Virus record (IMG/VR): IMGVR_UViG_3300025601_000007
Reading direction: 5' to 3' (one strand)
Source of the DNA: a virus
Lineage: Duplodnaviria > Caudoviricetes
DNA length: 64,000 nt
Shown here one piece after another: positions 1-64,000 of this stretch. The position numbers and the translations under genes were made by a program. Each line of letters opens with the position of its first letter. Positions within the stretch are counted from its first letter, which is position 1. The notes under the pieces were generated by a model, which saw nothing but the letters and a program-made list of their open reading frames with translations, was not told the DNA's origin and did no database searches.

Positions 1-149
1 TGAATGCTAATAGTGTATTGAGTTTTTTCATTGTTGCTTTGCTTTGTTATACCCTCAATGAGTTCAAAGGGAGAGTTGGGATGAAAAATAAACAGCGGAA
101 GTGCCATCTTCCTCCACGTCGGGCTGTGGCGGTTTTAATTTGTAACTGA

Positions 150-224
150 TTATTTCATTCCGTTCCGAAAGAACCAACCGAATTTGCGGTTGAACCATTC
201 TTCTATCCTCTTTAATGTTTTCAT
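150..224 (-). CDS. 24-aa microprotein MKTLKRIEEWFNRKFGWFFRNGMK
   Basis: ATG exactly 7 nt after motif 232-258; below the ORF-track cutoff. Confidence 0.65.
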   Translation of the reverse strand: MKTLKRIEEWFNRKFGWFFRNGMK

Positions 225-264
225 GATTTCAATGAGTGCGCTAGGGTGAATAGGATGAGATTTC

Positions 265-558
265 TCAAATCCCATTCAGCTTCCTAGCTAGTTTTATTTC
301 TTGTGGTGTCAGTCCCGCTCTTTGCAAGCTCGACAACCATCTGGTTTTCATTTGTGAGGGAGAGATTTCTCCATCGCAAGCGTAGTTCTCTGGAGCCTCT
401 GATGGCTCCATAATCACATACACTTGATTCTCTGTTAGCTTGGGTCTAAATCCCATCGCTACCAATTCATCCATTTGCTCTTGTTGGTGTGCTTTGTCGT
501 AAGCCTTCCAATCAATCTTGCCCGTGATAGGGTCTTTAAAGTCGTTCGTATCTGCCAT
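265..558 (-). CDS. hypothetical early protein
   Basis: ATG 7 nt after motif 566-592. Confidence 0.8.
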   Translation of the reverse strand: MADTNDFKDPITGKIDWKAYDKAHQQEQMDELVAMGFRPKLTENQVYVIMEPSEAPENYACDGEISPSQMKTRWLSSLQRAGLTPQEIKLARKLNGI

Positions 559-593
559 GCCCCTTATGAGTCACAAGGGAGAGTTAGGATGAA

Positions 594-914
594 TTAACTA
601 CCAAGCATTTTACGTACTGCATCCCATGATGCAATGTATTTATCTGTGTTCTGCTTTTGAACCACGTTGAGGTTGTAACCCAAGTTTTCCATCTCTGCTT
701 TCAAATCGGAATACTCCGCTTCTGTTGCTGGTCTTGAGTCAGCAATGCAGCCAACGTAATTTGCTGAACTATGTTGCCCTACGTGCTGGTAACTTGTAAC
801 GTGTCCGTTGCGGTCATCGACTTCGTGCGGCAGCATGGCAAATACTACATCTTTGAAATCTCCTGATTTGTCTGCTCTGAATACTACGTCTGTTACTGGG
901 TTATCTTGTTCCAT
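594..914 (-). CDS. conserved phage hypothetical protein (TSYQHVGQH...EY..L..E...GY pattern)
   Basis: ATG 7 nt after motif 922-948. Confidence 0.8.
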   Translation of the reverse strand: MEQDNPVTDVVFRADKSGDFKDVVFAMLPHEVDDRNGHVTSYQHVGQHSSANYVGCIADSRPATEAEYSDLKAEMENLGYNLNVVQKQNTDKYIASWDAVRKMLGS

Positions 915-951
915 GCTTCTTATGAGTTCAAAGGGAGAGTTAGGATGAAAT

Positions 952-1407
952 TTAATTACACAAAGTTCTATACTTTCCGTCTACAACTTCAACTGCTGTG
1001 TGCAGTGGATTCCCTCGCATGGACAAAAGCTCTTCATCTGGCAATGTAAATGTGATTGCGTGATACAAATGATTCGCTTCTTTTGCTTCAAACTCGAATC
1101 TCTTTTCATCGAATCCTCCCATTGCCCCAAATGGATGAAAGTTCATTTCAACTTTCTTGTCTAATCCATCACCAATCTGAACGGGCATTGTATCGTCTGA
1201 CATATATACTCCATTGATTCCGAATACAAAGTCTCCATTGAGGAAAAAGCATAAGTTGACTGCGTGGTTGTCGCATTCTCCTTCTATTCGGTCAAACTCG
1301 AAGAGGTTTTGAAGAATCCCCATCTTGAGAAAGAATTCTTGAACCGCTTCGAATCCTTGCTCGAAGTCTAGTTGTAATGCGTTGAGAAATATACCGTCTT
1401 GTTTCAT
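952..1407 (-). CDS. hypothetical early protein (start corrected to MKQDG)
   Basis: The track ORF starts at 1476 but runs through motif 1415-1441; ATG at 1407 is 7 nt after the motif. Confidence 0.8.
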   Translation of the reverse strand: MKQDGIFLNALQLDFEQGFEAVQEFFLKMGILQNLFEFDRIEGECDNHAVNLCFFLNGDFVFGINGVYMSDDTMPVQIGDGLDKKVEMNFHPFGAMGGFDEKRFEFEAKEANHLYHAITFTLPDEELLSMRGNPLHTAVEVVDGKYRTLCN

Positions 1408-1442
1408 GCTCTTTATGAGTTCGTTTTGTTTACTGGGATGAA

Positions 1443-1694
1443 TTAATCCATAACATTTTCTTCCATCCATTCCCAATCCACAATATCCACAAGCGACTGA
1501 ACCGAATTCATTAGAAACGAATTACCAAATGGCAAGTTGATTACGATTGCATCTCCTGCGGGCTTAACCGATTCAATGATTATTTGTCTTTGGTTGATTG
1601 GTGCATCGTCAGTCAACGTCAAGAGGTTTCCCGCTTTTTGTACGTGTGCTAACTTGCTTCCGAATCTTACTGATGTGTCTGTTGCTGCTTCCAT
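1443..1694 (-). CDS. hypothetical early protein
   Basis: ATG 7 nt after motif 1702-1728. Confidence 0.8.
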   Translation of the reverse strand: MEAATDTSVRFGSKLAHVQKAGNLLTLTDDAPINQRQIIIESVKPAGDAIVINLPFGNSFLMNSVQSLVDIVDWEWMEENVMD

Positions 1695-1735
1695 GCCCTT
1701 TATGAGTTGGTTATCTTCTTTGGGATGAAAAAACT

Positions 1736-1963
1736 TTAATCATTATTCAACCATTCATAATAAATCTCGTCATAACCCACACTTAATAGGTTTGCTAGTT
1801 TAGTGAAAACTCTTTCTCTTACAAGTGAATCACTCACACCCAAACAATCGTAAACGTTTGGTAGATTCTCTTTCAAATCTTCAAAGGTTACTGTTGGGTT
1901 GATTTCCGCACCCAATTCATCTGTTGGGAATTCTTCTTGATACCATTCTTTTATTTCCGCCAT
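1736..1963 (-). CDS. acidic hypothetical early protein (start corrected to MAEIKEW)
   Basis: ATG at 1963 is 7 nt after motif 1971-1997. Confidence 0.8.
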   Translation of the reverse strand: MAEIKEWYQEEFPTDELGAEINPTVTFEDLKENLPNVYDCLGVSDSLVRERVFTKLANLLSVGYDEIYYEWLNND

Positions 1964-2074
1964 GCCTTCTATGAGTTCAAAGGGAGAGTTGGGATGAATT
2001 ACAACGGTGGAATTTTGTCTTTTATTTGTTGTTCGGTTTCTCATCCCAACCCGCCAATTGCACTCATACCTTAT

Positions 2075-2150
2075 GGAAAACCATGCCAACGAGGGAGAGG
2101 TAGCCAAAAAGGAACGAGCCATTTCTAGCCCGTTCCTTGCACTATTTTTT
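2075..2150 (+). ncRNA. putative short RNA starting GGAAAACC and ending at a hairpin
   Basis: Motif 2041-2067 points here; predicted +1 is G2075, not an ATG; hairpin AAGGAACG..CGTTCCTT then a T-run. Confidence 0.4.
2109..2150. terminator. stem-loop between convergent units
   Basis: aaggaacg(2109-2116)/cgttcctt(2131-2138) flanked by A- and T-runs. Confidence 0.6.
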
Positions 2151-2161
2151 GTTAGGGAAGC

Positions 2162-2824
2162 TTACCCCTCGATGATGTAGCTTTCGCCACCTAATCGCGC
2201 TCCAATAATGTTCTCGATTTGAACGGTGCGAAACATAAACTCTAACTTTTGAAACTCTTCAAGGTTTGCTATGGCGTTTGCTTTCGTTCGTAATTCGTTA
2301 GCAAGTTCGGTGTTTCCTTCGTTTTCGGCTATTGCCGATTGCTTTAATGCGTGGTTGAACATGGAATTTTGTGCGGCTTTTTTGTCGTTTTGCGTCAATC
2401 CAGAATTGGTTATGTAGTCAGCGTTCCAAACATCTTTACGTTCAACGGGCTGACCGTTGCTAAACAATTGCGTTTGCGGCTTGCTGTGTGCCTCGGATAC
2501 AAAGCAAAGGTATTGAATATCAGGATTTTTATCTTTGTGGACAATGCAACGATTTTTGTCGTTTGCGTCATACGAACGCCCCGTCATTTTATTTGGTGTC
2601 CAATCGAAATTTAACCCCTTCTCAGTTAAGATACGGTCGATTTTAGCTTGATAAATGCTATTAAGCGTTGCTACGGTATTTACCGTTTTTTGAAGTGCTT
2701 TCTTCTTGTTAATAGTTCGTGACTTGCTTTCGTCTACGTGATATGTTAAGCCCGAAAAAGTTGCGCCTTTTTGCGATTTCATCATTTCGATGAATTGTGC
2801 TTTAGTGATTTTTTTTGCTTCCAT
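2162..2824 (-). CDS. conserved jumbo-phage hypothetical protein, copy 1
   Basis: 220 aa, identical to 3544..4206; ATG 7 nt after motif. Confidence 0.9.
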   Translation of the reverse strand: MEAKKITKAQFIEMMKSQKGATFSGLTYHVDESKSRTINKKKALQKTVNTVATLNSIYQAKIDRILTEKGLNFDWTPNKMTGRSYDANDKNRCIVHKDKNPDIQYLCFVSEAHSKPQTQLFSNGQPVERKDVWNADYITNSGLTQNDKKAAQNSMFNHALKQSAIAENEGNTELANELRTKANAIANLEEFQKLEFMFRTVQIENIIGARLGGESYIIEG

Positions 2825-2901
2825 GCTTATTATGAGTTGACTTGTTTTGTTAGGACGAAAAAACTTTGGTTTAATTGAAGAAACTTATGGTTTCTTTATA
2901 A

Positions 2902-2929
2902 TATACGTGAAAACGCCCGTTTGGTTTCA
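2902..2929 (-). promoter_or_regulatory. ECF-type promoter TGAAAC-N16-CGTATA
   Basis: Exact spacing; duplicated at 4284-4311. Confidence 0.65.
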
Positions 2930-2935
2930 TGCTTA

Positions 2936-3145
2936 TTATGAGTTGACTTTCGTGACACTCTTATATCCTGAGTGGTATGAATCACCCCATAAAGACGTTC
3001 CCATAAATCCGCCATACGATATAAACGTTTTGCTTACAGTCCGCATCGCTCCATTGTGGATAACTGTGTCACCAAATCGAATGGTATCAATGTGAACTTG
3101 CTCCGTTCCGAATTTCTCAATCATTTGTTGCTCGTCTGTCGTCAT
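2936..3145 (-). CDS. hypothetical early protein; stop codon lies inside an ACTCATAA half-site
   Basis: ATG 7 nt after motif 3153-3179. Confidence 0.75.
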   Translation of the reverse strand: MTTDEQQMIEKFGTEQVHIDTIRFGDTVIHNGAMRTVSKTFISYGGFMGTSLWGDSYHSGYKSVTKVNS

Positions 3146-3180
3146 ACCATCTATGAGTCAGGGAGAGCTAGTAGGATGAA

Positions 3181-3345
3181 TTATCTGACTGGATTATTTG
3201 CCCTCCAATCTTTGACGGCATATTTGATAGAACACATAAGGTATTTGTGACCCTCTATGTTGATAGTGCCGTTGGAATATTTGTAAGCAAATATCCCGTT
3301 TCTTATTTTCGTCTTGGAAAGTGGTGTAGAGAATAAATCAATCAT
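3181..3345 (-). CDS. 54-aa protein MIDLFSTPLSKTKIRNG...
   Basis: Lies between two identical motifs (3153, 3353); ATG 7 nt after motif; not in track. Confidence 0.75.
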   Translation of the reverse strand: MIDLFSTPLSKTKIRNGIFAYKYSNGTINIEGHKYLMCSIKYAVKDWRANNPVR

Positions 3346-3456
3346 ACCATCTATGAGTCAGGGAGAGCTAGTAGGATGAATTACATCAATGGAAATTTGT
3401 CTTTTATTTGTTGTTCGGTTTCTCATCCCAACCCGCCAATTGCACTCATACCTTAT

Positions 3457-3532
3457 GGAAAACCATGCCAACGAGGGAGAGGTAGCCAAAAAGGAACGAG
3501 CCATTTCTAGCCCGTTCCTTGCACTATTTTTT
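3457..3532 (+). ncRNA. second copy of putative GGAAAACC short RNA
   Basis: Duplicate of 2075-2150. Confidence 0.4.
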
Positions 3533-3543
3533 GTTAGGGAAGC

Positions 3544-4206
3544 TTACCCCTCGATGATGTAGCTTTCGCCACCTAATCGCGCTCCAATAATGTTCTCGAT
3601 TTGAACGGTGCGAAACATAAACTCTAACTTTTGAAACTCTTCAAGGTTTGCTATGGCGTTTGCTTTCGTTCGTAATTCGTTAGCAAGTTCGGTGTTTCCT
3701 TCGTTTTCGGCTATTGCCGATTGCTTTAATGCGTGGTTGAACATGGAATTTTGTGCGGCTTTTTTGTCGTTTTGCGTCAATCCAGAATTGGTTATGTAGT
3801 CAGCGTTCCAAACATCTTTACGTTCAACGGGCTGACCGTTGCTAAACAATTGCGTTTGCGGCTTGCTGTGTGCCTCGGATACAAAGCAAAGGTATTGAAT
3901 ATCAGGATTTTTATCTTTGTGGACAATGCAACGATTTTTGTCGTTTGCGTCATACGAACGCCCCGTCATTTTATTTGGTGTCCAATCGAAATTTAACCCC
4001 TTCTCAGTTAAGATACGGTCGATTTTAGCTTGATAAATGCTATTAAGCGTTGCTACGGTATTTACCGTTTTTTGAAGTGCTTTCTTCTTGTTAATAGTTC
4101 GTGACTTGCTTTCGTCTACGTGATATGTTAAGCCCGAAAAAGTTGCGCCTTTTTGCGATTTCATCATTTCGATGAATTGTGCTTTAGTGATTTTTTTTGC
4201 TTCCAT
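3544..4206 (-). CDS. conserved jumbo-phage hypothetical protein, copy 2
   Basis: Identical protein to 2162..2824. Confidence 0.9.
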   Translation of the reverse strand: MEAKKITKAQFIEMMKSQKGATFSGLTYHVDESKSRTINKKKALQKTVNTVATLNSIYQAKIDRILTEKGLNFDWTPNKMTGRSYDANDKNRCIVHKDKNPDIQYLCFVSEAHSKPQTQLFSNGQPVERKDVWNADYITNSGLTQNDKKAAQNSMFNHALKQSAIAENEGNTELANELRTKANAIANLEEFQKLEFMFRTVQIENIIGARLGGESYIIEG

Positions 4207-4477
4207 GCCTTCTATGAGTTGACTTGTTTTGTTAGGACGAAAAAACTTTGGTTTAATTGAAGAAACTTATGGTTTCTTTATAATATACGTGAAAACGCCC
4301 GTTTGGTTTCATGCTTATTATGAGTTAACTTTCGATAGTAGGATGAAAAAAAAGAAACAAATAAACAAGCCAAGTAAAGCGGTTTTCCACAAGGAATGAG
4401 TCGAATCCCCGAACCAGGATGAGAAACAAAGAATTTTCTTTTTTCATCCCAGACTTAATTCCGAACTCATTAAAAGC

Positions 4478-4771
4478 ATGGACATGAACAAAGCAATAGA
4501 AGAGTATGTATCTAAAGGGTTTAAACTTACATACCAAGACAAACAAAGGTATGCTAGTCTATACAAAAATGTAGACGTAGAGAATGTAAAAGTAGAAGGC
4601 TCAGATAGAGTTATTAGCGGTGAAACTATGGAAATTACCCAAGAAAAGATAACACAACATAATTCTTATAAATGCGGCTGGCTATGGGCAAGCAGCGCAG
4701 AAATAGTTTCAAGAAAAGGAAATGTGTATTTAAGTGGAAAGTCAGAAATAGTAAAAACGTTTTCGTCCTAA
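4478..4771 (+). CDS. hypothetical early protein
   Basis: ATG 7 nt after motif 4444-4470. Confidence 0.8.
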   Translation: MDMNKAIEEYVSKGFKLTYQDKQRYASLYKNVDVENVKVEGSDRVISGETMEITQEKITQHNSYKCGWLWASSAEIVSRKGNVYLSGKSEIVKTFSS

Positions 4772-4796
4772 TCCACAAAACCAACTCATAGAGGTT

Positions 4797-5141
4797 ATGG
4801 CATTTAACAGTGAACACTACAGAAAAGTATTTAGCGCACGCTCAGGAAATCGTGACGAATTATACTGCTTCGCCCTACGCAGAAAAATGGGCAAAAATGG
4901 AAGAGTAGAAGAGCATCCTTTGTATGGTCAGAAATTCAAAAAAAAGAACAGTAACAAAATTTATACGGTAAATTCAGTAAACATCCATTTTTGGGACGGT
5001 GGTTATTATTGGTTTGTTGTTTTTGAAGATGAAAAAGGAAGTTCAGCCCCACGACATTGGGAAAATATAAATTCAACATCTAAGTTAACGCTTGAATGTA
5101 TAAAAGAAACACAGGAAGATTTTACACTTTTTACATCCTAA
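4797..5141 (+). CDS. hypothetical early protein
   Basis: ATG 7 nt after motif 4763-4789. Confidence 0.8.
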   Translation: MAFNSEHYRKVFSARSGNRDELYCFALRRKMGKNGRVEEHPLYGQKFKKKNSNKIYTVNSVNIHFWDGGYYWFVVFEDEKGSSAPRHWENINSTSKLTLECIKETQEDFTLFTS

Positions 5142-5183
5142 AGGATTGACTTGACTCATGAAAAGAGAACAAAGCAACGCAAC

Positions 5184-5336
5184 ATGGAATACAACTACAG
5201 AAGTAAGAACGTAGGCAAAGATTTAATCTTTGCCACAAGATTAAGGCTCGCAGAAAAAAAAGGATTACAACTTAAAAAAGTTGGTGTTAAAATGTATAGC
5301 TATCTTATGAATGCAGAGTTAGGCATTATCCTTTAA
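5184..5336 (+). CDS. small basic protein (start corrected to MEYNYRS)
   Basis: Follows motif 5133-5159 and a short A/C-rich leader. Confidence 0.7.
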   Translation: MEYNYRSKNVGKDLIFATRLRLAEKKGLQLKKVGVKMYSYLMNAELGIIL

Positions 5337-5379
5337 TAGTATTTTTCATCCCAACCCACCAAGCCAACTCATAAAAAGT

Positions 5380-5607
5380 ATGAATAAAGGACGATTTATT
5401 ACCGCAAAGTTCACAAGCAAGTGTGCTGAATTAAACACTCAAGTCAAAAAAGGAACAGAAGTTTTTTATGACGCATCTGAACGAAAAGTATATAGTGCAA
5501 ATTCAGCACGTTTCAAAAGCGAAAGTGAATCAAAGTCTTTGGGAAATTTTATTCAAGCCCAAGATGATGCTTTTTATGACAACTTTTGTCAAAACAATAA
5601 CATTTAA
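5380..5607 (+). CDS. hypothetical early protein
   Basis: ATG 7 nt after motif 5346-5372. Confidence 0.8.
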   Translation: MNKGRFITAKFTSKCAELNTQVKKGTEVFYDASERKVYSANSARFKSESESKSLGNFIQAQDDAFYDNFCQNNNI

Positions 5608-5629
5608 AAAAAAGGGTCATTCCCTTTTT
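5606..5629. terminator. bidirectional hairpin AAAAAAAAGGG-TCATT-CCCTTTTT
   Basis: Short stem with A/T tails between convergent units. Confidence 0.55.
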
Positions 5630-5760
5630 GCTTTGACTCTTTTTGCAAAACACATTTCCATAACGTATGAGTCGAATTTCCGAACCAAGATGAGAAATAA
5701 AGGTTTTTTCTTTTTTCATCCCATAAGTCTCTATTGACTCATAAGGTAAAACGAAGCAAC

Positions 5761-6153
5761 ATGACACAAACAAATCACGAAATTATCAGCGCAAGACTTC
5801 AAGCCTTGCGCCCAGAAGGTAAGTATCAAAAACAGTCGCTCGAAGCAATGAAAAAAATGTACTTCGTTGACGATGCAAACCAAATAGCTTCTACTGAAAA
5901 AAGTTTGCTTTTAGGGTACGATTTTCAGAGCGAAATGCTACGTGGGGAAAAGCGACTGAAACGAGTTGAGAACATTGAAAGCGCAGTAGTAAAATTAGAG
6001 CGTCACGCCTATGCACCCGAAATGAATTGCCTACACTTCAAAAACGGTAAAACGCTTCAAGCAGAAGGGTTTACTGAGCTTAAAACCGCAATAAAGTTTG
6101 CGGCTATTTCACTTTCAGAGGAACAAATTAATGATTATATCGGTGCTGAATAA
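5761..6153 (+). CDS. hypothetical early protein (start corrected to MTQTNHE)
   Basis: Follows motif 5716-5742 with an 11-nt leader. Confidence 0.8.
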   Translation: MTQTNHEIISARLQALRPEGKYQKQSLEAMKKMYFVDDANQIASTEKSLLLGYDFQSEMLRGEKRLKRVENIESAVVKLERHAYAPEMNCLHFKNGKTLQAEGFTELKTAIKFAAISLSEEQINDYIGAE

Positions 6154-6201
6154 AGCATTGATATTTTTCATCCTGAAACGAAAACTCAACTCATAAGAAG
6201 C

Positions 6202-6669
6202 ATGGAAGCAACAAACGGAAATATCTTAGCAATTAAAATTAGCAACATCCTTAAAAACAATCTTCCTAAATCAGTTTGGAAGGAGGTTGCAGAGCGAACA
6301 AATATGTTCAAAGAGCCTTACATTAGAATAATGTTTGCCGCCAATGACCATGCAATAAATGGTGTAAGAGGGCAATTTCCTCAATGCGTGTCTTTATTGT
6401 TAAGTGTAAACAGTTTAGAACTGCAAACACAAGTGTACGGGGGAAATGGTGGTGGAGTTATCTACAGAAAACCAAACATGGAAGACCGAAAAGAAAAGTA
6501 TTTGGCAATGAAAAACGTAAAAATACCATTTAGAAAACCATTAAAAACAGAAGAAGCGGTACTTAAGGCGATTCAACGCTTTTGCCAAAAATGGGTCGAA
6601 ACACTCAAAGAACACAGAAACGTTTTGAAGTACACAGATATTGTTGACTATGACAAATTGTTGTCGTAG
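6202..6669 (+). CDS. hypothetical early protein (MEATNGN start)
   Basis: ATG 7 nt after motif 6168-6194. Confidence 0.85.
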   Translation: MEATNGNILAIKISNILKNNLPKSVWKEVAERTNMFKEPYIRIMFAANDHAINGVRGQFPQCVSLLLSVNSLELQTQVYGGNGGGVIYRKPNMEDRKEKYLAMKNVKIPFRKPLKTEEAVLKAIQRFCQKWVETLKEHRNVLKYTDIVDYDKLLS

Positions 6670-6707
6670 TTTTTCATCCCAACCCACCAAGCCAACTCAT
6701 AATAGTC

Positions 6708-7103
6708 ATGGAAGCAACAAACGGAAACATGATAGAGAAAATCAAAGGGAACATAATGGGAACAAAAAGCATTATTGCTAAATTCCCAAAAATGCGCAAG
6801 TCGCAGAGTTTTATTGTTTACCCCATTGCCAAAGATGGCAATGCCAAATTGATTAAAATTCAATCTGACACCCGAATGGGGCAAATTGATACCGAAACGG
6901 GAAAAGTGACTATTACAAAACCTTATCCTAATGGTGCATATTTTCACCACTTGCAAGGAGAAACACAGTCTTTCATTCTTTCAGGTGTAGACCTTCAAAG
7001 CTTGCGAATGGAAATATTCGCTTCTTCAAACTCAGAAGCTGGGAAAAAAGAAAATGGCGTAATTCAAACCGACAATTCAGGAGCAATAAATATCTTAGGG
7101 TAA
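6708..7103 (+). CDS. hypothetical early protein (MEATNGN start)
   Basis: ATG 7 nt after motif 6674-6700. Confidence 0.85.
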   Translation: MEATNGNMIEKIKGNIMGTKSIIAKFPKMRKSQSFIVYPIAKDGNAKLIKIQSDTRMGQIDTETGKVTITKPYPNGAYFHHLQGETQSFILSGVDLQSLRMEIFASSNSEAGKKENGVIQTDNSGAINILG

Positions 7104-7154
7104 ATCCATCCTATTCCACCAATGGAACTCATAAAGGGTAACAAACACAAAGAC

Positions 7155-7370
7155 ATGAAAATCACCAACACCAACACAACTCCAAACTTAGTCGCATTTT
7201 TAATAACAATAGCAGGCGGTGTAGGCTTTATCTACCAATTAGGTAGGCTATGCAAGCCTGAAAATGAAGCTTTTGGATTAGATGTGTGCATATTCGTGTT
7301 TTTTCTATCAATGTTCTTTACGGGGGTCAAAGCGTTGCTTGCTTGTACAACTGGTAAATTTTCAAACTAG
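7155..7370 (+). CDS. small 2-TM membrane protein (start MKITNTN)
   Basis: Two hydrophobic segments; follows motif 7106-7132. Confidence 0.75.
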   Translation: MKITNTNTTPNLVAFLITIAGGVGFIYQLGRLCKPENEAFGLDVCIFVFFLSMFFTGVKALLACTTGKFSN

Positions 7371-7416
7371 CAAAGAAATTTTTCATCCCAACCCACCAAG
7401 CCAACTCATAAAGGTT

Positions 7417-7572
7417 ATGAAGAAAGGAAATGTAGTATATTTAGATGGTGTGGTCAAATGCACTATCGAACACACAAATGGAATACTTTACGTTGTGACA
7501 AACGGAGAGCAAACACTTAGCGTATTCGCTTCAAGAATAAAAACCGAAAAACACCTAATTTGTTTTGATTGA
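7417..7572 (+). CDS. 51-aa protein (start corrected to MKKGNVV)
   Basis: ATG 7 nt after motif 7383-7409. Confidence 0.75.
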   Translation: MKKGNVVYLDGVVKCTIEHTNGILYVVTNGEQTLSVFASRIKTEKHLICFD

Positions 7573-7611
7573 TTTTTTCATCCCAATCTATTAAGTTAAC
7601 TCATAATAAGC

Positions 7612-7830
7612 ATGAAACAACTACTAATTATTTTCGTAGCAATCCTAATGGCTTGCTCGTTCGCCTCTTGCTCGTCACAACGAAGCAAAACAAAAGGCTT
7701 TAACTATCAGTCACACTCGAAAAGTAACGCTAAATCTTCGCGTTCAAACGCCAAAAAGTTCAAAGCAGCAGGCGGAGATTACACGAAGATGAAGTGTAAA
7801 AGACGTAAAAGTAAAAACCGTCGTAGATAA
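7612..7830 (+). CDS. predicted basic lipoprotein
   Basis: Signal peptide MKQLLIIFVAILMACSFAS-C lipobox; Lys/Arg-rich mature part. Confidence 0.75.
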   Translation: MKQLLIIFVAILMACSFASCSSQRSKTKGFNYQSHSKSNAKSSRSNAKKFKAAGGDYTKMKCKRRKSKNRRR

Positions 7831-7894
7831 TATTGTTTTTTCATCCCAGACCCGCAAACCAACTCATAAAATAAGAACAGCAAAACAATACGAT

Positions 7895-8089
7895 ATGGAT
7901 TTTTCAGGTTTCTATGACGCACTAACAAAAGCAGTATACCGCTCTACAACAGTACCATTCTCAGCTTTCAATAAAACAGATGCAAAGCAAATTTTGCAAA
8001 AGAATTTTGAAAGCATCCTTGATATGCACGAACAAAAAGTAACCATCTTAAAAGCTTTGAAAAGACTGGAGGATTTGCCTACCCATTAA
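7895..8089 (+). CDS. hypothetical early protein
   Basis: Follows motif 7841-7867. Confidence 0.75.
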   Translation: MDFSGFYDALTKAVYRSTTVPFSAFNKTDAKQILQKNFESILDMHEQKVTILKALKRLEDLPTH

Positions 8090-8099
8090 TTCGCTCAAA

Positions 8100-8520
8100 T
8101 CATAAAGCGGGAGAGCCACAATCGAAGTTAGCCACAATAGACTAATCAAGCCCCTATTTAGACCTTTAGAGAGACTATCTCCTAAATAAGACCCTAGGAG
8201 TCTATATAGGGGTTAAGGGCTTAAATAGGGGCTTAAATAGGCGTATCATTAATAAGGGGCTAAACAAGGGGTTGCCCAAAAACCCGCCCCGACCACTCTA
8301 AAATTTTTTACTATAATTTTTCAAAGTAAATCACACCCCCTAAAACAAATCATTCCCAGTAAGTGAGCCCTCAAAAACCTTTTAAATGTTTTTAAAACCT
8401 TTTAGATGTTTTTAGATGTTTTTAGATGTACATAAATTATATGCATTCGCGTATCGTTGGCATCAAAAATTTTTTTTAAGAATTTTTCAAAAATCAAATC
8501 AGCTACTTTAGAGTTATATT
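8100..8520. repeat. non-coding repeat-rich region (possible origin, att region or genome junction)
   Basis: 13-bp inverted repeat aagcccctattta 8148-8160 / taaataggggctt 8222-8234; gggcttaaatagg x2; agccacaat x2; TTTAGATGTT x3 at 8401-8430. Confidence 0.6.
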
Positions 8521-8550
8521 GTATCTTTGAGTTATAAATTTAAAAACACT

Positions 8551-9822
8551 ATGGCTTCTTTAAACCCATTAACCCAGATAAACTTAAAAAACCTTCCAGG
8601 GAATCCTAAAAAAGCGATTCAAATCTCTTTGAATGCAGGATTTAAAGAGGTCGATGTGGACACAGACGAGGTCAAACACAGGAGTATCAGGCTGTTAACG
8701 GGGAAGCAGATTCTCCCTCAGCACTGGGACAAGAAGGGCAAGTGTCCATCCTTAGAGTATTGTAAAGAGTTTGGGAACGAATTAAGTGATTTCATAAAGG
8801 AGTTAGAAACACAAATGGTTAATGCTTATTGGCAAGTTAAGTCTGAGCACTACAAAACCACACCTGAACTAGTCGTGAGTAGATACAGGAGGCTTATAGG
8901 GGATGACAAAAGCGGAAAACCATTAAATGGGATGGTGTTGTTCATTCAAAAGCACATTGAGACGTCAGATTTGGCCGATACGACGAAAGCGGGTTATGTA
9001 GTAGTTTTTAATAGATTAAAAGAGTTTGAAAAAACCAGAGAGAAGAAATTATACTGGGAAAAATACACATATGATGTATTTTGCGATTTTTTTGACTGGC
9101 TCGCGAATAATTTCAATTTATCCAACAACACCTTATGGAGTCATGAAAAAGCGATGATTCGTTTTAGGAACGTAGCAGACTCTAAGGGGTTATTGGTTGA
9201 TAAATCAAAGTGGAGTCGTTTAATTCGTTATCAGCAGGAGAAGAAGGAGTATTTGAGTTGGAAACAGCTAAAAGTGTTAATTGATTACCAGCCTAAGACG
9301 AAGAGATTAAAGAACGCGAAGAGCGCATTATTGATTATGGCTTTCACAGGTATTAGAATTGGCGACCTTGACAATTTTTTCAACAACATCAAGAAAGGCG
9401 ATAATTATCGATACGCCAATTTCAAGACAAACAAATTACCGCACAACGAAGTTTACATTCCGATACTGGCTCCTATTGTGGAAATTATAGATTCACCAAT
9501 AAGAGTAACAAGGAATGCTGCTTTGACTGGCAGTATAAAAGATTTAGGAAAAGAGTTGGGGTATGATAATATATCAGCTCACACTGGAAGGAGGAGTTTT
9601 ATAACAAACTTAGTTCCTCTGGTACAGGAAAACATATTGAGAAAAATATGTGGTTTTTCGTGTTCTTCTTCTATTCACATTTATGACCAGCTACCTCTGG
9701 ATAGAGTCGCAGATATGTTCCATAAACATATTCAAGCAGCGCCTTTAACAAAAACTGAAGGTATTAAATTAATTGAAAAAGAAAAATGGTACAAAAGGAT
9801 TTTAAAAAAATTCATTCCTTGA
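8551..9822 (+). CDS. tyrosine recombinase / integrase (Bacteroidetes arm-binding + SAM-like + catalytic type)
   Basis: FTGIRIGDL (R), SAHTGRRSF (HxxR), HIYDQ (Y); N-terminal TG..I....WD arm-domain pattern; TATCTTTG host -7 box at 8522. Confidence 0.88.
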   Translation: MASLNPLTQINLKNLPGNPKKAIQISLNAGFKEVDVDTDEVKHRSIRLLTGKQILPQHWDKKGKCPSLEYCKEFGNELSDFIKELETQMVNAYWQVKSEHYKTTPELVVSRYRRLIGDDKSGKPLNGMVLFIQKHIETSDLADTTKAGYVVVFNRLKEFEKTREKKLYWEKYTYDVFCDFFDWLANNFNLSNNTLWSHEKAMIRFRNVADSKGLLVDKSKWSRLIRYQQEKKEYLSWKQLKVLIDYQPKTKRLKNAKSALLIMAFTGIRIGDLDNFFNNIKKGDNYRYANFKTNKLPHNEVYIPILAPIVEIIDSPIRVTRNAALTGSIKDLGKELGYDNISAHTGRRSFITNLVPLVQENILRKICGFSCSSSIHIYDQLPLDRVADMFHKHIQAAPLTKTEGIKLIEKEKWYKRILKKFIP

Positions 9823-9866
9823 TTTAGAGGTAAATATAATTCTTTTCCAATATTTATGATAGCAAC

Positions 9867-10181
9867 ATGTTGTTGCACAGAAAAAACAAACACATGCTAT
9901 CTTTCACACCTTCACAATTGGCTTTATTAGGATTTTATTTTTTAGATGAAACAGAGGACAATCTAGCTACTTACACCAAAATATCGAACGCTGTTTCGGA
10001 TATTATTGCCATCGGCGACCCTTATGATGCCGAGTTGATTAATTCTTTTGTACAGTCAATCCTTAATAAGGACGACATTCTGGGTAAATTAGAGTCTGAA
10101 AAAGATTTAAGTTACTTTGTAGCAAAAGCAATATTTTGGGCTGAAAAGGCTGTTGCGCCAGTTCCGACCCCGACCCGATAA
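9867..10181 (+). CDS. hypothetical protein
   Basis: ORF preceded by ATATTTAT at 9850. Confidence 0.7.
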   Translation: MLLHRKNKHMLSFTPSQLALLGFYFLDETEDNLATYTKISNAVSDIIAIGDPYDAELINSFVQSILNKDDILGKLESEKDLSYFVAKAIFWAEKAVAPVPTPTR

Positions 10182-10200
10182 TCAGTTTCATATTTTTAAA

Positions 10201-10234
10201 AAAAAGGAATCAGGATATCTTGGTTCCTTTTTTT
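10201..10234. terminator. bidirectional rho-independent terminator
   Basis: aaaaaggaatcagg-atat-cttggttccttttttt between convergent genes. Confidence 0.8.
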
Positions 10235-10305
10235 GTTAGATTACCTGTGCCGCAGATGTTTTTCTCCTCCTGCATCAGCTTTAGTGTTTCATTCTCATAT
10301 CGATA

Positions 10306-10875
10306 TCATGTGAATATTATTCTGGCCTTCAAACCGTTTTGTCTGGTTTCTTGAATAGCTCGACACATTGAAGGTGATTTTTCAGCGTTTTTTACGAGTT
10401 TAAATTTCTCTTCATCTTTGGGATTATAGGGATTGTAAAGAGGGTTTATGCGTCCATGAAACTCGTTTTCTCCTATAGAGCAGGTGTGCCAGAAAGGAGA
10501 CCAGCCTGTATCCGAAGACCATATTCCCGCTTCCAATCTAAATGACGACAAAATAGCACCAGCGTACCCCGCCGCAATGAATTTTAGTCCTTCTTTCATT
10601 TTAAAGGCACGTCTATAAGACCAGTTGGCACCGCTTGAGTTGTACTCTTGGTCCCAGTGCAGCTTGTATTCCACAATGATGAACTCCCACAGCTCTCCTT
10701 TTGGTTTCCTATATACCTCAGCTGGGTTTGTCAGATTCCAGAACCAAGGGCGGTTGCTGCGGCCTTCGCTTCCCCATTTCTTTTTTTCGATTCCTCTTCT
10801 TTTAAACAAAGAGAATCCTTGGGCCTCTAAATACTCTCTTACCTCAATAGGGTCTTGTGATATTTTAAATTTCAT
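10306..10875 (-). CDS. hypothetical protein (MKFK start)
   Basis: Long ORF in co-directional run. Confidence 0.75.
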   Translation of the reverse strand: MKFKISQDPIEVREYLEAQGFSLFKRRGIEKKKWGSEGRSNRPWFWNLTNPAEVYRKPKGELWEFIIVEYKLHWDQEYNSSGANWSYRRAFKMKEGLKFIAAGYAGAILSSFRLEAGIWSSDTGWSPFWHTCSIGENEFHGRINPLYNPYNPKDEEKFKLVKNAEKSPSMCRAIQETRQNGLKARIIFT

Positions 10876-11026
10876 AATGGTCGAAAAAATCTTTTATCTG
10901 TTGGTATTAGCAGCCGATACGGCCCGAATCCGCCAGTCCATAACTCCCACCCTTCTCCTTGGGCATCTGGTCGCACCTGGCCAAACTCCACTCGGAGAAC
11001 GCTTGGACCCACTGCGAATGTCGCTG

Positions 11027-11341
11027 TCAGCACCAAAAAAAACTATCGTTCAGCAAGCAAGGTAAATTGTATCCTGCTTTGCCCCATTCTAATTTACCGT
11101 AAGCAATATCACCGTCTCTATTGAGCACAAACTCTTTAATTGGCTTCGCATATATGACAATCTCTATTGGCACTTCTCCATTTTGGAGCCTTGTGAAGCA
11201 ATCGTAACAAACAAACTCGCCTTTGTACCCATTGATGTCCAAAAAACAATTATCTGTGGATTCCCACTCATCCGTCTTGGGGTTGAACACAGAAAAATCG
11301 TTGACTACTTGAACTGGGTCTCGGTTGGTTTTTAGTCGCAT
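11027..11341 (-). CDS. hypothetical protein (start MRLKTNRDP)
   Basis: Internal ATG fits the M[RK][LF]K pattern of its neighbours. Confidence 0.7.
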   Translation of the reverse strand: MRLKTNRDPVQVVNDFSVFNPKTDEWESTDNCFLDINGYKGEFVCYDCFTRLQNGEVPIEIVIYAKPIKEFVLNRDGDIAYGKLEWGKAGYNLPCLLNDSFFWC

Positions 11342-11526
11342 TTTTTGATATTTAAGCGGCTGAACAAAAACAAACAATTAAAGGACTTTTTGTCTGGATA
11401 GAATTTTACATCAAACACATTTTTGTCGTGACTTCCTGGCTGAGTTATAGGCAGCAAAAACATCGTATCTCTGACTTCCCCAGATAGGCTTTGAAATGCT
11501 TTCATGAATGGTTCCTTTAGTCTCAC
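11332..11526 (-). CDS. hypothetical protein (MRLKEP)
   Basis: GTG start overlapping the upstream stop. Confidence 0.6.
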   Translation of the reverse strand: MRLKEPFMKAFQSLSGEVRDTMFLLPITQPGSHDKNVFDVKFYPDKKSFNCLFLFSRLNIKKCD

Positions 11527-11801
11527 ACCAAAATCAATTTGAAAGCGTGGTCAGCTTTATTTTGGTTGAGTTTTTCTATACTAGCCACTCCTATCCATCG
11601 TTGATGCTCAGCTCTGCTCCCAGAACTGCTCTGGGTTCTAAAAAACCTTTTTTTTCCTTCTTCGAGAAGAGATATATCAAACAGGCTGACTCTTCCTGGG
11701 ACCAAGTCGAACAAAGATTTGTAATCAATCTCCTGTATACACTTGAATCCACACGCAAGCATGTGCCCAGGCAGGTCTTTATGGGTTGTTTTTAATTGCA
11801 T
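11523..11801 (-). CDS. hypothetical protein (start corrected to MQLKTTH)
   Basis: ECF-type promoter at 11808-11835 directly upstream. Confidence 0.7.
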   Translation of the reverse strand: MQLKTTHKDLPGHMLACGFKCIQEIDYKSLFDLVPGRVSLFDISLLEEGKKRFFRTQSSSGSRAEHQRWIGVASIEKLNQNKADHAFKLILV

Positions 11802-11832
11802 AACCAATATACGTGGGGAATCTAAATTGGTT

Positions 11833-12105
11833 TCATTTTCTTCTCTTGGGTATTTTTCCACTTGCAAACCATTGCAAAGAAAACACGTGGTTAAGATTCA
11901 GTCTTGGTCTTCCGCGCCAGTCTTTACCGACCACATTCCTATGCACTCGGTATCTGTGTTGTTTGTCATCCAATTTCAGTTGCTCAGGTGTTCCTTTTTT
12001 GTGGAAAACTGCCATACTTGAGCCACCTACCACCATCACTTCCAAACCGTTTCTAACCAGCGCCGTATACACGGTATTCTTATTGATTCCTTTCTTTGCT
12101 TTCAT
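11833..12105 (-). CDS. basic hypothetical protein
   Basis: ORF in co-directional run. Confidence 0.65.
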   Translation of the reverse strand: MKAKKGINKNTVYTALVRNGLEVMVVGGSSMAVFHKKGTPEQLKLDDKQHRYRVHRNVVGKDWRGRPRLNLNHVFSLQWFASGKIPKRRK

Positions 12106-12412
12106 TGCCTATGATAGCAAGAAAGTTTCTAAAAATCAAGCTCTTGGTGTGAGTTTAAAACGATAATCCATACGGTCAATATGGTATCGGCCAAATAGGT
12201 TTTGAATCTCATAACTGGACCCACTCAGGCTCCAGGTTGGCGCGAAGAGCCAAGAGGGGATTGGTTTTATAACGCATTCCTCAAATATAATGAAAAACGG
12301 AGGTTTGGGAACCACAACTATAGAAAAGATTCAAAAAAAATTTGCGTGAACCGACTTTTTTTTGAATGTTAATATTGTTTTTAATTCTTCTGGGTTTTTT
12401 TTAACAGCATGC

Positions 12413-13084
12413 CTAGTGGGCGTAGTGGGCGGAGTGCACATCTTTGGTGAGACCGTAATCCACCATAACAATCTCTGTGTCTCCATCTCTTTGCACGATT
12501 CCCCAGCTAGATAACCTCTGCAAGTCTCTTGTGGGTACTGCAAAGTTTCCGATGTAATCGAATACTCCGTAGGTGAATTCGTTCTCCCACATATCTTCAT
12601 AAATCGAGGGGTCCAAATCAGACTCGTTGTGGTATTCTCCTTTTCTACCATTTACTTTGAATCCATAATCATGCAAGGCTTTCTGGAAATCTGTCCAAAG
12701 GTAGCCTGTGATTGCTTTGAATTTTTTCTCGGTGAGTCTGGAAGCTAATTCCATTTCCACCCAAGTAAATTCACGACTGTGTTCTTTGATGTTCGCAGTG
12801 AGACCATATGTCTGTAAGGAGGAGTCTTCTGCCGCTGTGACTTCTGCTTCGTTTTGCGCCAGACCCTTTACGTTTCTAGCGAGTTTCAAAACCAGCTCGT
12901 CATCTATTTGATACACAATCCTTGAGGAACCGCTTGATATTCTCTTCAATCTGGCTTGGGAATAGTTTATCCTTGCGTTAAACGAACGCAGCATTTTGAA
13001 CTCGTCCATATTGAACGATGCTGGGTAGTCTTCCTCGATGAATTGCTCCCAGAGGATATTGCGGATGTATTTACGAATGTGCAC
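12413..13084 (-). CDS. protein-kinase-like fold protein
   Basis: SGSSRIVY Gly-loop, VLK, NEAE alphaC, DLQRLSSWG, VDYG; N-terminal IRKYIRNILWE; CTATTTAG upstream. Confidence 0.7.
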   Translation of the reverse strand: MHIRKYIRNILWEQFIEEDYPASFNMDEFKMLRSFNARINYSQARLKRISSGSSRIVYQIDDELVLKLARNVKGLAQNEAEVTAAEDSSLQTYGLTANIKEHSREFTWVEMELASRLTEKKFKAITGYLWTDFQKALHDYGFKVNGRKGEYHNESDLDPSIYEDMWENEFTYGVFDYIGNFAVPTRDLQRLSSWGIVQRDGDTEIVMVDYGLTKDVHSAHYAH

Positions 13085-13220
13085 ATATCTAAATAGGGTG
13101 GATTGTTTTAAATCACAGAATGATAAAAGGGGGCGTCCCAGGAGCGAACATTGCCCTAAGGGGCTGTGACAGGTGTTTCCGTGCCCAACATTAGCCAGAA
13201 TGGGGTCAGTCTTTAGTCGC

Positions 13221-13487
13221 CTATTTTAGTTCTAAACTAAACAGCAGGGCCTCGCCTGCTAAATTTCCCTCACGGCCCATTTGTCGGGCTATAAACTCAA
13301 TAGAGTCACTAATCGTGTGATAGGTTATGTCTAAGGTTTTTGATTCTAAAAACAAGTTTCCTGCGGAGTCCTCGAATGAGTCTATTTTATGTTCGAACTT
13401 GTCTTTCAGCGCCAAATGCACTTCGAACATTAACTTTTGCCTGAAAAAATCTTTTGGGTCGGGTGGGTTTGGGAGTTTCAAACGCAT
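13221..13487 (-). CDS. hypothetical protein (MRLKLP)
   Basis: ORF in run. Confidence 0.7.
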   Translation of the reverse strand: MRLKLPNPPDPKDFFRQKLMFEVHLALKDKFEHKIDSFEDSAGNLFLESKTLDITYHTISDSIEFIARQMGREGNLAGEALLFSLELK

Positions 13488-13798
13488 GGGCGCAGAGTTA
13501 TTTTGCCATCACTAAATGGCCCCACAGTAAAGCCTTTCGGGTCCCAAGCAATGATTAAATCGCCGTTGTGTATGCTTAAAAAAAGCTTATCTAGCTGTAC
13601 CCAGGAAAGCATAAAATTGGAATCGGTCACACCAGGAAGGTTGGCTAGGTCGACAAGGCGCATAGGTTTCTTTAGCTTCATTTGAATACGAGTTTCATGT
13701 GCTCCGAAGGCATTATTCCTGTGATGTACGATTGTATGATTTGTGTTTATTAGATTCATTGTAAAACATGGGTAGAGTTTCTGAAAAGGTTTCAGCAT
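13478..13798 (-). CDS. hypothetical protein (start uncertain; internal MKLKKP possible)
   Basis: ORF in run. Confidence 0.55.
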   Translation of the reverse strand: MLKPFQKLYPCFTMNLINTNHTIVHHRNNAFGAHETRIQMKLKKPMRLVDLANLPGVTDSNFMLSWVQLDKLFLSIHNGDLIIAWDPKGFTVGPFSDGKITLRPCV

Positions 13799-14065
13799 TT
13801 ATTTAAAGCCCTTCCACACTAGAGTGATTAATGTGTTTTGCGCGGTACGTCTTTGCCGCGCATTCTTATTATTTTTGAGTATAAAATTTTGATTTGTAAT
13901 ATGGATAAAAAGTTTATCATTCTTTGCTTGAGAAATTATTTCATATCCCCACAACATTAGAGATGTGAAACCACTCCCCCAACGAGGTGTGCTTCTCAGA
14001 CTGCAGAGACGCAAACGTTTTTGTATCCCCAGCGGGGTTATATCGACATTGGCTTTGAACCGCAT
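13799..14065 (-). CDS. hypothetical protein (MRFKAN)
   Basis: ORF in run. Confidence 0.6.
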   Translation of the reverse strand: MRFKANVDITPLGIQKRLRLCSLRSTPRWGSGFTSLMLWGYEIISQAKNDKLFIHITNQNFILKNNKNARQRRTAQNTLITLVWKGFK

Positions 14066-14268
14066 AGTTTTATTAGAAAAATTGGGTCTTCATTTGGAAA
14101 TTCTTTTGTATGTGGAACTGCTTTTGCGATATACCAAAGAGGAGCTCTAACGCTTTCTACACACATCACCCATCCAGAATCCGTCCCATTCCAACGAGAA
14201 GCATATTTGGACATTTCAGAATATCTATTGCTTTCTGCATAAATCCGAACAGGAACTTTTAGTCTCAT
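14038..14268 (-). CDS. hypothetical protein (MRLKVP)
   Basis: ATGA overlap with upstream gene. Confidence 0.65.
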   Translation of the reverse strand: MRLKVPVRIYAESNRYSEMSKYASRWNGTDSGWVMCVESVRAPLWYIAKAVPHTKEFPNEDPIFLIKLCGSKPMSI

Positions 14269-14486
14269 TTACACGTTAATTGAACGAGAAAACTAGACTT
14301 ACTTCTGGTTTCTCTGTTTTTTAAATGCACCACTTTCTTTTCACTTCTTGCATTTAACAATGAGACAGACGCGGATATCTTGTTTATGGTTAGAGGAAAT
14401 TTCCAATACTCACTAACTCCATAACGGTCGTCTTTTTTTCCCAAAATTTCTTCCAAACTTTTCTCTACGTCAATAAACCCTTTCAT
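14265..14486 (-). CDS. hypothetical protein
   Basis: Downstream of ECF promoter 14522. Confidence 0.65.
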   Translation of the reverse strand: MKGFIDVEKSLEEILGKKDDRYGVSEYWKFPLTINKISASVSLLNARSEKKVVHLKNRETRSKSSFLVQLTCK

Positions 14487-14617
14487 TATATTTGCTATTA
14501 AACTTTTTATATCCTGGGTATTATACGTAGAGTAAGTAAAAAAGTTTCATCGTCTAATAAAATCTGGACATTCAATCCCTTTCGGGGGTTCTGTTTGTAT
14601 TTATCCCAATGCTAGCT

Positions 14618-14851
14618 TCACTGTTTTAGCTTTAGTTGAATATGGTATTGGCTCTGGTCCATAAGCGCTAAGAAAATCCAGTTATTATCAGCTCTTATAT
14701 CTAATCTAGCACCATCGTTGCTCAACAGCACCCCTGTTGTCTCGCAACTGCTCACTAAAAACATATAATCCCTTAGTTTATACGTCTCATGCCTGAAGTG
14801 ATTAGCTTGTTTAGCTAGCTCCTCAAATGTATTTTCTGACTTCAGATTCAT
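14618..14851 (-). CDS. hypothetical protein (MNLKSE)
   Basis: ATGA overlap. Confidence 0.65.
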   Translation of the reverse strand: MNLKSENTFEELAKQANHFRHETYKLRDYMFLVSSCETTGVLLSNDGARLDIRADNNWIFLALMDQSQYHIQLKLKQ

Positions 14852-15240
14852 CTTAAAAAACTTAAAATATCTTTGATTTTACTAGGAGCTGATTCAGGAG
14901 CTTGTGCAGAAATTTGAAGTGGCATGATATCTATAGAGTTGTTTAACTTAGGCTCTGGGCCTCTAGGCGATAATAAGAAAGTTACAACATTATTGTGTTG
15001 ATTTACGTGTCCCCATGTTGAGCTGAAGAAGTGGAATTGGTTGCATGCAACCAATTCCACTTCTGCATGTTTAGGGCCTTCTAAGGGTTTAACTAAAAAG
15101 AAGTGCGTTCCTGATTTGTGCCAAAAATACCTACTTCTTTCATCAAAAACCCGATACTCTTTTAGGGTTTCAAAATGCTCTATAATATCATCATAAAAGA
15201 CTAGTTTGGATAGAGCTGAATGTTGTTTTGTAAAATTCAT
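14848..15240 (-). CDS. hypothetical protein
   Basis: ORF in run. Confidence 0.65.
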   Translation of the reverse strand: MNFTKQHSALSKLVFYDDIIEHFETLKEYRVFDERSRYFWHKSGTHFFLVKPLEGPKHAEVELVACNQFHFFSSTWGHVNQHNNVVTFLLSPRGPEPKLNNSIDIMPLQISAQAPESAPSKIKDILSFLR

Positions 15241-15246
15241 GTAAAA

Positions 15247-15549
15247 TTATTTATGCCTCAAGATAGGCGTATTAGGAACGTTTAATAGATAGCCAACTAA
15301 AAAGAGGGATTGTTTCACGTTGAAGTCTGAATCCAGAATAACAGGGCAATACACAATTTTCATCTTCATGTACCTAGTATCTCTAGTTGCTTTTTTAAGT
15401 TCAATTCTAAAATTGCCAGAGTAATGATAGAAGATTGATACGGGGGCTTTTCTTTCAAGTTGAAAACTAGAGTGATGGCGCAGGTTTTTAATATAGTCTT
15501 CATAGAAAACTGATATGAAACATTTGCTAATGCTTTTGTTAAGTTTCAC
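15247..15549 (-). CDS. hypothetical protein
   Basis: ORF in run. Confidence 0.6.
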   Translation of the reverse strand: MKLNKSISKCFISVFYEDYIKNLRHHSSFQLERKAPVSIFYHYSGNFRIELKKATRDTRYMKMKIVYCPVILDSDFNVKQSLFLVGYLLNVPNTPILRHK

Positions 15550-16001
15550 TATTTAGATGCTGAGGGGTTTTCAACTTCAGAGCGAAGGGCCATGTCTTTA
15601 ATGTACGCGTCAAACTTCATTGCCCACCCAGATACTTCTTCCATGTCGACTTTTGCCGAAGCTAGGGTTTCTTTTTTATCTGAACTATAAAAACCTCCAT
15701 CGATGGAATAATGATAAATCAAACTAGAGGGGGAACACGAGCTATCTGCAACTAGACATTTCTGGTATGAATTTGGCTCGAAGTTTTTATAATAAATGCA
15801 GTAGCAGAATATCTCTTCTTCTGCCTTTACAATTATTCGCTCAACTTTATTATGTTGATAAATATTATTGGTAGAGACCGAGTAAAAAATGTCTCCTGTT
15901 GGCATGTTTGTAAAACACGGCATAGGATACTCTAGGCTTGTTTGTGCTTGTAGTCCAATTGCAAAAAAACCTAGCAATAGCGTAGTAATAATATTTTTCA
16001 T
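15549..16001 (-). CDS. secreted hypothetical protein
   Basis: Signal peptide MKNIITTLLLGFFAIGLQA; TATCTTTG upstream. Confidence 0.75.
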   Translation of the reverse strand: MKNIITTLLLGFFAIGLQAQTSLEYPMPCFTNMPTGDIFYSVSTNNIYQHNKVERIIVKAEEEIFCYCIYYKNFEPNSYQKCLVADSSCSPSSLIYHYSIDGGFYSSDKKETLASAKVDMEEVSGWAMKFDAYIKDMALRSEVENPSASK

Positions 16002-16043
16002 GTTTTATCGATTATATTCGTAAACAAAGATATGCTTTTTCTC

Positions 16044-16373
16044 TCATGCTAACATGGATGCTGGAAACACTGGGCTCGTGTTATACTTAATTTTTTTACC
16101 AAACTCCTCGACTTTTACGGAAAACCACACGTAGTGAATATCGCCTTTTAACACATTAGAGCCAACAATTGATTTTTTGTTTTCGTCTCCAGGAACGGCT
16201 AGCATAAAGACACCGTCATGAGTTTTAGTGCACATCCATTCGGGGCGATAAAGCTGATTAGATTCATTATTAAACCCAGCTCTAGACAGTCCATTTTTAA
16301 AGTCTTCCCACGTTAAAACTTTCTTTATTTTTTTTGTTAAAATTTTCATTTTGTCTCTACATGTGTTATACAA
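16044..16373 (-). CDS. hypothetical protein
   Basis: ORF in run; start may be MKILTKK. Confidence 0.65.
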   Translation of the reverse strand: MYNTCRDKMKILTKKIKKVLTWEDFKNGLSRAGFNNESNQLYRPEWMCTKTHDGVFMLAVPGDENKKSIVGSNVLKGDIHYVWFSVKVEEFGKKIKYNTSPVFPASMLA

Positions 16374-16804
16374 GCTCCTTCTGTTGTGTATTTTGTTGGA
16401 AACGCCGAATATACAAAAAAACTCTGTGATGGTTCAATAATCCAGATATTTTCATAAACATATTCGAAAGCAATAACACTATCGGGGGGGTTGTTTATGT
16501 CGATTCTTCTGTAGTCAATAATGGTTTTTATGCTGTGAGTTTTTTTGTTATGAAAGAATGTATTCCCTTGTTGTTTCCAAGAATAATCTATCTTAACTTT
16601 TTCTATTTGTTTAATGCAAATAGGCTCGCTAAAGTTAAAAATAGTCTCTTGAAGAAAGAAGGGCGCAATCCCAACAAAAGCCGTTATAAAAAACGTTGTA
16701 ACACTTAACGGGTGGTCAGTTCCTGATTTTGCTACTTTAGCAGTAAAAATAAAAATAGAAACTGAAAAAATAAATAAAATTAGATGAAAGAGATAGTAAT
16801 TCAT
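16346..16804 (-). CDS. 2-TM membrane protein, paralogue family
   Basis: Two N-terminal hydrophobic helices plus ~100-aa soluble domain. Confidence 0.75.
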   Translation of the reverse strand: MNYYLFHLILFIFSVSIFIFTAKVAKSGTDHPLSVTTFFITAFVGIAPFFLQETIFNFSEPICIKQIEKVKIDYSWKQQGNTFFHNKKTHSIKTIIDYRRIDINNPPDSVIAFEYVYENIWIIEPSQSFFVYSAFPTKYTTEGACITHVETK

Positions 16805-16808
16805 TTTT

Positions 16809-17024
16809 TTAATTTTTAGTTTTTAACTCGATTTCCTCAACTATTTTTAAACCACGACTAATTTCCTCGGTCATGCATAAGGAAAAAATATAATCATCAT
16901 CGTAATAAGCTTCAATAAATCCCCATATTGGGGTTCGCACTTTTTTATATATACTGACTCCGCCTTTAACAGCTGCTGAATCACTATAATAGCCTTGCAT
17001 CGACTGGCATGTCTCGACCATCAA
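16809..17024 (-). CDS. hypothetical protein
   Basis: ORF in run. Confidence 0.5.
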   Translation of the reverse strand: MMVETCQSMQGYYSDSAAVKGGVSIYKKVRTPIWGFIEAYYDDDYIFSLCMTEEISRGLKIVEEIELKTKN

Positions 17025-17301
17025 AGTTTATTGTGTATTGATTAAGTCCATATACGTATCCAGGATAAACCTTGTCAACCACCTTTAGGCTCCTAACGAC
17101 TTCGTACTTAGGAGTTTTTTTCTCCATCTTAAAGATATAAAGTACTAAGATGCTGATAATCGCAGGGGCAATGAGTACAAGTATAAATTTATTTATGTAT
17201 TTAATGCCCTCATTGCTATTAAACGTAAAACAGCTAGCGATAAATGCCCCAATCACTATTGCTGCTCCAAGGCCAATTAATTCAATTACTATCTCTTTCA
17301 T
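16984..17301 (-). CDS. 2-TM membrane protein
   Basis: Hydrophobic helices. Confidence 0.7.
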   Translation of the reverse strand: MKEIVIELIGLGAAIVIGAFIASCFTFNSNEGIKYINKFILVLIAPAIISILVLYIFKMEKKTPKYEVVRSLKVVDKVYPGYVYGLNQYTINFDGRDMPVDARLL

Positions 17302-17668
17302 CTAGGTCATCTTTGGTTCTGACGCTTTTGATTATCTCGTCTAAGGTCCCAGTAAATATTTCGTTTATTTTTTTCTTAGCAACAAACAAAGCTCCCTCTT
17401 CTCCATCGGTAGGATGAAGTAAATCTCGTTTCTGCTCTGCAATTTTTTGTTCTTTGCTGTATTTGTTGTGGAGTATTAGAGCAAGTATGCTAACGGCTAT
17501 GATAATTGAAGAACCTAAAATCACTGGTTCGGAGGAAACCGCAATAAGCATTGCAAAAAATACAGATATGATAATCACCACCATCGCAACTAAAGATATT
17601 GACTTTACCATCTTTGTTTGCTCTGCATTAATTATCGCCCTAACATACTCTTCTAATCTATTTTTCAT
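17282..17668 (-). CDS. 2-TM membrane protein
   Basis: Hydrophobic helices. Confidence 0.7.
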   Translation of the reverse strand: MKNRLEEYVRAIINAEQTKMVKSISLVAMVVIIISVFFAMLIAVSSEPVILGSSIIIAVSILALILHNKYSKEQKIAEQKRDLLHPTDGEEGALFVAKKKINEIFTGTLDEIIKSVRTKDDLDERDSN

Positions 17669-18411
17669 GCCAGTATTGATTTAAAAACCTCATAATTACT
17701 TCCATGTGAGTTGTGGTCATTAATTATTGGAAACACCACTTCATCAAATAGCGTTGCGTAGCTTTCATCCATCAAAACCTCTTTAAACATTCTAGCCATG
17801 TCTTCAGGGTTATTTTTAAATACTCCACACCCCCAAGCTCCAAGTATCATACACTTGACATCAAAGTTTTTTGCAGAAATAAGCATCGCTCTTATTTTCG
17901 CTTTTGTGATGGTTTCATATCCTGAAGGCTTTCCCTCGATGCAATCTACCCAACTCTCAGCTAAGGGGTCGTAGTATGATTTGCTATTTAAGTTGATAGC
18001 GGGAACCGACACAACATCAGATGTTACCCACGGGATATTTTTATAGTGAAAATCTTTCACGAAAGTTACATCGTTGGAATAAAGGAATTCTCCTGACTGA
18101 AGAGGATACATTGGCTTCAGCATGGTTTTAAAGAGGTTTGAACAGCGAAACAAAGCTTCCTCTTGAGCCTGGGCTCCATTTTCAACTCCACCTCCAGGCT
18201 TTCTGTAGGAGGCCATGTTTAAGGCGCAGGAGCGTTTGTTGTTTTCTGAGGCCTCAATAATTGCTGATACGGTGTCTGTATTCTCAACTCTAATCACTGA
18301 GTTTTTTAAAACATCAAGACCAACAACTCTAGTTTCAGCTAGACATGGAACACCGTTAAACTGATTCTTTGTGTCTTTGTAAACCGATATTAGTTCTGAA
18401 TTATTTTTCAC
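17665..18411 (-). CDS. microbial PARG / TIGR02452 (DUF2263) macrodomain ADP-ribosyl glycohydrolase
   Basis: LNMASYRKPGGG...AQEEAL.R.S.L signature; ILGAWGCGVFKN. Confidence 0.88.
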   Translation of the reverse strand: MKNNSELISVYKDTKNQFNGVPCLAETRVVGLDVLKNSVIRVENTDTVSAIIEASENNKRSCALNMASYRKPGGGVENGAQAQEEALFRCSNLFKTMLKPMYPLQSGEFLYSNDVTFVKDFHYKNIPWVTSDVVSVPAINLNSKSYYDPLAESWVDCIEGKPSGYETITKAKIRAMLISAKNFDVKCMILGAWGCGVFKNNPEDMARMFKEVLMDESYATLFDEVVFPIINDHNSHGSNYEVFKSILA

Positions 18412-18881
18412 TTTACTTCAATTGTTTTCATTTCTCTTGAAATAAGAAGAATGTCTTCTGATTGTCGATACTCGAACTTATTGCCCCACCAATCTGCGCT
18501 GAAAAGCCCCCACACCTGAGGTTTGAATACTTGATAAACCATGCAAGAATCGTAATCGCTGTTTTTCTGCACCATTCTTTCGTCAAAAAAATCTATAAAC
18601 ACTTCTGCTGATTTCCAGTTCGAATCATGTTTAAAGAAATAAGCTTGTTGAGACTTGCTCCATTCCAGAGGGAGTTTTTCGACAAGTTCAAACTGTTGCG
18701 AATTATAATTCGCAACAGCACTCCAACGAGATGATAGTGCTACAAAAGTAAAAAGCGATGTTACAGCTAGTAACCAGCCAGCGATAATTATTATTTTTCT
18801 ATTTGTAGAATTGAACCCAATTTTCATGCCGATAATCACACAAAAAGTAAGCACTAATAAGGGTATAAAGATATCTATCAT
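18408..18881 (-). CDS. 2-TM membrane protein, paralogue family
   Basis: Same architecture as 16346, 20157, 20705. Confidence 0.75.
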   Translation of the reverse strand: MIDIFIPLLVLTFCVIIGMKIGFNSTNRKIIIIAGWLLAVTSLFTFVALSSRWSAVANYNSQQFELVEKLPLEWSKSQQAYFFKHDSNWKSAEVFIDFFDERMVQKNSDYDSCMVYQVFKPQVWGLFSADWWGNKFEYRQSEDILLISREMKTIEVK

Positions 18882-18952
18882 TTTTATATTTTTAATTACG
18901 CTCTATGTTGATTGCGCATTCAATTAGTATACGTTTGATTGCTAAAAAGGTT

Positions 18953-19678
18953 TCAATAAATATCGTAAGACTCCCCTGGTTTTAAAGCTTTTAAAATCAA
19001 TTCTTTTTCACTGCTTCTTCGAGCATTTAAGGTTAACTCAAGCAAGTCGTTTCCAGTTCCAGATTGAGCTGTTCTAGAGATGTATGTAATACGAAAGAGG
19101 TCATCATTTATCCCTACATAATCTCCTTGTTTTATTTTTCTGGATATTTCTTTATCGCAATTGCAGCACGCCACTATTGGCAAACTGTCTGGACGCATGG
19201 AGAACTTAGTGATTTGAGCTTTTCCTTTGGATTCAAAAAAGTTTTCCTGGGGAGTGCTGTCGAGTGCTTCTTGAATCTTGTCTTGGGTGTCGCGCTCTCG
19301 ACACTTTATCTCATGTGTTAAATGCTGGTAAGGTTTGTCATTTAAAAGAGCATCATCAACCTGTTGTTCAGTTACTTCTTTCTGAGTGTTATTGTATTCG
19401 GTTTCAATATTTTTCTTTATTTGCATGGCTAAGTCTCCGCCTAATGAGCCTTTAATTGATTTCAAAGTCACAGCGACAGCATCTGCCGCAGCTATTTCTA
19501 CTCTTAAAGCGTTTCCGTTCTTAAAGACTGACTCAATCTCTCTTCGCACGCGTCTTCTAATCATTCCAATACAGTTGTGAACATGAGACGCATCCATATT
19601 TATAAGCTTAATAAGCGCCCCATCTGCGGTCTTCCAGGTGTGGTCTCGACCCTCATCTGCTGTCTCTTTTTTGTTCAT
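18953..19678 (-). CDS. hypothetical protein
   Basis: 241-aa ORF. Confidence 0.75.
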   Translation of the reverse strand: MNKKETADEGRDHTWKTADGALIKLINMDASHVHNCIGMIRRRVRREIESVFKNGNALRVEIAAADAVAVTLKSIKGSLGGDLAMQIKKNIETEYNNTQKEVTEQQVDDALLNDKPYQHLTHEIKCRERDTQDKIQEALDSTPQENFFESKGKAQITKFSMRPDSLPIVACCNCDKEISRKIKQGDYVGINDDLFRITYISRTAQSGTGNDLLELTLNARRSSEKELILKALKPGESYDIY

Positions 19679-20194
19679 CTATTTTGGCGTTTTTACTTTA
19701 TTCTTTTCTTTAAATTTAGAGTACGCATTCACTCCCATCTCAGTAGCTGCTTTTCCAACAGTGAAAGCTATGTCTGACTTTTCTTTGATGTCTTTAACTT
19801 TTTGGTAAGGTCGAGAGACCATCCAGAAACTAAACCATCCGTATGCCACAGCTATGAAGAAAGCTAGTTTGATAACTCCCCAAGCAAGAGGGAACACAAT
19901 CAACCCTTCCATGCCTATGACTGCCATGACGCTGCTGTAGACTCCGTAACCGAACAACGCTGTCATGATTCCGAACACCCACATCCCTACTTTATAGGTT
20001 ATACCGAGAACTCTGAATACTCCTCGAAGAAACCAGGAGATACCATTACCCACTGCTTTAAGAGTTTTTATTGAGAACAGAAATCTGAAGAAATCTTTTA
20101 TTCCTCCCCAAATTGCTTTACCTGTTGACTTTTTGGGTTGTGAAGTGTTTGTCATGTCAATGATTTTCGTTATCTGTGGAGTCTTTTCTTGCAA
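19679..20194 (-). CDS. multi-TM membrane protein
   Basis: Central hydrophobic helices. Confidence 0.75.
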   Translation of the reverse strand: MQEKTPQITKIIDMTNTSQPKKSTGKAIWGGIKDFFRFLFSIKTLKAVGNGISWFLRGVFRVLGITYKVGMWVFGIMTALFGYGVYSSVMAVIGMEGLIVFPLAWGVIKLAFFIAVAYGWFSFWMVSRPYQKVKDIKEKSDIAFTVGKAATEMGVNAYSKFKEKNKVKTPK

Positions 20195-20708
20195 TAAATC
20201 CTCCTGCAGGGTTTATATCCAGCATTATTTTGTCGTTAACGGCTTGAAGAGAGTCAATCAAGAAAATGTTTTGTCGCTTTTTTAAGACTATGTAGCTGTC
20301 TGTGCCCCAAGACATTTTTGCTCCTATTGTTTCATAGTGGTAGATAAACAATGTGTCGTCTTTTGCTACAAACTCGGAGGTTAGTTGGGAAACCTTAGTG
20401 TATGCTTCGTTTTTAAATACGTACAATTTGTTGTTTTCAGAGCGAAACTCCACAGGAAAAGTTTCTATCCGCATGATTGGGCGTTTTTTTATTTCAACCT
20501 TTTTTGAAGCTGAGTGTATGCACTCAGCTACGCCGACTATTCCTATTAAAAAGGAAACAACTGGTATAAACTTCCACATTGATTTAAACGAGGAAGGAAA
20601 AGGATTATCTGAAAAATAAATAATAGCTCCCACTATTATTAGAATAGTGGATATAATCAAAACAGCAGGGCCGTATAGAATTTCTTCTGTTATTTTTTCG
20701 AGTATCAT
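20157..20708 (-). CDS. 2-TM membrane protein, paralogue family
   Basis: See 16346. Confidence 0.75.
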   Translation of the reverse strand: MILEKITEEILYGPAVLIISTILIIVGAIIYFSDNPFPSSFKSMWKFIPVVSFLIGIVGVAECIHSASKKVEIKKRPIMRIETFPVEFRSENNKLYVFKNEAYTKVSQLTSEFVAKDDTLFIYHYETIGAKMSWGTDSYIVLKKRQNIFLIDSLQAVNDKIMLDINPAGGFIARKDSTDNENH

Positions 20709-21166
20709 TTTATTTCTACTTTTATTGATTGGTTGATTCTTGCATCTGCTCCATGAACAAAGTGAGTTTTGGGCTCATTAGATAAAATTAATCCCCACTG
20801 ACTTATGTAAGTTTTTTCATAGACACTGACATATGGAATGTCTTTGATTCTGTCTTTTGAGATGTAGTCTCCAACCTGCTCAGGGCAGGCGTCTCTAAGC
20901 CTGATGGGTTGACCTAAATGGTTGATGTAGTATTCCGAATCTGCTTGATTCCATGTAATTTTAAGTTCTCCGCTTAGTTTATATCTGGCGCTGGACTCTA
21001 GCATTGGGTGCACAAATATGCTCATCAGGCCCAGTAATAATATTGAGCCCAAAGATACAACCGCACAAATAATTGATTTCTTCTTAGATTTATCTTCAAA
21101 AAAAGAATAAATCAAGGAAGATAATAGAATCATAATAAGCAGGACAAATGGGATGTAATAATTCAT
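20705..21166 (-). CDS. 2-TM membrane protein, paralogue family
   Basis: See 16346; downstream of ECF promoter 21185. Confidence 0.75.
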   Translation of the reverse strand: MNYYIPFVLLIMILLSSLIYSFFEDKSKKKSIICAVVSLGSILLLGLMSIFVHPMLESSARYKLSGELKITWNQADSEYYINHLGQPIRLRDACPEQVGDYISKDRIKDIPYVSVYEKTYISQWGLILSNEPKTHFVHGADARINQSIKVEIK

Positions 21167-21230
21167 TCTAGGTTTTTATAACAATATACGGTGATAAACG
21201 AAAAAAGTTTCTTCGCTTGAGTGTATGCTT

Positions 21231-21572
21231 TTATGAGAATTTAAAGTTGGCGAAATTGCCCACATCTGTCAGGATGCGTAAATTCATAGGTTTTCCGCAG
21301 ATGTCGTAGAAGACTGCTGCCCCATAACTTTTTCCGTCTTTGTACTGGCGTTCCTCTAAGAGTCTGCCATTTGAAAAAGTTTGCACGGTTCCGTGAAATT
21401 TACCGTGGTCATTCATTGGGATTTTAGCCCTTATTTGGTCTCCAACAGAGTCCCACTCGTTTTCGGTGGTGCTATATTGGTTTGGCATAACATTGATAAT
21501 CGGGAATGCGTTTTTTTTAAATATCATCGGAGGCGAATTAGATGCCAAAGCGGTATGAAAACTAAGGGCCAA
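21231..21572 (-). CDS. MORN-variant repeat protein
   Basis: GKFHG...F.NGRLLEERQYKDGK..G...FY pattern. Confidence 0.6.
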   Translation of the reverse strand: MALSFHTALASNSPPMIFKKNAFPIINVMPNQYSTTENEWDSVGDQIRAKIPMNDHGKFHGTVQTFSNGRLLEERQYKDGKSYGAAVFYDICGKPMNLRILTDVGNFANFKFS

Positions 21573-21790
21573 ACGACTACACCGCCCACGGCTATTGTGG
21601 ATGATATAACTATTTTTAGAAGAATTTCTCCGTCTGGGGTTTCTGAGTGCACTCTAGCACTTTTTTTTATAATGTCCTGGACTGATAGGTACTTTTCAGG
21701 CTTGTTCTTGCTCATTCTGTCGAAGAACTTAAAAAAAACAAAACTAACAACCACTCCAACAATCAACCATAAAAGCAATGGCTTAATCAA
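21524..21790 (-). CDS. small membrane protein
   Basis: Two hydrophobic segments. Confidence 0.65.
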   Translation of the reverse strand: MIKPLLLWLIVGVVVSFVFFKFFDRMSKNKPEKYLSVQDIIKKSARVHSETPDGEILLKIVISSTIAVGGVVVWPLVFIPLWHLIRLR

Positions 21791-22152
21791 TTGGGTTCAT
21801 CATCTTTGTTGTAAGCATTTTTCTCGCCAGTATACTTACCATCTTCGTCAGTAAACTTTTTAAAAATCTCACTAAATTCTCTAGAAATTCCTCTTGCTCC
21901 TTTTTCAGTGTATTTCTTGCTGTCTTTCAAGATATCTCCGATTTTGTCTCCAGCTTTAACTGCAACTCTACCCAGTCTTCGTGCGGCCACCCCACCCATC
22001 TGATTGTTACACCAGTCTGTGATATCGACTTTGGCATCATCGGATGTGTTTTCAAATATGGATTTAATAATTCCAATTCTAGTCTCTTCGGGCATATCAG
22101 AAGTCATTTTAGAAATGATTTCTATTTTTGCTTTTTTCTCTTGTGAATCCAT
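21787..22152 (-). CDS. hypothetical protein
   Basis: Downstream of ECF promoter 22172. Confidence 0.75.
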   Translation of the reverse strand: MDSQEKKAKIEIISKMTSDMPEETRIGIIKSIFENTSDDAKVDITDWCNNQMGGVAARRLGRVAVKAGDKIGDILKDSKKYTEKGARGISREFSEIFKKFTDEDGKYTGEKNAYNKDDEPN

Positions 22153-22183
22153 TTAGGCTCTTTTTTGAGAATATACGTAGAAT

Positions 22184-22528
22184 TTAGCTTTTTGTTTCGC
22201 TTAAAGTAAATTTCTTTTCAAAGTCTTTTTTGTCTCTCGTGTATAATTCTCCATCCTTCAAAGACTTATAGTTAACACACTTTTGCCACGCGCCGCATTC
22301 TGGGTTTTTCATTTTGCCTTCAGATATTACCTCATAGGAGTTGCCTTTGTAGTGTCTAATTTCAGGCTTCACTTCAGGACTTAACATCTCCATTACCGCA
22401 TCTATTGCATCGTAAAGATTTGTCTGCTCATTAACCGCTGTTGTAATTCTAGAGGCTGTGTCACGTATTGATTCCATTAATATATAAGTTGGTACGCTGC
22501 AAAAATAGTTATTATAAGTTTTAATCAA
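22184..22528 (-). CDS. DUF1653-like domain protein
   Basis: RHYKGNSYEV...V.YKSL.DGELYTR...F. Confidence 0.7.
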   Translation of the reverse strand: MIKTYNNYFCSVPTYILMESIRDTASRITTAVNEQTNLYDAIDAVMEMLSPEVKPEIRHYKGNSYEVISEGKMKNPECGAWQKCVNYKSLKDGELYTRDKKDFEKKFTLSETKS

Positions 22529-22643
22529 AACTATAATTGCTTATCTTTGTTGATGGAGTGAAGATATAGATATTTGGAGCTATTTGCGAAACGTGCAAGC
22601 AAGAGACACGGAGAGGATAGATTTACTTTTAAAAAATAAAAAA

Positions 22644-23210
22644 ATGCAAAATATTATATTATTAGGGATGCCAGGCTCAGGAAAAGGAACAATGGGTAAG
22701 ATGCTTGTTGAAGAGTTTGGGTTTATACATTTATCTACTGGAGACCTAATTAGAGCTGAGCAGGAAAAGAAAAGCAAAATAGGTCTACTGGCTGACAGAC
22801 TAATCGACCAGGGAAATTTTCTTCCAGACCAAGTTGTTATTCAAATGTTCCAGAAGTTTATTTATGACAACCCAACAAGTATAGGGTATGTTTTTGATGG
22901 GTACCCAAGAACAAAAGACCAGGCCAAGAATCTTCACGCGTTTCTACTGAAATCTAAAATGCCTTTGACTGCTGCTGTGTACTTAGAATTAGAGAAAATG
23001 GAGGCGGTAGAGCGAATTTTAAAGCGAGCAAAGATAGAAGGCCGAAAAGACGATAAGAAGCCTGTTATTGAAAATCGAGTTGAATTATATAAAAAAATGA
23101 CTTTGCCTTTAGTGAAGTTTTTTGACGACATGAAAAAGCTCGTTCGAGTTGATTCAAGCGGGACGGCTGCTGAACATTACATAAAGCTTAAAACTGCGTT
23201 GGGAATATGA
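22644..23210 (+). CDS. adk: adenylate kinase
   Basis: NIILLGMPGSGKGT, HLSTGDLIR, FDGYPRT, GRKDD. Confidence 0.95.
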   Translation: MQNIILLGMPGSGKGTMGKMLVEEFGFIHLSTGDLIRAEQEKKSKIGLLADRLIDQGNFLPDQVVIQMFQKFIYDNPTSIGYVFDGYPRTKDQAKNLHAFLLKSKMPLTAAVYLELEKMEAVERILKRAKIEGRKDDKKPVIENRVELYKKMTLPLVKFFDDMKKLVRVDSSGTAAEHYIKLKTALGI

Positions 23211-23821
23211 AAAGAACATGCTCAATGATAATGGCTTGCGGCTATAATGGCGAGCTTGGGTTTTTAAACGATTTACTTTGGGAGCTTCCAAGAGATATGA
23301 AGCACTTTGTTAAGACCACAAGAGGGGCAAATGTGTTCATGGGCAGAAAGACATACGAAAGTCTGCCAAAAGAGCTTGCAGCGCTTCCTGGTAGGTCTAA
23401 TTTTGTTATCTCATCTAATCCTGGCAAAGTAAAACAGGAGTATGATTCAAGAGCATTAGAAAATATTGCTCAGCTAAAAAGCGAGCAGAGTCAAAAAGTT
23501 AAGCATTTATTTAATGCAGAGCGTTCTTTAGAAAGAGCGATTACAAAAGCTGTCTCAGAAGCAGATAACCCTGATTATTTCGACAAGAAAAACATTATCA
23601 TTGGAGGAGGAAGTGTTTATGAGTACGCTCTAAGCAAGAGTCTTGTAAAAACTATACACAGGACTGTCGTCCATGATAGCTTTCATAAGGCAGATGTAAG
23701 GCTGTTAAACATGAACTTGGAAGACTATGGGTTTGTAATAGCTAAAAGCCAGCACTTCGCACCAGACGACGAAAATAAAATTGGAATGAGCATTGAGGAA
23801 TGGATTCACAGCTCTCTATAA
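23207..23821 (+). CDS. dfr: dihydrofolate reductase
   Basis: G.LG..N.L.W.LPRDMKHF..T, MGRKTYESLP, LPGRSNFVIS, IIGGGSVY. Confidence 0.93.
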   Translation: MKRTCSMIMACGYNGELGFLNDLLWELPRDMKHFVKTTRGANVFMGRKTYESLPKELAALPGRSNFVISSNPGKVKQEYDSRALENIAQLKSEQSQKVKHLFNAERSLERAITKAVSEADNPDYFDKKNIIIGGGSVYEYALSKSLVKTIHRTVVHDSFHKADVRLLNMNLEDYGFVIAKSQHFAPDDENKIGMSIEEWIHSSL

Positions 23822-23942
23822 TAATGTAATATCAATACATTGAGTGTGAACGTTGGAGACATAAGAAGCACTGACTTATTCAGTGATTTAGACATCCCGT
23901 TGATAAGTGAGCAAAATCTGCTTAGGAAGCATAAAAAAGGTT

Positions 23943-24401
23943 TTACGCTAATTTTTCAAGCTCTTCGTATACGGTTTTTATTTCAGACATTGCATGTGGA
24001 AGTCGAGACTCAACGCTTGCAAGTTGAGCCTTATCGACTTCATCCAAAGTCTCTTCTTTCGCTTTATACTCAAAAAATGCCTTGATTATAGAAAAAGGCA
24101 TTCTAAGTCGCTCTATAGGATTGAATCCAGCTTGGTTTTCATAATATTTAAGAAGCTCTCTAATGAATCCAGGGCTCCATTTTGAGTCTTCTTCTGAGAA
24201 CTGGTAGGCACTATCATAGACCTTCTTCAGCTTGCTTACTATTGATTCCAATTGCTCATCGTTGCTTGATTTTTGGATGGCTGATGCTGTTTCTATTTTC
24301 TCCTCTTTTGTGAGGTGATATTCTGTATATATATCAAGAGTTGCTGCCATTTGCTTGTTTGATAATAACAGTGCTTGAATTATTTCTTTTGGATTTTCCA
24401 T
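23943..24401 (-). CDS. hypothetical protein
   Basis: 152-aa ORF. Confidence 0.75.
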   Translation of the reverse strand: MENPKEIIQALLLSNKQMAATLDIYTEYHLTKEEKIETASAIQKSSNDEQLESIVSKLKKVYDSAYQFSEEDSKWSPGFIRELLKYYENQAGFNPIERLRMPFSIIKAFFEYKAKEETLDEVDKAQLASVESRLPHAMSEIKTVYEELEKLA

Positions 24402-24899
24402 TTATCTTAATAATAACAGGATTAAAAGTACTCCTCCTCCAATTATGGCGGACCACTTCATAAATTTTTGCCTTCTAATTTCTTTTTTTTGCAAAGTTAT
24501 CATAGAGTCTTTGGTGTCCATTAATCCTTGATTATTGTTGGCCCGTTCCAGCTCTGCTTCATAGCTTAGCATTGCAGCTTCATAATTTTGAATCAACCTG
24601 AGGTTGGTAGCTTCTAACTCGCTTACTGTTCTGACGTTTAAAGAATCAGTTTCTTCAAGCTCTCTAATAGTGATTAGCGCTGTTGAGTCTATAGCAGCGG
24701 AGCTTGATATCCCTATTAATTGATTATACGTTAGCACATATGCTGTCTTGTTAAACAGGACGACTTTATAGGGAAACGACTCAGAAGGGTCAATGTGAAT
24801 TGTTACTGGTATTTTACCATTCACAAGTGTGTCTAAGGTGTATTGTGACTTAGCCGTGAAGCTTAGTAGCACAACAACTATCATAATTATCTGTTTCAT
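24402..24899 (-). CDS. signal-peptide + coiled-coil + C-terminal TM protein (spanin-like?)
   Basis: N-terminal signal, C-terminal hydrophobic tail. Confidence 0.6.
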   Translation of the reverse strand: MKQIIMIVVVLLSFTAKSQYTLDTLVNGKIPVTIHIDPSESFPYKVVLFNKTAYVLTYNQLIGISSSAAIDSTALITIRELEETDSLNVRTVSELEATNLRLIQNYEAAMLSYEAELERANNNQGLMDTKDSMITLQKKEIRRQKFMKWSAIIGGGVLLILLLLR

Positions 24900-25327
24900 T
24901 CTTTTATTCCTCTTGACTTAAGAAAATTTCTCACCCAATCCAGGAGCTCATCTTCTCCCATGTCTTCGAATTGTTCGTCTATGGCTCTCATTTCCTCTTT
25001 GAGTTCTTCTACTTTTTTACGACGCTCGTATGTCTGTTTTTTAAGTTTACCAATCTCCTCTATATTTGCAATGATTTCAGCATTATTGTTTTCGATGATA
25101 CCCATATAGTTTGCAATTTTTGACTCAAGCTCTTTGTTGGCATCTTCCACTTCTCTCATTTCTGTTTTGTGCTGTTTCTTTAGAAGACTCAGCTCCAAAG
25201 CATTCGAACCTGGTTTGCTTGTGTTGAAAAGCAAAAACGCTCCAACCATAACCACCAGGAGTAGAATCAAGATTGTCTTGAGGTCTATTCCCTTTAGGAA
25301 TGCTTTTAAAAAATCAAATGCTGTCAT
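24896..25327 (-). CDS. N-terminal TM + coiled-coil protein (i-spanin-like?)
   Basis: TM followed by heptad-rich helix. Confidence 0.6.
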   Translation of the reverse strand: MTAFDFLKAFLKGIDLKTILILLLVVMVGAFLLFNTSKPGSNALELSLLKKQHKTEMREVEDANKELESKIANYMGIIENNNAEIIANIEEIGKLKKQTYERRKKVEELKEEMRAIDEQFEDMGEDELLDWVRNFLKSRGIKE

Positions 25328-25348
25328 CGTGTTAAAATAAAAAGGTTA

Positions 25349-25504
25349 TTAATCCAGTCTCCACCAGTTGTACTGTTGAGCTGTTTTTCTTGTATGACAA
25401 TTTGCACAAACTGGTTCACATTTCTTTATTTCTTCCATTACTTTTTTCCATTTATAGCTCTTTATCATATAGGAGATATCATGTTTTTTAATTTTAAGTA
25501 GGGA
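25349..25504 (-). pseudogene. HNH endonuclease C-terminal remnant
   Basis: Open frame ...HDISYM...EEIKKCEPVCANCHTRKT; N-terminal half missing. Confidence 0.65.
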
Positions 25505-25583
25505 CTAAAATTAAAACCAAGAATTTGCCGTCCTGCCGCTATTCTCTCGCGCACCTAACCGTGTTTTTGTAAATAACTTTTAA

Positions 25584-26651
25584 TTATTCCCAGTCGATAA
25601 GACGTCTGGATTCCATCAAAAGTTGGTTTACGTGTTCCGCATCAATACTATCTGGCAAGTCGCAGTCAGCAAAGGCTTGTCGCATCTTGTCGATTCCCGC
25701 TTCGGCTTGGGTTAGAATTTCTTCCAAATCCACTTCCCCTTTTCGGATAGAAATAAGGTATTCAGCGTTTGGCCGTTTGATATTGATTGTCTTTTGTTCT
25801 GCAATCTCTACAGCTTCATCAATAAGCCTCATGCAGTGAAGCATGTTTTTCCCATCAATCTTTTGACCATGATTTTTAAGGTCAACGTATCTTTGGGTGT
25901 TGCGTTCTTTCAACCAAACTTCATACGATTTGTAATCAGTTGAGTGTTGCATGAACCCATCCTTGTTGTAGTGAACCATTGTAGCTGGGATTTCTCCCTT
26001 GGGCACACTGCTTAATTTCAAAGCATAGTTCTTCCCTTCTATTCCTCGATAAACCAAATCTGGGTTCTCGGAATAGTACATATTGTATCCGTCTCTGAAG
26101 TGAGGAAGATTAACCAGGCCGCACTTGTCTGGGTCCATTCCCATAGAACTTAGGTATTCCAACAGTGGAATTGATTTACCGCCATCATATGCATAGCAGA
26201 AGTCAATCAAAGACTTCTTTGAGACTCTATCTCGTTCCCAGTTCATCTTTTTCTCTAAGCCACGCGCTTTTTTGATTTGTTGGATTGCATATCCAGCAAA
26301 GCTATGACGACATGCTTTTGTTAGAAAAGCATCTCGATTATCAATAAGATGTTGGAATGCAGGGTGTACGTGTTTCACACAGTCCTCAGGCATCCACAGC
26401 AATTCAATCACTGTAGGATTTGCCGATTGGGCTAGTTGTACGAATCTTTTAAGCTCAAAGTACTCTTCGTCTTTGCTCACTCGCTTTTGCTCTCGATACC
26501 CAAAACTCATTAAGTCTTCTGGGTGCTGAGCATAAACTCCCTTCATATCAACATCGGAGCCCTCAACAGCTGTGCCGTAGGCTTGACTACCAATAATTGT
26601 TTCGAATAAGAGTTGCTCTCTTGAGTTCATTTTGCTGTGCTTTATATACAC
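25584..26651 (-). CDS. Pol-beta-family nucleotidyltransferase (PF10127/RlaP-like)
   Basis: IGSQAYG....SDVDMKGVY; KNMLHCMRL. Confidence 0.85.
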   Translation of the reverse strand: MYIKHSKMNSREQLLFETIIGSQAYGTAVEGSDVDMKGVYAQHPEDLMSFGYREQKRVSKDEEYFELKRFVQLAQSANPTVIELLWMPEDCVKHVHPAFQHLIDNRDAFLTKACRHSFAGYAIQQIKKARGLEKKMNWERDRVSKKSLIDFCYAYDGGKSIPLLEYLSSMGMDPDKCGLVNLPHFRDGYNMYYSENPDLVYRGIEGKNYALKLSSVPKGEIPATMVHYNKDGFMQHSTDYKSYEVWLKERNTQRYVDLKNHGQKIDGKNMLHCMRLIDEAVEIAEQKTINIKRPNAEYLISIRKGEVDLEEILTQAEAGIDKMRQAFADCDLPDSIDAEHVNQLLMESRRLIDWE

Positions 26652-26706
26652 TCACAGCAAATATAATCATAATTCTTATTAAATCAAACTCTGCTTTGGA
26701 GGTAAA

Positions 26707-26973
26707 TTATTTAGCGCTCCCTCTTGTATCAATCGCTGATTTTGGAGGCAGGCCTAGCGGTCCTTTTTTAGATTGCAATGGGCATTCACAGAACGCTACT
26801 CCCTTTTTGTATTCCAACAGTGTAATTGAGGTTACCGATAAATTGTGTTCCATAACTTCTTTGGCAAAACTGTTTTTAGATTTGACATTCATCTTGTGTT
26901 CAATTGCAGCTCTCACCACTCCTTGACAAGTTTGGCATGTGCTCATTTTTACTTTTACATCTTCTGTACTCAT
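26707..26973 (-). CDS. small Cys-containing protein
   Basis: CxxC and CxC. Confidence 0.6.
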   Translation of the reverse strand: MSTEDVKVKMSTCQTCQGVVRAAIEHKMNVKSKNSFAKEVMEHNLSVTSITLLEYKKGVAFCECPLQSKKGPLGLPPKSAIDTRGSAK

Positions 26974-27020
26974 TCTGCTACTTTTTCTTCAAGCCATAAA
27001 AAGTCATGGCTCACTTTTGT

Positions 27021-27182
27021 TTAATTTAGTGTTTGGAGAAAAGGGCAGTATCCGTCTGCGCATCCATTGTGAAACCAACATGAGGTGTGGTTCTCAACGT
27101 TTTTGCATTCTTCATCAAAGTCCGAGCAGCGTTTTGCTGTTGATGCTGGAGCTTGAGTTGGGTATTTAAGTTCTTTTGGCAT
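27021..27182 (-). CDS. small Cys-rich protein (start MPKELK)
   Basis: ATG overlaps upstream gene end. Confidence 0.5.
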   Translation of the reverse strand: MPKELKYPTQAPASTAKRCSDFDEECKNVENHTSCWFHNGCADGYCPFLQTLN

Positions 27183-28323
27183 CGGGCGTAATGTATTTAA
27201 CAACATAAGCCTCCGATGGGCTGGGAACTTCTAGGCCCCTCAAATATCCTTTGATAGTAGATTCTGGTACCTTGTATTCTCTATCGCTGTTTTGCTGTAA
27301 TAGTGTTTTGTAATCTGGCTCAATGTAGACAATCTTCACTTTGTATTTGTAAGTGACAGCCATGTCTATCAACTTGCCTCTGTCGTTCCTTGTGATGTTT
27401 GTGGCATCCCAAATAAAGGGCGTGCTTTTTCTCAAGTAAGTCTTGGCAAGTTCTTTTACGTGCTGAAGCATCTGGCCTTCCGCCTTCTTATCTCCACGCT
27501 TTATTTTCCTTTCCCTTCGAATGGCATCCATAGACACAACAGGAGCACTCCCGTGTCTATCTTTGATGTAGGTTGATTTTCCAGCCCCAGGCAAACCGCA
27601 GAGGATTGTGACCTCGCCTACGTAGTCATCGTATGGCTCGTAGTCTGGGTATGTTTTGTCTTCATCGTAGAAGTATAGGAATTGTCCGAGTTCGCTTTTG
27701 AATTCATACGGCTCGTCCCACACGCTATGGTCCTTACATATCTCTTCAAATATTTCAATCCTCAATAAAAGACTGTCTAGGTCTGCGCAGCTTCTTCCTA
27801 TTGCATCTGCTTTGGCAAACATCCCTAACCATCGGTTTTTGATGTGAAGGCTAGAATCTATTACTGTCTTTGTTGGGTCTTTTTTATCCATTGCCCAAAG
27901 CGGGACTCCGTGCCACCTAACCATCTTGCATATCTTCTCTCGAATCTCAAATGGGCAGTCGAATTCTCTGTAAAGAATGTCTCTGGCGGTGTATTCGCCT
28001 TTCTTGGCGTGTCTTGGGGCCCCAACAACCTCTCTTTTCTCTTCTTCGCTCCACTCTCTGATAGTGGTGCTACGCTTTTCAACGTCGTGAAGTAAGGCTG
28101 ACGCAAATAGGATATGTCGGTCTTGTTCTGATTCCAGATGGAACTCAGGAAGACGCAGGAGTGCTTGCGTAACCATTCTAGTGTGGATGTTCACATTCCC
28201 TTCGGCATGCCAAATAGAGTCTTGTTCCACATCCACCATGTCTTTTACCCACGGGAATGCAGCAGTGATTTCGTCCCACTTGAGGTCGTCTGCGTTATCG
28301 GTATAGAATGGAAATTTAAACAT
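27166..28323 (-). CDS. HD-domain phosphoesterase fused to P-loop (polynucleotide-kinase-like) domain
   Basis: WHAEGNV..HT, LLHDVEK, RHAKKG; LCGLPGAGKST, WDATN. Confidence 0.88.
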   Translation of the reverse strand: MFKFPFYTDNADDLKWDEITAAFPWVKDMVDVEQDSIWHAEGNVNIHTRMVTQALLRLPEFHLESEQDRHILFASALLHDVEKRSTTIREWSEEEKREVVGAPRHAKKGEYTARDILYREFDCPFEIREKICKMVRWHGVPLWAMDKKDPTKTVIDSSLHIKNRWLGMFAKADAIGRSCADLDSLLLRIEIFEEICKDHSVWDEPYEFKSELGQFLYFYDEDKTYPDYEPYDDYVGEVTILCGLPGAGKSTYIKDRHGSAPVVSMDAIRRERKIKRGDKKAEGQMLQHVKELAKTYLRKSTPFIWDATNITRNDRGKLIDMAVTYKYKVKIVYIEPDYKTLLQQNSDREYKVPESTIKGYLRGLEVPSPSEAYVVKYITPDAKRT

Positions 28324-28329
28324 TGCTTT

Positions 28330-28608
28330 TTAACAGGAACGAAGAAGGCTAGAGCCTTGCTTTGTTTTCCCTTTGGTTTCTTCTGTAAATTGAGCGGACA
28401 ACATTGTCCTAATTTCTTTGGTCGATGGCTCCCCTAGGGCTCCAAAGTTGAGTGATAAGAAATCCCTTATCGTCTCTATGAAAACGCTTGTCTCGGTTAC
28501 AAGCTCCAAATGCTTCTTTATCAAAGCGGTTTGGTTGGCTGTCAGTGAATTGGATTCACTAATTTCAAAAAACCCTTGCAACCAATATTCAAAATTCTCT
28601 GCTTTCAT
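28330..28608 (-). CDS. conserved phage hypothetical protein (F.YWLQGFFEI)
   Basis: Downstream of ECF promoter 28614. Confidence 0.75.
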   Translation of the reverse strand: MKAENFEYWLQGFFEISESNSLTANQTALIKKHLELVTETSVFIETIRDFLSLNFGALGEPSTKEIRTMLSAQFTEETKGKTKQGSSLLRSC

Positions 28609-28638
28609 TCTAATGTACGTTTAGATTATACTTTGGTT

Positions 28639-29181
28639 TCATCGTGAGAATGGCCACAAGCCAGTCTTTTCTTTCTCTTGGCGCTCTCCAGCTATCTTTT
28701 CCCACTTTTTATTCTTTATCAACACCATAGTGTTGATATCGTCAAATGATAGACCGAATTCTTTCGCAATAAGAATCGCATCCGTCAAGATTCCTGCTGT
28801 GCTGGAACAGCCTATGCGGTCTGGAGATAGTTCTGTAGTTTTTTTGAAGACCGATATCAACAGCTCAGAGAGAGTCCTGTTGTGTTTCATTGGGATGTTG
28901 ATGTGCTCTAGAACTTTTTCACAATCTTGTGTTTTTATACTAGATGAGTCTAGCCATGAATAAACGCATTGAACTACGTCTGCTAATTCTTCATGGACGC
29001 GGGCGTTTAGCTCCTCTTCAGTTTCTTTAGCCACTTTTCTCCCCAGTCTCTTATTGACCAACTGAGCTAGTTCACCCATCTCCTCCAAGACTTTGCATAA
29101 TCTTAATTCAGGCGTAACAGGGTCCAGAGTGTTAATTCTGCGAACGTCTAAGAAAGCTTCTTTGTATAATTTCGTATTCAT
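28639..29181 (-). CDS. MazG-like NTP pyrophosphatase
   Basis: KVLEEMGELAQ...EELADVVQ. Confidence 0.8.
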   Translation of the reverse strand: MNTKLYKEAFLDVRRINTLDPVTPELRLCKVLEEMGELAQLVNKRLGRKVAKETEEELNARVHEELADVVQCVYSWLDSSSIKTQDCEKVLEHINIPMKHNRTLSELLISVFKKTTELSPDRIGCSSTAGILTDAILIAKEFGLSFDDINTMVLIKNKKWEKIAGERQEKEKTGLWPFSR

Positions 29182-29230
29182 GCAAAGGTAGTTTAAAGTT
29201 TAAACATAAAGTTTTTTTATAAAACAACAA

Positions 29231-29749
29231 TCAGAATCCATACCAGACCATTTTGCTATTTTCCCAATCGAATGTCTTAAAAATGCGGACCAGTTCAAAT
29301 ATAGAATATTCGTACCTCCAACTCGAAACAATCTCGTCTTTATCTTCATCTTCATCTAGACTGTATGGGGGATTGCCTTTTTCCCACTCCCCAATAATGA
29401 GCCCGATGTGTATGGTTGTGGCTTGCGTATCTCTGATTAAAAGGCTTTTGTAATACGCTAAGATTTTAGCTCTATGCCACTCAATAATTTCCAGATATCC
29501 TTCTTTAGATATTAGATGAAAATCGCAATCCTCGTATATGTTTTCGTTGTTTGTGTAAAATTTCTCCAAGTGCTTTTCAATGCCAAGCTCGCGGTATTTT
29601 CCAAAACAATGGAGCTTTTTAAATTCCTCCAGGTCCCGCGCCGAGAAGAAGTCTTCCCCGTATAGTTTTTCAGACTCTTCTTGTGTGAGGTCTTTTCCTT
29701 CTTCGTATTTCTCATTGGGAATGCTCCCTATGTAATTTCTATATCCCAT
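29231..29749 (-). CDS. hypothetical protein
   Basis: 172-aa ORF. Confidence 0.75.
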   Translation of the reverse strand: MGYRNYIGSIPNEKYEEGKDLTQEESEKLYGEDFFSARDLEEFKKLHCFGKYRELGIEKHLEKFYTNNENIYEDCDFHLISKEGYLEIIEWHRAKILAYYKSLLIRDTQATTIHIGLIIGEWEKGNPPYSLDEDEDKDEIVSSWRYEYSIFELVRIFKTFDWENSKMVWYGF

Positions 29750-30092
29750 TATTCAGCTTTTTTAATAACTTGACTATCTCTTTTGAGGAGACTTCTTTTG
29801 CGCCAGATAACAATGCGGAATCAAATTCCTTTCCCGATTTTATATCGTAGTGTGGCCTGCCTTTTCCTTTTTTGTTTTCATACCGACTTCTAGATATGGT
29901 TAAGAATTTTGCAAACAGATGCAGCTTCTCTGGGTTCTCACAAATCATGTGTGACCACTTCCCACTCTTTGTCTCATACTTTCTGGGCGTATCGATGTAT
30001 ATATCAGAATCCAACAATTTGTACAGGTATTCCTTTTTTTTTGGCTCTTTGGATTGTGTCTGCTGTCCCGCTGGAACCATTTGTGAACGCAA
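29739..30092 (-). CDS. DUF4031-like protein (true start probably a CTG/TTG near 30005-30017)
   Basis: IYID...SHM......LH.FA......PHYDI. Confidence 0.7.
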   Translation of the reverse strand: MRSQMVPAGQQTQSKEPKKKEYLYKLLDSDIYIDTPRKYETKSGKWSHMICENPEKLHLFAKFLTISRSRYENKKGKGRPHYDIKSGKEFDSALLSGAKEVSSKEIVKLLKKLNNGI

Positions 30093-30414
30093 TGATGAAA
30101 TTAGAGTTGTCCACTATGGTTTGGTTCCGACTGAACCCCGCCAGAGCGTTGTATGGCTTGCCAAATTTGTTGTATTTAATCTTGCAAGGTTCGGTTGTTA
30201 AGTCATCCCAGTCGGGCTCAAATTCATCGAACGGGATTCCTTTTTCCTTTGCATAATCTATACCAAGTGTATCGGCACCAGCTGCCCCACCAGACACGAT
30301 GTGGCCAATATTGTATTGACTCAAAATGCCTGAAAGCAACTGGTAATCTAGGAACTCCCTAGACCCTACCACGCCAAATCTTAATCTTCCACTTTGTTGC
30401 TTATTGCTGTTCAC
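30004..30414 (-). CDS. SLOG-superfamily (DUF2493/YspA-like) protein
   Basis: VVGSREF...IVSGGAAGADTLG..YA; RNQTIVDNS; SSGTADTI. Confidence 0.85.
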   Translation of the reverse strand: MNSNKQQSGRLRFGVVGSREFLDYQLLSGILSQYNIGHIVSGGAAGADTLGIDYAKEKGIPFDEFEPDWDDLTTEPCKIKYNKFGKPYNALAGFSRNQTIVDNSNFIIAFTNGSSGTADTIQRAKKKGIPVQIVGF

Positions 30415-30424
30415 TGTAATCTCT

Positions 30425-30763
30425 TTATCCTGGCCAAGGGCACGTGCCCTCAAGCCCACATTCTTCGCAGCCTATCCCACCCCAAGTTTTCATTTGATTT
30501 CCTTCGCAGGTTTTGCAGGTGGATGTTTTCTTAATCCACTCACGTAGTTCATCCAGCTCCTTTTTTGCCCGTTTTCTGCCTCCTTCTGCAACGTCCATAT
30601 CGAGTCTTACGCTCTCAATCTCGTGGCCAGTGCCTCGGCAGGCTGCGCACCTCCATTTTTCATCTTTAAACTTGGAGGCTTCATCATTAAGTATCGAATA
30701 TCCTTTTCCTTTGCATCTAGTGCATGCAAACTTCCCGTCTTCTGTTAGCAGTTCTTCTGACAT
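30425..30763 (-). CDS. DnaJ-type zinc-finger protein
   Basis: Four CxxCxGxG-type repeats. Confidence 0.7.
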   Translation of the reverse strand: MSEELLTEDGKFACTRCKGKGYSILNDEASKFKDEKWRCAACRGTGHEIESVRLDMDVAEGGRKRAKKELDELREWIKKTSTCKTCEGNQMKTWGGIGCEECGLEGTCPWPG

Positions 30764-30768
30764 CGTTG

Positions 30769-31614
30769 TTATCTAAATTCAGATACGCTGCACACTGGGA
30801 TAGAGTCCATTTTATGTCTATTCGCATTGTGTCTTTGCTCGAATATCTCCAAAACCTCTATTTGACGCTCACTTAGGTGTGCTCTTGCGTTTCCAGCAGG
30901 TTCATCATCCAAGTAGGCCATTGCCCACTCTAGTTCGTCGTATGCGGCTCCAATCTGGTCCTCGTCGCTTCTTGTATCATCCCAGAGACCATCAGAAGGA
31001 ACTGCGTTGAGGATGTTCTCAGAAACCCCCATCACTCTAGCCATCTCTCTAACTTCGCTTTTGAGCAAGTCAGCGATTGGGGACAAATCAACTTGACCAT
31101 CCCCTCCGACCGTGAAGAAGCCAACGCCAAAATCTTCAACTTTATTTCCAGTTCCGCAAACCAGCCCACTTAATCTGTTTGAATAGTAATACAATCCAAT
31201 CATTCTAAGCCGACTTCTAACGTTTGCTAAAGCAAGTTCATCAGTGGATTCATCAACTTCAAAAGGAATCTGAGAAGCACCTCTTTCAAAGTCTGAGACC
31301 ATTGTGTCGAAAGTGGGAGTGAGTTCAAGTTTTATAGAGTCTACGTCGTCATAGTTTTTTTTAAGCCAAGTAATTTGTTCGTTAGCTCTTGATACATGTT
31401 CATCATTTTGATGAATTGGCATCCTTACACAAAAAAGAGGATAATTTGTTTCTGCGCAAAGAGCGGATGCTAACGCTGAGTCCACACCGCCAGATACGCC
31501 AAGTATCCATATTTTTTGACCACTCTTTTCCATGTAATCATTCATCCATTGGACGATATGATTCTTGGCGCTTTTGATATCAAGAGTGCTATTGGTTTTG
31601 ACCGCAGTTTCCAT
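30769..31614 (-). CDS. nadE: NH3-dependent NAD+ synthetase
   Basis: GVSGGVDS, NVRSRLRM, GTGNKVED, DLSPIADLLKSEV; no glutaminase domain. Confidence 0.95.
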   Translation of the reverse strand: METAVKTNSTLDIKSAKNHIVQWMNDYMEKSGQKIWILGVSGGVDSALASALCAETNYPLFCVRMPIHQNDEHVSRANEQITWLKKNYDDVDSIKLELTPTFDTMVSDFERGASQIPFEVDESTDELALANVRSRLRMIGLYYYSNRLSGLVCGTGNKVEDFGVGFFTVGGDGQVDLSPIADLLKSEVREMARVMGVSENILNAVPSDGLWDDTRSDEDQIGAAYDELEWAMAYLDDEPAGNARAHLSERQIEVLEIFEQRHNANRHKMDSIPVCSVSEFR

Positions 31615-31707
31615 AGTGTGATTCCTTTTTACGAATATACGCAAACAAGCTACTAAAGTTACGATGATGGTGTCTTTTTTTCAAACTATTTACTAAAAAA
31701 ATACACC

Positions 31708-31803
31708 ATGAGCAAAGTGAGTATTTATGAATTAATTGACCCCTTGACGCAAAAACCGAGATATGTGGGGAAAACAAAAAATAGATTATCGAAGAGAATT
31801 TAA
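31708..31803 (+). pseudogene. GIY-YIG homing endonuclease N-terminal remnant
   Basis: MSKVSIYELIDPLTQKPRYVGKTKNRLSKRI*; CTATTTAC upstream. Confidence 0.7.
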
Positions 31804-31833
31804 GAACTCCTTATTTTCATGGTGCGCCATGTC

Positions 31834-32478
31834 TCATTTTTTCACAAAGTCGTATGCACCGTGCTCTTCAATGTAATCTACAACAGATTTTGGTGCCATG
31901 TCATCGATAGAGTTCCCATCGCGTATTGCATCTCTTATTGCTGTGGAAGATGCTTCCGTTGTAATGGCATCTAGATAGTAAGAGTTGCTGTGCAAGATTT
32001 CATTTGTAGCAGGCTTGTGTTTTCCGTCTCTCGGAAATACCCAAAACTTAAACGTCTTGTGAATCCATTTCCCACTTCTCCAAATTTGAATCTTGTGGTG
32101 AGTATCTGTTCCACACACAATAAACAGCTGGGCATCAGGGTTATCTTCCTGCAGCTCTTGTAGAGTGTGGTGAGTGAAGCTTGGTTTTGTTTCCTGGAAG
32201 AACTCGACGTTGGTCGCATGAACATTTGGGTTTCCCAATTCTTCGATTGCTTTTTCAACCATATCCCAACGATGGTTCTCCAGAGCCAATAAGCCCTTCT
32301 TCCATTTGTGTGGGTTGTGTGGTGAAACACAAAACCATAATTCATCCAACGAGACACCATCTGACTTAGCTTCAACAGAAGCAACTCCAACGTGGATATG
32401 TCCAGATGTTATAGGATTAAAACTTCCAAAAAAGATTCCGATGTTTCCTGTTTTGCCTACTGGTTTTATTTTATTCAT
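31834..32478 (-). CDS. nadD: nicotinate-nucleotide adenylyltransferase
   Basis: FFGSFNPITSGH, SPHNPHK, CGTD, ASSTAIR. Confidence 0.92.
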   Translation of the reverse strand: MNKIKPVGKTGNIGIFFGSFNPITSGHIHVGVASVEAKSDGVSLDELWFCVSPHNPHKWKKGLLALENHRWDMVEKAIEELGNPNVHATNVEFFQETKPSFTHHTLQELQEDNPDAQLFIVCGTDTHHKIQIWRSGKWIHKTFKFWVFPRDGKHKPATNEILHSNSYYLDAITTEASSTAIRDAIRDGNSIDDMAPKSVVDYIEEHGAYDFVKK

Positions 32479-32956
32479 GGATAACTTGTGGTTCTGGGAT
32501 TGTGCATTTTCTCTCGTCAATTTCTTTTTTAATCCTCTTTCTTACGATGTGATGAATTTTCTTGCTTGTTCCATCTTCATTAACTCTGACAAACGTTGTT
32601 GTGGCAGTTCCAACTGGAGATACATCGCCATTTTCCACATCTACTTTAAAGATATCCATTTCAAGAGTGATAGATGTGTTTCCGATGTTGATTACCTCTC
32701 CAAAGAAATGAATTACATCACCAGCATTCACCTTTGATATAAATCCAGTTTCTGTGTGAACAGTTCTAAGGAGCTTAGTTTCAGATTTCTCCATAAGATG
32801 CATAGCTGCGGCTTTATCCACCCACGCCATCATCTCTCCTCCGAAAAGGGCGTCTCCGAAACCAAGTTCTTTCTGGAGACATAGCTGCTTCCAGATTCTT
32901 GTTTTAGTGTAGTCTTCAGGGAGTTTTCCTTGCGGTATTTTTCGTCTCTCTCTCAT
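32471..32956 (-). CDS. HotDog-fold acyl-CoA thioesterase (YciA-like)
   Basis: LFGGEMMAWVDKAAA; F...V..GD; IGNTSITL. Confidence 0.85.
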   Translation of the reverse strand: MRERRKIPQGKLPEDYTKTRIWKQLCLQKELGFGDALFGGEMMAWVDKAAAMHLMEKSETKLLRTVHTETGFISKVNAGDVIHFFGEVINIGNTSITLEMDIFKVDVENGDVSPVGTATTTFVRVNEDGTSKKIHHIVRKRIKKEIDERKCTIPEPQVIHE

Positions 32957-34188
32957 GTTATAATTGGTTTTTGTTGTGGAATTTTAAGAGTCAACTTAGC
33001 AAGCTTAATCTCATGCTTATCCCCTATCTCTTTACCGACACCATCGGCTATCTTAATCACGTATACCCAATCGCTATATCGATTCACAGACATACTTGTC
33101 ATTTTCATGACTTGATTCATTGGTTTCACTTCTGGGATATCACAAGTAAACCATGTTCCTATTCCTAAAGAAAAAGAAATTTTTAAATTCTTTGAGTGGT
33201 CTCGCATCTCTTCGCACAGCTTCATTGAGTTAATTCCATCGCTGTAAACATAATTCTTCGATGTCGGGTCTATTCCGAGTTCTTTGTATTTGTTGTAGAA
33301 CTTTAGAGTCCACGCTTTCCAGTCTCCACTGTCTTGACGAGCGCCGTCGTAAAGGCGTCCGTAATAAGTGTCAAATGACGCAAGGAAAGAATCTGTTGTG
33401 AATGTGTCTGGTAAGACGATTCCCATTCGCCCCTGGTATACGCTGTTCCAATTCTCCATCGCACGGTAATTCGCCATCTTGTAGCCATAAACACCTGCGT
33501 GAAACTGATGCCATTCGTGACCAGTTGTGCCAATCATTTTGAGATTGTGCTTCATCGCAATGTGCATGTTTGAGGTTCCGATAAAAGCATTACCAATTGC
33601 ACGGCTTAAAGCTTTAGTGACTTGTTCGTGAATTTGGTAGCTATGTCGTCTGCGGCTTCCGAAGTCAACGTGAGGGATAACTTTCATGTTTAGGTGAGTC
33701 CCTTTCTCTGCTGCAACAGTTGTTGCCTTTTGGACATTAATATCATCTAGCCCGTTTCCAGTCATTTCGTGAAACAATTCAGAAACAGTAGATAGGACAG
33801 GAATTTCCCATCGCATTGCGCTTACGGTTGGACCCTCAGCTTTTATGCGAAGTGTATTTTCTTTTTCGTCGTGAAATATTTGTAGCTCTGCTGGATTGTA
33901 CCTAAAATTGATTAGGTAATCGATTGCCGCCAAAGGCAAGTGAGGAGCATTGTCAAGAAGGTATTTCTCTGCGTTATCTGGAGCTCGAAGCTCTCCGTAT
34001 TGGTTGAAAAGATACTGGAGCGCTGCGCCAAATCCTTTTGGCCACTGAACATCGCTTCTAAGAGTGTATTCAAAACTGCAACGTGAATCAGGGAACTTCA
34101 TCATGTATGCCCATTGCATATTAATTTTGTAAAAATCGCAGTCAAATGTGCTCTGCGTATACTTTCCTTGATTAATCTTTGGTTTCAT
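32953..34188 (-). CDS. pncB: nicotinate phosphoribosyltransferase
   Basis: DFYKINM, DFGSRRRHS, GTTGHEW, DTF, RQDSGD, YSDG, GIGT (PncB-type, not Nampt-type). Confidence 0.93.
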   Translation of the reverse strand: MKPKINQGKYTQSTFDCDFYKINMQWAYMMKFPDSRCSFEYTLRSDVQWPKGFGAALQYLFNQYGELRAPDNAEKYLLDNAPHLPLAAIDYLINFRYNPAELQIFHDEKENTLRIKAEGPTVSAMRWEIPVLSTVSELFHEMTGNGLDDINVQKATTVAAEKGTHLNMKVIPHVDFGSRRRHSYQIHEQVTKALSRAIGNAFIGTSNMHIAMKHNLKMIGTTGHEWHQFHAGVYGYKMANYRAMENWNSVYQGRMGIVLPDTFTTDSFLASFDTYYGRLYDGARQDSGDWKAWTLKFYNKYKELGIDPTSKNYVYSDGINSMKLCEEMRDHSKNLKISFSLGIGTWFTCDIPEVKPMNQVMKMTSMSVNRYSDWVYVIKIADGVGKEIGDKHEIKLAKLTLKIPQQKPIIT

Positions 34189-34243
34189 ATGCTAAGATTT
34201 GTGGTTATACAAATGTACGCATATTCGCCCAAAAAGTTACGTT

Positions 34244-34837
34244 TTATCGGTTGTTAATCATTTTCACTATTTCATCCTCGTCTATGCTTTTAAGACTGGT
34301 GTATTCGTGTTTTGGTTGGTCTTGAGAAGATATACACTCAATAACTTTGAGGTATTCTCCTTTTGTCACACCAAGCTTTACGTAAGAAGGCATTTGCCTA
34401 TCCCCACCTGCCATGAATATAAGGTTCTTATCATTGAGTTGAACGATATCCCAGTTTTCATAATCCAGGGATTCAGTTTCTCCTTCTTTATTTTTGGCGA
34501 ATGTCTTTCCAGAGTATTCGATTTCATAGAAGTCGATTTCCTGCACAATCTCCTTTCCGTCGTCATCTTCGTCTTTTTCACAGAAGTTAGAATTAAACAA
34601 AGCTTTTAACAAGCCTGAGTCAACGAACTCTACTTGCTCGGTGTGTTTTGCTACTGAATCCTTTATCTCTTCTATGTTGGAGATGGAATCAAAGACAAAT
34701 TTTACTACTTTTCCGCTTCGCTTGACTGCTTCAACGACATCTTGAAGAGATTTGATTCCTTCTGGTTTTGTACCAGTTTCAACCTCAAGCTGCTTCAATA
34801 GTGAGTCCACTTGAGACTCAAGACTGTATTTATTCAT
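34244..34837 (-). CDS. acidic hypothetical protein (start corrected to MNKYSLE)
   Basis: ECF promoter 34858-34885 upstream. Confidence 0.75.
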   Translation of the reverse strand: MNKYSLESQVDSLLKQLEVETGTKPEGIKSLQDVVEAVKRSGKVVKFVFDSISNIEEIKDSVAKHTEQVEFVDSGLLKALFNSNFCEKDEDDDGKEIVQEIDFYEIEYSGKTFAKNKEGETESLDYENWDIVQLNDKNLIFMAGGDRQMPSYVKLGVTKGEYLKVIECISSQDQPKHEYTSLKSIDEDEIVKMINNR

Positions 34838-34920
34838 GATTTGCTGTTGTTGCGCAATATACGGTGAAACGAAAAAAAGGTTACAAAAAAGGAAAGACCT
34901 AGTCAGACTAGGCCTCACCT

Positions 34921-35976
34921 TTAATTCAGTACCTCGTTGGCGACTCCTGGCATGTTTGCCTCGTCTCCCCACGCTGTTACGTTGAGCCATCCGCCGTTTA
35001 CTTTGGCCTGGATGATTGGGTCATCATCTCTAAACCATTTATCGACAGCTGGTGCTTCAACTCGAAATCCTTCTGGGACAACTCTAAACTTTTGGTCAAT
35101 CTCAAACCCTTCAAGCTTTAGCATGTGCTTTGGCGCGATGATTTTGAGTTCAATCTTGTGTTCGGTCATTCCCTTTTGCAGGCGAGCGACAGCTTCAATT
35201 AGAACTGGGTGCATACCCAAGCTTTCTTTGGCAATGGCGCCTTCTTTTTTAGCGAATCCCATAACATCTGAGTTATTTATAAATTTGTGTGCGTGTAGCA
35301 CTTTAAATGCAGACAAGAACATTTCTGCGTACTTGTCTAGTACTTTCTTGTTAAGCTTTCCGCCTTCGTGCTCCAAAATACCCGTCATTCCCTCAGTGGA
35401 CCGACTTCCTGCGCTTCTTTGGTAAGACTCCCATTTTGCAATTACAGTCTTAATTGGTTCCCAAGCGGCTTTCTTGGTGAGCTTTTTGTTTCCATAGGCT
35501 TTTGCGAAGTCCCATGTTCTATTTTCACCATCAACCTTGATAGAGAACTCAGTCACGTCTAGTGATTCCATAAAAAGGCTTTCCAAGAATGGTTTAACTT
35601 TTTCATCTCTAGAGAATGCTATCAAATCCTTTTGATTCTTGACAGGGATGCTGTCAATGTATATGTTCACGGGGGCTTGTACGAGGCCGAACTTTTTACA
35701 CAACTCAAAAACTGCGTCCTCGGTCATGAATTTATAGTTGAAAGCTATCTCTCGATACTTGGTAATGATGGCTTGCAATTCTTTTACTCTCTCCAGTTCT
35801 TTTGGCTCAAGTTGACGAGCTTGCTTGAAACTGGTGAACCCAAGAGATTTGAGTTCCTCTACACTTTCAATCACTTTTGTGTCTTGAGCATCTGAGAGAA
35901 TTTGCTTGGCATTTTCCAAGAGTTTCATTTCGGCTGTAGAAGCCTCGTAGTGAATTTGTTCTATGATGCTGTTCAT
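34921..35976 (-). CDS. hypothetical protein (start corrected to MNSIIEQ)
   Basis: Long ORF; DPI...V.GGW..V.AWGDEA C-terminus. Confidence 0.8.
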   Translation of the reverse strand: MNSIIEQIHYEASTAEMKLLENAKQILSDAQDTKVIESVEELKSLGFTSFKQARQLEPKELERVKELQAIITKYREIAFNYKFMTEDAVFELCKKFGLVQAPVNIYIDSIPVKNQKDLIAFSRDEKVKPFLESLFMESLDVTEFSIKVDGENRTWDFAKAYGNKKLTKKAAWEPIKTVIAKWESYQRSAGSRSTEGMTGILEHEGGKLNKKVLDKYAEMFLSAFKVLHAHKFINNSDVMGFAKKEGAIAKESLGMHPVLIEAVARLQKGMTEHKIELKIIAPKHMLKLEGFEIDQKFRVVPEGFRVEAPAVDKWFRDDDPIIQAKVNGGWLNVTAWGDEANMPGVANEVLN

Positions 35977-36067
35977 GGTGTTGTTTTTTATAACTAATAC
36001 ATAAAAGTACAAAAAAAGGGACTCATTCCGAAGAAAAGTCCCTCTTATTTTCGATAAATCAATCTTA

Positions 36068-36952
36068 TTAAAGAATCTTAGGGAAATTCTCATCGCGTCT
36101 AAAATTTAAACGCTCAATTCTCTTTCCTTCACGAGCGAAATTCCAGGCTTTCCCGATAATTGCGCACTTATGAAAAACAGTGAATGTGTTTAATTTATCA
36201 CCGTGCATACGAATCAATCTGTTTCTCAAGTGAAACGCTGGCGAGTCTGTTTCCATGCCTGTTCCAATCGCTACGCTTTGCATGAAAGTGCGAGTCTGGG
36301 ATGTGTGTTTTCTGTAAAACATGTAATACATGCCACAAAAGATGCGACCTGAAACAAATCGCTGAGGCATTGATTGCCAGATTTTATGAGCTTCCCCAAT
36401 CACGTCTACGAAGTCTGTTCTAGATTTCACAAAGTTGAGAACATCCAAATTGTCGTAGCGAGAGCTTTTCATGCTACCCGTTGCTACTCCTTTTAATCCT
36501 GACTCCAATGACATAACCATTTTAGCAGCAGCGGATACGACAGATGCGTTCTTATAGCCTTGAGAACTCAAGACATCTGCACTGTTCCTGCCTTTGCCAG
36601 TATCAATTGTGTGAAATGTGTCTCGGTGGATTCCGAAAGTCACATTAGACTGCAGTTCTTTCCCTGTTATAACAACCGCTTCTAATCGATGTTGGCCATC
36701 AAGCAAGTTGCCATACTCATCAAAAACAATGGTGTCTCCATTAAGCTTCCATTTGCCATCCTTAATTTGATGGACCAGAAAATCCAGGTTTTGTTTTGCA
36801 ACGTTTCGATTGCTTACGTTGGTTTTTAACCATTCACGAGCAAGTGAAGGGGTAATTGTTAATTCAAAAGTCTCTCCCACTTTGATTGTGTCGGAATTCT
36901 TCCCATCAATCATTGTAGATATAATTCCGATAGGCAAACTAATCTTATTCAT
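36068..36952 (-). CDS. ParB-like (DGQHR) domain protein
   Basis: NRNV, LLDGQHRLEAV, IDTGKGR. Confidence 0.8.
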   Translation of the reverse strand: MNKISLPIGIISTMIDGKNSDTIKVGETFELTITPSLAREWLKTNVSNRNVAKQNLDFLVHQIKDGKWKLNGDTIVFDEYGNLLDGQHRLEAVVITGKELQSNVTFGIHRDTFHTIDTGKGRNSADVLSSQGYKNASVVSAAAKMVMSLESGLKGVATGSMKSSRYDNLDVLNFVKSRTDFVDVIGEAHKIWQSMPQRFVSGRIFCGMYYMFYRKHTSQTRTFMQSVAIGTGMETDSPAFHLRNRLIRMHGDKLNTFTVFHKCAIIGKAWNFAREGKRIERLNFRRDENFPKIL

Positions 36953-37105
36953 ACGCTGTGTTTTAATAAATTACTGTATTAGTGTCCAATATACGTGGAC
37001 AAAGTGAAAAGGTTTCATTATAAGCAAAAACACTGCTTTTGTTTTTAATCACAATCATCTCTATTTATGGTAACCTATTCAGGGGCTTAACGTACATTAT
37101 AGTAA

Positions 37106-38596
37106 TTGAAAGAGAGCAAGATAAATAAAGCTTATAAGAATTTCCGCGACGCAGGACGTGCTGCATTGGATGTGTTAAAAAACGAAGGACCAGAAACAGT
37201 ACACGCTGTTAAATTGCTGTTGAAGCTGGGAGTAGGAAAAAAACTAGAGAAAAGTGAAATGCAGTTTCTAAAAGCGCAGTCTGTTGATATAGGGAAAATG
37301 GTTGCGTTATTTGGTTTGTTTATTATCCCAGGCGGGTCGTTAATTACTTTAATCGCTGCTGAGGGTCTAAAAAAAATAGGAATCAACCCTTACCCTTCAA
37401 ACCAATCACATTTAAGAGAAAACGAAATGATTAGGAAGCAAATACGTAAGATACTAGCTGAACAAATGCTTGGGAAGCAGGAAATAAGGATGCCTTTTGA
37501 CATGTCAATCCCAGAGGACATTTGGGAGCTTAAAAAATACTTTGATGCAGCAGGTAAGAAGCTATATGTGGTCGGCGGTGCCGTGCGTGATGTTTTAACT
37601 GCTAAACAGATAAAGGATTACGATTTGGCGACTGATGCCACTCCAGAAGAGATGATTAAATTTATCCCAAAACACATCTATACAATATTAGAGGCTGGTA
37701 ATATTTTTCCTGTTGTTCACTTGGTTACTCCAGAAAATGGGAGATACGAGATTGCCACTTTCCGTGTTGATGTCGGAACGGACCACCGTAAACCAGAAAC
37801 TCAGTTCTCTACAATCGACCAGGACGTTAAACGTCGTGACTTGACAATGAATGCGTTGTTCTACGATTTAGACACAAAGGAAATTGTTGACCTGGTGGGC
37901 GGAATCGCTGATATCCAGGCTGGAAGGGTTCGGACAGTGGGAGACCCAACTCAAAGATTTGCCGAGAACCAGATAAGAAAGCTTCGAGCATTAAGATTCA
38001 CAGCTAGAATTGGAAGCAAACTGGACCAGAGCATTCAAGACTCTTTGCTTGCCAACCCTTCTTTGGATGAGGAGGCTCCTGAGGCTATTATGGCAGAGGT
38101 GTTAAAAGGTATTGAGCAAGCTAAAAGTGTAAAGCACTTTATGAGCATGGTATTCAAATTTGGTTTAGACAAGTTTGTTTTTAAGGGGATTAAGACAAAC
38201 CCAAGAGGAATTATTGAGGAAAGGGACCCGACTTTGCTGTATGCTTCTCTCTTTAGAAACTCAGACCCAGGAAAATTGAGAGATGCGATTAAATCAAGGT
38301 TGAAATATTCTGATGACTTTGCAAAGCGCGTTATGTTTTTTGTAAAATTTATAGACTTTGAGCCAGGAAGAATTATGGAGTTCTACAAGCTTAATCAAGC
38401 TACAGCACATGTGTCTGAGGAAGATTTGGTGAGAGCAGGGGAGATTCTTGGATACGATAGCAAAATGGTTTCGGCGTTCTTTGAGTTCGCCCCAATTGCT
38501 GACGCAGATGAGCTGATGGCTCAAGGCTTTAAAGGCCAGGAGCTAGGGAAAGCAATGAAGGCGGTTGAGGTGAAACACTTCCTAAACCTATTATAG
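37106..38596 (+). CDS. cca: CCA-adding tRNA nucleotidyltransferase with N-terminal LETM1-like hydrophobic module
   Basis: YVVGGAVRD, DYDLATDA, EIATFR, RRDLTMNA, DLVGGIADI, ENQIRKLRALRF; N-terminal ~105 aa with D.GK.V..F..FIIPGGS. Confidence 0.88.
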   Translation: MKESKINKAYKNFRDAGRAALDVLKNEGPETVHAVKLLLKLGVGKKLEKSEMQFLKAQSVDIGKMVALFGLFIIPGGSLITLIAAEGLKKIGINPYPSNQSHLRENEMIRKQIRKILAEQMLGKQEIRMPFDMSIPEDIWELKKYFDAAGKKLYVVGGAVRDVLTAKQIKDYDLATDATPEEMIKFIPKHIYTILEAGNIFPVVHLVTPENGRYEIATFRVDVGTDHRKPETQFSTIDQDVKRRDLTMNALFYDLDTKEIVDLVGGIADIQAGRVRTVGDPTQRFAENQIRKLRALRFTARIGSKLDQSIQDSLLANPSLDEEAPEAIMAEVLKGIEQAKSVKHFMSMVFKFGLDKFVFKGIKTNPRGIIEERDPTLLYASLFRNSDPGKLRDAIKSRLKYSDDFAKRVMFFVKFIDFEPGRIMEFYKLNQATAHVSEEDLVRAGEILGYDSKMVSAFFEFAPIADADELMAQGFKGQELGKAMKAVEVKHFLNLL

Positions 38597-38647
38597 TGTT
38601 GGTTGTGAAACAAGCAAATTGTTTTCTATTTATAAGAAACACTTAAC

Positions 38648-38929
38648 ATGTACGCAACCAATGCTTTTGCTATCAGAAAAATCGTTCGTGAGATACTTAT
38701 AGAAAAGCATTTTTATGAAGGATTTGGCTTCGACCACAACATTGATGGGAAAAATGTTCCTGATTTAGAATCGTGGATGCTAAACGTTACTGATAAGCTG
38801 CGCTCAGCCACAGATATCTATAAAGACATCCAGGCGAGTGTTGAGCAGAGAGGTGCATTGGTTAAAAGTCATCAAAATTCGTCACAAACACTGGAGTCCC
38901 CTCCGACAACCCCAGGCCTAGAGTGTTAA
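38648..38929 (+). CDS. hypothetical late protein (IRKIVREILIE)
   Basis: CTATTTAT at 38626; overlaps convergent gene. Confidence 0.6.
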   Translation: MYATNAFAIRKIVREILIEKHFYEGFGFDHNIDGKNVPDLESWMLNVTDKLRSATDIYKDIQASVEQRGALVKSHQNSSQTLESPPTTPGLEC

Positions 38930-39128
38930 AATAAAAGTAGTCTAAAGCGTCTTCTCGTGTCATCCCCTGGGACTTAAATATTTTTATTACTTTCTCTTTG
39001 TCGTATACTGCTTGAGTTTCTTGTCCAAACTGTTCTGCGTATCCTATTAGTGCGGCAGCTATATCTGGAAATATAACCATGTCTTCTCTTACATCGGTAA
39101 GGGCTTCCATTTTATCTTGTTCTGTCAT
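38862..39128 (-). CDS. conserved phage hypothetical protein
   Basis: A.IG......AVYD..K.I......GM..EDA.DYF.FN..G..L...TP.FV. Confidence 0.75.
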   Translation of the reverse strand: MTEQDKMEALTDVREDMVIFPDIAAALIGYAEQFGQETQAVYDKEKVIKIFKSQGMTREDALDYFYFNTLGLGLSEGTPVFVTNFDDF

Positions 39129-39243
39129 CCTGCTTCGTTAGTTGTATCGTCGTAAATATACAACCTATTTCCAAATGACTAGCATTTGTTAAAAACTTAC
39201 TTTTTCTTTCTATTTATTAGAGCATAAGCACAACAAAACGCCC

Positions 39244-39654
39244 ATGACTAAAGAAGAATTTAAGAGATATGTTCTAGCTGAAGCTAAGAAGCAATTAGCG
39301 AAAGAACAGAATTCTGCGCCTAATACACAGGTTATAAACGAAGGGGCTGATGGGGAATACATTGACTCGGATGCTATTTTTAAACTAGCTCAAGAGATGA
39401 AGTCTATCAACAAATCACTTGCAATGGATAATCCTTTGATTTATGAAGGGAACATTGTCGATGACATTGTTGGAAAAAGTGAAGTTCGTAAGCTCACCAC
39501 TCCAGTTGGAAGAGAATACAATATCGACTTGAAAGACAGTATTAGTGAGACAATGACGAATTACAATGACCAAAAGAAGGTTATCAACAAAGATTCTACG
39601 TCGGAAGACAAATGGAATCATCTTGTAAATTATAAAAGACTAGGAAAAGACTAA
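39244..39654 (+). CDS. putative head-associated protein
   Basis: CTATTTAT at 39210; multiple I/L-x-E sites. Confidence 0.7.
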   Translation: MTKEEFKRYVLAEAKKQLAKEQNSAPNTQVINEGADGEYIDSDAIFKLAQEMKSINKSLAMDNPLIYEGNIVDDIVGKSEVRKLTTPVGREYNIDLKDSISETMTNYNDQKKVINKDSTSEDKWNHLVNYKRLGKD

Positions 39655-39662
39655 ATACTTAT

Positions 39663-39703
39663 AAGCACAAAAAAAGGAGCGATTCGCTCCTTTTTTTGTG
39701 CTT
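39663..39703. terminator. perfect 19-bp-stem bidirectional hairpin
   Basis: aagcacaaaaaaaggagcg-att-cgctcctttttttgtgctt. Confidence 0.85.
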
Positions 39704-39727
39704 ATTTATTAAAAATGTTTCTGTAAA

Positions 39728-40042
39728 ATGAGTTATCAATCTATTCGAAACCTAGTCAACCAGGTTATAAAAGAGCATTTATCCCCAGACGTCGTAAAAG
39801 ACTTGGAAACTATTAATGGTAGCGTAGGAGAACTTTCAGAAGCTGAGTTAAACATTGCTAAGGAGGCTTTTTCTAATATCCCACATCTTCAGTCTGAGTC
39901 GGATGACCAATACGCCGATTTCCAAGGAAAAAATGTGCAATTAAATTCTCCATCAAAAGGGGAGCAGCGTGACTACATGGCGTATATCCAAAAAGAAGGA
40001 AAAACCGTTAAAGTTCATTTTGACGCGAAAAGTGTATCATAA
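39728..40042 (+). CDS. putative head-associated protein (IRNLVNQVIKE)
   Basis: TTATTTAT upstream. Confidence 0.7.
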   Translation: MSYQSIRNLVNQVIKEHLSPDVVKDLETINGSVGELSEAELNIAKEAFSNIPHLQSESDDQYADFQGKNVQLNSPSKGEQRDYMAYIQKEGKTVKVHFDAKSVS

Positions 40043-40144
40043 AAGAAACTAGTTAAAGAGATAATATCGGTTTATGCTAGTTTTTTGTGGTTATAATTTG
40101 GTTTACAGATTATAATTATACATATTTCCTTAAATTAACATTTA

Positions 40145-40696
40145 ATGGACGTTCAAATGACAGGCGCCTACAACTACCAGTTGGACAAGAGTAGTGGGGA
40201 CAAAGGAGAGAAGACGATTATTAAATTTCTAGAAAAGCAGTTTAATCTTAAATATGTTCGGAGCAGTGAGTTTAGAGAAGGGGAAACCCCTTCGGACTAT
40301 GATATGCTTTTCAAGGACATTTATGATAAAAATGTCACTTACGAAGTTAAAACTGACTTGTATTGCAAACCTGGCAGAGACACTGGGAACATTGCGATTG
40401 AGCACAGGAGAAAAGGGTATAAAGACGAAACTTTAATTGAAAAAACGGGCATTAGAAAATCTAAGTCTCACTACTACATTTATTATTTTTGGAATCTGAA
40501 TGAGCTCTGGATGATTAAGACCCCAGAACTGAGAAAACTTATTCGTAGCATGGTTAATAGTCGAGAGATTGGTGAACCAGGGTCCAAAAAACATAAATGG
40601 ATGGGCGATGGATTAAGGTCGCTTTCATATTTAATCCCTCGCGAGCAGCACAGGAATCATTTTTTAGTTTATAGCTTTAAGAGAGACGAATTATAA
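40145..40696 (+). CDS. PD-(D/E)XK nuclease-like protein
   Basis: YDMLF...YEVKTD...TGNIAIE. Confidence 0.7.
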   Translation: MDVQMTGAYNYQLDKSSGDKGEKTIIKFLEKQFNLKYVRSSEFREGETPSDYDMLFKDIYDKNVTYEVKTDLYCKPGRDTGNIAIEHRRKGYKDETLIEKTGIRKSKSHYYIYYFWNLNELWMIKTPELRKLIRSMVNSREIGEPGSKKHKWMGDGLRSLSYLIPREQHRNHFLVYSFKRDEL

Positions 40697-40710
40697 AATA
40701 AACAACCCTT

Positions 40711-41412
40711 ATGGCTCAAATTAGAGGTGTAGACTGTGGCTTGAACAACTGGGATGTTGACTTTCCTTTCGGAAAAGAAAGAGAAGCAATGACAGTCAAA
40801 TTTCTACAGCAGAAATTTGGGATGGCTTTTATTGACTATGAAGACTCTAAAACACACGATTTAGAAATGGTTGAGCCTAAGTTCGGCAGCACGCTGTGGA
40901 TTGAAGTGAAAAGAGACCGTTACGAATCTGGCAATATGGTTGTCGAATACTCAGGAAAGTGGGGCCCGTCTGGAATAAGTACAACTCTTTCTCATTTTTG
41001 GGTTCAATTCTTCGAAGACACACAGGAATATTGGATAATAGAAACAAATAAATTAAGAAGGCTTCTCAACAGTCAGCGACAGAAAAAGAACGTTTTTTGG
41101 AGAGGAAGAGGTGGAGACCACGGAGCTACCTGGATGTATTTCCTAAAGAGAGCTTGTTTTCATGGTCAATTTAAGATATATAAGAAGATTGACAGTGAAT
41201 TTATGAGAGTTTATTGGTCAACCCCTACAGGAGCAAAAGCGCAGACTATTTATCACAAAGAGCTTTTTTGTGAAAAATTATACTCAGAACGAAACCCCGC
41301 GCAACCTTACGCAATCTACCCGCCATTCATTAGGAGCCCAGAACTCAAAGGGTGCCGTAAGGTATTCGGCCCCAGCTCGCCTACGCAAGACTTTGGGAGA
41401 AGTAGAGATTGA
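40711..41412 (+). CDS. PD-(D/E)XK nuclease-like protein (paralogue)
   Basis: HDLEM...IEVKRD..SGNMVVE..SGISTT. Confidence 0.7.
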   Translation: MAQIRGVDCGLNNWDVDFPFGKEREAMTVKFLQQKFGMAFIDYEDSKTHDLEMVEPKFGSTLWIEVKRDRYESGNMVVEYSGKWGPSGISTTLSHFWVQFFEDTQEYWIIETNKLRRLLNSQRQKKNVFWRGRGGDHGATWMYFLKRACFHGQFKIYKKIDSEFMRVYWSTPTGAKAQTIYHKELFCEKLYSERNPAQPYAIYPPFIRSPELKGCRKVFGPSSPTQDFGRSRD

Positions 41413-42661
41413 CCAAGTAGAGTTTGATTCTGATGTCATTAAAGCAACTTTGTCCCCAAGCATGTGGGAGAGCGGAAAGCTTAAACCAGAAGTAAGAAAA
41501 AAACTTCTCAAAGCAGCAAAAGCATATTACGACTACTTAGACATTGAGCCAGTAAAGCTTAAAGATATTACAATCACAGGCTCAATGGCAAACTACAATT
41601 ACCACGACCTATCAGACATCGATGTCCATTTAATTCTAGATTATGCTGATGTCGATGATAATGTAGAGTTTGTAGGTGAGTTTTTCGCTGCCAAGAAAGC
41701 TTTTTGGGAAATCAAGCACGACATTAAAATAAAAGGACACGACCTAGAGTTTTATGCCCAGGACTCTGACCAAGAGCATCATTCTACTGGTGTTTTTTCA
41801 CTGGTCAAAAACGAATGGAATCTCAAGCCTAATCGTCAGGACTCTTTAAAGGTGGATGCGGAACAAGTTCGAAAAAAAGCTGCAGACATGATGACCAAGA
41901 TAGACCACATTGTCGACATGTCTCCTTCTCAGGTTCAGATTGAAACAATCAGAGCTATGAAGGAGAAGTTGAAAACACTGCGCCAGGCGGGACTCAATTC
42001 ATCGGCGCAGGAGTTTTCTGTAGAGAACATTGTGTTTAAGATACTTAGAAACACTGGCTATCTTCAAAAGTTGTCTGATGCCAAATTGTACGCGACAGAC
42101 TCTGAACTGTCTTTAGATGAGAAACGCACAAACGAACACGGTTTACCTGGGGAATTAAATCCAAGAATTGCGGATGCCGCAACCACCAGCACCAGCACGC
42201 AGTTTGGTGAGATTCCAGTTTCAACACGAGAAGGAGCAGAAGGTGGAAAAGACATAAACACTCTGATGGTCCAAGATGGTATCGAAGATATGTCTGATGA
42301 TAAAATCAACATAATTAAGGACTTTATCTCTTTTACCAGAGACAAGCTAGGGCTTAAGGCACCAGTTAAGGTTGGACTTAGAAAAGGAAGAGACGAGTAC
42401 ATTAAGACTACGGCATCGTATTTACCGTTTGAGAACGAGAACTACGTTCGTTGCGAAGGTAGAGCCCTTGTTGATATCCTTAGAAGCATAGGGCACGAGC
42501 TTACGCACAATAGACAACGAGAGATAGGCATATTTGACCCAGGCGATAATGTGCAAAACATTGGAGGCCATATTGAGGACCAAGCAAATTCTATTGCTGG
42601 AATCTTGATTAAAGACTTTGTCGATAATCATGGATACGAACACATTCACGAAATGTACTAA
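41270..42661 (+). CDS. Pol-beta nucleotidyltransferase fused to C-terminal HExxH metallopeptidase-like domain
   Basis: ITGSMANYNY..LSDIDVHL; SIGHELTH; CTATTTAT at 41246. Confidence 0.82.
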   Translation: MKNYTQNETPRNLTQSTRHSLGAQNSKGAVRYSAPARLRKTLGEVEIDQVEFDSDVIKATLSPSMWESGKLKPEVRKKLLKAAKAYYDYLDIEPVKLKDITITGSMANYNYHDLSDIDVHLILDYADVDDNVEFVGEFFAAKKAFWEIKHDIKIKGHDLEFYAQDSDQEHHSTGVFSLVKNEWNLKPNRQDSLKVDAEQVRKKAADMMTKIDHIVDMSPSQVQIETIRAMKEKLKTLRQAGLNSSAQEFSVENIVFKILRNTGYLQKLSDAKLYATDSELSLDEKRTNEHGLPGELNPRIADAATTSTSTQFGEIPVSTREGAEGGKDINTLMVQDGIEDMSDDKINIIKDFISFTRDKLGLKAPVKVGLRKGRDEYIKTTASYLPFENENYVRCEGRALVDILRSIGHELTHNRQREIGIFDPGDNVQNIGGHIEDQANSIAGILIKDFVDNHGYEHIHEMY

Positions 42662-42691
42662 GTTTTTTACTAAGTATTTAAAAAAACCACC

Positions 42692-42784
42692 ATGGCAGAA
42701 AAAGTAGAGGGGTTTAAAGTTGAGACTATTAAGAAGCGATGTTATCGGCTATTTATAGAAAAGCATCACTATGAAGTCATTTAA
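42692..42784 (+). pseudogene. 30-aa ORF resembling the N-terminus of Mom-like acetyltransferases
   Basis: FKVETI...Y..FIEKHHY; resemblance by eye only. Confidence 0.35.
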
Positions 42785-43211
42785 ACGTTTATTGCTAGCA
42801 CTCTTATTTACAATTGGGATTTTACTCGATTCTCATGCACAGCAGCAAGTTATTTTGACACCTCAGTGGCAGCAAATCGGGGAGAAGTGCACTGATTGTG
42901 GCTCTGCTTTCTTTATGATTTACAGAAGCCTTATTCCAAGTGCTTCGGGGCAATATGAGGCTTACGTATATGCCTGGAGCAACAGTTTTGATGGTTATGG
43001 AAATTCAGTAACCACATACATTAGTAGACCAATAATTTATGGAGTTGATGCTTATGGGAGAAAAATATTAAACCCTATAATCACGATGGAGTATCATTTA
43101 GCAAGCCCTGAGACACCTTCTTTTAATGGTTGGAGCCTAATGTTTTATCTATATAGCCCAAATCCTAATCAAAACTACCTTTTAGAATTTGATTATCTTG
43201 ACAATTATTAG
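42771..43211 (+). CDS. secreted hypothetical protein
   Basis: Signal peptide; CTATTTAT at 42749. Confidence 0.8.
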   Translation: MKSFKRLLLALLFTIGILLDSHAQQQVILTPQWQQIGEKCTDCGSAFFMIYRSLIPSASGQYEAYVYAWSNSFDGYGNSVTTYISRPIIYGVDAYGRKILNPIITMEYHLASPETPSFNGWSLMFYLYSPNPNQNYLLEFDYLDNY

Positions 43212-43272
43212 CACTTCAAAACCACAATGATTATAACTATATTTTTGAATACAAAACACTAGAACAACTATA

Positions 43273-43671
43273 ATGGCAGACAATGAAGGAGTGATAGGGA
43301 ATACAGCTCTAAGCGAAGACACAGTGGTAAAAACTAACGTGAAGACTTTGTTATGGGTTTCTATCGGGTTGTTTAGCTTGTTGATGTCAATGTTCACCGT
43401 TTTTTACTTTGACATGCGCTCCAGAGATGCTGCGACCAATGATAAAATGAAAGAGACTGCTGAGCTTCTAGAAGAAGAAGTTGAAGAAACTGTTTCTGAG
43501 AAGCTTGAAAAGTTTGAAGAAAGGCAACAAGCTATTAAAGACGATATTGGGACCATCAGGGGAGATATAAAAGTCATCCTGGATAGAACAAGAAGGTCAG
43601 GAAACAACGCTAGTACTTCTACTATAAATGATGCCACTCCCCCTCCTTCTAGCTCAGTTCCTCCTGGCTAA
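43273..43671 (+). CDS. single-TM coiled-coil protein (holin-like?)
   Basis: One TM then coiled coil. Confidence 0.65.
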   Translation: MADNEGVIGNTALSEDTVVKTNVKTLLWVSIGLFSLLMSMFTVFYFDMRSRDAATNDKMKETAELLEEEVEETVSEKLEKFEERQQAIKDDIGTIRGDIKVILDRTRRSGNNASTSTINDATPPPSSSVPPG

Positions 43672-45028
43672 TCGGGTGCTTCTGTGAAAAAATCTGTGAA
43701 TCTCTTTTTTTAAGGAAATCCACCACCTCTTGAATACTTGATACTTTGTGAGACATCTCTTTCCCTTTAGACCCTAGATACCAATATCCTTCTGCGTGTC
43801 CTGTGATATGAAACCCCTCCATGCCTACATTCATCGCTGGCTCAATATCTCTTGTATAAGAATCTCCAACCATCACATAGTGGTGAGCTGGATATCTGTG
43901 CTTTAGGTTTCGGTAGATTGTTTCATCTTTGAAATCATAAATCTCGAAGTCGTAATCCGATAGCCCCAAAGACGCAATCTTCTTAACCTGCTCCAAGCGT
44001 TCTCCCATCGTGTAGATAACAACCTTGCCGTGTTTGCTGAGTTCCTCAAGTTCTTTGATTCTTCCTGGAATTTCTGCGTACTGATGGTCGTAGACTCCAT
44101 TGCCTAGTTCCACAACTTCCAGACACAGATTTTCGTATTCGTCATCTGACATTGGGGTCATAAACTGTCTGAAGTCCCCAAGCACCATAAGCAGGCTTTT
44201 TGCAAAGCTGTTAAGGCTAAAGTGTGTGGTAAAATGAGCCCCATTGTGTTTGTTTACAAAATCAGAGAACATCACTCCCAACACTTTGTCTGGAATTGGT
44301 TCCGACAACTGACTTTTGATAAGAGCCTTCACGCTATTTGCTTGGATGGTGTAATACTCATTACACTTACAAATGGTATTATCGAGGTCAGTAAATATAA
44401 CCCTGTTTTCTTTGTTTTTTGAAACGATATTTCTGACAATGTCACGGCACTCTATTACCGCTTTTATCTCATCTCCAAAATCATTGAATATGGTGTAGGC
44501 AAATATTCTTCCTGAGTCCAGTTCAGTTTCAGAAGAGTGACCAGCTAGTATTGCTCGTTTTTCAGCATCTCCTCCAGATTCTCTGTCAAGGGCTTGCTTG
44601 TTTCTTTTTGGAGAAATAACGTTGATGTTTGTCCCTCCAAGATTTTCAATAAAATCAAACTCATTCTTGAAACGCATATCTGTGATAATGATTCTTTTTA
44701 TGCCTCTAAAAGCATGCATAATCATCCACTCTTTGGCATTGTTAATCCAGACGTCTTTCCCAAACACATCTCTCCCTTCTTCTGTTCCTACGGTTTGGAG
44801 TGTCCTTCTTGTTTTTTCGTCTTTCTTAATCCAGCACTTATTTCTGTCAAGGCCTTTTTTGTAAATCCCATCTATTTTTATTTGGTCGGCGAAGCATAGG
44901 AATACCGTTGGTTTTGGTTCAAGCATCTTGCTGAACACTTTTTCTGCCAAATAATTTTTACCGCTACCTAACTTTCCTGCGAAGCCGTATATTTCAACAC
45001 CGTTTAAAATTGTTTCGTCTAATTGCAT
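43649..45028 (-). CDS. deoxynucleoside-monophosphate kinase fused to HAD hydrolase
   Basis: GFAGKLGSGKN, RRTLQTVGTE.GR, ITDMRFKNE; FTDLDNT and VMVGDS..RDI. Confidence 0.85.
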   Translation of the reverse strand: MQLDETILNGVEIYGFAGKLGSGKNYLAEKVFSKMLEPKPTVFLCFADQIKIDGIYKKGLDRNKCWIKKDEKTRRTLQTVGTEEGRDVFGKDVWINNAKEWMIMHAFRGIKRIIITDMRFKNEFDFIENLGGTNINVISPKRNKQALDRESGGDAEKRAILAGHSSETELDSGRIFAYTIFNDFGDEIKAVIECRDIVRNIVSKNKENRVIFTDLDNTICKCNEYYTIQANSVKALIKSQLSEPIPDKVLGVMFSDFVNKHNGAHFTTHFSLNSFAKSLLMVLGDFRQFMTPMSDDEYENLCLEVVELGNGVYDHQYAEIPGRIKELEELSKHGKVVIYTMGERLEQVKKIASLGLSDYDFEIYDFKDETIYRNLKHRYPAHHYVMVGDSYTRDIEPAMNVGMEGFHITGHAEGYWYLGSKGKEMSHKVSSIQEVVDFLKKRDSQIFSQKHPISQEELS

Positions 45029-45089
45029 TGTTTTTTATATTTTACCATGGGTGTCCTTCAGAGAGTGGTTAAAATAACTCATTTTTCTG

Positions 45090-45593
45090 CTAGGACCATG
45101 TTTGATGTGGCTCTGATACGCTTTCAAATCCATCATAATCATCAACAATGTATACTGTGATTGGAATTTCGAGCACTTTTAGTTTAGCACAACTCCCAGA
45201 TGCTTTATCGGACCCAAGAGTCTCAACCATCTCCACAAGCAACTCGTCGTGTCTTTTTATTATTCTGAAATCATGATGCACTTTTTTGTGCTGTTCATTG
45301 CGAGCAGCTTTTTCTTCGGTGTTTGCAGCGCCCCAATCAAAACTCATAAACTTGTTGTACTCTTTAGCTGTCTTGATGGTGGTGGCATTCCATATAAAGC
45401 TGTCTTTTACTTTGTTTGTGGTCACTTTTTTATACTTCCGCTTTGCGTCCCCATAAGGAAGATAGTTCCCATCTTCATCTTCTAAGTTTTCGACATAAAA
45501 ATGGCAAGGAACACCTCGTTTTTCAGCCATCCATTTGACAGCTTCTGGTGAGAGGCTGAATCCTCCGTAACATGCGTTTATTACTACTTTCAT
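45090..45593 (-). CDS. conserved phage hypothetical protein
   Basis: KVVINACYGGFSLS...RHD..LV..VE.LG...YDG.E. Confidence 0.8.
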   Translation of the reverse strand: MKVVINACYGGFSLSPEAVKWMAEKRGVPCHFYVENLEDEDGNYLPYGDAKRKYKKVTTNKVKDSFIWNATTIKTAKEYNKFMSFDWGAANTEEKAARNEQHKKVHHDFRIIKRHDELLVEMVETLGSDKASGSCAKLKVLEIPITVYIVDDYDGFESVSEPHQTWS

Positions 45594-45676
45594 TGAAATA
45601 TATAAATTTGACTTGGTCGCAGATAAGGTTCAGAGCCATTTTCTTCTACATGTATGCAGCTTTATAATTGTGCTTT

Positions 45677-46804
45677 TCACACTGCTATCGGCGCTTTAAT
45701 CGCTGGTAGCGGGTTGTAGTTTTTCACTTTGATGTCATCCAGAGTGAAGTCGTATATAGACTTGATGTTAGGATTCAATTCCAACGTTGGAAGCCTGGGT
45801 CCTTCGTATTTGCCAATCCTATTTTTTGCTGATTGGCGGTCTATAAAGTAGTCATCTCCAAGAATTGGCTCTTTGAAATCTTTCACCTCCATCATTTTAT
45901 CGACATCCTCTTGGTTCAAGTGGGTGCGATTCAAATATGAGTTCACTTGGTCTCTGTGGTTCACATAAAGATGTGCATCTCCAAAAGTGTGTGTGAACAC
46001 TCCTGGGAGCATTCCAGTGACCTGGGCAATCATGTGTGTGAACACAGCATATGACGCGATGTTAAAGGGCACTCCGAGGAATACGTCGGCACTTCTCTGA
46101 TAGAGTTGGCAATCAAGCCTCTTTGTTGGGAGGCTTTCTCGGTCGTAGCCTAGCTCGATTGCTTTTTCTATTTCTTCATAGCTCAAATCTACAACGTTAA
46201 ACTGGTACATACAGTGACACGGAGATAAAGCCATGTCTGGTAAATCATCTACATTCCAAGAGTTTACGATGTGCCGTCTTGAGTCTGGATTGTTCTTTAA
46301 GCCCTCAATAAGACTCTCAAGCTGATTGGAGGTGCCATTTTTAATTCCAACCCACTTTACCCACTGCTTACCATAGACAGGGCCTAACTCTCCCCATTTA
46401 AGCACCCAAGAGTCATTGTGTGGTCGGCGCTTAATCTCACTTATAAACTCAGCCTGTGTTAAAGGTCTTGTACAGTTGTTTTGAGGGTCTTCTGTATGGA
46501 ATTCATAGTCTGGCTCATCCAGGCTCTCTGCATGCGTTAGAAACGTCTTATATGCCCATTCATTCCAGATGTGAACTTTGTTGTCGACAAGATACTTTAT
46601 ATTGGTATCTCCTTTGATAAACCATAAGAGTTCAACAAATACTCCGCGAGTAAATGTTTTCTTGAGTCCCAGAAGTGGAAATCCGTCTAGAAGGTCGTAT
46701 TGGTTCTGGTATCCGAAGATAGAGTAGGTTCCAGTTCCAGTTCTGTCGCCTTTTAATCTTCCTTTCTCCAAGATGTGTGATACGAGGTCGTTAAACTGTT
46801 TCAT
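45677..46804 (-). CDS. thyA: thymidylate synthase
   Basis: DRTGTGT, ELLWFIKG, LGPVYG.QW, MALSPCH, YQRSADVFLGVPFNIASY, GDAHLY. Confidence 0.97.
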   Translation of the reverse strand: MKQFNDLVSHILEKGRLKGDRTGTGTYSIFGYQNQYDLLDGFPLLGLKKTFTRGVFVELLWFIKGDTNIKYLVDNKVHIWNEWAYKTFLTHAESLDEPDYEFHTEDPQNNCTRPLTQAEFISEIKRRPHNDSWVLKWGELGPVYGKQWVKWVGIKNGTSNQLESLIEGLKNNPDSRRHIVNSWNVDDLPDMALSPCHCMYQFNVVDLSYEEIEKAIELGYDRESLPTKRLDCQLYQRSADVFLGVPFNIASYAVFTHMIAQVTGMLPGVFTHTFGDAHLYVNHRDQVNSYLNRTHLNQEDVDKMMEVKDFKEPILGDDYFIDRQSAKNRIGKYEGPRLPTLELNPNIKSIYDFTLDDIKVKNYNPLPAIKAPIAV

Positions 46805-47352
46805 TAGTCCTTCTTTTCTAAGATTATCCGCTCTGCGTCGGTATCTCTGTTTATAGCTTTCTCACTGGAGAACTTTTTACCATAACGCTTAGTGAGTTTC
46901 TCGATGTTTCTATCCCAAATGGATTTGATGCTCCATTTATGGTTTCTAAACAAGATGGCTAGGTACCAAAAGATGTCACCTACTTCTTCTTTGGCGTTGA
47001 CCAAGTCAAATTCTTTCTGCTTCCACTTGTGATTGTACATCGCCTCTAGAAGTTCTCCTGCTTCTGTGCACACTCCTATGACAGCGTGCATATCTGATTC
47101 TTCTGCATCCACTGATGGTGTGAAGGCTTCGTTTAAACCTGCTGTTTGAACAGGAGTTTTAAATCCTTCAGGAAGGTCTTTGCCGTAATATTTGTGTTTC
47201 TTCATTATATCCAAATCCTCTGTTGCTTTGAGGAATTGTTCGATTGCTCCTTTGAGCTGAAGCTCTCTTTGGTACAATGGGTCTTCTGTGTCGTGGCCGA
47301 ATGACCCGCTAACAAAGGCCTCGCTTTTCTTGAGGTATTTTTTGAATTTCAT
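46804..47352 (-). CDS. MazG-like NTP pyrophosphatase
   Basis: HAVIGVCTEAGELL...KEEVGDIFWYLA...NIEKL..RY. Confidence 0.85.
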   Translation of the reverse strand: MKFKKYLKKSEAFVSGSFGHDTEDPLYQRELQLKGAIEQFLKATEDLDIMKKHKYYGKDLPEGFKTPVQTAGLNEAFTPSVDAEESDMHAVIGVCTEAGELLEAMYNHKWKQKEFDLVNAKEEVGDIFWYLAILFRNHKWSIKSIWDRNIEKLTKRYGKKFSSEKAINRDTDAERIILEKKD

Positions 47353-47378
47353 TCGAAAATGTTGTTGTGTTGCAAGCG

Positions 47379-47409
47379 CAAACATACAACAAGTTGTCTA
47401 TAATTCAAA
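47379..47409 (-). promoter_or_regulatory. Bacteroidetes sigma70 promoter TTTG-N19-TATGTTTG
   Basis: Matches the -33/-7 consensus; other TAnnTTTG boxes near 8522, 12282, 16025, 22542, 26668, 29183. Confidence 0.65.
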
Positions 47410-47479
47410 ATTAGATTATAAAATTGACCCCGAAAGAATGCAGGATAATACGCCGCCATCCCTTGAAAAATAAAACAAA

Positions 47480-47541
47480 ACCAGCTCGCTGTATATAATT
47501 AATGGCTAAAAAGCCACTAACCATATACAATTGTTGTGTGT
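47480..47541. repeat. attC-like site 1
   Basis: accagc-tcgc-tgtatat...atataca-att-gttgtgt. Confidence 0.65.
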
Positions 47542-47544
47542 AAT

Positions 47545-47832
47545 TTAATCTAAGTCTTCGCCCATTCTACAAAGTATATCTTTTAAATCCCATAAAACTA
47601 AATTGCACTTGTTCCATTGGCTAAATGTTTTGTCGTAATCATTCATAAGGTTCTTGCTCTTATACAAGTCTAAGTTTTCGCTCAATTTAGCTTTAAGGGT
47701 TTCTTCCTTTTTAATAAGTTCGTGAATAAAACTACGCCCAACATTGTATAAATACAATACTCGCTCTAGTGCCTCTTCACTACCTATTTCTAATCTTTGG
47801 TGTTGGTCTTTTATATTATCTATTTCTGTCAT
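47545..47832 (-). CDS. cassette hypothetical protein; first ~30 codons lie inside attC-like site 2
   Basis: ORF spans the GTT crossover at 47740-47742. Confidence 0.7.
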   Translation of the reverse strand: MTEIDNIKDQHQRLEIGSEEALERVLYLYNVGRSFIHELIKKEETLKAKLSENLDLYKSKNLMNDYDKTFSQWNKCNLVLWDLKDILCRMGEDLD

Positions 47833-47877
47833 TGTCGTACTGTCATTGTCGTACTGTTTTTATACTTACCGTTACCT
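47736..47877. repeat. attC-like site 2 (long, 142 bp)
   Basis: gcccaac-att-gtataa...ttatac-ttacc-gttacct; contains a 14-bp tandem duplication. Confidence 0.7.
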
Positions 47878-48127
47878 ACAATGGCTGATACTTTAGTTTA
47901 ACCTTATGTTTCGCCAAGTAATCGCATCTACAAACAGCAAGTGTTATATCATCATAGGCACTATCACAATCAGCGTGCGTAACGCTTGGAACCCATACGT
48001 GATAGTTTGGTTTTTGTTTAGTTCCTTCATTACTTACATAATAGCCATTTACATTATGTAATATTCCAAGCTTTACTTCTTCTTCTTCAGTTCCATTTGG
48101 CTCGTATTTATTTTTTATTTCAGTCAT
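47876..48127 (-). CDS. cassette hypothetical protein
   Basis: Stop codon overlaps the R box. Confidence 0.75.
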   Translation of the reverse strand: MTEIKNKYEPNGTEEEEVKLGILHNVNGYYVSNEGTKQKPNYHVWVPSVTHADCDSAYDDITLAVCRCDYLAKHKVKLKYQPL

Positions 48128-48162
48128 TTATCAAAGTTTTTAGTTTATAAAATCGCCACAGT

Positions 48163-48225
48163 AGGTAACAATGTATAAAATTAACCTACGGTCGCTATCG
48201 CTTAATCTTATACTAAACGTTATGC
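48163..48225. repeat. attC-like site 3
   Basis: aggtaac-aat-gtataa...ttatac-taaac-gttatgc. Confidence 0.8.
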
Positions 48226-48310
48226 TCCATGCCTTAGTTCAGTTCTTCGATTTAACATTTGTAATGAAAAACAAAAAGAATTTCGCCAACGCAAAACAAA
48301 GATAATAAAA

Positions 48311-48799
48311 TTATTTCAAATTAATACTATATTTTTGAATATTTTTACTTATATAATCTTTTGCTGATTGGTATTCGTTAATATCATATTCAAAACTTTC
48401 TTCAGATGCAAACTCTTTACCTGCATAATTATCTATCAAATATTTAGAGTTTGTTATGTCCCAATCAATAACTGGATTTATATCATAAAAATCTTCATAT
48501 AAATCTTTAAGTTTTCTAACACCTCTTGCATCAATTATAATATTATGGTTATTTGGATGATAGCAAAAGGCATGAACAAAATTGAAATTATATTCAGCAT
48601 CTTCATCAACATCTTCAAATTCATCGTTAATTACCGCTATTTGATATTGTGGAAATATTTCATTCAACGCAACACAAAATGGAATACATTCACCACTCAT
48701 CCATTGTTCAATATCATTTTCATTTATTGTGTGATTTTCATTCACAAACTGCTTAAAGTTCTTAACTTTATCAATTATTTTACGCATATCTTCACTCAT
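48311..48799 (-). CDS. cassette protein with papain/transglutaminase-like C-H-D pattern and capsid-targeting-like N-terminus
   Basis: GECIPFCVAL, HAFC, IIDARG; KNFKQFVNE; ATATTTAT upstream. Confidence 0.65.
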   Translation of the reverse strand: MSEDMRKIIDKVKNFKQFVNENHTINENDIEQWMSGECIPFCVALNEIFPQYQIAVINDEFEDVDEDAEYNFNFVHAFCYHPNNHNIIIDARGVRKLKDLYEDFYDINPVIDWDITNSKYLIDNYAGKEFASEESFEYDINEYQSAKDYISKNIQKYSINLK

Positions 48800-48907
48800 A
48801 GTTTCTTTATATATAAATATTCGGTTTTTAAAACTCCACTCTAAAATTCTTTTTATTTTTCTTTCGTGTTTCAAATCAACATTATCAGTTAATAAATCGG
48901 CACGAGA

Positions 48908-49001
48908 GCATAACAAGGTGTATAAGAAAGTTTGCTATCAGCATTTGTGGTAATTTGATAGTTTATCTAAGCAAACCTTCTCATACACCCAGCCGTTATG
49001 T
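48908..49001. repeat. attC-like site 4
   Basis: gcataac-aag-gtgtataag..gtttgc...gcaaac..ctcatacac-ccagcc-gttatgt. Confidence 0.85.
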
Positions 49002-49008
49002 GTAAGTG

Positions 49009-49449
49009 TTACATTAGTGATTCCAAATAACCTTTTTCTATAATATTTTCCAAACCATTAAATTCTAAATTAGTATCAATTTTAAAAACATTACCATTAG
49101 ATGGTTCAGAATAATAATCAGTATAACCTTCACCAACCACAATAACATCATTAATTAAAGTACTATTTAATAATGAATCAAAAACTCTATGATAACCATC
49201 AACTAAAAACAATAAATTATTATCAGTTCTCCAAACATTTAAAGGTTCTTTATTACTATGTGATTTTTTACCATCAATAAAATTATTAAAAACCCCCATT
49301 AAACTTCTTTTACTCAATATTAATTCATTTATGTTAATCTTTAATAAATCATAATATTCGTCACTTTCTTCATCATAATATTTATTCTCATTCAAGAACT
49401 TACCAAAGTTCTTAACCTTATTTATTTGTTCTCTCATTTCTTTACTCAT
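49009..49449 (-). CDS. cassette protein with ParB-like (DGYHR) motif and capsid-targeting-like N-terminus
   Basis: LFLVDGYHR; KNFGKFLNE. Confidence 0.7.
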   Translation of the reverse strand: MSKEMREQINKVKNFGKFLNENKYYDEESDEYYDLLKININELILSKRSLMGVFNNFIDGKKSHSNKEPLNVWRTDNNLLFLVDGYHRVFDSLLNSTLINDVIVVGEGYTDYYSEPSNGNVFKIDTNLEFNGLENIIEKGYLESLM

Positions 49450-49482
49450 AACATTTCTTTATATATACATTCCGCTGTGTGT
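49444..49482. repeat. collapsed attC-like site 5
   Basis: actcataac...gctgtgtgt with a very short arm; the ATG of 49009..49449 sits in the R box. Confidence 0.4.
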
Positions 49483-49486
49483 AATA

Positions 49487-49711
49487 CTAGCCCTCGTTTT
49501 CCCATTTATCTAATATTTCTTTGTAATACTTAGATTCTTTTAGGTTTTTGTGTGGGTTATTTTTCTTTAATCCATTCGGCAACGAACAACATAATCCATC
49601 ATGTCCTGTCATGCCATCACCTGTATGGCATCCACATTTACACTCCATTACAACTGCCCACTTATAAAACTCATAATTTACACAAAGAGTACACTTACAT
49701 GATTTTCCCAT
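49487..49711 (-). CDS. cassette Cys-rich small protein
   Basis: CxCxxC, CxCxC, CC. Confidence 0.7.
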   Translation of the reverse strand: MGKSCKCTLCVNYEFYKWAVVMECKCGCHTGDGMTGHDGLCCSLPNGLKKNNPHKNLKESKYYKEILDKWENEG

Positions 49712-49735
49712 ATTTGTAATTTAAATCCGTACTAA

Positions 49736-49796
49736 GCCTAATACTACCTATAATCCATTGCGAAAAGCAACGTATCATAGCCAAAACGCTAACTAC
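49736..49796. repeat. degenerate attC-like site 6
   Basis: gcctaat...tataatccattgc-gaaaa-gcaacgtatcatagcc-aaaac-gctaactac. Confidence 0.55.
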
Positions 49797-49880
49797 AAGC
49801 GGGTGTAGTGGCACGTATTTAATTTTCTGCGTAATCAGAAGAAAAAATAAAAGCCACCCGCTTTTGGTTTTACCAACCAA

Positions 49881-50384
49881 TTAGGTTCTCCACAATTGGA
49901 GTGTTTTTAGTTCATATGCTACAATTCTTCTAACAATTGCATCAAATGTTTTTTTACTGTATTTACCGTCAGGTAAATCACTACCTCTATTCCAGTCTTC
50001 ACCAACTCTGTTTTTTCTAGTTGATGCAATACAGCCTAGGTATCCACTACTTTTATCTGTTGGTTTATATCCAGAAATTGAGTAATAGTGGTCGTTTGTA
50101 TGTAATCTGCAAATAAACTTGTTTTTTCCTGCCTCTTTAGTGTCAAGGAAAATTAATGCTTGCGAGTCAACATTTCCATATCGCACAAGTTCTTTTAACC
50201 ATAAGGCAAACTCAGGAGCAATATCAATAAGTTCTTCGTACTTAATCAATGTTGAATTGTTTTTCTCACTCAACCTTCTTTTTAATTCTTGGTTGTATTC
50301 TTCATTTGTTTCTACTCTTTCCACTTGTGGATGAGCATCTGTTTTTTCGGGGGCATTTTTGCCCGACTTAACATCTTCTTTCAT
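49881..50384 (-). CDS. cassette hypothetical protein
   Basis: 167-aa ORF between sites 6 and 7. Confidence 0.8.
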   Translation of the reverse strand: MKEDVKSGKNAPEKTDAHPQVERVETNEEYNQELKRRLSEKNNSTLIKYEELIDIAPEFALWLKELVRYGNVDSQALIFLDTKEAGKNKFICRLHTNDHYYSISGYKPTDKSSGYLGCIASTRKNRVGEDWNRGSDLPDGKYSKKTFDAIVRRIVAYELKTLQLWRT

Positions 50385-50482
50385 CTTATTATTAATTTAT
50401 TTTTACCCACCCTTCTTTTTATTTTTTAGTGCTTCGTGCTTCGTGCTTCGTACTAGCGTTGGTGGGTCATTAATCCGCCAGT

Positions 50483-50541
50483 AGTTAACACTGTGTAAAT
50501 TGCATAGCGAAAAGCTACGCACCTTATACAAACCGTTATAT
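50483..50541. repeat. attC-like site 7
   Basis: agttaac-act-gtgtaa-attgcatagc..gctacgcacc-ttatac-aaacc-gttatat. Confidence 0.8.
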
Positions 50542-50599
50542 GCAATGCTACGTTTCTGCTTCGTATTAAGTTCTGTGTAAAAACCTTTTAAAAATTTCA

Positions 50600-50905
50600 C
50601 TACTCTTGATATAACACACCACTTTCAAAAGCAATTTCATTTTTTTCTAAATTAACAACACAATTAAATAATTTCCACACATTTGTTTCGTTACTTGGAA
50701 CAACAAAAATTGAATCATATTTTCCACTTACTAAATCATAACCATATTTAGATGTGAAATTAATTTTGAATGGATTCCATTTTTGATAACCAGTTAAAGA
50801 TTTTGAACCATCTTCATTTGTTTTTTCTTCTAAGTAAATTGAAGGGTTTTTTTCAAAACTTATTTGACATATTATGTCACCTAAAATAATCTTACCTGTT
50901 TTCAT
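50600..50905 (-). CDS. hypothetical protein (weak tail-tube gp19-like pattern)
   Basis: KWNPFKINF...W.L.NC; by eye only. Confidence 0.55.
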   Translation of the reverse strand: MKTGKIILGDIICQISFEKNPSIYLEEKTNEDGSKSLTGYQKWNPFKINFTSKYGYDLVSGKYDSIFVVPSNETNVWKLFNCVVNLEKNEIAFESGVLYQE

Positions 50906-50946
50906 TTTTCTTGTTTTATTTTTTCTTGTTTTATTTTACTCACACA

Positions 50947-51222
50947 CTATTTAGTTTCATAAAACATAGCACCTTTTTCCTTAGCGAAATTTTTTATGTA
51001 ATTTATCATTTGTGTTGAATAGTCATTCCCTCTAAATTCTCCATCAACACTAATCATCGCCAAATAAAACTCTTTTTCGAGATTTGGTAAATATTCTGAA
51101 AATTGACCACCGTCATAATAATATTCAATATACCCAATTTTATCATCACCATCTAACTTATATTGTGATTTTTCATTCAAATATTCACGTATAGTTGTTG
51201 CTATAAATTTTCGTATTTCCAT
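50947..51222 (-). CDS. truncated GNAT-like protein with capsid-targeting-like N-terminus
   Basis: ISVDGEFRGNDYS...AKEKG; IRKFIATTIREYLNE. Confidence 0.55.
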   Translation of the reverse strand: MEIRKFIATTIREYLNEKSQYKLDGDDKIGYIEYYYDGGQFSEYLPNLEKEFYLAMISVDGEFRGNDYSTQMINYIKNFAKEKGAMFYETK

Positions 51223-51250
51223 ATTATGATATAATTGATTTTATCACCCT

Positions 51251-52342
51251 TTACTCAGAAACGCTTCCAATGGCCAAGTGAATGTCGTATTCCATCAGTG
51301 TAATTTCTGTCTTATTGCTTTGATTCATCCACATTATTCGGTCATTAATCGAGTTGATTGACTTTTTAAAATACGCAGCTTTCTCGTATGCTTCTGTGTC
51401 TGCAGCTTCTAACATCTTCTCACTTAAATCATTTACAAGGCTCTTTGATTTCTCTAAAAGAAAATTTATAGGTATAGTTTTGTCTTTTAAATCAATCATT
51501 TCTTGCTTTATTTCGTTGCTCAACCTAATTAATTGACTAAAATGTCGAGGAGACTCCAGATTAATCGTGATGTAGTTAGCAAGATTTATATCAGCTGATA
51601 TCTCCAAAATAGACACCACTTTTTTGATAGAATATTTATCGTGGTCCACCGCTTCTTTTGTTTCAAATTGAAAAGTTGCCGTGTATAAGCAGTCTATGTC
51701 ATTAATAAATTCTTTATAATTTGACACACTCTCAAAATACAGCTCTTTCGTGTTTCCTCTGTCGATTCTTCTAAATTTCGCTCCTATTGGTTTAATAAAT
51801 CTTTTTCCAGCGTCTCCTTTTTTTGTGTAAAAATCTCCGTTGAGGTTATAAATAACATCTCCATCTTTGAGGAGCGCTCCTTCTAAGAAAAGGTAAAAGT
51901 ATAATTCAATTGTTTCTCCTACTGGTGGAATTCTAAATTTGCTCCCCAATGGCAATGTGGAGTGAGAGACATCTAATAGAAAATCTTCTTGTGATGTTGA
52001 TTCTTGAGCCATCTCATCTTCTACTTCCTGAGATATGGTGCTTAGCTCTTTTCGAATGGCTTCTTCCAGGCTTTTATTATAACTCATACCAGTTTCGTCA
52101 AGAGTGCTTCTAATCATCTTGTTGCTGACCTTCACACTTTTAGCGTTTTCGAATGTAAGGGGCTCTGTTTGAACAAACCCCATCCTTTTCAACAGCTTGC
52201 ACGCCCTAGCAAAAGAGGGTTGGTCCATAATTTCTGTATTAAGTGTAGGAGAGTTTGGTGAAGTTATGAAAATCATAGTTTCCCTTTCTTCTGAGAAAGG
52301 GTTCTTTATTATACAGTATCCAAGTTTAATATTGCTATTCAT
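51251..52342 (-). CDS. hypothetical protein with C-terminal UVR-like helix
   Basis: MLEAADTEAYEKAAYFK. Confidence 0.75.
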   Translation of the reverse strand: MNSNIKLGYCIIKNPFSEERETMIFITSPNSPTLNTEIMDQPSFARACKLLKRMGFVQTEPLTFENAKSVKVSNKMIRSTLDETGMSYNKSLEEAIRKELSTISQEVEDEMAQESTSQEDFLLDVSHSTLPLGSKFRIPPVGETIELYFYLFLEGALLKDGDVIYNLNGDFYTKKGDAGKRFIKPIGAKFRRIDRGNTKELYFESVSNYKEFINDIDCLYTATFQFETKEAVDHDKYSIKKVVSILEISADINLANYITINLESPRHFSQLIRLSNEIKQEMIDLKDKTIPINFLLEKSKSLVNDLSEKMLEAADTEAYEKAAYFKKSINSINDRIMWMNQSNKTEITLMEYDIHLAIGSVSE

Positions 52343-52350
52343 AATCCTTT

Positions 52351-52367
52351 CTATTTATGATAAATAG
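52351..52367. promoter_or_regulatory. palindromic bidirectional late-type promoter CTATTTAT-G-ATAAATAG
   Basis: Between divergent genes; single CTATTTAT copies at 37061, 38626, 39210, 41246, 42749, 54614 (+) and 55974, 59884, 63933 (-). Confidence 0.65.
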
Positions 52368-52398
52368 CATCAAATTGATAGGTAAACACTTTTAAATC

Positions 52399-53025
52399 AT
52401 GACAAAAACATTCACAGTGGCTAGTGGCAAGCACTATTTTAAAGGATTAAAATTCCAAGAATTATTTTACCCTATCCTTATGCTTGTGGTTACATTTGGA
52501 TTATCTATATCTTCTTTTGTTCAATCTACTTTCGTCTGGGGAGGATTAGGGGCTTCGTTGATATTATATGGATTTGCAAAATGGAAACTGTTAGACCTTG
52601 AGATATTGGCTAGATTCTCACCAGAGTGTCTTTACACTCTAGATACTAATTTTGACCAAATAAACAAGCTTTATGGCTTAGGGGAGGGTGTGCACCACAA
52701 AGATTCTGCAAGATTCGGCTGGAGATGTGTAGACGGTAAGAGTATCGAGATTATAGCTTACTGCTACGTTAGAGGCGAAAGACAAAGTAGAAAGCTTATG
52801 GATTGCTCCACTAATGAATGGTTAAAACTGGATTTGTACATTGAAAAAGGTAAGTATGTGTTTGTCGGCGAAAACGAAGACGGTGAGAAAGCCAGAGTTT
52901 CTATGCCAAGACGAACGGGTTTCTTCTTTGGTAGACTATTTACTTACAAACTGTTTCCTTACTTTGGAGGGTCTATTGGTGCTCCGCACCAGATGTCTAT
53001 AGAGGTGGTGGAAAAAGAAAAATAA
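52399..53025 (+). CDS. membrane-anchored beta-rich protein
   Basis: TM hairpin; INKLYG..H..SARFGWR...AY.Y..G.R. Confidence 0.7.
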   Translation: MTKTFTVASGKHYFKGLKFQELFYPILMLVVTFGLSISSFVQSTFVWGGLGASLILYGFAKWKLLDLEILARFSPECLYTLDTNFDQINKLYGLGEGVHHKDSARFGWRCVDGKSIEIIAYCYVRGERQSRKLMDCSTNEWLKLDLYIEKGKYVFVGENEDGEKARVSMPRRTGFFFGRLFTYKLFPYFGGSIGAPHQMSIEVVEKEK

Positions 53026-53028
53026 GAG

Positions 53029-53301
53029 ATGGAAAACAAAAAATCAAACCTAAGCGAAACTGAAGAAGAAGCTCTGAGAAATTACATTCGTGAGCTCATG
53101 GTCAAAGACTTGGGTGAACATGATGCTTTATACACTAAGCCTAAGCATTGGAAAGACGAAGTAGCAGACCTGAGGACTGATATGACTCAACTATTACAAC
53201 ATATTGAGGATGACGAGTACCAAGATGGAGTTGAAAATATTGACCGAGTAACTTCTAAATTGAAATCTTGGAAAAACAAAATAAAAAAATACCTGAACTA
53301 A
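53029..53301 (+). CDS. hypothetical protein
   Basis: LRNYIRELM motif. Confidence 0.7.
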   Translation: MENKKSNLSETEEEALRNYIRELMVKDLGEHDALYTKPKHWKDEVADLRTDMTQLLQHIEDDEYQDGVENIDRVTSKLKSWKNKIKKYLN

Positions 53302-54239
53302 TCACAGTGCTGGCTGTTGGAGGGAATGGCTGATATATGTGGAGGAAGCTCGAAATGAGGATGATGCTCCTGAATCTTGACTACGTTGTTTTCATCTAAT
53401 TGAGACAGGTCCACAAGGGCTTTGTAGTTTTTTAAATAATGTATTAACAGCAATTCTATTCCGTATGGAGTTAATTCCTTTATTCTCGCTCTCATTGCCA
53501 AATGTAGTTCTTCATAGTCAAAGTTTGCCATAAGCTTCACTAACTCGTACACGTCCGCATCTAAAAATATAACTGGGTCCATGTGTTCATACATCTGCGG
53601 TTGACTCTCTAATATAAACCTCCAGTCCGTTGTTTTAAGCGCTGATAAACTCACTAGGTGTATAAACACCTCTCCCGTTGCTGCAAGCAGCTCTCCTATT
53701 TGAAGATTGTTGAACTTCTGATACGGAACACTCATCACTACTTTTTTTTGAAACCCATATGCCTTTGCAATCTGAAACCCTTGGATGTAAGAGAAGTTGT
53801 ATTTGTGAATGTCTATTTTATCCAAAAAATACTTAAGTCCCATAAGCAGTAAGGAGTGGGCTTCTTCTTGATTGATGCTAGATATCTGAATCCCTAAAAA
53901 GCTTAGTAAATCTGGCCTTCGTTTTAAGATGTGCATAACATCGCCAACTCTAAGCCCTCTTTCTTTTAGCTTAATGTGGCTTTCAATAAACTCTGTTTCC
54001 TGATTGTCAATTAGCCTGACCACACAGCGAACTAATTTTCGTACAGGCATACTATTCCAGAGAACTTTGTCTCGAACATAAGAGCAATCACAAATAGTTT
54101 TATCACTCAACCTCTCAATATCTACTTTTGACATCAAGTGACTCATTTCGCCTTCTTCAAAGTATTCCCAACAGTTTTCTATGAAGTAGTATGTAAATGC
54201 CTCAGCTATGTGTCTGACTTTATCTTTTTTTGAAGACAT
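53298..54239 (-). CDS. hypothetical helical protein
   Basis: 313-aa ORF. Confidence 0.8.
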   Translation of the reverse strand: MSSKKDKVRHIAEAFTYYFIENCWEYFEEGEMSHLMSKVDIERLSDKTICDCSYVRDKVLWNSMPVRKLVRCVVRLIDNQETEFIESHIKLKERGLRVGDVMHILKRRPDLLSFLGIQISSINQEEAHSLLLMGLKYFLDKIDIHKYNFSYIQGFQIAKAYGFQKKVVMSVPYQKFNNLQIGELLAATGEVFIHLVSLSALKTTDWRFILESQPQMYEHMDPVIFLDADVYELVKLMANFDYEELHLAMRARIKELTPYGIELLLIHYLKNYKALVDLSQLDENNVVKIQEHHPHFELPPHISAIPSNSQHCD

Positions 54240-54269
54240 TTGATTTTCTCATTTTATTAAATTATTATA

Positions 54270-54578
54270 GTGGCACAACAAGAAAATGTAAAGATGGCAA
54301 AACAAGAGATAAATATAGAAGAACTGGTTGGGAAAATATATTTCCAAATTGCAACATGGCACGGTGAGACTTCAGAATATCAAGAAGAAGAAAACAAAAT
54401 TCGCTTGCAAGCCGCAAGCTTTAAAATCATCAAGACTGTTTTTTCTGAAATAGGGATAAATCTTCACGAAGAGGAAAAGAAAAATGTTAAAGGTACAGAA
54501 CAAGACGATAAAATGGAGGGAGTTCAATCCAAGTTGTCAGGCATCGCTGCAAGGCTTAAATCCGAAGGATTTATTTAG
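54270..54578 (+). CDS. hypothetical protein
   Basis: ORF. Confidence 0.7.
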   Translation: MAQQENVKMAKQEINIEELVGKIYFQIATWHGETSEYQEEENKIRLQAASFKIIKTVFSEIGINLHEEEKKNVKGTEQDDKMEGVQSKLSGIAARLKSEGFI

Positions 54579-54638
54579 CAATATAAACGCTTATTGATAG
54601 GTGTTTTTCTCGCCTATTTATAGGAAACAACAACGGCT

Positions 54639-54998
54639 ATGAATAAGTCAACCAAACAACGCAACATGGAGCTGCTCGGACTTTCCGAGGGGGTCAATCT
54701 AAAGTCGCTTCAAAACGATTCATTTAAGCATTTGAGTGAATCCTATGAGGAACAAAAGAGTGACGAAGCTAATAAAGAAGGGATGACTGTTGAAGATTTT
54801 GAGCAAAAAAGTTTTAAATCACGCGAAGAAGACTCCGTGCTTTATGACCTTACAAATGAAACATTTGAAATCATGGTTGTAGACGAACTAATTAGCGAGG
54901 GGCACAGTGAGTTTAAATCAAGTGATGACTACGAAAATATTTCAACGAAGAAAGCTAAGGGTTTAATTAGAAAATTTATCTCCTCCTTAGATACTTAG
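54639..54998 (+). CDS. acidic putative head-associated protein
   Basis: CTATTTAT at 54614; RNMELLGLSE. Confidence 0.7.
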   Translation: MNKSTKQRNMELLGLSEGVNLKSLQNDSFKHLSESYEEQKSDEANKEGMTVEDFEQKSFKSREEDSVLYDLTNETFEIMVVDELISEGHSEFKSSDDYENISTKKAKGLIRKFISSLDT

Positions 54999-55012
54999 TA
55001 GAGTAAAGAATT

Positions 55013-55192
55013 TTAATCAACTTTTAAGTCAGGCTCGCCAGAGTTCTGACTTTTTTTTGCTTCAGGAAGTGGCTGCGCCAGAAAGTCTATAGTGTTCGCG
55101 ATTTCTCTTGCTTCTCGAAGGGTGTAAGTCCCTCTGGATTGAGCCATCTCAAGGTAATTTACCAAGTTGATAATTGCGTCGTTTGCTGTCAT
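55013..55192 (-). CDS. 59-aa protein MTANDAIINLVNYLEMAQSRGTYTLREA...
   Basis: Fills a gap; just under the track cutoff. Confidence 0.7.
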   Translation of the reverse strand: MTANDAIINLVNYLEMAQSRGTYTLREAREIANTIDFLAQPLPEAKKSQNSGEPDLKVD

Positions 55193-55222
55193 GATTGTGT
55201 TTTACTAAAAATGATAAGAGAA

Positions 55223-55969
55223 TTACAGATTGTCAAGCTTAGTTTTCTTCCATCCTGTATTTGTTTTGATGTAGAAGAAAACATCATCCCAAGCAAATGT
55301 TCCGATTGGAGACTTGTCTTTTGACGTTGGAGTTGTTGAGTCTCTTAGACAAAGAAGAGGGCCTTCTCCGCTTAATGTTAGCTTGGCGCCTAGCTTATGA
55401 AAGGCTCCTATGCCGACACTGCCATCGCCTTTTACAACCAAGTGTGTGGTTGAATCTTGAAAAGCATTCTTTTTTTCTCCTGCTTTTGATTGTATTACTA
55501 AACTGTGATATGCAGGCGTATCTTTTTTCGGAGCTATTCTAAGCCTTGTTTTCTGGTAAGGTCCAGTTGTGAACTCGTGTTCTACCCCTAAAGTAACAGC
55601 AGCGTGCTCTTTGTTGTAATTTAGAGTTCCATCGATGGAAAGCTCTTTCGAATCAGACTTAATCAAGCCCGCCTCTATTGAGGAAGTCTTTAATAGAAGT
55701 GAATCAATTTTTTTAAAACTAGCTTCATCTCCTTCTATGTTAGTTATATTAAGCTTGTGGTTCAGTTTTAAACCATAAGTAAGACTCTCTCCTTTTGGCT
55801 CAGAAACCACGAAGTTATCATCTTCACACTTTAGCTTAGAAGCATTAGAATCTAGCTCTTTTAGCAGAGATTTGAAAGCAAAAGTAAGTTGTGTGAAATT
55901 GCCATCAATATTAGCTTTAAGTTCGTGTGGAGGTAATCTCCAATCTATTTTTTTTAATTTGAGTTCCAT
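55223..55969 (-). CDS. tail-fibre-like virion protein
   Basis: N-terminal L...E...N.DGNF; GDGSVGIG; C-terminal WD..FFYIKT..GWKK. Confidence 0.65.
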   Translation of the reverse strand: MELKLKKIDWRLPPHELKANIDGNFTQLTFAFKSLLKELDSNASKLKCEDDNFVVSEPKGESLTYGLKLNHKLNITNIEGDEASFKKIDSLLLKTSSIEAGLIKSDSKELSIDGTLNYNKEHAAVTLGVEHEFTTGPYQKTRLRIAPKKDTPAYHSLVIQSKAGEKKNAFQDSTTHLVVKGDGSVGIGAFHKLGAKLTLSGEGPLLCLRDSTTPTSKDKSPIGTFAWDDVFFYIKTNTGWKKTKLDNL

Positions 55970-55983
55970 ATCTATAAATAGTG

Positions 55984-57522
55984 TTAGCTTGTTAAACCGC
56001 TCATTATAATGGTCCAAGATTTTCCCGTTAAACTTTGATAATGACTAAACCCATTAATGCCACCACTAGATGTATCATACCCACTTGTTGTGCCTGACAT
56101 AGATAAAGAACCTCCAGTCCACCCGAAGTTATCAAGGTCGTGAAGTATGTGATTTGACACTGTTTCATCCCAATTCGAGTTGTCATCAAACTGGAGAGTA
56201 ATATCGTTGCTTGAACTTCCTGATATTGGCTTCATATCTAAATATCCATGCTCAGGGCAGTTATATAATTCGAGGTTTGTCACTGTGTTTGCTATGGTAG
56301 GAAGTGTTGTGGCAGTTAAGGAGGCGTTTGAATGAAGCCTGATAAACCCTCTTAACCCAGTAACGTTAGAAATGTCTAAGGTTGCTAAAAGAGGGTTTGA
56401 GAACACTTGAAATAAAGAAATACTGTTGCTCCAACCTCCTAATGTCATCCCAGATAAGACACTGTTGTTGTTAATCCTAAAATCAGTATTAACATTACTG
56501 AGCATAGAGAAATCTAAATCTTGTAAATTTGAGTTACTATTTAAAGACATTAAAACAATAGACCTAGAGGATGGTCCAAATAATACACTTCCGTTTGACT
56601 GGTTTCTAATGGTTATACTTCCTGCTATCCCACTCATAGGGCTTAGGTCGACTGTGTCAGTGGCATTATATCCGTTTGATTGCATAAACACTGTGCTTAC
56701 ACTATTTGAACAGCTCGGAAAAGTTACTGCGGTGAGTGACGTATTTCCAAATAAGTTGATAGAGCCGCCAAAATTGGGTCCCATTACGCTCATGTCTAAA
56801 TCGGTTAACTTTGTAGACTGAAATTGCCAAACCCCTGTAGCTGCGCTGATTATATTCGTTGGAAATGTTATTGCAGATAGTGTCGACAGCGGATATGCAT
56901 CAAGCGCTGTAAGAGCGGAAAAGGGGCTTAAATTTTCATTTGTTAACATTGTATCACGTATAGATAAAGAAACGCGGTAAATTGTGCTTGGCCATGTGAC
57001 AGCGGTTAAATTAAAATTTGTCCTAACTCTAACAAAGCTATTGTCTGAGTCTTCACCTATATTGTGAAAACCAGATATGTCTAAGTTTCTCAAATCGTTT
57101 GCAAAAACAGAAAAAGTTGTTATTGCACTATTTGATTTATCTACTGGATTTACATCACTAGGAAAAATTATCTTTGTAAGATTATGGTGTCCAGCAATTT
57201 GAACACTACCCCTTAGTTGTGATTGAGAAGATAAATCAAAAGTTCCGATTAAGCTATCTGTTGCTCCAGTTGTAGTCCAAAAAATATCTTGCATCATGTT
57301 GTCTCTGTCAAACACGATTGCTCCTGTGTATCCAGTTGTTGTGGGTCGGAGGTCTACATCGTCCCCAGCAACGGCATATCCCAGTGTTGAAAACTCTGTT
57401 CTACTTCTTCTGTTTGTAGAAAACAAATTGTTATTAACCCTGTAATATATTGCCTCACCTGAATAAGTGAAGCCAATACGTTTAGACGACTGTCCTTGTG
57501 AAAATGAAAAGCTATTGAACAT
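55984..57522 (-). CDS. leucine-rich-repeat fibre/adhesin-like protein
   Basis: Repeated N..L..LD(L/I)S / T.VT(F/W/L)P units. Confidence 0.7.
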   Translation of the reverse strand: MFNSFSFSQGQSSKRIGFTYSGEAIYYRVNNNLFSTNRRSRTEFSTLGYAVAGDDVDLRPTTTGYTGAIVFDRDNMMQDIFWTTTGATDSLIGTFDLSSQSQLRGSVQIAGHHNLTKIIFPSDVNPVDKSNSAITTFSVFANDLRNLDISGFHNIGEDSDNSFVRVRTNFNLTAVTWPSTIYRVSLSIRDTMLTNENLSPFSALTALDAYPLSTLSAITFPTNIISAATGVWQFQSTKLTDLDMSVMGPNFGGSINLFGNTSLTAVTFPSCSNSVSTVFMQSNGYNATDTVDLSPMSGIAGSITIRNQSNGSVLFGPSSRSIVLMSLNSNSNLQDLDFSMLSNVNTDFRINNNSVLSGMTLGGWSNSISLFQVFSNPLLATLDISNVTGLRGFIRLHSNASLTATTLPTIANTVTNLELYNCPEHGYLDMKPISGSSSNDITLQFDDNSNWDETVSNHILHDLDNFGWTGGSLSMSGTTSGYDTSSGGINGFSHYQSLTGKSWTIIMSGLTS

Positions 57523-57528
57523 GTGTTA

Positions 57529-58968
57529 TTAAGTATAATCTCCACCTATGGTCCAGTAGTATTTGGTTCCTGTGTAGTAGAATGTAACAATATCTTCACT
57601 ACCGCTATTTGAAGTGATGTTAAGCAACCCTCCTGCTCCATTAACAACAGCTGAGCTCCCTGGAGGAGCTAAGGCGTGTCCGCCTGAAGCATCTTGCTTC
57701 ACTAGAAGGGTGCCGTAGTCTCCTGCAGATACGTTACTTACATTTAAAGTGGTATCTGCAGTAAGGATTAAGAAAGCATTATGTCCGAACTCTAAATTCC
57801 AAATAGTGGTCGTGTTGAATGCAAGAGTCTGTGGTGCTCCACCTGTGTTTCCTGTTAATTGAGATACTAGCGCTATTGTCCCAGAAGCATCTGGAAGACT
57901 CCAGTTTCTATCAGCTGTGAGTAATGAACTAAAGTCGAGCCCAGCCATTCGTGTTCCATTGTAAGCTGATATAAAACCATTTCCGTTTGTTTGACTTCCT
58001 GATTTAAAGAATACGCCATCTTCTCTAAGGATGTCAAGTGTTTTCCCAACATATCTAAGAGCTCCATAAGTATCTCCTGTAATCATGAAGATGTCGTCTG
58101 AATCAGCGCGAACGCACCAATCACGGGCGCCAGAAGATGTTCTAAAAGTTAGGGATTCGCCAGAAATTGTTGGAGAGCCCTCAGTTACTATGTTGTTTTG
58201 AATAATGGTTTCTTGCCAGCTTTTATTTCCACCTCCTGATGTGAGCCCAGTCCATGCTCCATTTATATATTGAAAAAGGCCTGTGTTTGCAGAATACGCT
58301 ATGGCTCCGTCAGAAGTGTTTGTTGAGGGAAGCGTTGCTCCAGAAAATCCTCGCATTTGAATCATACCTTCCCAAGTGATTGCCGCAGCGTTGGCTCGTT
58401 CGCCCGCTCCTGTTCCTCCCCCAAGAATCATCCCGTAGTCAGTTGCTGTAAAAGAATTAGTCCCTTGTGGCTGCGCATATCGGCCAATAACCACTTGAGA
58501 GTTTCCAGAGGCTGTGTTTGAGAGTCCTCCAGCTGATGAGTATAAGGCTGAAGCAGTATTCCCACTACCTCCACCCACAAATGAATATGGGCTTGTTGCT
58601 GTATTATCTCCCTGGATTGTTAGCAACGATGTGGCTGTGGACCCAGATTTCCAATATGCAGACTCAACACTTGTAAAGTTTGTTTGCCCTGTGTAATCAT
58701 ATAGCGTTAACTGCGCCCAATCACTTGAAGTGTAGTCCCAGGGCGTCGAATTAAGTCTATAATACATTCGGACACCATTAGAAATGGTTCCAGCAATCAT
58801 ACCAGCTCTACGTCTTTGAACTGTAATTCCAGAGAGGACAGAACTGTCTCCTGAGAAATTTCTTAATCCATCAACGCCATAAATTGTGTCGGTTACTGGA
58901 TAAGTATCCTCACTGTCCGTAGGGGCTATAAACCCTGTTACTCTAACACTTCCTGGTATTGCTCCCAT
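57529..58968 (-). CDS. tail-fibre / virion structural protein
   Basis: Gly/Ser/Thr-rich; VGGGSGNTAS repeats; LPDASGTIAL; QDASGGH. Confidence 0.7.
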   Translation of the reverse strand: MGAIPGSVRVTGFIAPTDSEDTYPVTDTIYGVDGLRNFSGDSSVLSGITVQRRRAGMIAGTISNGVRMYYRLNSTPWDYTSSDWAQLTLYDYTGQTNFTSVESAYWKSGSTATSLLTIQGDNTATSPYSFVGGGSGNTASALYSSAGGLSNTASGNSQVVIGRYAQPQGTNSFTATDYGMILGGGTGAGERANAAAITWEGMIQMRGFSGATLPSTNTSDGAIAYSANTGLFQYINGAWTGLTSGGGNKSWQETIIQNNIVTEGSPTISGESLTFRTSSGARDWCVRADSDDIFMITGDTYGALRYVGKTLDILREDGVFFKSGSQTNGNGFISAYNGTRMAGLDFSSLLTADRNWSLPDASGTIALVSQLTGNTGGAPQTLAFNTTTIWNLEFGHNAFLILTADTTLNVSNVSAGDYGTLLVKQDASGGHALAPPGSSAVVNGAGGLLNITSNSGSEDIVTFYYTGTKYYWTIGGDYT

Positions 58969-59867
58969 TATGTAATCGTTATATCAATTGCCGCGCCTAG
59001 AATATTCTTAGTCCTATATATCCTGTAATTTGTTGTTTGAGAGTTCCCGTTAGTCACGGATACGGTTTTATAGTGGAATCCATTTTCAGAACTTGCATAC
59101 CCCTCTGCTGTGCCTGCCATTACCAAGTTGAACCCTGTTTGGTCATCTTTGATTGTGTTTATTGCATCAAATGAGTCAGGTACACAGAAGTATTTATATC
59201 CACCAGCAGCAAGTGTCCATGTGCCAGCAATTGAAACAACTAAAGAATCCTCTGAAAGAGCTTCAATTTGCGTTTCGTTTAAAGCTGTGTTTGTTGAGGT
59301 TCCGTAATACATCTTCCATCTCCACTCCATTGTAAATGTTTTTGAAAAATCTACACTCTCTGAATCTGTTCCTTTTATTGTCCATTCGTGAGACCCAGGA
59401 GTTGTTTTCTGAATCGTTGCTCCTAGTGCCAAGTTTTCTGTGCTGTCATCAGCTAAAGATGAACCAAGTGTGGCTGTGTTGGTTGTGTCCACGATTAATA
59501 ACGTATTTCCTAGTACGTTAGCAGAGTTAGTTGTGGTCCAAGTGAATGTTTTTGTTCCTGATATAGACACTCCCGCCTCTACAACCACCGCTTGGCTATC
59601 TATTTCAAATGCTGAAAAAGCAGGATGTTGAAAGGGGTACAACAGAAGGTCGAACATTTGTTGAACATCGAAATTTCCCCCGAATGTTGTTCCTGCATCA
59701 ATACCACCTGCATCAATCGTTGTGGGGTCTGAGTTAGTGAAAAAACTACCTGAAAACCCAGTAACACTTCCTGTGGCCAGGCACATAAAATTGTCGTTAA
59801 TTTTATTCCTTCCTTCGTTAGGCGTGTCTTGTGGGTATATGTTGTATATGGTGCAGCCAGATGGCAT
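58968..59867 (-). CDS. virion structural protein
   Basis: DT.NEGR.KINDNF N-terminus; Thr-rich; CTATTTAT upstream. Confidence 0.7.
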   Translation of the reverse strand: MPSGCTIYNIYPQDTPNEGRNKINDNFMCLATGSVTGFSGSFFTNSDPTTIDAGGIDAGTTFGGNFDVQQMFDLLLYPFQHPAFSAFEIDSQAVVVEAGVSISGTKTFTWTTTNSANVLGNTLLIVDTTNTATLGSSLADDSTENLALGATIQKTTPGSHEWTIKGTDSESVDFSKTFTMEWRWKMYYGTSTNTALNETQIEALSEDSLVVSIAGTWTLAAGGYKYFCVPDSFDAINTIKDDQTGFNLVMAGTAEGYASSENGFHYKTVSVTNGNSQTTNYRIYRTKNILGAAIDITIT

Positions 59868-59955
59868 TTTTTAGAGCTTTATCATAAATAGCTCAAGAGA
59901 AGAAATTGCTAAACATTAATTCTATATTCTATCAAACAGGATTTTTGCTAGTTCA

Positions 59956-60753
59956 TCAGAAGTATTGTTTGTTCATGAAGCTCATTGTTTCATCGGAGTA
60001 AAAATCAGAAGCAAATAAAACGAACTCTTGTATCATCTCTAGATAGTGTGGACTAGGCATTCTTGAACCTTCATGCATTTTTCCTTGACACTGAGCCACC
60101 ATTCCACTAATGGAAACACCATTATTTTTTCTTAGTAAAATTTCAGTTGTAACGTGTGGCTTGTTGTTTTTATCTCGAAGAGACACAATGATTGAGTGGT
60201 CATTTTTTATTTTTTGCTGGTATCCCATAGCACCAACACAGTGTCCCATGTGGGTTCCTTCAAACTTCAGCTCTCTTGGGTCTAGTATGTAAAAAAAATG
60301 CTCTTGGTTTTTGCATCTATACACAATTCTTTCAGGGTCTAGGTCTGGGCTATCTATCTTCTCAATCTGCATCCGCATAGCAATTTCTTGATGCCATGCC
60401 TCTTGTGCAAGAAACGCCTGTTTAAAGTTATACTTAAATGCGTCAATTTTTTCGTCAATCATCCAGTCCATAATAGATTGAAATTCCAGTTCCTTATCTA
60501 AAATATCTAAGTTTAATGGCTGGTCTTGTTTAAAGAGCTGTTTAAGGTGGTCTTTTACTATTTTAGCTATCCACGTGTCATATTTATGTTCGCGTCGATT
60601 GTCGTCGCCTTGATTGCCTATAAAACCAATTCTGGACCCAAGCTCACTGATGCGTTCTATAATAACAACAGCTTCCTCTTCTTTGTAGTATTTTGGGAAG
60701 AAAAAAGACAGATTATACTTCTGCCTCTTTGTTAGGTTTTGACTCTTGGACAT
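59956..60753 (-). CDS. PcfJ-like domain protein
   Basis: L..EG..MGHCVG...Y...I......SLRD...KPHVT.E...Q..GK. Confidence 0.78.
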   Translation of the reverse strand: MSKSQNLTKRQKYNLSFFFPKYYKEEEAVVIIERISELGSRIGFIGNQGDDNRREHKYDTWIAKIVKDHLKQLFKQDQPLNLDILDKELEFQSIMDWMIDEKIDAFKYNFKQAFLAQEAWHQEIAMRMQIEKIDSPDLDPERIVYRCKNQEHFFYILDPRELKFEGTHMGHCVGAMGYQQKIKNDHSIIVSLRDKNNKPHVTTEILLRKNNGVSISGMVAQCQGKMHEGSRMPSPHYLEMIQEFVLFASDFYSDETMSFMNKQYF

Positions 60754-61003
60754 AAACAGTTATTTTCATCTTATCGTTCTCTAAAACCTCTTCTTCCCAA
60801 ATTGCTTCCATTAAGACTTTGCTTTCCAGCTTTATACCACCTATTTTATATACTTTTTTAAACGTTCCGACATTGTTGACTTCGTCAAGTTCTATGTTTT
60901 TCACGTACCAGCATTTAGTGACTTTAGTAAAGAGGTCTTTGAAAAATCTCCACTTGCAGCTGATGTACTTAAGGCGATGGACTTCTTGAGAAAGAGAAAG
61001 CAT
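60713..61003 (-). CDS. hypothetical protein
   Basis: ORF in run. Confidence 0.65.
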   Translation of the reverse strand: MLSLSQEVHRLKYISCKWRFFKDLFTKVTKCWYVKNIELDEVNNVGTFKKVYKIGGIKLESKVLMEAIWEEEVLENDKMKITVYVQESKPNKEAEV

Positions 61004-61524
61004 TATCTTTTTCTCTTAATTTTCAAAGCCTCAGCTTTCTTACTTACGCTTTTTTCTCCTCGATTAAGTTTTTCCGCCACATACTTAGCTCCATTTTTTG
61101 GATAATGTTTTTTGAGATAAGAAAGTTCTTCTTCGTCCCATTTTCCAGTCTTTAAATCGCTTTTGGTATACTCCTCTACTTTTTGTGATGCTTTACCAAG
61201 AATTGATGATATAGACGTTTCGTTAGGCTTGGGTTTTTCCTGAGCTTCTATAGCAACGTGGTCTTGTTTTAGTTTTTCGGTTTTATCTCCAATGGTATAC
61301 GGAGTCAGAAATGTCATCCCTATTTTTCCATCGTCTTGAGTAATTTTGATTAATGCTTTTCGTTGATAAACTCGAAGGGAAGACGTCATTGCGTTTGACT
61401 CGGTCCAAAACTCCTGGTTAGGGGCTAAGTTTATTGTTTCAACATCTTTAGACCCATACTTTATCATTACCTGAATAGGATATGTTGCGTCATTGTTATT
61501 TGTGTGTGTGATACAAAGTGCCAT
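61003..61524 (-). CDS. protein with C-terminal Myb/SANT-like HTH
   Basis: WDEEELSYLKKHY...VAEKLNR...SV..KA..L. Confidence 0.75.
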   Translation of the reverse strand: MALCITHTNNNDATYPIQVMIKYGSKDVETINLAPNQEFWTESNAMTSSLRVYQRKALIKITQDDGKIGMTFLTPYTIGDKTEKLKQDHVAIEAQEKPKPNETSISSILGKASQKVEEYTKSDLKTGKWDEEELSYLKKHYPKNGAKYVAEKLNRGEKSVSKKAEALKIKRKR

Positions 61525-61566
61525 TATAATTTATTTTGATAATAATAATCAGATTTATCCATAAAA

Positions 61567-61603
61567 CAAAAAAAACGCCGCCTATTGGCAGCGTTTTTTT
61601 TGT
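61567..61603 (-). terminator. rho-independent terminator
   Basis: aaaaaaacgccgcc-tatt-ggcagcgttttttt. Confidence 0.75.
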
Positions 61604-61618
61604 TCTTAATTTCGTTTA

Positions 61619-63916
61619 TTAAATTTTGAACCCTGGGTTGTTTACAAGCATTCCAGTATTAAAATCCCAAAGGAAAGCTTTCCCTGTGTTCTCATAATCC
61701 TCTTTGAATACTTTGTAATAAACAGGTGCTAAGCACATTGGTTTTTCAATCTCAATTACTAGTTTTCCGTCAACTGATTCTCCTTCTTCGATTCCACCGT
61801 CTCTTGATAGAGAGTTTAGGCCTTCGACTGATTCAGTGATTCCTCTTTTTGGTAAAAAAATTTCTTTTGAATCAGGTATTACGCTTTCAGCTGCATGAAT
61901 AGTTTCTGCATCTTTCATTGTGGCAAGGCGCTTCCATCTTTCATTTAATTCAGTCTGAGTCGTAAGCCCAACTCTCGTGTATCGCTTAGAAACGGATTCA
62001 TTTACAGACTCTTGATGAATCTGATGAACACCTACTAGCATTGCATGATATCCTCCGTTTTCCATTAGCTCAAGAACTTGAGGAACCTCCATTACCTTAT
62101 ACCCGTTAGCCTCTACTTCTGGGCTTGCTGGGTTTGCGTTTTCATACACAATGAATGTTTTTGATTCGGCAATTTCATTTACCACAACTGGAGTTTGAGC
62201 GTTTTTCAAATAAGTCCAAGCTGTGTATTTTTGACGAGCTCTGTCTTCGCTTTCTTTCAAATCGTGCTTATGAGATTTTCCACCTGGGTACTTTTGAACT
62301 CCTCCAGAATTATACTCTTCTTCTTCGTCAGAATTTACTTCTATACCTTCGGCGCCTGGGGCACCCATAATGTGGTTTTTTTTGTAACCGTCTAACGTCT
62401 CTTGAGGGACAACTTGCCAGAATCCGTCAGTCCCTTCAGGGATGATGCGGGTATGGTTTGTTGGTCTGCGATTCTCACGAAGACTTCGTGCGTAAGGAGT
62501 GTTGTTGAAGCGCTTTTGTGATTCTGTCATTTGTTCTCCAGCACTGGTTTGGCTTTTAAGGAAATCGTCAATCTGCCTCATGCAGTCTTTAACTGTATCT
62601 CCTTCTCCAGCTCCATATTGCCCTGTGTCGGGAGCATAGTCATAGTAATCAGTGTGCATCCATTTGTATCCAGGTATTCTATCGAGAGGTTCGATTTTTG
62701 CACCTTTATACATAACCGTGTCGCTTTTTCCTTCGTTTACTGGCTGGTCGAAAGGTGCTGATGAAGCAATGTTTCTTTTTCTTGTAGCGTTGATGGGAGC
62801 ATCATAAGCAAATCCTCCTGCTCCGCCAGCACCTCCAGCAGATGTGATTTCTGAAACTTCTTCTTCACCATAAGCAGATGGAATTTCTTCACCAGACTCA
62901 GAGTACATAGGTTCACCTTCCCAGTGAGCTTCTCCTTTTACAATCCACTCCATCGTGTCTTCGTGGTCCCAATCTAAAGCTTCGCTTGGAGATAAAACAT
63001 TTCCATAATTGGTTACAAAAAACGTGCTTTGAGCGTATGGGGTGTTAAGCGTGTTTTTTACCTGTTCAGCTGAATACGGCTCGCCTTCGGATTCATTCAT
63101 TTTGTCACCCAAAATGAGGTCATCTTTTTCTTCTCTTTGTTCAGCTTGCGGGTACTCAGCAGGCTCTTGCTTCACTTTTACACGTGGTTTCCCGTTTGCT
63201 CTAGTGTTTCCTTCGGTATCTTGATGATACTCAGCAGGCTCTTGCTTCACAATTGGACGCGGTTTTGTCTCATCTATGTTAAAGCTTTCTGTAATCTTTT
63301 TTTCTGTTGATTCGAAATCATCAGAAAAGAGGCTTGACAGTGTAAATCCTTCAACCACAGATGCAGTTGACTTTTCAATGCCGTCTTCGTTTCCAAGTTT
63401 TGTCATGGTTATAAATCCTATTTCTTTTTCAGAAAACTCTTTGAGCTTCTTTGTCATTTCTTTTTTAAACTTATCCATATTGGCGCAATTCATAATTATT
63501 TTCTCGTTAATCATGTATCCGCCTTTTCCTTCTTGAAATCCACGAAACGCAGCGTCTTCTGTGTTTTTGTAATGCATTTCAACAGTCATAGTTGCAGGGT
63601 GGATGGTCATATGCATTTCAACGACAATTCTTTTTCCGCCAAGAGAAAGTCTTTTTTCGAGGTACGAGTCAGTTTTGGAACCAACTTTTACATTGTACGC
63701 ACCTTCATCTACGCCATATCCATAAGCGTTTCCGTCGCCGTAAAATCCAGCAGGTGCAGCTTTTTGATTATAGCCAAGAGTGTTGAAAGCAAACTCTGCA
63801 GTCTCTTCCATTGTGTTTTTTAGGAAATTATAGACTTCTCCTCGCATCTTCTGTGCCTCTCTAAAGTCTTTGTTTCTAGGGACGACTCCCTTTGGGTAAA
63901 TTATACCTTCAGCCAT
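61619..63916 (-). CDS. large acidic putative prohead-core / internal head protein
   Basis: 765 aa; many (I/L/V/M)-x-E sites; VKQEPAEY x2; CTATTTAT upstream. Confidence 0.65.
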   Translation of the reverse strand: MAEGIIYPKGVVPRNKDFREAQKMRGEVYNFLKNTMEETAEFAFNTLGYNQKAAPAGFYGDGNAYGYGVDEGAYNVKVGSKTDSYLEKRLSLGGKRIVVEMHMTIHPATMTVEMHYKNTEDAAFRGFQEGKGGYMINEKIIMNCANMDKFKKEMTKKLKEFSEKEIGFITMTKLGNEDGIEKSTASVVEGFTLSSLFSDDFESTEKKITESFNIDETKPRPIVKQEPAEYHQDTEGNTRANGKPRVKVKQEPAEYPQAEQREEKDDLILGDKMNESEGEPYSAEQVKNTLNTPYAQSTFFVTNYGNVLSPSEALDWDHEDTMEWIVKGEAHWEGEPMYSESGEEIPSAYGEEEVSEITSAGGAGGAGGFAYDAPINATRKRNIASSAPFDQPVNEGKSDTVMYKGAKIEPLDRIPGYKWMHTDYYDYAPDTGQYGAGEGDTVKDCMRQIDDFLKSQTSAGEQMTESQKRFNNTPYARSLRENRRPTNHTRIIPEGTDGFWQVVPQETLDGYKKNHIMGAPGAEGIEVNSDEEEEYNSGGVQKYPGGKSHKHDLKESEDRARQKYTAWTYLKNAQTPVVVNEIAESKTFIVYENANPASPEVEANGYKVMEVPQVLELMENGGYHAMLVGVHQIHQESVNESVSKRYTRVGLTTQTELNERWKRLATMKDAETIHAAESVIPDSKEIFLPKRGITESVEGLNSLSRDGGIEEGESVDGKLVIEIEKPMCLAPVYYKVFKEDYENTGKAFLWDFNTGMLVNNPGFKI

Positions 63917-64000
63917 TTATACTGGTTTTGTAATAAATAGCTACAAAAACAACTTATTTCTTATTCCATCGCTCTGCGTAGGGGTGTTTTGCGTCATCCT

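Follow-up and report, generated by a model that had tools for sequence, protein, structure and literature searches.

The stretch between a UVR-motif gene and a MazG-like gene in a large salt-lake phage infecting Bacteroidota is probably an orphan (recombinase-less) integron-like cassette array, located at a variable spot of the phage genome. The window, i.e. the whole stretch of DNA analysed, comprises 64 kb. Identification of the phage is based on its thymidylate synthase, dNMP kinase, MazG and small ORFs with homologues in Polaribacter and Cellulophaga phages. Orthologues of MazG in related phages show 73-84% identity and are found directly after the UVR-motif gene or two ORFs after it. A comparison of related phages for presence of the cassettes, proposed as a check in the preliminary description, showed that the block is absent from three relatives (L005, L007 and L009), in which the UVR-motif gene and MazG are adjacent, and that a fourth relative (L006) harbours two different ORFs between these genes. 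The G+C content drops to 0.29-0.32 over the block. Judged from sequence comparison, the block is an insertion at a variable spot. The promoter of MazG, read by comparison with relatives, appears to be of the Bacteroidota type (TTTG ... TAnnTTTG). The region contains the following features:

46804..47385, minus strand: MazG-like pyrophosphatase gene (Pfam MazG), conserved backbone gene, one flank of the insertion
47427..47446, minus strand: terminator-like hairpin with a T-run, upstream of the MazG promoter
47480..47541, minus strand: site 1, decayed terminal site with a strong 18-bp hairpin (47490-47529)
47545..47832, minus strand: gene 1, 95 aa, phrog_31081
47734..47879, minus strand: site 2, two half-sites 94 nt apart, model R1 match at 47740-47873
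47876..48127, minus strand: gene 2, 83 aa, phrog_20712, homologue in Cellulophaga phage phi46:3
48161..48227, minus strand: site 3, best family member, hairpin 48173-48213
48311..48799, minus strand: gene 3, 162 aa counted from the ATG at 48799
48906..49003, minus strand: site 4, hairpin 48917-48989 with a 21-pair stem and a long loop
49009..49449, minus strand: gene 4, 146 aa, no family
49444-49490, minus strand: "site 5", only an R'-like box GTTATGAGT, at the start codon of gene 4
49487..49711, minus strand: gene 5, 74 aa, Cys-rich
49727..49796, minus strand: site 6, decayed family member, hairpin at about 49735-49772
49797..49870, minus strand: extra hairpin 3' of gene 6, G+C-rich with a long loop, z -3.5, not a site of the family
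49881..50384, minus strand: gene 6, 167 aa, widespread phage protein family, no recognisable fold
50481..50543, minus strand: site 7, first array site in the gene direction, hairpin 50492-50530
50600..51222, minus strand: genes 7 and 8, 101 aa and a 91-aa GNAT-like fragment, likewise inserted
51251..52342, minus strand: UVR-motif protein gene, conserved backbone gene, opposite flank of the insertion

The sites were evaluated with model R1, a covariance model made from the sites of 64 unrelated viral contigs, the window excluded. In the 64 kb this model found four sites (E 1e-8 to 0.04), on the minus (gene-sense) strand only, and nothing else below E 0.8. Site 3 scored highest, with 48.4 bits (E 1.2e-8) on the minus strand versus 10.4 bits on the plus strand, followed by site 7 (43.2 bits, E 1.9e-7) and site 4 (22.0 bits, E 0.016), the stem of which has three G.T pairs on the minus strand and a fold z of -5.5. 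Site 2 (20.4 bits, E 0.039) reads GTAGGTAAC-GGTAA-GTATAAA ... TTTATAC-AAT-GTTGGGCGT on the minus strand; the 94-nt interval contains the start and first 30 codons of gene 1, and a folding test gave no local hairpin. Site 1 matches the model partially (E 7.3). It has a left box of the family type, ACACACAAC, and a 3-nt spacer on the minus strand, lacks a proper right box (GTT is 8 nt from the stem), and its hairpin type occurs with full boxes in another locus (L018). Site 6 was not matched by model R1. Its core GATACGTTGCTTTTCGCAATGGATT is identical to the core of two other hairpins (L128 and L093), and its boxes carry AGC for AAC, GCTATG for GTATAA and ATT for GTT. At "site 5" (49444-49490) no hairpin was found in the folding test; the GTTATGAGT box (49452-49444, minus strand) overlaps the ATG of gene 4, and such a lone box may be made by chance, as about 16% are expected with one mismatch within 1.5 kb (own estimate). 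Of the seven hairpins claimed at the outset, those at sites 1, 3, 4, 6 and 7 are real; site 2 consists of split halves and site 5 has no hairpin. Given the decay of sites 1 and 6, the array is probably frozen in part.

Read on the gene-sense strand, a site starts with six variable bases, AAC, an unpaired spacer of 4-6 nt and a stem beginning at GTATAA. After a variable loop the stem returns to TTATAC, followed by a spacer of 2-3 nt, GTT and again six variable bases. In the family AAC and GTT are invariant, the inner boxes are GTATAA and TTATAC, the spacers 5 and 3 nt, and the loops 4-94 nt, a consensus that differs from RYYYAAC/GTTRRRY with spacers of about 5+5. The attC architecture is nevertheless present, with the outer inverse core AAC, the core GTT, inner repeats, an unpaired spacer and a terminal loop. 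A strict pattern derived from the window matched at least 119 viral and at least 120 genome stretches, where chance alone would give a few matches (own estimate), and the genome matches listed were almost all from Bacteroidota. Alignment of 64 viral sites had 96.5% of its cells paired. Three stem pairs occurred in all four Watson-Crick types, with 31-39 double changes each, and the covariation score was reached by no shuffle. The sites form a Bacteroidota-specific attC-like family with a covarying structure, which is represented in hundreds of loci on phage genomes and chromosomes, in agreement with the Bacteroidetes-type cassette system proposed earlier.

Folding is strand-specific. The folding strand is constant in 77 of the 91 viral and 102 of the 124 bacterial sites, and G.T pairs are biased toward it (135 vs 16 in viral sites, 177 vs 71 in bacterial sites). 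The minus strand of the window folds better than the plus strand at site 1 (-10 vs -8 kcal/mol), site 3 (-6.6 vs -4.7), site 4 (-19.5 vs -14.3), site 6 (-7.8 vs -3.9) and site 7 (-9 vs -7.4). The minus-strand G.T bias and strand-specific folding first noticed in the window are thus seen across the family as well. Genes run in the direction of the folding strand in 191 of 200 viral cases (95%) and opposite to it in 193 of 216 bacterial cases (89%). Since the same strand folds in phages and bacteria and the gene direction flips, the earlier reading that the ORFs are inverted stands, the reference being the bacterial arrays of the same family.

A gene unit starts with GTT and six bases, and ends with the reverse complement of these bases and AAC. 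The unit ends of gene 2, GTTACCTAC and GTAGGTAAC (47871/48161), and those of gene 3, GTTATGCTC and GAGCATAAC (48219/48906), are exactly complementary (9/9). Those of gene 6, GTTAACTAC and GTAGTTAGC (49788/50481), pair 8/9, and none of the six variable bases is mismatched. Pairing is also 8/9 between the GTTATGAGT box and the left box of site 4 (48995/49444), and 7/9 was found for 47533/47734. These values verify the end-to-end complementarity described for the cassettes. By itself, an exact 9-mer inverted pair anchored on GTT is no rarity at distances up to 1.5 kb: 22 were counted in the window, against a shuffle mean of 8.9. The end pairing derives its significance from its position beside independently detected sites and from family statistics, in which 16 of 39 neighbouring viral site pairs were complementary at all six bases, compared to 1% of random pairs and 3% within a site. 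Chained complementarity was seen in five further loci (L036, L107, L090, L094 and L128) and in a bacterial array (L260). Complementary cassette ends, put forward earlier as a crossover signature, are as expected for exchange at the conserved AAC/GTT triplets.

The likeness of gene 1 to a protein of Polaribacter phage P12002L starts at V31, a GTT codon in the right box of site 2. Gene 3 is paralogous to gene 4 in its N-terminus and upstream leader, and a variant allele of gene 3 in the lake population has 439 bases exchanged for 467 others (X20 record 3). Carrier contigs of gene 6 are up to 0.2-1 Mb in size. In one unrelated context (L276), gene 6 was found together with its GTTAACTAC box and leader at 85% identity, next to what reads as a tRNA-like 3' end; the homology begins within the hairpin and stops before the left box of the next site. 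The units of genes 4 and 5 and of genes 7 and 8 are without proper boxes. No site was found at the junction of genes 4 and 5, between genes 7 and 8 or beside the UVR-motif gene, and genes 7 and 8 are absent from L005, L007 and L009.

Sixteen viral locus pairs were informative for breakpoints. Eleven have the downstream unit in common from GTT on, with differing hairpins and upstream sequences, four have the hairpin and downstream sequence in common, and one has the upstream sequence in common up to AAC only. In none of the 16 pairs was only the upstream gene with its hairpin shared; 11 break at GTT and 5 at AAC, and several breakpoints could be placed within about 4 nt of these triplets. Hairpins do not follow the upstream gene in inheritance, and breakpoints occur at both AAC and GTT. 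Such a pattern deviates from the integron mechanism and would also be compatible with homologous exchange in the conserved arms. Elsewhere, units and hairpins are found in different combinations, the breakpoints lying at AAC and GTT. In salt-lake contigs, breaks coincide with hairpins, and those of sites 1, 4 and 7 were found joined to other flanks, for site 7 with breaks at TAAC and just past GTT. Circular cassettes or clean excision junctions were not seen in these assembled contigs, in which the short sides of the joints measure 21-29 bases.

The claim that IntI is missing is correct for the window: neither IntI nor a recombinase of the family was found in the 64 kb. The sole tyrosine recombinase (8527-9822) is divergent and unrelated, scoring 30 bits against an Xer/IntI model. 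The four model-found sites lie inside 2.8 kb, with no integrase within 38 kb. Any tyrosine recombinase was found in 8 of 50 site-bearing viral records and was missing in 42; among records at least 90% complete, 13 of 16 lack one. One phage (L273) encodes a recombinase 2-4 kb from sites that is 42% identical to the catalytic domain of the enzyme linked to bacterial arrays. Phage forms of the recombinase measure 200-270 aa, against 480 aa for the chromosomal form. An integrase supplied in trans or from elsewhere in the genome, as suggested in the preliminary description, is consistent with the lack of a family recombinase in the window and the rarity of tyrosine recombinases in site-bearing viral records.

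Another explanation would be that the hairpins are mainly regulatory or structural elements of the transcript, acting in stability, processing or termination, and that units are shuffled by homologous recombination between repeats during co-infection, as proposed for the PeSL cassettes of T4-type phages, with no dedicated recombinase. Most site-bearing phages indeed lack a tyrosine recombinase, the better-folding strand in phages is the mRNA strand, conserved leaders come after the GTT box, breakpoints lie on either side of the hairpin and at times inside it, and metagenome contigs break at hairpins as they do at any repeat. However, the sites have no U-tracts and do not score as terminators: a terminator scan gave four terminator-like matches, none of them a site, and in an Rfam search no site had a match below E 0.5. 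Bacterial sites fold on the same strand although it is antisense to the genes, and in 4 of 5 Bacteroidota genomes the gene that best resembles the IntI family model is separated from the sites by 1-6 kb. A regulatory function leaves unexplained the unique complementary ends of 6-9 bases of each unit, the invariant AAC and GTT triplets and the breakpoints resolved to about 4 nt of them. Overall, this explanation is considered unlikely.

Alternatively, the block might be a fragment of a classical integron (CALIN, for IntegronFinder a set of at least two attC sites lacking a nearby integrase) from the host chromosome, with attC sites that are canonical IntI substrates. Its attC-like architecture, with AAC/GTT boxes, inner repeats, unpaired spacers and a variable loop, would agree with this. 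Furthermore, a family member in phage P12002L was called attC by HattCI and its array a CALIN, and sites of phage PH101 with similar TAACG ... TGTTAT ends recombined with IntI1 (PMC9892861). However, IntI1 recombined five of six phage sites, the exception being the family member P12002L_attC1, for which no IntI1-dependent recombinants were obtained (PMC9892861). According to IntegronFinder 2.0, integrons are very rare in Bacteroidetes. In none of the five Bacteroidota genomes with such arrays was there a match above the 265-bit cut-off of the IntI family model (NCBIfam TIGR02249). The recombinase linked to the bacterial arrays, an Xer/IntI-like protein of about 480 aa, scored 203-219 bits in two pieces and left model positions 182-241 unmatched; homologues were found in about 15 of the 120 bacterial 8-kb stretches listed. 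A classical IntI integron was rejected on this score and on the P12002L_attC1 assay (PMC9892861). The system is common in Bacteroidota and their phages, is without the classical integron integrase and has barely been described. Cassette genes 1 and 2 are of phage type, and because gene polarity is opposite to that of the bacterial arrays, the block was not simply copied from a host array. An origin as a CALIN is very improbable.

Single-strand transposition by an HUH enzyme of the IS200/IS605 or REP/RAYT type recognising the hairpins can practically be dismissed: strand-specific folding, conserved hairpins and what the preliminary description presumed to be IS200/IS605-like mini-elements elsewhere in the same genome would speak for it, but no HUH gene was seen in the vicinity of the arrays, the units are separated by a single hairpin rather than each having one at its left and one at its right end, that family is not characterised by AAC/GTT boxes or complementary unit ends, and the bacterial arrays are linked to a tyrosine recombinase.

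If the block is an orphan integron-like array, its units would be moved by an Xer/IntI-like recombinase of the bacterial-array family, acting on the folded single strand at the AAC/GTT triplets. Circular units would be excised and inserted, their own ends forming the base of the site as in integrons, and the enzyme is assumed to be supplied by the host or by a part of the phage genome beyond the window. Since either flank can be the breakpoint, crossover is probably possible on both sides of the hairpin. The folding strand is the sense strand in phages. With genes transcribed along replication this strand is the template of the lagging strand, so that folding and rapid turnover of cassettes should be promoted, and the opposite polarity of bacterial arrays would be stabilising. 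It is tentatively proposed, as a possibility not far from even, that Bacteroidota phages keep their own pool of exchangeable units, a "mirror" of an unrecognised Bacteroidota integron with genes on the folding strand, crossover at the AAC or GTT flank and a simple Xer-like recombinase from the host or a minority of phages. Genes and hairpins would then assort independently, as crossover could take place at either flank. Such a system would represent a second cassette-exchange system, centred on phages, and a living intermediate linking Xer recombination and integrons.

Integrons consist of IntI, a tyrosine recombinase distinguished by an additional domain, attI and cassettes bounded by attC sites, which are recombined as folded single strands at G|TT. 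The array described here resembles them in its sites, imperfect palindromes in which outer AAC/GTT boxes and inner boxes are combined with unpaired spacers and a variable loop, in strand-specific folding, in units of one or few promoter-poor genes, in complementary unit ends, as expected if a circular unit is cut inside its site, and in the Xer/IntI-related tyrosine recombinase within 1-6 kb of the bacterial arrays of the family. It differs in that this recombinase is under the IntI cut-off with part of the model unmatched, in the 5- and 3-nt spacers and GTATAA/TTATAC inner boxes, and in outer boxes that within one array site are usually unpaired beyond 3-5 bp. Moreover, hairpin and upstream gene are not passed on together and breaks occur on both flanks, neither attI nor a shared promoter was recognised, and the phage genes run against the canonical polarity, which the bacterial arrays of the family match. 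The PeSL cassettes of T4-type phages, described by Arbiol, Comeau, Krisch and colleagues in 2010, are reportedly direct repeats with a sigma-70-type early promoter beside the stem-loop that act by homologous recombination. They share with the present array small accessory phage genes, hyperplastic regions, repeated stem-loop brackets and shuffling between phages, but the AAC/GTT triplets are invariant here and each unit has its own complementary ends. In a scan that omits Bacteroidota- and phage-specific promoters, promoter-like sites were not enriched (22 vs 26 in shuffles). Phage CALINs have been published by Qi, Rajabal, Ghaly, Tetu and Gillings (2023, Front Microbiol), who counted 17 among 10,705 phages and interpreted them as parts of bacterial integrons that phages carry (PMC9892861). 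These are likewise integrase-less attC-like clusters in virulent phages, including Polaribacter phage P12002L, the attC1 site of which shares its boxes and its CGTTTTAATG loop with many members of the family. In contrast to the published clusters, the family described here occurs commonly in viral contigs, with a polarity of its own and a link to a recombinase other than IntI.

The window is phage DNA, as judged from its phage-type gene content (thymidylate synthase, a dNMP kinase/HAD fusion, MazG, NAD-salvage and RNA-repair enzymes), from the majority of its ORFs belonging to no family, and from homologues of two of the small ORFs in Polaribacter phage P12002L and Cellulophaga phage phi46:3. 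The 167-aa gene (gene 6) is present on contigs of 0.2-1 Mb, and the metagenome runs containing the stretch are salt-lake runs. All genes between 43.6 and 52.3 kb lie on the minus strand, and the G+C content drops from ~0.39 to 0.29-0.32 over 48-52 kb. The array, its flanks and other features of the window are:

2162-2824 and 3544-4206: two ORFs of 220 aa each, apparently tandem paralogues, with identical AAC...GTT matches of a generic scan at 2222-2323 and 3604-3705
4437-4480, 7566-7610 and 7835-7880: repeated promoter-like motif TTTTTTCATCCCAGAC ... AACTCATAA, preceding small genes on the plus strand that form a low-G+C module (4-10 kb) amid minus-strand genes
8527-9822: the sole tyrosine recombinase of the window
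25584-38596: auxiliary metabolism block (RlaP-like nucleotidyltransferase, HD/AAA kinase, NAD synthase, nicotinate phosphoribosyltransferase, poly(A)-polymerase/CCA-type enzyme)
46804-47385, minus strand: MazG-like gene
47480-50543, minus strand: the array; eight small ORFs (genes 1-8), with hairpins between them, lie in the interval from the MazG-like gene to the UVR-motif gene
51251-52342, minus strand: gene for a UVR-motif protein

Related phages were traced via MazG orthologues of 73-84% identity. In three of their contigs (L005, L007 and L009) MazG directly follows the UVR-motif gene, separated from it by nothing but a terminator and a promoter of Bacteroidota type, and in another (L006) two unrelated ORFs occupy this place. 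The array block thus is an insertion, at a spot that gains and loses genes. The 10 kb surrounding the array had no nucleotide match among GenBank phages, and an IMG/VR locus search with MazG and the UVR-motif protein gave no useful result. As to the function of the cassette genes, matches in Pfam and PHROGs were limited to two families without known function and a weak one to GNAT, and a model of the 167-aa protein (mean pLDDT 74.6) had no significant match in the PDB or a viral structure library. Genes 3 and 4 are paralogues that have about the first 23 codons and an upstream TATATATAAAGAAA leader in common (regions 48799-48830 and 49449-49480). Tandem repeats are found in cassette leaders at 47840-47867 (a 14-nt unit, twice) and 50432-50452 (the 7-nt unit GTGCTTC, three times).

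Seven hairpins had been proposed as recombination sites of the array. Five of these are real, each folding better on the minus strand, but sites 2 and 5 are not hairpins; site 2 consists of two half-sites 94 nt apart without a local hairpin. The complementary 9-mers reported for the cassette ends are indeed present where they had been placed. Exact GTT-anchored 9-mer pairs within 1.5 kb number 22 in the window versus ~9 in shuffles, which is not significant alone; since a single pair of this kind is not rare, the case rests on position and on family data. A generic AAC-stem-GTT scan was discarded as a detector because of its lack of specificity (183 matches versus 154 in shuffles). A covariance model built without the window gave exactly four matches with E <0.05 in the 64 kb, sites 3, 7, 4 and 2, all on the minus strand and inside the array. 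Site 1 is matched through the stem only, and the same hairpin with full boxes occurs in another viral locus (L018). Site 6 retains the core of the hairpins of viral loci L128 and L093 with mutated boxes. For the right-hand box of site 7 no partner (GCATATAAC expected, plus strand, 50544-53500) was found in a sensible place with at most two mismatches. A box pair without hairpin, CTAAC-GTGAAG..C-TTT-GTTATGGGT, lies on the plus strand at 43330-43358 and corresponds to the end parts of the site model (14.6 bits, E 0.86); this may represent a site that is empty or has collapsed, or the match may be due to chance.

A single strict pattern taken from sites 2 and 3 on the minus strand (TAACG-4N-GTATAA ... 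TTATAC-3N-GTT) is found in at least 119 IMG/VR stretches and at least 120 species-genome stretches. The genome matches listed are nearly all from Bacteroidota (Flavobacteriales, Cytophagales, Saprospiraceae and others), in agreement with the Bacteroidetes-type system suggested for the window, whose sites belong to this family. In the alignment of 64 distinct viral sites from which the covariance model was made, AAC and GTT are invariant, all four Watson-Crick types are represented at each of three stem pairs, and G.U pairing is confined to one strand; 96.5% of the cells are paired, versus 34-48% with the partners slid by 1-3 columns. A sequence resembling the family sites (81.5% identity over 53 bases) lies at 590398-590451 of GenBank LR745206.1, a 634-kb uncultured phage.

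Better folding is seen for the strand that reads AAC-5-stem-3-GTT, in 77 of 91 sites from viruses and in 102 of 124 from bacteria. On this strand G.T pairs exceed A.C mismatches by 135 to 16 in viral and by 177 to 71 in bacterial sites, and the strand-specific folding proposed for the window thus extends to the family. Flanking genes are oriented along this strand in viruses (191 of 200 cases) and opposite to it in bacteria (193 of 216). The same folding strand combined with opposite transcription argues for a role of the sites at the DNA level, and the phage ORFs are therefore inverted, as the preliminary description had remarked. That description had also named scoring as terminators as an outcome speaking against it; the terminator scan did not bear this out, and together with Rfam it gave no support for the sites being terminators or known RNA families. 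In the phages the folding strand would be the template for lagging-strand synthesis, a position expected to promote folding; the plus strand has a negative G-C skew here, a slight indication in this direction.

Pairing of the two ends of each cassette, first described for the window, proved to be a property of the family. In five viral loci (L036, L107, L090, L094 and L128) the 6 bases after GTT are the reverse complement of the 6 bases before the AAC of the next site, across the gene, and the same holds for the bacterial array of Rufibacter hautae (L260). Among neighbouring site pairs of all viral loci, 16 of 39 pair at 6/6 positions and 23 of 39 at 5/6 or more. For comparison, random pairs gave 1% and 5%, respectively, and the two boxes within a site 5 of 145.

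Comparison of listed viral loci from different contigs indicated exchange at the boxes. Eleven pairs of loci have box, leader and gene in common from GTT onward while hairpin and upstream gene differ, four have the hairpin and everything downstream in common, and one has an upstream gene in common up to AAC only; no pair among those compared had only upstream gene and hairpin in common. Several breakpoints were resolved to ~4 nt or less from the triplets. Contigs of four salt-lake runs end at 48219, at 48996 and at hairpins, and other salt-lake contigs carry the hairpins of sites 1, 4 and 7 on different flanks, again with TAAC and GTTA boxes. Several contig joints inside the array match over no more than 21-29 bases on one side and lie off a clean G|TT position; these were not counted as excision products. 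Viral locus L276 has a copy of gene 6, together with the GTTAACTAC box and leader, at 85% identity, the homology running from inside the right hairpin arm to 21 nt past the stop. This closest relative (L276, 2100-2260) lies amid outer-membrane and DUF5675 genes and has kept the right hairpin arm only; by sequence the adjacent DNA reads as a tRNA 3' end, and the region looks like the edge of an integrated element. The start of gene 1 (47734-47832) lies within the loop of site 2, the GTT codon in the right box of this site is exactly where similarity to a Polaribacter phage homologue sets in, and the Polaribacter gene (L002, 2490-2530) has TTTAAAC-GGT-GTTGGTTGT, a right half-site remnant inside the ORF, at the equivalent place. 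Site 2 thus provides a swappable N-terminus.

The array had been described as lacking IntI, and this stands: no member of the array-linked recombinase family is found within the 64-kb window. Its only tyrosine recombinase, a divergent 431-aa protein with R..HxxR..Y motifs (PHROG integrase, E 1e-7), was rejected as the array enzyme because it has no similarity to that family and lies 38 kb off, beside its own iteron-like repeats. The ~400 nt of ORF-free DNA ahead of it (region 8100-9822) contains GGGGCTTAAATAGG-like repeat units and three TGTTTTTAGA units and may be an attachment or replication region. Five Bacteroidota genomes were examined, and in four of them the gene that best matches the integron-integrase model is 1-6 kb away from the sites; in R. 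hautae ~480 nt separate the end of a chain of at least 10 sites from the 3' end of a gene for a 484-aa protein. These array-linked recombinases score 203-219 bits against a cut-off of 265, with a match split in two that leaves out model positions 182-241, and have a 200-aa N-terminal extension. Homologues are present in ~15 of 120 bacterial stretches listed. Any PF00589 match is found in 8 of 50 site-bearing viral records, and in 3 of the 16 with a completeness of 90% or more; in two of the eight, L273 and L275, a small recombinase belonging to the array-linked family is encoded 1.5-4 kb from sites.

The array is a real, partly decayed and recombinase-less set of integron-like cassettes, with a recombination chemistry that we infer, and is one member of a widespread system of Bacteroidota and their phages. 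A recombinase type of its own and a strict polarity rule, flipped between phage and host, characterize the family, which for the window gives exact module borders for eight genes of unknown function. If the mechanism is true, it explains the shuffling of small accessory genes, which in relatives such as P12002L include DNA methyltransferases, in phages of a major marine and gut phylum. It would also widen the definition of integrons and offer a simpler recombinase-site pair for studying the evolution of attC-type single-strand recombination and cassette genesis. In the literature searched, from which subscription journals were mostly absent, no published description was found of the site family, its recombinase or the polarity rule.

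Integrons are viewed as essentially bacterial and IntI-dependent. Among 10,705 phages, 17 clusters of attC sites without integrase (CALINs) were found, and these were seen as occasional passengers (Qi et al. 2023; PMC9892861). One of the published phage sites, P12002L_attC1 (sequence from supplementary Table S3, PMC9892861), is a member of the site family of the window; it has a methyltransferase gene on either side, and the next gene is surrounded by ends that pair in the same way. Of six phage sites it was the only one on which IntI1 failed (PMC9892861). Complete integrons are very rare in Bacteroidetes (IntegronFinder 2.0). The system of Bacteroidota and their phages works like classical integrons but falls outside several of the tests by which these are recognized.

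Follow-up and report, generated by a model that had tools for sequence, protein, structure and literature searches.

Genes and repeats at the locus

The sequence analysed (the window) is a 64,000-nt stretch of phage DNA that is AT-rich, with a GC content of 38%. The minus strand is the gene strand around the site of interest, and the neighbouring genes encode a thymidylate synthase, a MazG-like protein, NAD-salvage proteins, a CCA-type enzyme and a PARG-like protein. Rfam at its gathering threshold gave 0 matches in the window, and megablast of its 45-52 kb region against phage records also gave 0 matches. A paired motif, which reads AAC-N3-GT(A/G)TAA ... TTATAC-N5-GTTA on the plus strand, is confined to 47.4-50.6 kb. 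For the right-arm pattern 2.2 matches are expected and 9 are present, 7 of them as convergent pairs within this interval. These pairs define sites 1 (47490-47544), 2 (47734-47879), 3 (48161-48228), 4 (48906-49003) and 6 (50481-50543). The parts of site 2 and of the gene that starts in it, with motifs given in gene sense, are as follows:

47734-47879, minus strand (gene sense): site 2, made up of R box, spacer, 15-nt L arm, 90-nt loop, second L arm, spacer and R box
47871-47879, minus strand: 5' R-box half GTAGGTAAC, inverted repeat (9/9) of its partner at 48161-48169
47866-47870, minus strand: 5-nt spacer GGTAA, unpaired, separating R box from first L arm
47851-47865, minus strand: first L arm GTATAAAAACAGTAC, inverted repeat that pairs 14/15 with 47746-47760
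47826-47853, minus strand: two tandem copies of a 14-bp unit (direct repeat)
47761-47850, minus strand: 90-nt loop of site 2, with the start codon (47830-47832) and ORF codons 1-24
47746-47760, minus strand: second L arm GTATTGTATTTATAC, ORF codons 25-29 (V-L-Y-L-Y)
47743-47745, minus strand: 3-nt spacer AAT, codon N30
47734-47742, minus strand: 3' R-box half GTTGGGCGT, codons V31-G32-R33
47545-47832, minus strand: ORF of 95 aa, phrog_31081 (unknown function), starting in the loop of site 2
47533-47544, minus strand: R box ATTACACACAAC that closes the body module, directly 3' of the ORF stop codon

The first-pass annotation had described an ORF (47832-47545) that begins in the loop of site 2 and reads through the arm and the conserved triplet, and the sequence layout confirms this. 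The GTT of site 2 is in frame and is the codon for Val31. The stretch 47734-47745 is the in-frame junction at which N-terminal leaders and downstream bodies switch in homologues. The R-box half at 47871-47879 holds the stop codon of the upstream gene (47876-48127) as well as the cassette border AA|C, and together with 48161-48169 it forms the terminal inverted repeat that flanks this gene. By its layout, site 2 is an attC-like site that encloses the start of its own gene.

Pairing of the arms across the long loop

When site 2 was folded as free ssDNA by minimum free energy (MFE), the result was no better than shuffles (z 0.2-0.4) and the long-loop hairpin was not predicted. Among the six sites, folded on both strands, only sites 1 and 4 are significant; sites 2, 3 and 6 fold no better than shuffles. 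The other sites of the array are:

47490-47529, minus strand: short-loop hairpin of site 1, the next site; MFE z -3.2 on the minus strand
48161-48228, minus strand: site 3, short, with no gene start in its loop; MFE z about 0
48906-49003, minus strand: site 4, a strong hairpin; MFE z -5.75
49444-49486, minus strand: 'site 5', degenerate, AGC-GGAAT-GTATATATA...GTT-ATG; 8/9 end match
50481-50543, minus strand: site 6, short, at the far end of the array; paired motif

Site 1 folds at -9.7 kcal/mol on the minus strand compared to -8.0 on the plus strand, and site 4 at -19.5 compared to -13.9 kcal/mol. Since energy alone cannot support site 2, its pairing rests on covariation. The arms in the window are paired at 14/15 positions; shuffled arms reached 14 pairs in 9/540 trials and 15 pairs in 0/540. 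A set of 39 related loci, collected via the encoded protein, contains 27 non-redundant junctions. In 16 of the 27, the 15-mer before GTT has a partner that pairs at 14-15 of 15 positions. This partner arm is 94-170 nt upstream and in every case immediately follows AAC-G-N4-5. Five sequence families of arms are seen (GTATAAAAACAGTAC, GTATAAGAATAGTTG, GGTTAAGGTTAGTGC, GTTTAAGGAAAGTGC and GTACAACCGAAGTTG), each with its own complement, and all five keep 14-15/15 pairs across the 94-170 nt. The arm codons also have a synonymous divergence of 0.18, compared with 0.39 in the leader and 0.46 in the body. The arm mismatches that are not Watson-Crick pairs are G.T on the gene-sense strand. Such sense-strand G.T pairs would equally fit an RNA structure.

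Sites of this kind are not evenly distributed between the strands. A strict scan of 95 kb of related loci found 45 gene-sense sites vs 3 antisense sites, with 1-9 (about 6) in resampled sequence. Their lengths form three classes of about 55, 122 and 190-220 nt. About 20 related sites have a gene start in the loop and a frame that continues through the arm and the R box, and GTT is in frame as Val in 19/19 of the long-loop sites that have a long ORF. The loops of the site 2 type (90-190 nt) are long for an attC.

Cassette borders

Every segment between sites is bracketed by an inverted repeat that starts with GTT and ends with AAC. In the window, GTTACCTAC and GTAGGTAAC bracket the gene at 47876-48127, and GTTATGCTC and GAGCATAAC bracket the gene at 48311-48799. 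The outer 9-mers of site 3 are complementary to the far ends of the two neighbouring cassettes and not to each other. Most relatives have ATTACGCCCAAC after the focal stop codon; its reverse complement gives the V31-G-R codons. ACGCCCAAC, the reverse complement of GTTGGGCGT, comes after the stop codon in most of the related loci, and the two covary. Such covarying end repeats are 9-12 nt long; the pairs of focal-gene ends that change together across loci are GTTGGGCGT/ACGCCCAAC, GTTGGGGTTA/TAACCCCAAC and GTTGGCAG/CTGCCAAC. The window itself has ATTACACACAAC at this position, a diverged copy of the ATTACGCCCAAC of its relatives, and homology between loci stops at its AAC. Perfect 10-nt inverted repeats of the form GTTx7...x7'AAC, counted at 120-700 nt apart with at least 3 G/C in x7, number 18, while the other 63 trinucleotides average 0.6. 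By analogy with integrons, bracketing GTT/AAC repeats are the signature of a cassette, the two ends of which would form an R box in the excised circle.

The focal gene appears to move as such a cassette. Most of the comparison loci are metagenome contigs, in which long-range linkage across repeated sites could be mis-assembled even though the reads must contain every junction k-mer; among the loci compared, ten (class A) have the window's own leader and the same body between unrelated flanks. Identity in these flanks is random-like, with 28% in the 100 nt upstream of AAC and 32% in the 100 nt downstream of the closing AAC. Homology sets in at the TAAC of the 5' arm, upstream of the ATG, and stops at the AAC that comes after the stop codon; over the ten loci the mean identity of the first L arm is 91%. 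In near-identical relatives the spacer GCTAA goes with the leader and not with the upstream gene. Leader A and its body thus move as a unit in ten loci, which places site 2 in the cassette of its own gene. Since leader and body travel together, a normal cassette move leaves the protein unchanged. The earlier proposal that the leader comes from the site of the upstream cassette is contradicted by these loci, which keep the leader with the body and have their border at the AAC of the 5' arm.

Exchange of leaders and bodies at Val31

The first-pass annotation had also proposed, as a test, to see whether homologues of the body carry unrelated N-termini that switch at the Val codon, and they do. 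In 61 homologue clusters the body is conserved from G32 on and is preceded by about 18 classes of N-terminal leader, which are unrelated in both sequence and length. Leader A is found in 27 of the 61 clusters and leader B in 10. Most leader classes end in L-x-L-x-x-V, just before the conserved G(R/V/C)SF. The conserved 45 nt at the junction code for ...EKDRxxQLxLxxV.

The exchange is also seen from the leader side. A search with leader B alone (46 residues) found it joined directly after Val to four different bodies: the focal body, one body each of the SQQRELL and VGQSEQL types, and a short tail that represents an empty module only. Comparison of leader B with 1.8 billion representatives gave no body beyond these four. 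A second leader (MRTEQK...) is joined to the focal body at one locus and, at a second locus, to a cysteine-rich body that is unrelated, and the SQQRELL body occurs with at least 3 leaders.

At the DNA level, the binned identity of locus pairs switches between about -18 and +3 of GTT. Where two loci share a leader but not a body, they are 100% identical as far as -19 or -31, about 80% identical in the arm and about 30% identical from +3; loci that share the body but not the leader have the mirror-image pattern. Comparison of L034 with L037 fits a break at the spacer/GTT that left the arm pairing intact. In L031, L035 and L036 the junction is inside the arm, and the first arm no longer matches the second. 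Junctions that lie within the arm and destroy the pairing look like homologous recombination rather than a clean cut at G|TT. Of the earlier claim that recombination at G|TT splices leaders onto bodies, the many leader/body combinations at Val bear out the splicing; the regular G|TT crossover is not borne out, as several junctions are inside the arm and the regular border is elsewhere.

Neither possible border accounts for the data on its own. A crossover at the Val codon as the sole border was rejected, since the class-A loci move leader and body jointly; a crossover solely at the 5' arm was rejected as a full account, since leader B occurs on four bodies. Leader swapping is best read from these junctions as a second class of event that is rarer and less precise than whole-cassette moves.

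The encoded protein

The open frame is kept in every leader class, and pN/pS is 0.44 for leader A (codons 1-24, class-A loci) and 0.17 for the body. The open frames and the pN/pS value of leader A make translation from the ATG in the loop likely; therefore, the leader is probably part of the protein. AlphaFold predicts the protein with leader A at a pLDDT of 96 and the protein with leader B at 89. Both models consist of a short helix, a long helix and a third helix, with the junction Val inside the long helix; in the focal ORF, Val31 would lie mid-way in the long helix of residues 18-59. In these models the leader is within the helical fold, which suggests that it is not a detachable tag. A role of the leaders as capsid-targeting tags was considered and rejected on the same placement and because the (L/I)-x-E motif is inconsistent across leaders. 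A fold search of the PDB with the protein model gave no match, none having an E-value below 0.78.

Search for a recombinase

None of the 21 large ORFs of the window that were examined encodes an integron integrase, and neither an attI nor a Pc was seen by the array. A single ORF of the window (8527-9822) resembles a tyrosine recombinase. It carries R, H-x-x-R and Y motifs and lies 38 kb from the array; its match to PF00589 (E 0.0037) is below the curated cut-off. There is no PF00589 match in L004/G003 (CheckV 100% complete) or in the deposited complete genome of Polaribacter phage P12002L, both of which are carriers of the site. Among five carrier records the search for a tyrosine recombinase gave a single match, in a phage whose copy of the gene is without both arms; therefore, there is no association between the enzyme and the sites. 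With no integrase among the ORFs examined, the array fits at best a cluster of the CALIN type, that is, an attC cluster lacking an integrase.

The same site type in phage P12002L

Qi et al. (2023) reported CALINs in virulent phages, including Polaribacter phage P12002L (PMC9892861). Two of the P12002L sites, which are of the same kind as site 2, were detected in that study with the attC covariance models of IntegronFinder and HattCI, and attC2 was recombined with IntI1 on the bottom strand (PMC9892861). P12002L carries a homologue of the focal gene (gp60) with the same site type. In the record, the genes run antisense to the top strand of attC2, so that the bottom strand, the one that recombines, has the gene sense and its cut is at the 5' arm, which matches the AA|C border described above. 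This agreement is modest, as the R' box of the oligonucleotide departs from the record by 2 bases and the IntI1 used is foreign to the phage.

Proposed mechanism and alternative explanations

The reading preferred here, with a probability of about 0.7, is that site 2 is an attC-type folded-strand recombination site, that its loop has been taken over by the 5' end of its own gene, and that the shuffling of leaders and bodies is secondary. In gene sense such a site consists of an R box ending in AAC, a spacer of 4-7 nt, a 15-nt L arm, the loop, the complement of the arm, a spacer of 2-4 nt and a GTT R box; the spacers of the related sites are unpaired and asymmetric in just this way (4-7 nt on the 5' side vs 2-4 nt on the 3' side). 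In codons, the second arm and R box give V-L-Y-L-Y-N-V-G-R. The usual mobile unit starts at the AA|C of the 5' arm, upstream of the ATG, and finishes at the AA|C that follows the stop codon, so that leader and body are carried together. A second class of exchange parts leader modules from body modules at the in-frame GTT or shortly before it. The first class would be site-specific recombination of the folded gene-sense strand. The second and rarer class could be homologous recombination over the conserved arm or, alternatively, recombination of the opposite strand, which would be cut at G|TT. It is possible, though doubtful, that the in-frame GTT is a working protein-shuffling point, at which a recombinase acting on either strand recombines leader and body modules.

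An improbable alternative is that there is no site-specific recombination at all. The hairpins would then be RNA or regulatory elements that serve in processing, stability or translational control, or units of promoter and stem-loop similar to the PeSL of T4-type phages, and all shuffling would be by homologous recombination across these short conserved sequences. The phage is taken as T4-like, and shuffling through PeSL is on record for phages of that kind (PMC2839356, PMC4122927), which suits this explanation, as do the wobbles on the sense strand that are compatible with G.U pairs, the hybrid sites with junctions inside the arm, and the fact that no recombinase was tied to the sites in the carrier genomes searched. 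However, RNA hairpins or homologous recombination leave the covarying bracketing repeats (18 vs about 0.6) unexplained. The borders are on an AAC of 3-4 nt with unrelated sequence on one side, which is too short for homologous recombination. The same sites are found in unrelated types of phage (a T4-like jumbo phage and the siphovirus P12002L), and the attC of P12002L was recombined with IntI1 (PMC9892861). A consensus scan for sigma-70 promoters and intrinsic terminators gave no signal at the sites and no excess over shuffles; readings of the sites as simple terminators or as sigma-70 PeSL were dropped on this basis.

The literal form of the first-pass model is very improbable. It assigns the site to the upstream cassette, with a regular G|TT crossover at Val31, so that each insertion would give the protein a new leader. 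The usual attC convention (gene, then R''...R') makes the R' box GTTGGGC, an exact fit to GTTRRRY, and the body is found with about 18 leader classes, both points in favour of this model. The pairs L034/L036 and L031/L035 also agree with it, since each shares the upstream gene and leader B and differs in the body. Yet leader A stays with its body in ten loci that have unrelated upstream genes, with homology beginning at the AAC of the other arm, and the site 3' of the body, which the model would count as part of that body's cassette, is a different one at each locus. In attC2 of P12002L it is also the gene-sense strand that recombines, contrary to this model.

A chance match, in which the second 'arm' would simply encode a conserved helix (LYLYNVG) and a dispensable N-terminal region would have diverged fast, fits the non-significant MFE fold and the hydrophobic helical stretch that the arm encodes within a confidently predicted helix, but is hardly credible given the compensatory arm changes in five families, the constrained synonymous sites of the arm, the identical leaders on unrelated bodies, and leaders whose differences in sequence and length go beyond mere divergence.

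Comparison with known systems

The array resembles integron attC sites and CALINs in several respects. Its sites combine R and L boxes that carry the AAC/GTT triplets with a variable loop and spacers that are unpaired; in sites 1 and 4 folding favours one strand; the ends of a cassette are complementary to each other and not to the neighbour; the border is AA|C (G|TT on the other strand); and no integrase was seen nearby. Unlike in these systems, the gene is on the folding (bottom) strand and the site is at the 5' end of the gene. The loop is 90-190 nt long and holds the start codon and 24-45 codons, the reading frame through the second arm and R box is fixed, and leader/body combinations are many. 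In a classical attC the ORF is upstream of a non-coding site, whereas here it starts in the loop. The report on the phage CALINs makes no mention of gene starts inside sites (PMC9892861).

Protein-level shuffling had been put forward as unexpected of classical cassettes, a claim that is not supported in view of related integron precedents. ORF-11, ORF-17 and ORF-18 lie in attI1, and N-termini of aac(6')-Ib come from upstream sequence or fused cassettes (PMC8876359). In those cases, as here, a recombination site or a neighbouring cassette supplies the initiation region or the first residues, so that the N-terminus depends on context. They are, however, sporadic fusions, ORFs that couple at attI, or fusions after loss of the attC; at the present sites the start is inside the loop of an intact attC-like site, with a fixed GTT frame in about 20 sites.

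The PeSL (promoter-early stem-loop) cassettes of T4-type phages are promoter-terminator motifs thought to act by homologous recombination (Arbiol et al. 2010, PMC2839356; Comeau et al. 2014, PMC4122927). They are similar to the present sites in that short conserved stem-loops between small accessory genes bound the swapped genes in the hyperplastic regions of T4-like phages. The present sites differ in having AAC/GTT cores, chain-complementary ends and an enclosed coding sequence.

Two kinds of Xer site are also relevant. In the folded single-strand Xer sites, such as the attP of CTX phage, a hairpin mimics the two-arm core site and has an unpaired centre. The pdif modules of Acinetobacter plasmids are swappable units delimited by half-sites of alternating orientation. 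A canonical dif/pdif site is 28 bp long, with 11-bp arms on either side of a 6-bp centre and a XerC/XerD consensus. The likeness of the array to dif/pdif is limited to the alternating orientation of half-sites; compared with Xer and pdif sites, the arm sequences of the array vary freely and keep only their complementarity.

Integron cassettes are understood as whole promoterless genes with a non-coding site. Site 2, by its sequence, encloses a gene start, and one of its two conserved triplets is an in-frame codon that joins the front and back ends of a protein. The leader module would contribute the start signals and one and a half helices. If a recombinase uses the junction, these phages would have a dedicated route to proteins built from parts, beyond the swapping of genes. 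If so, Bacteroidota phages would make new small proteins combinatorially, in a prokaryotic-virus analogue of exon shuffling that works by a site-specific system. A literature search turned up no account of leaders encoded in a loop, of genes that start there or of an in-frame shuffling junction. There are also consequences for annotation. Cassette finders that assume a non-coding attC would miss such sites or truncate their genes, and homology searches would report a false "N-terminal divergence". P12002L is in culture and has the same gene and site type, which makes the idea testable.

Minor features of the array

The degenerate site 5 had been described as having the ATG of the next gene in its R box. 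Its GTT-ATG is present (CATAAC on the plus strand, 49447-49452), and this part of the claim stands. There is, however, no hairpin by MFE folding (z +0.4/+0.5), and the ATG of the gene at 49009-49449 is directly 3' of GTT. Because of this position the ATG stays with the body, and an exchange would alter only the sequence upstream of the start codon. The 5' triplet of site 5 is AGC and not AAC, and its GTTATGAGT has an 8/9 match to the far end of the cassette (plus strand, 48995-49003).

The tandem 14-bp unit of site 2 duplicates the ATG region and produces a mini-ORF of 5 codons before the real start. Among the class-A loci compared this duplication is confined to the window and is missing in 9/9 of the others.

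Leader and body modules in related loci

The related loci, which were collected through the encoded protein, contain further arrangements of the leader (the N-terminal part up to the in-frame GTT of Val31) and the body (the part from Val31). Locus L035 (224-439 and 360-420) has leader B, a leader of 46 residues, followed by an "empty" body module in which just ~55 nt separate GTTGTAAAA and TTTTTACAAC. The ORF that carries leader B continues into the next site and terminates there, which shows that a leader module is able to exist without a real body. In L002 and L014 (~1220-1330), the focal gene (47545-47832, minus strand) has lost its first 9-10 codons, and unrelated upstream sequence stands in their place. 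The junction falls within the loop and at neither of the two triplets, the AAC of the 5' arm and the GTT of the Val codon; this replacement is a third kind of rearrangement.

Polaribacter phage P12002L carries AAC-GTGATAC-GTTTATGAATAGTGC at 4223-4290, preceding the HNH endonuclease gene gp59. This gene is directly downstream of gp60, the homologue of the focal gene, and the sequence preceding it is an arm of the gp60 type. The gp59 gene may be another cassette with a gene start inside a site.

The related loci also have a discrete class of sites of 122-123 nt with GTGTATGA-type arms and loops of conserved length. These loops do not contain an ORF start.

Examples of the 122-123-nt sites in related loci
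L004, 4553-4675
L006, 4545-4666
L010, 2127-2248
L016, 3564-3686
L018, 2098-2220

Cassette ends and repeats in the window

The loop of site 2, the attC-like site at 47734-47879 that contains the focal start codon, has a tandem duplication of a 14-bp unit at 47826-47853 (CTGTCATTGTCGTA on the plus strand). The duplication creates an extra ATG, resulting in a 5-codon mini-ORF immediately upstream of the real start. It is absent from all nine of the other loci compared that have the window's leader type (class A).

Three cassettes in the window are closed by a nearly identical R box, TTACACA(C/T)A(A/G)C (47533-47544, 48995-49008 and 49475-49486). Most other phages have ATTACGCCCAAC at the end of the focal gene. 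Such a pattern suggests that cassette ends have been locally homogenised inside the window's genome.

The window also has an ORF of 431 aa (8527-9822), 38 kb from the cassette array, with the motifs GIRIGD, HTGRRSF and HIY. Its Phage_integrase match is sub-threshold (E 0.0037), and it is a possible candidate for a divergent tyrosine recombinase.

GTGCTTC is present three times in tandem at 50429-50449, in the intergenic region between gene 49881-50384 and the short attC-like site 6 (50481-50543). Two minus-strand ORFs of equal length (2162-2824 and 3544-4206; 220 aa each), 1.4 kb apart, are probably a duplicated gene; each is accompanied by an antisense ORF, 87 aa in both cases.
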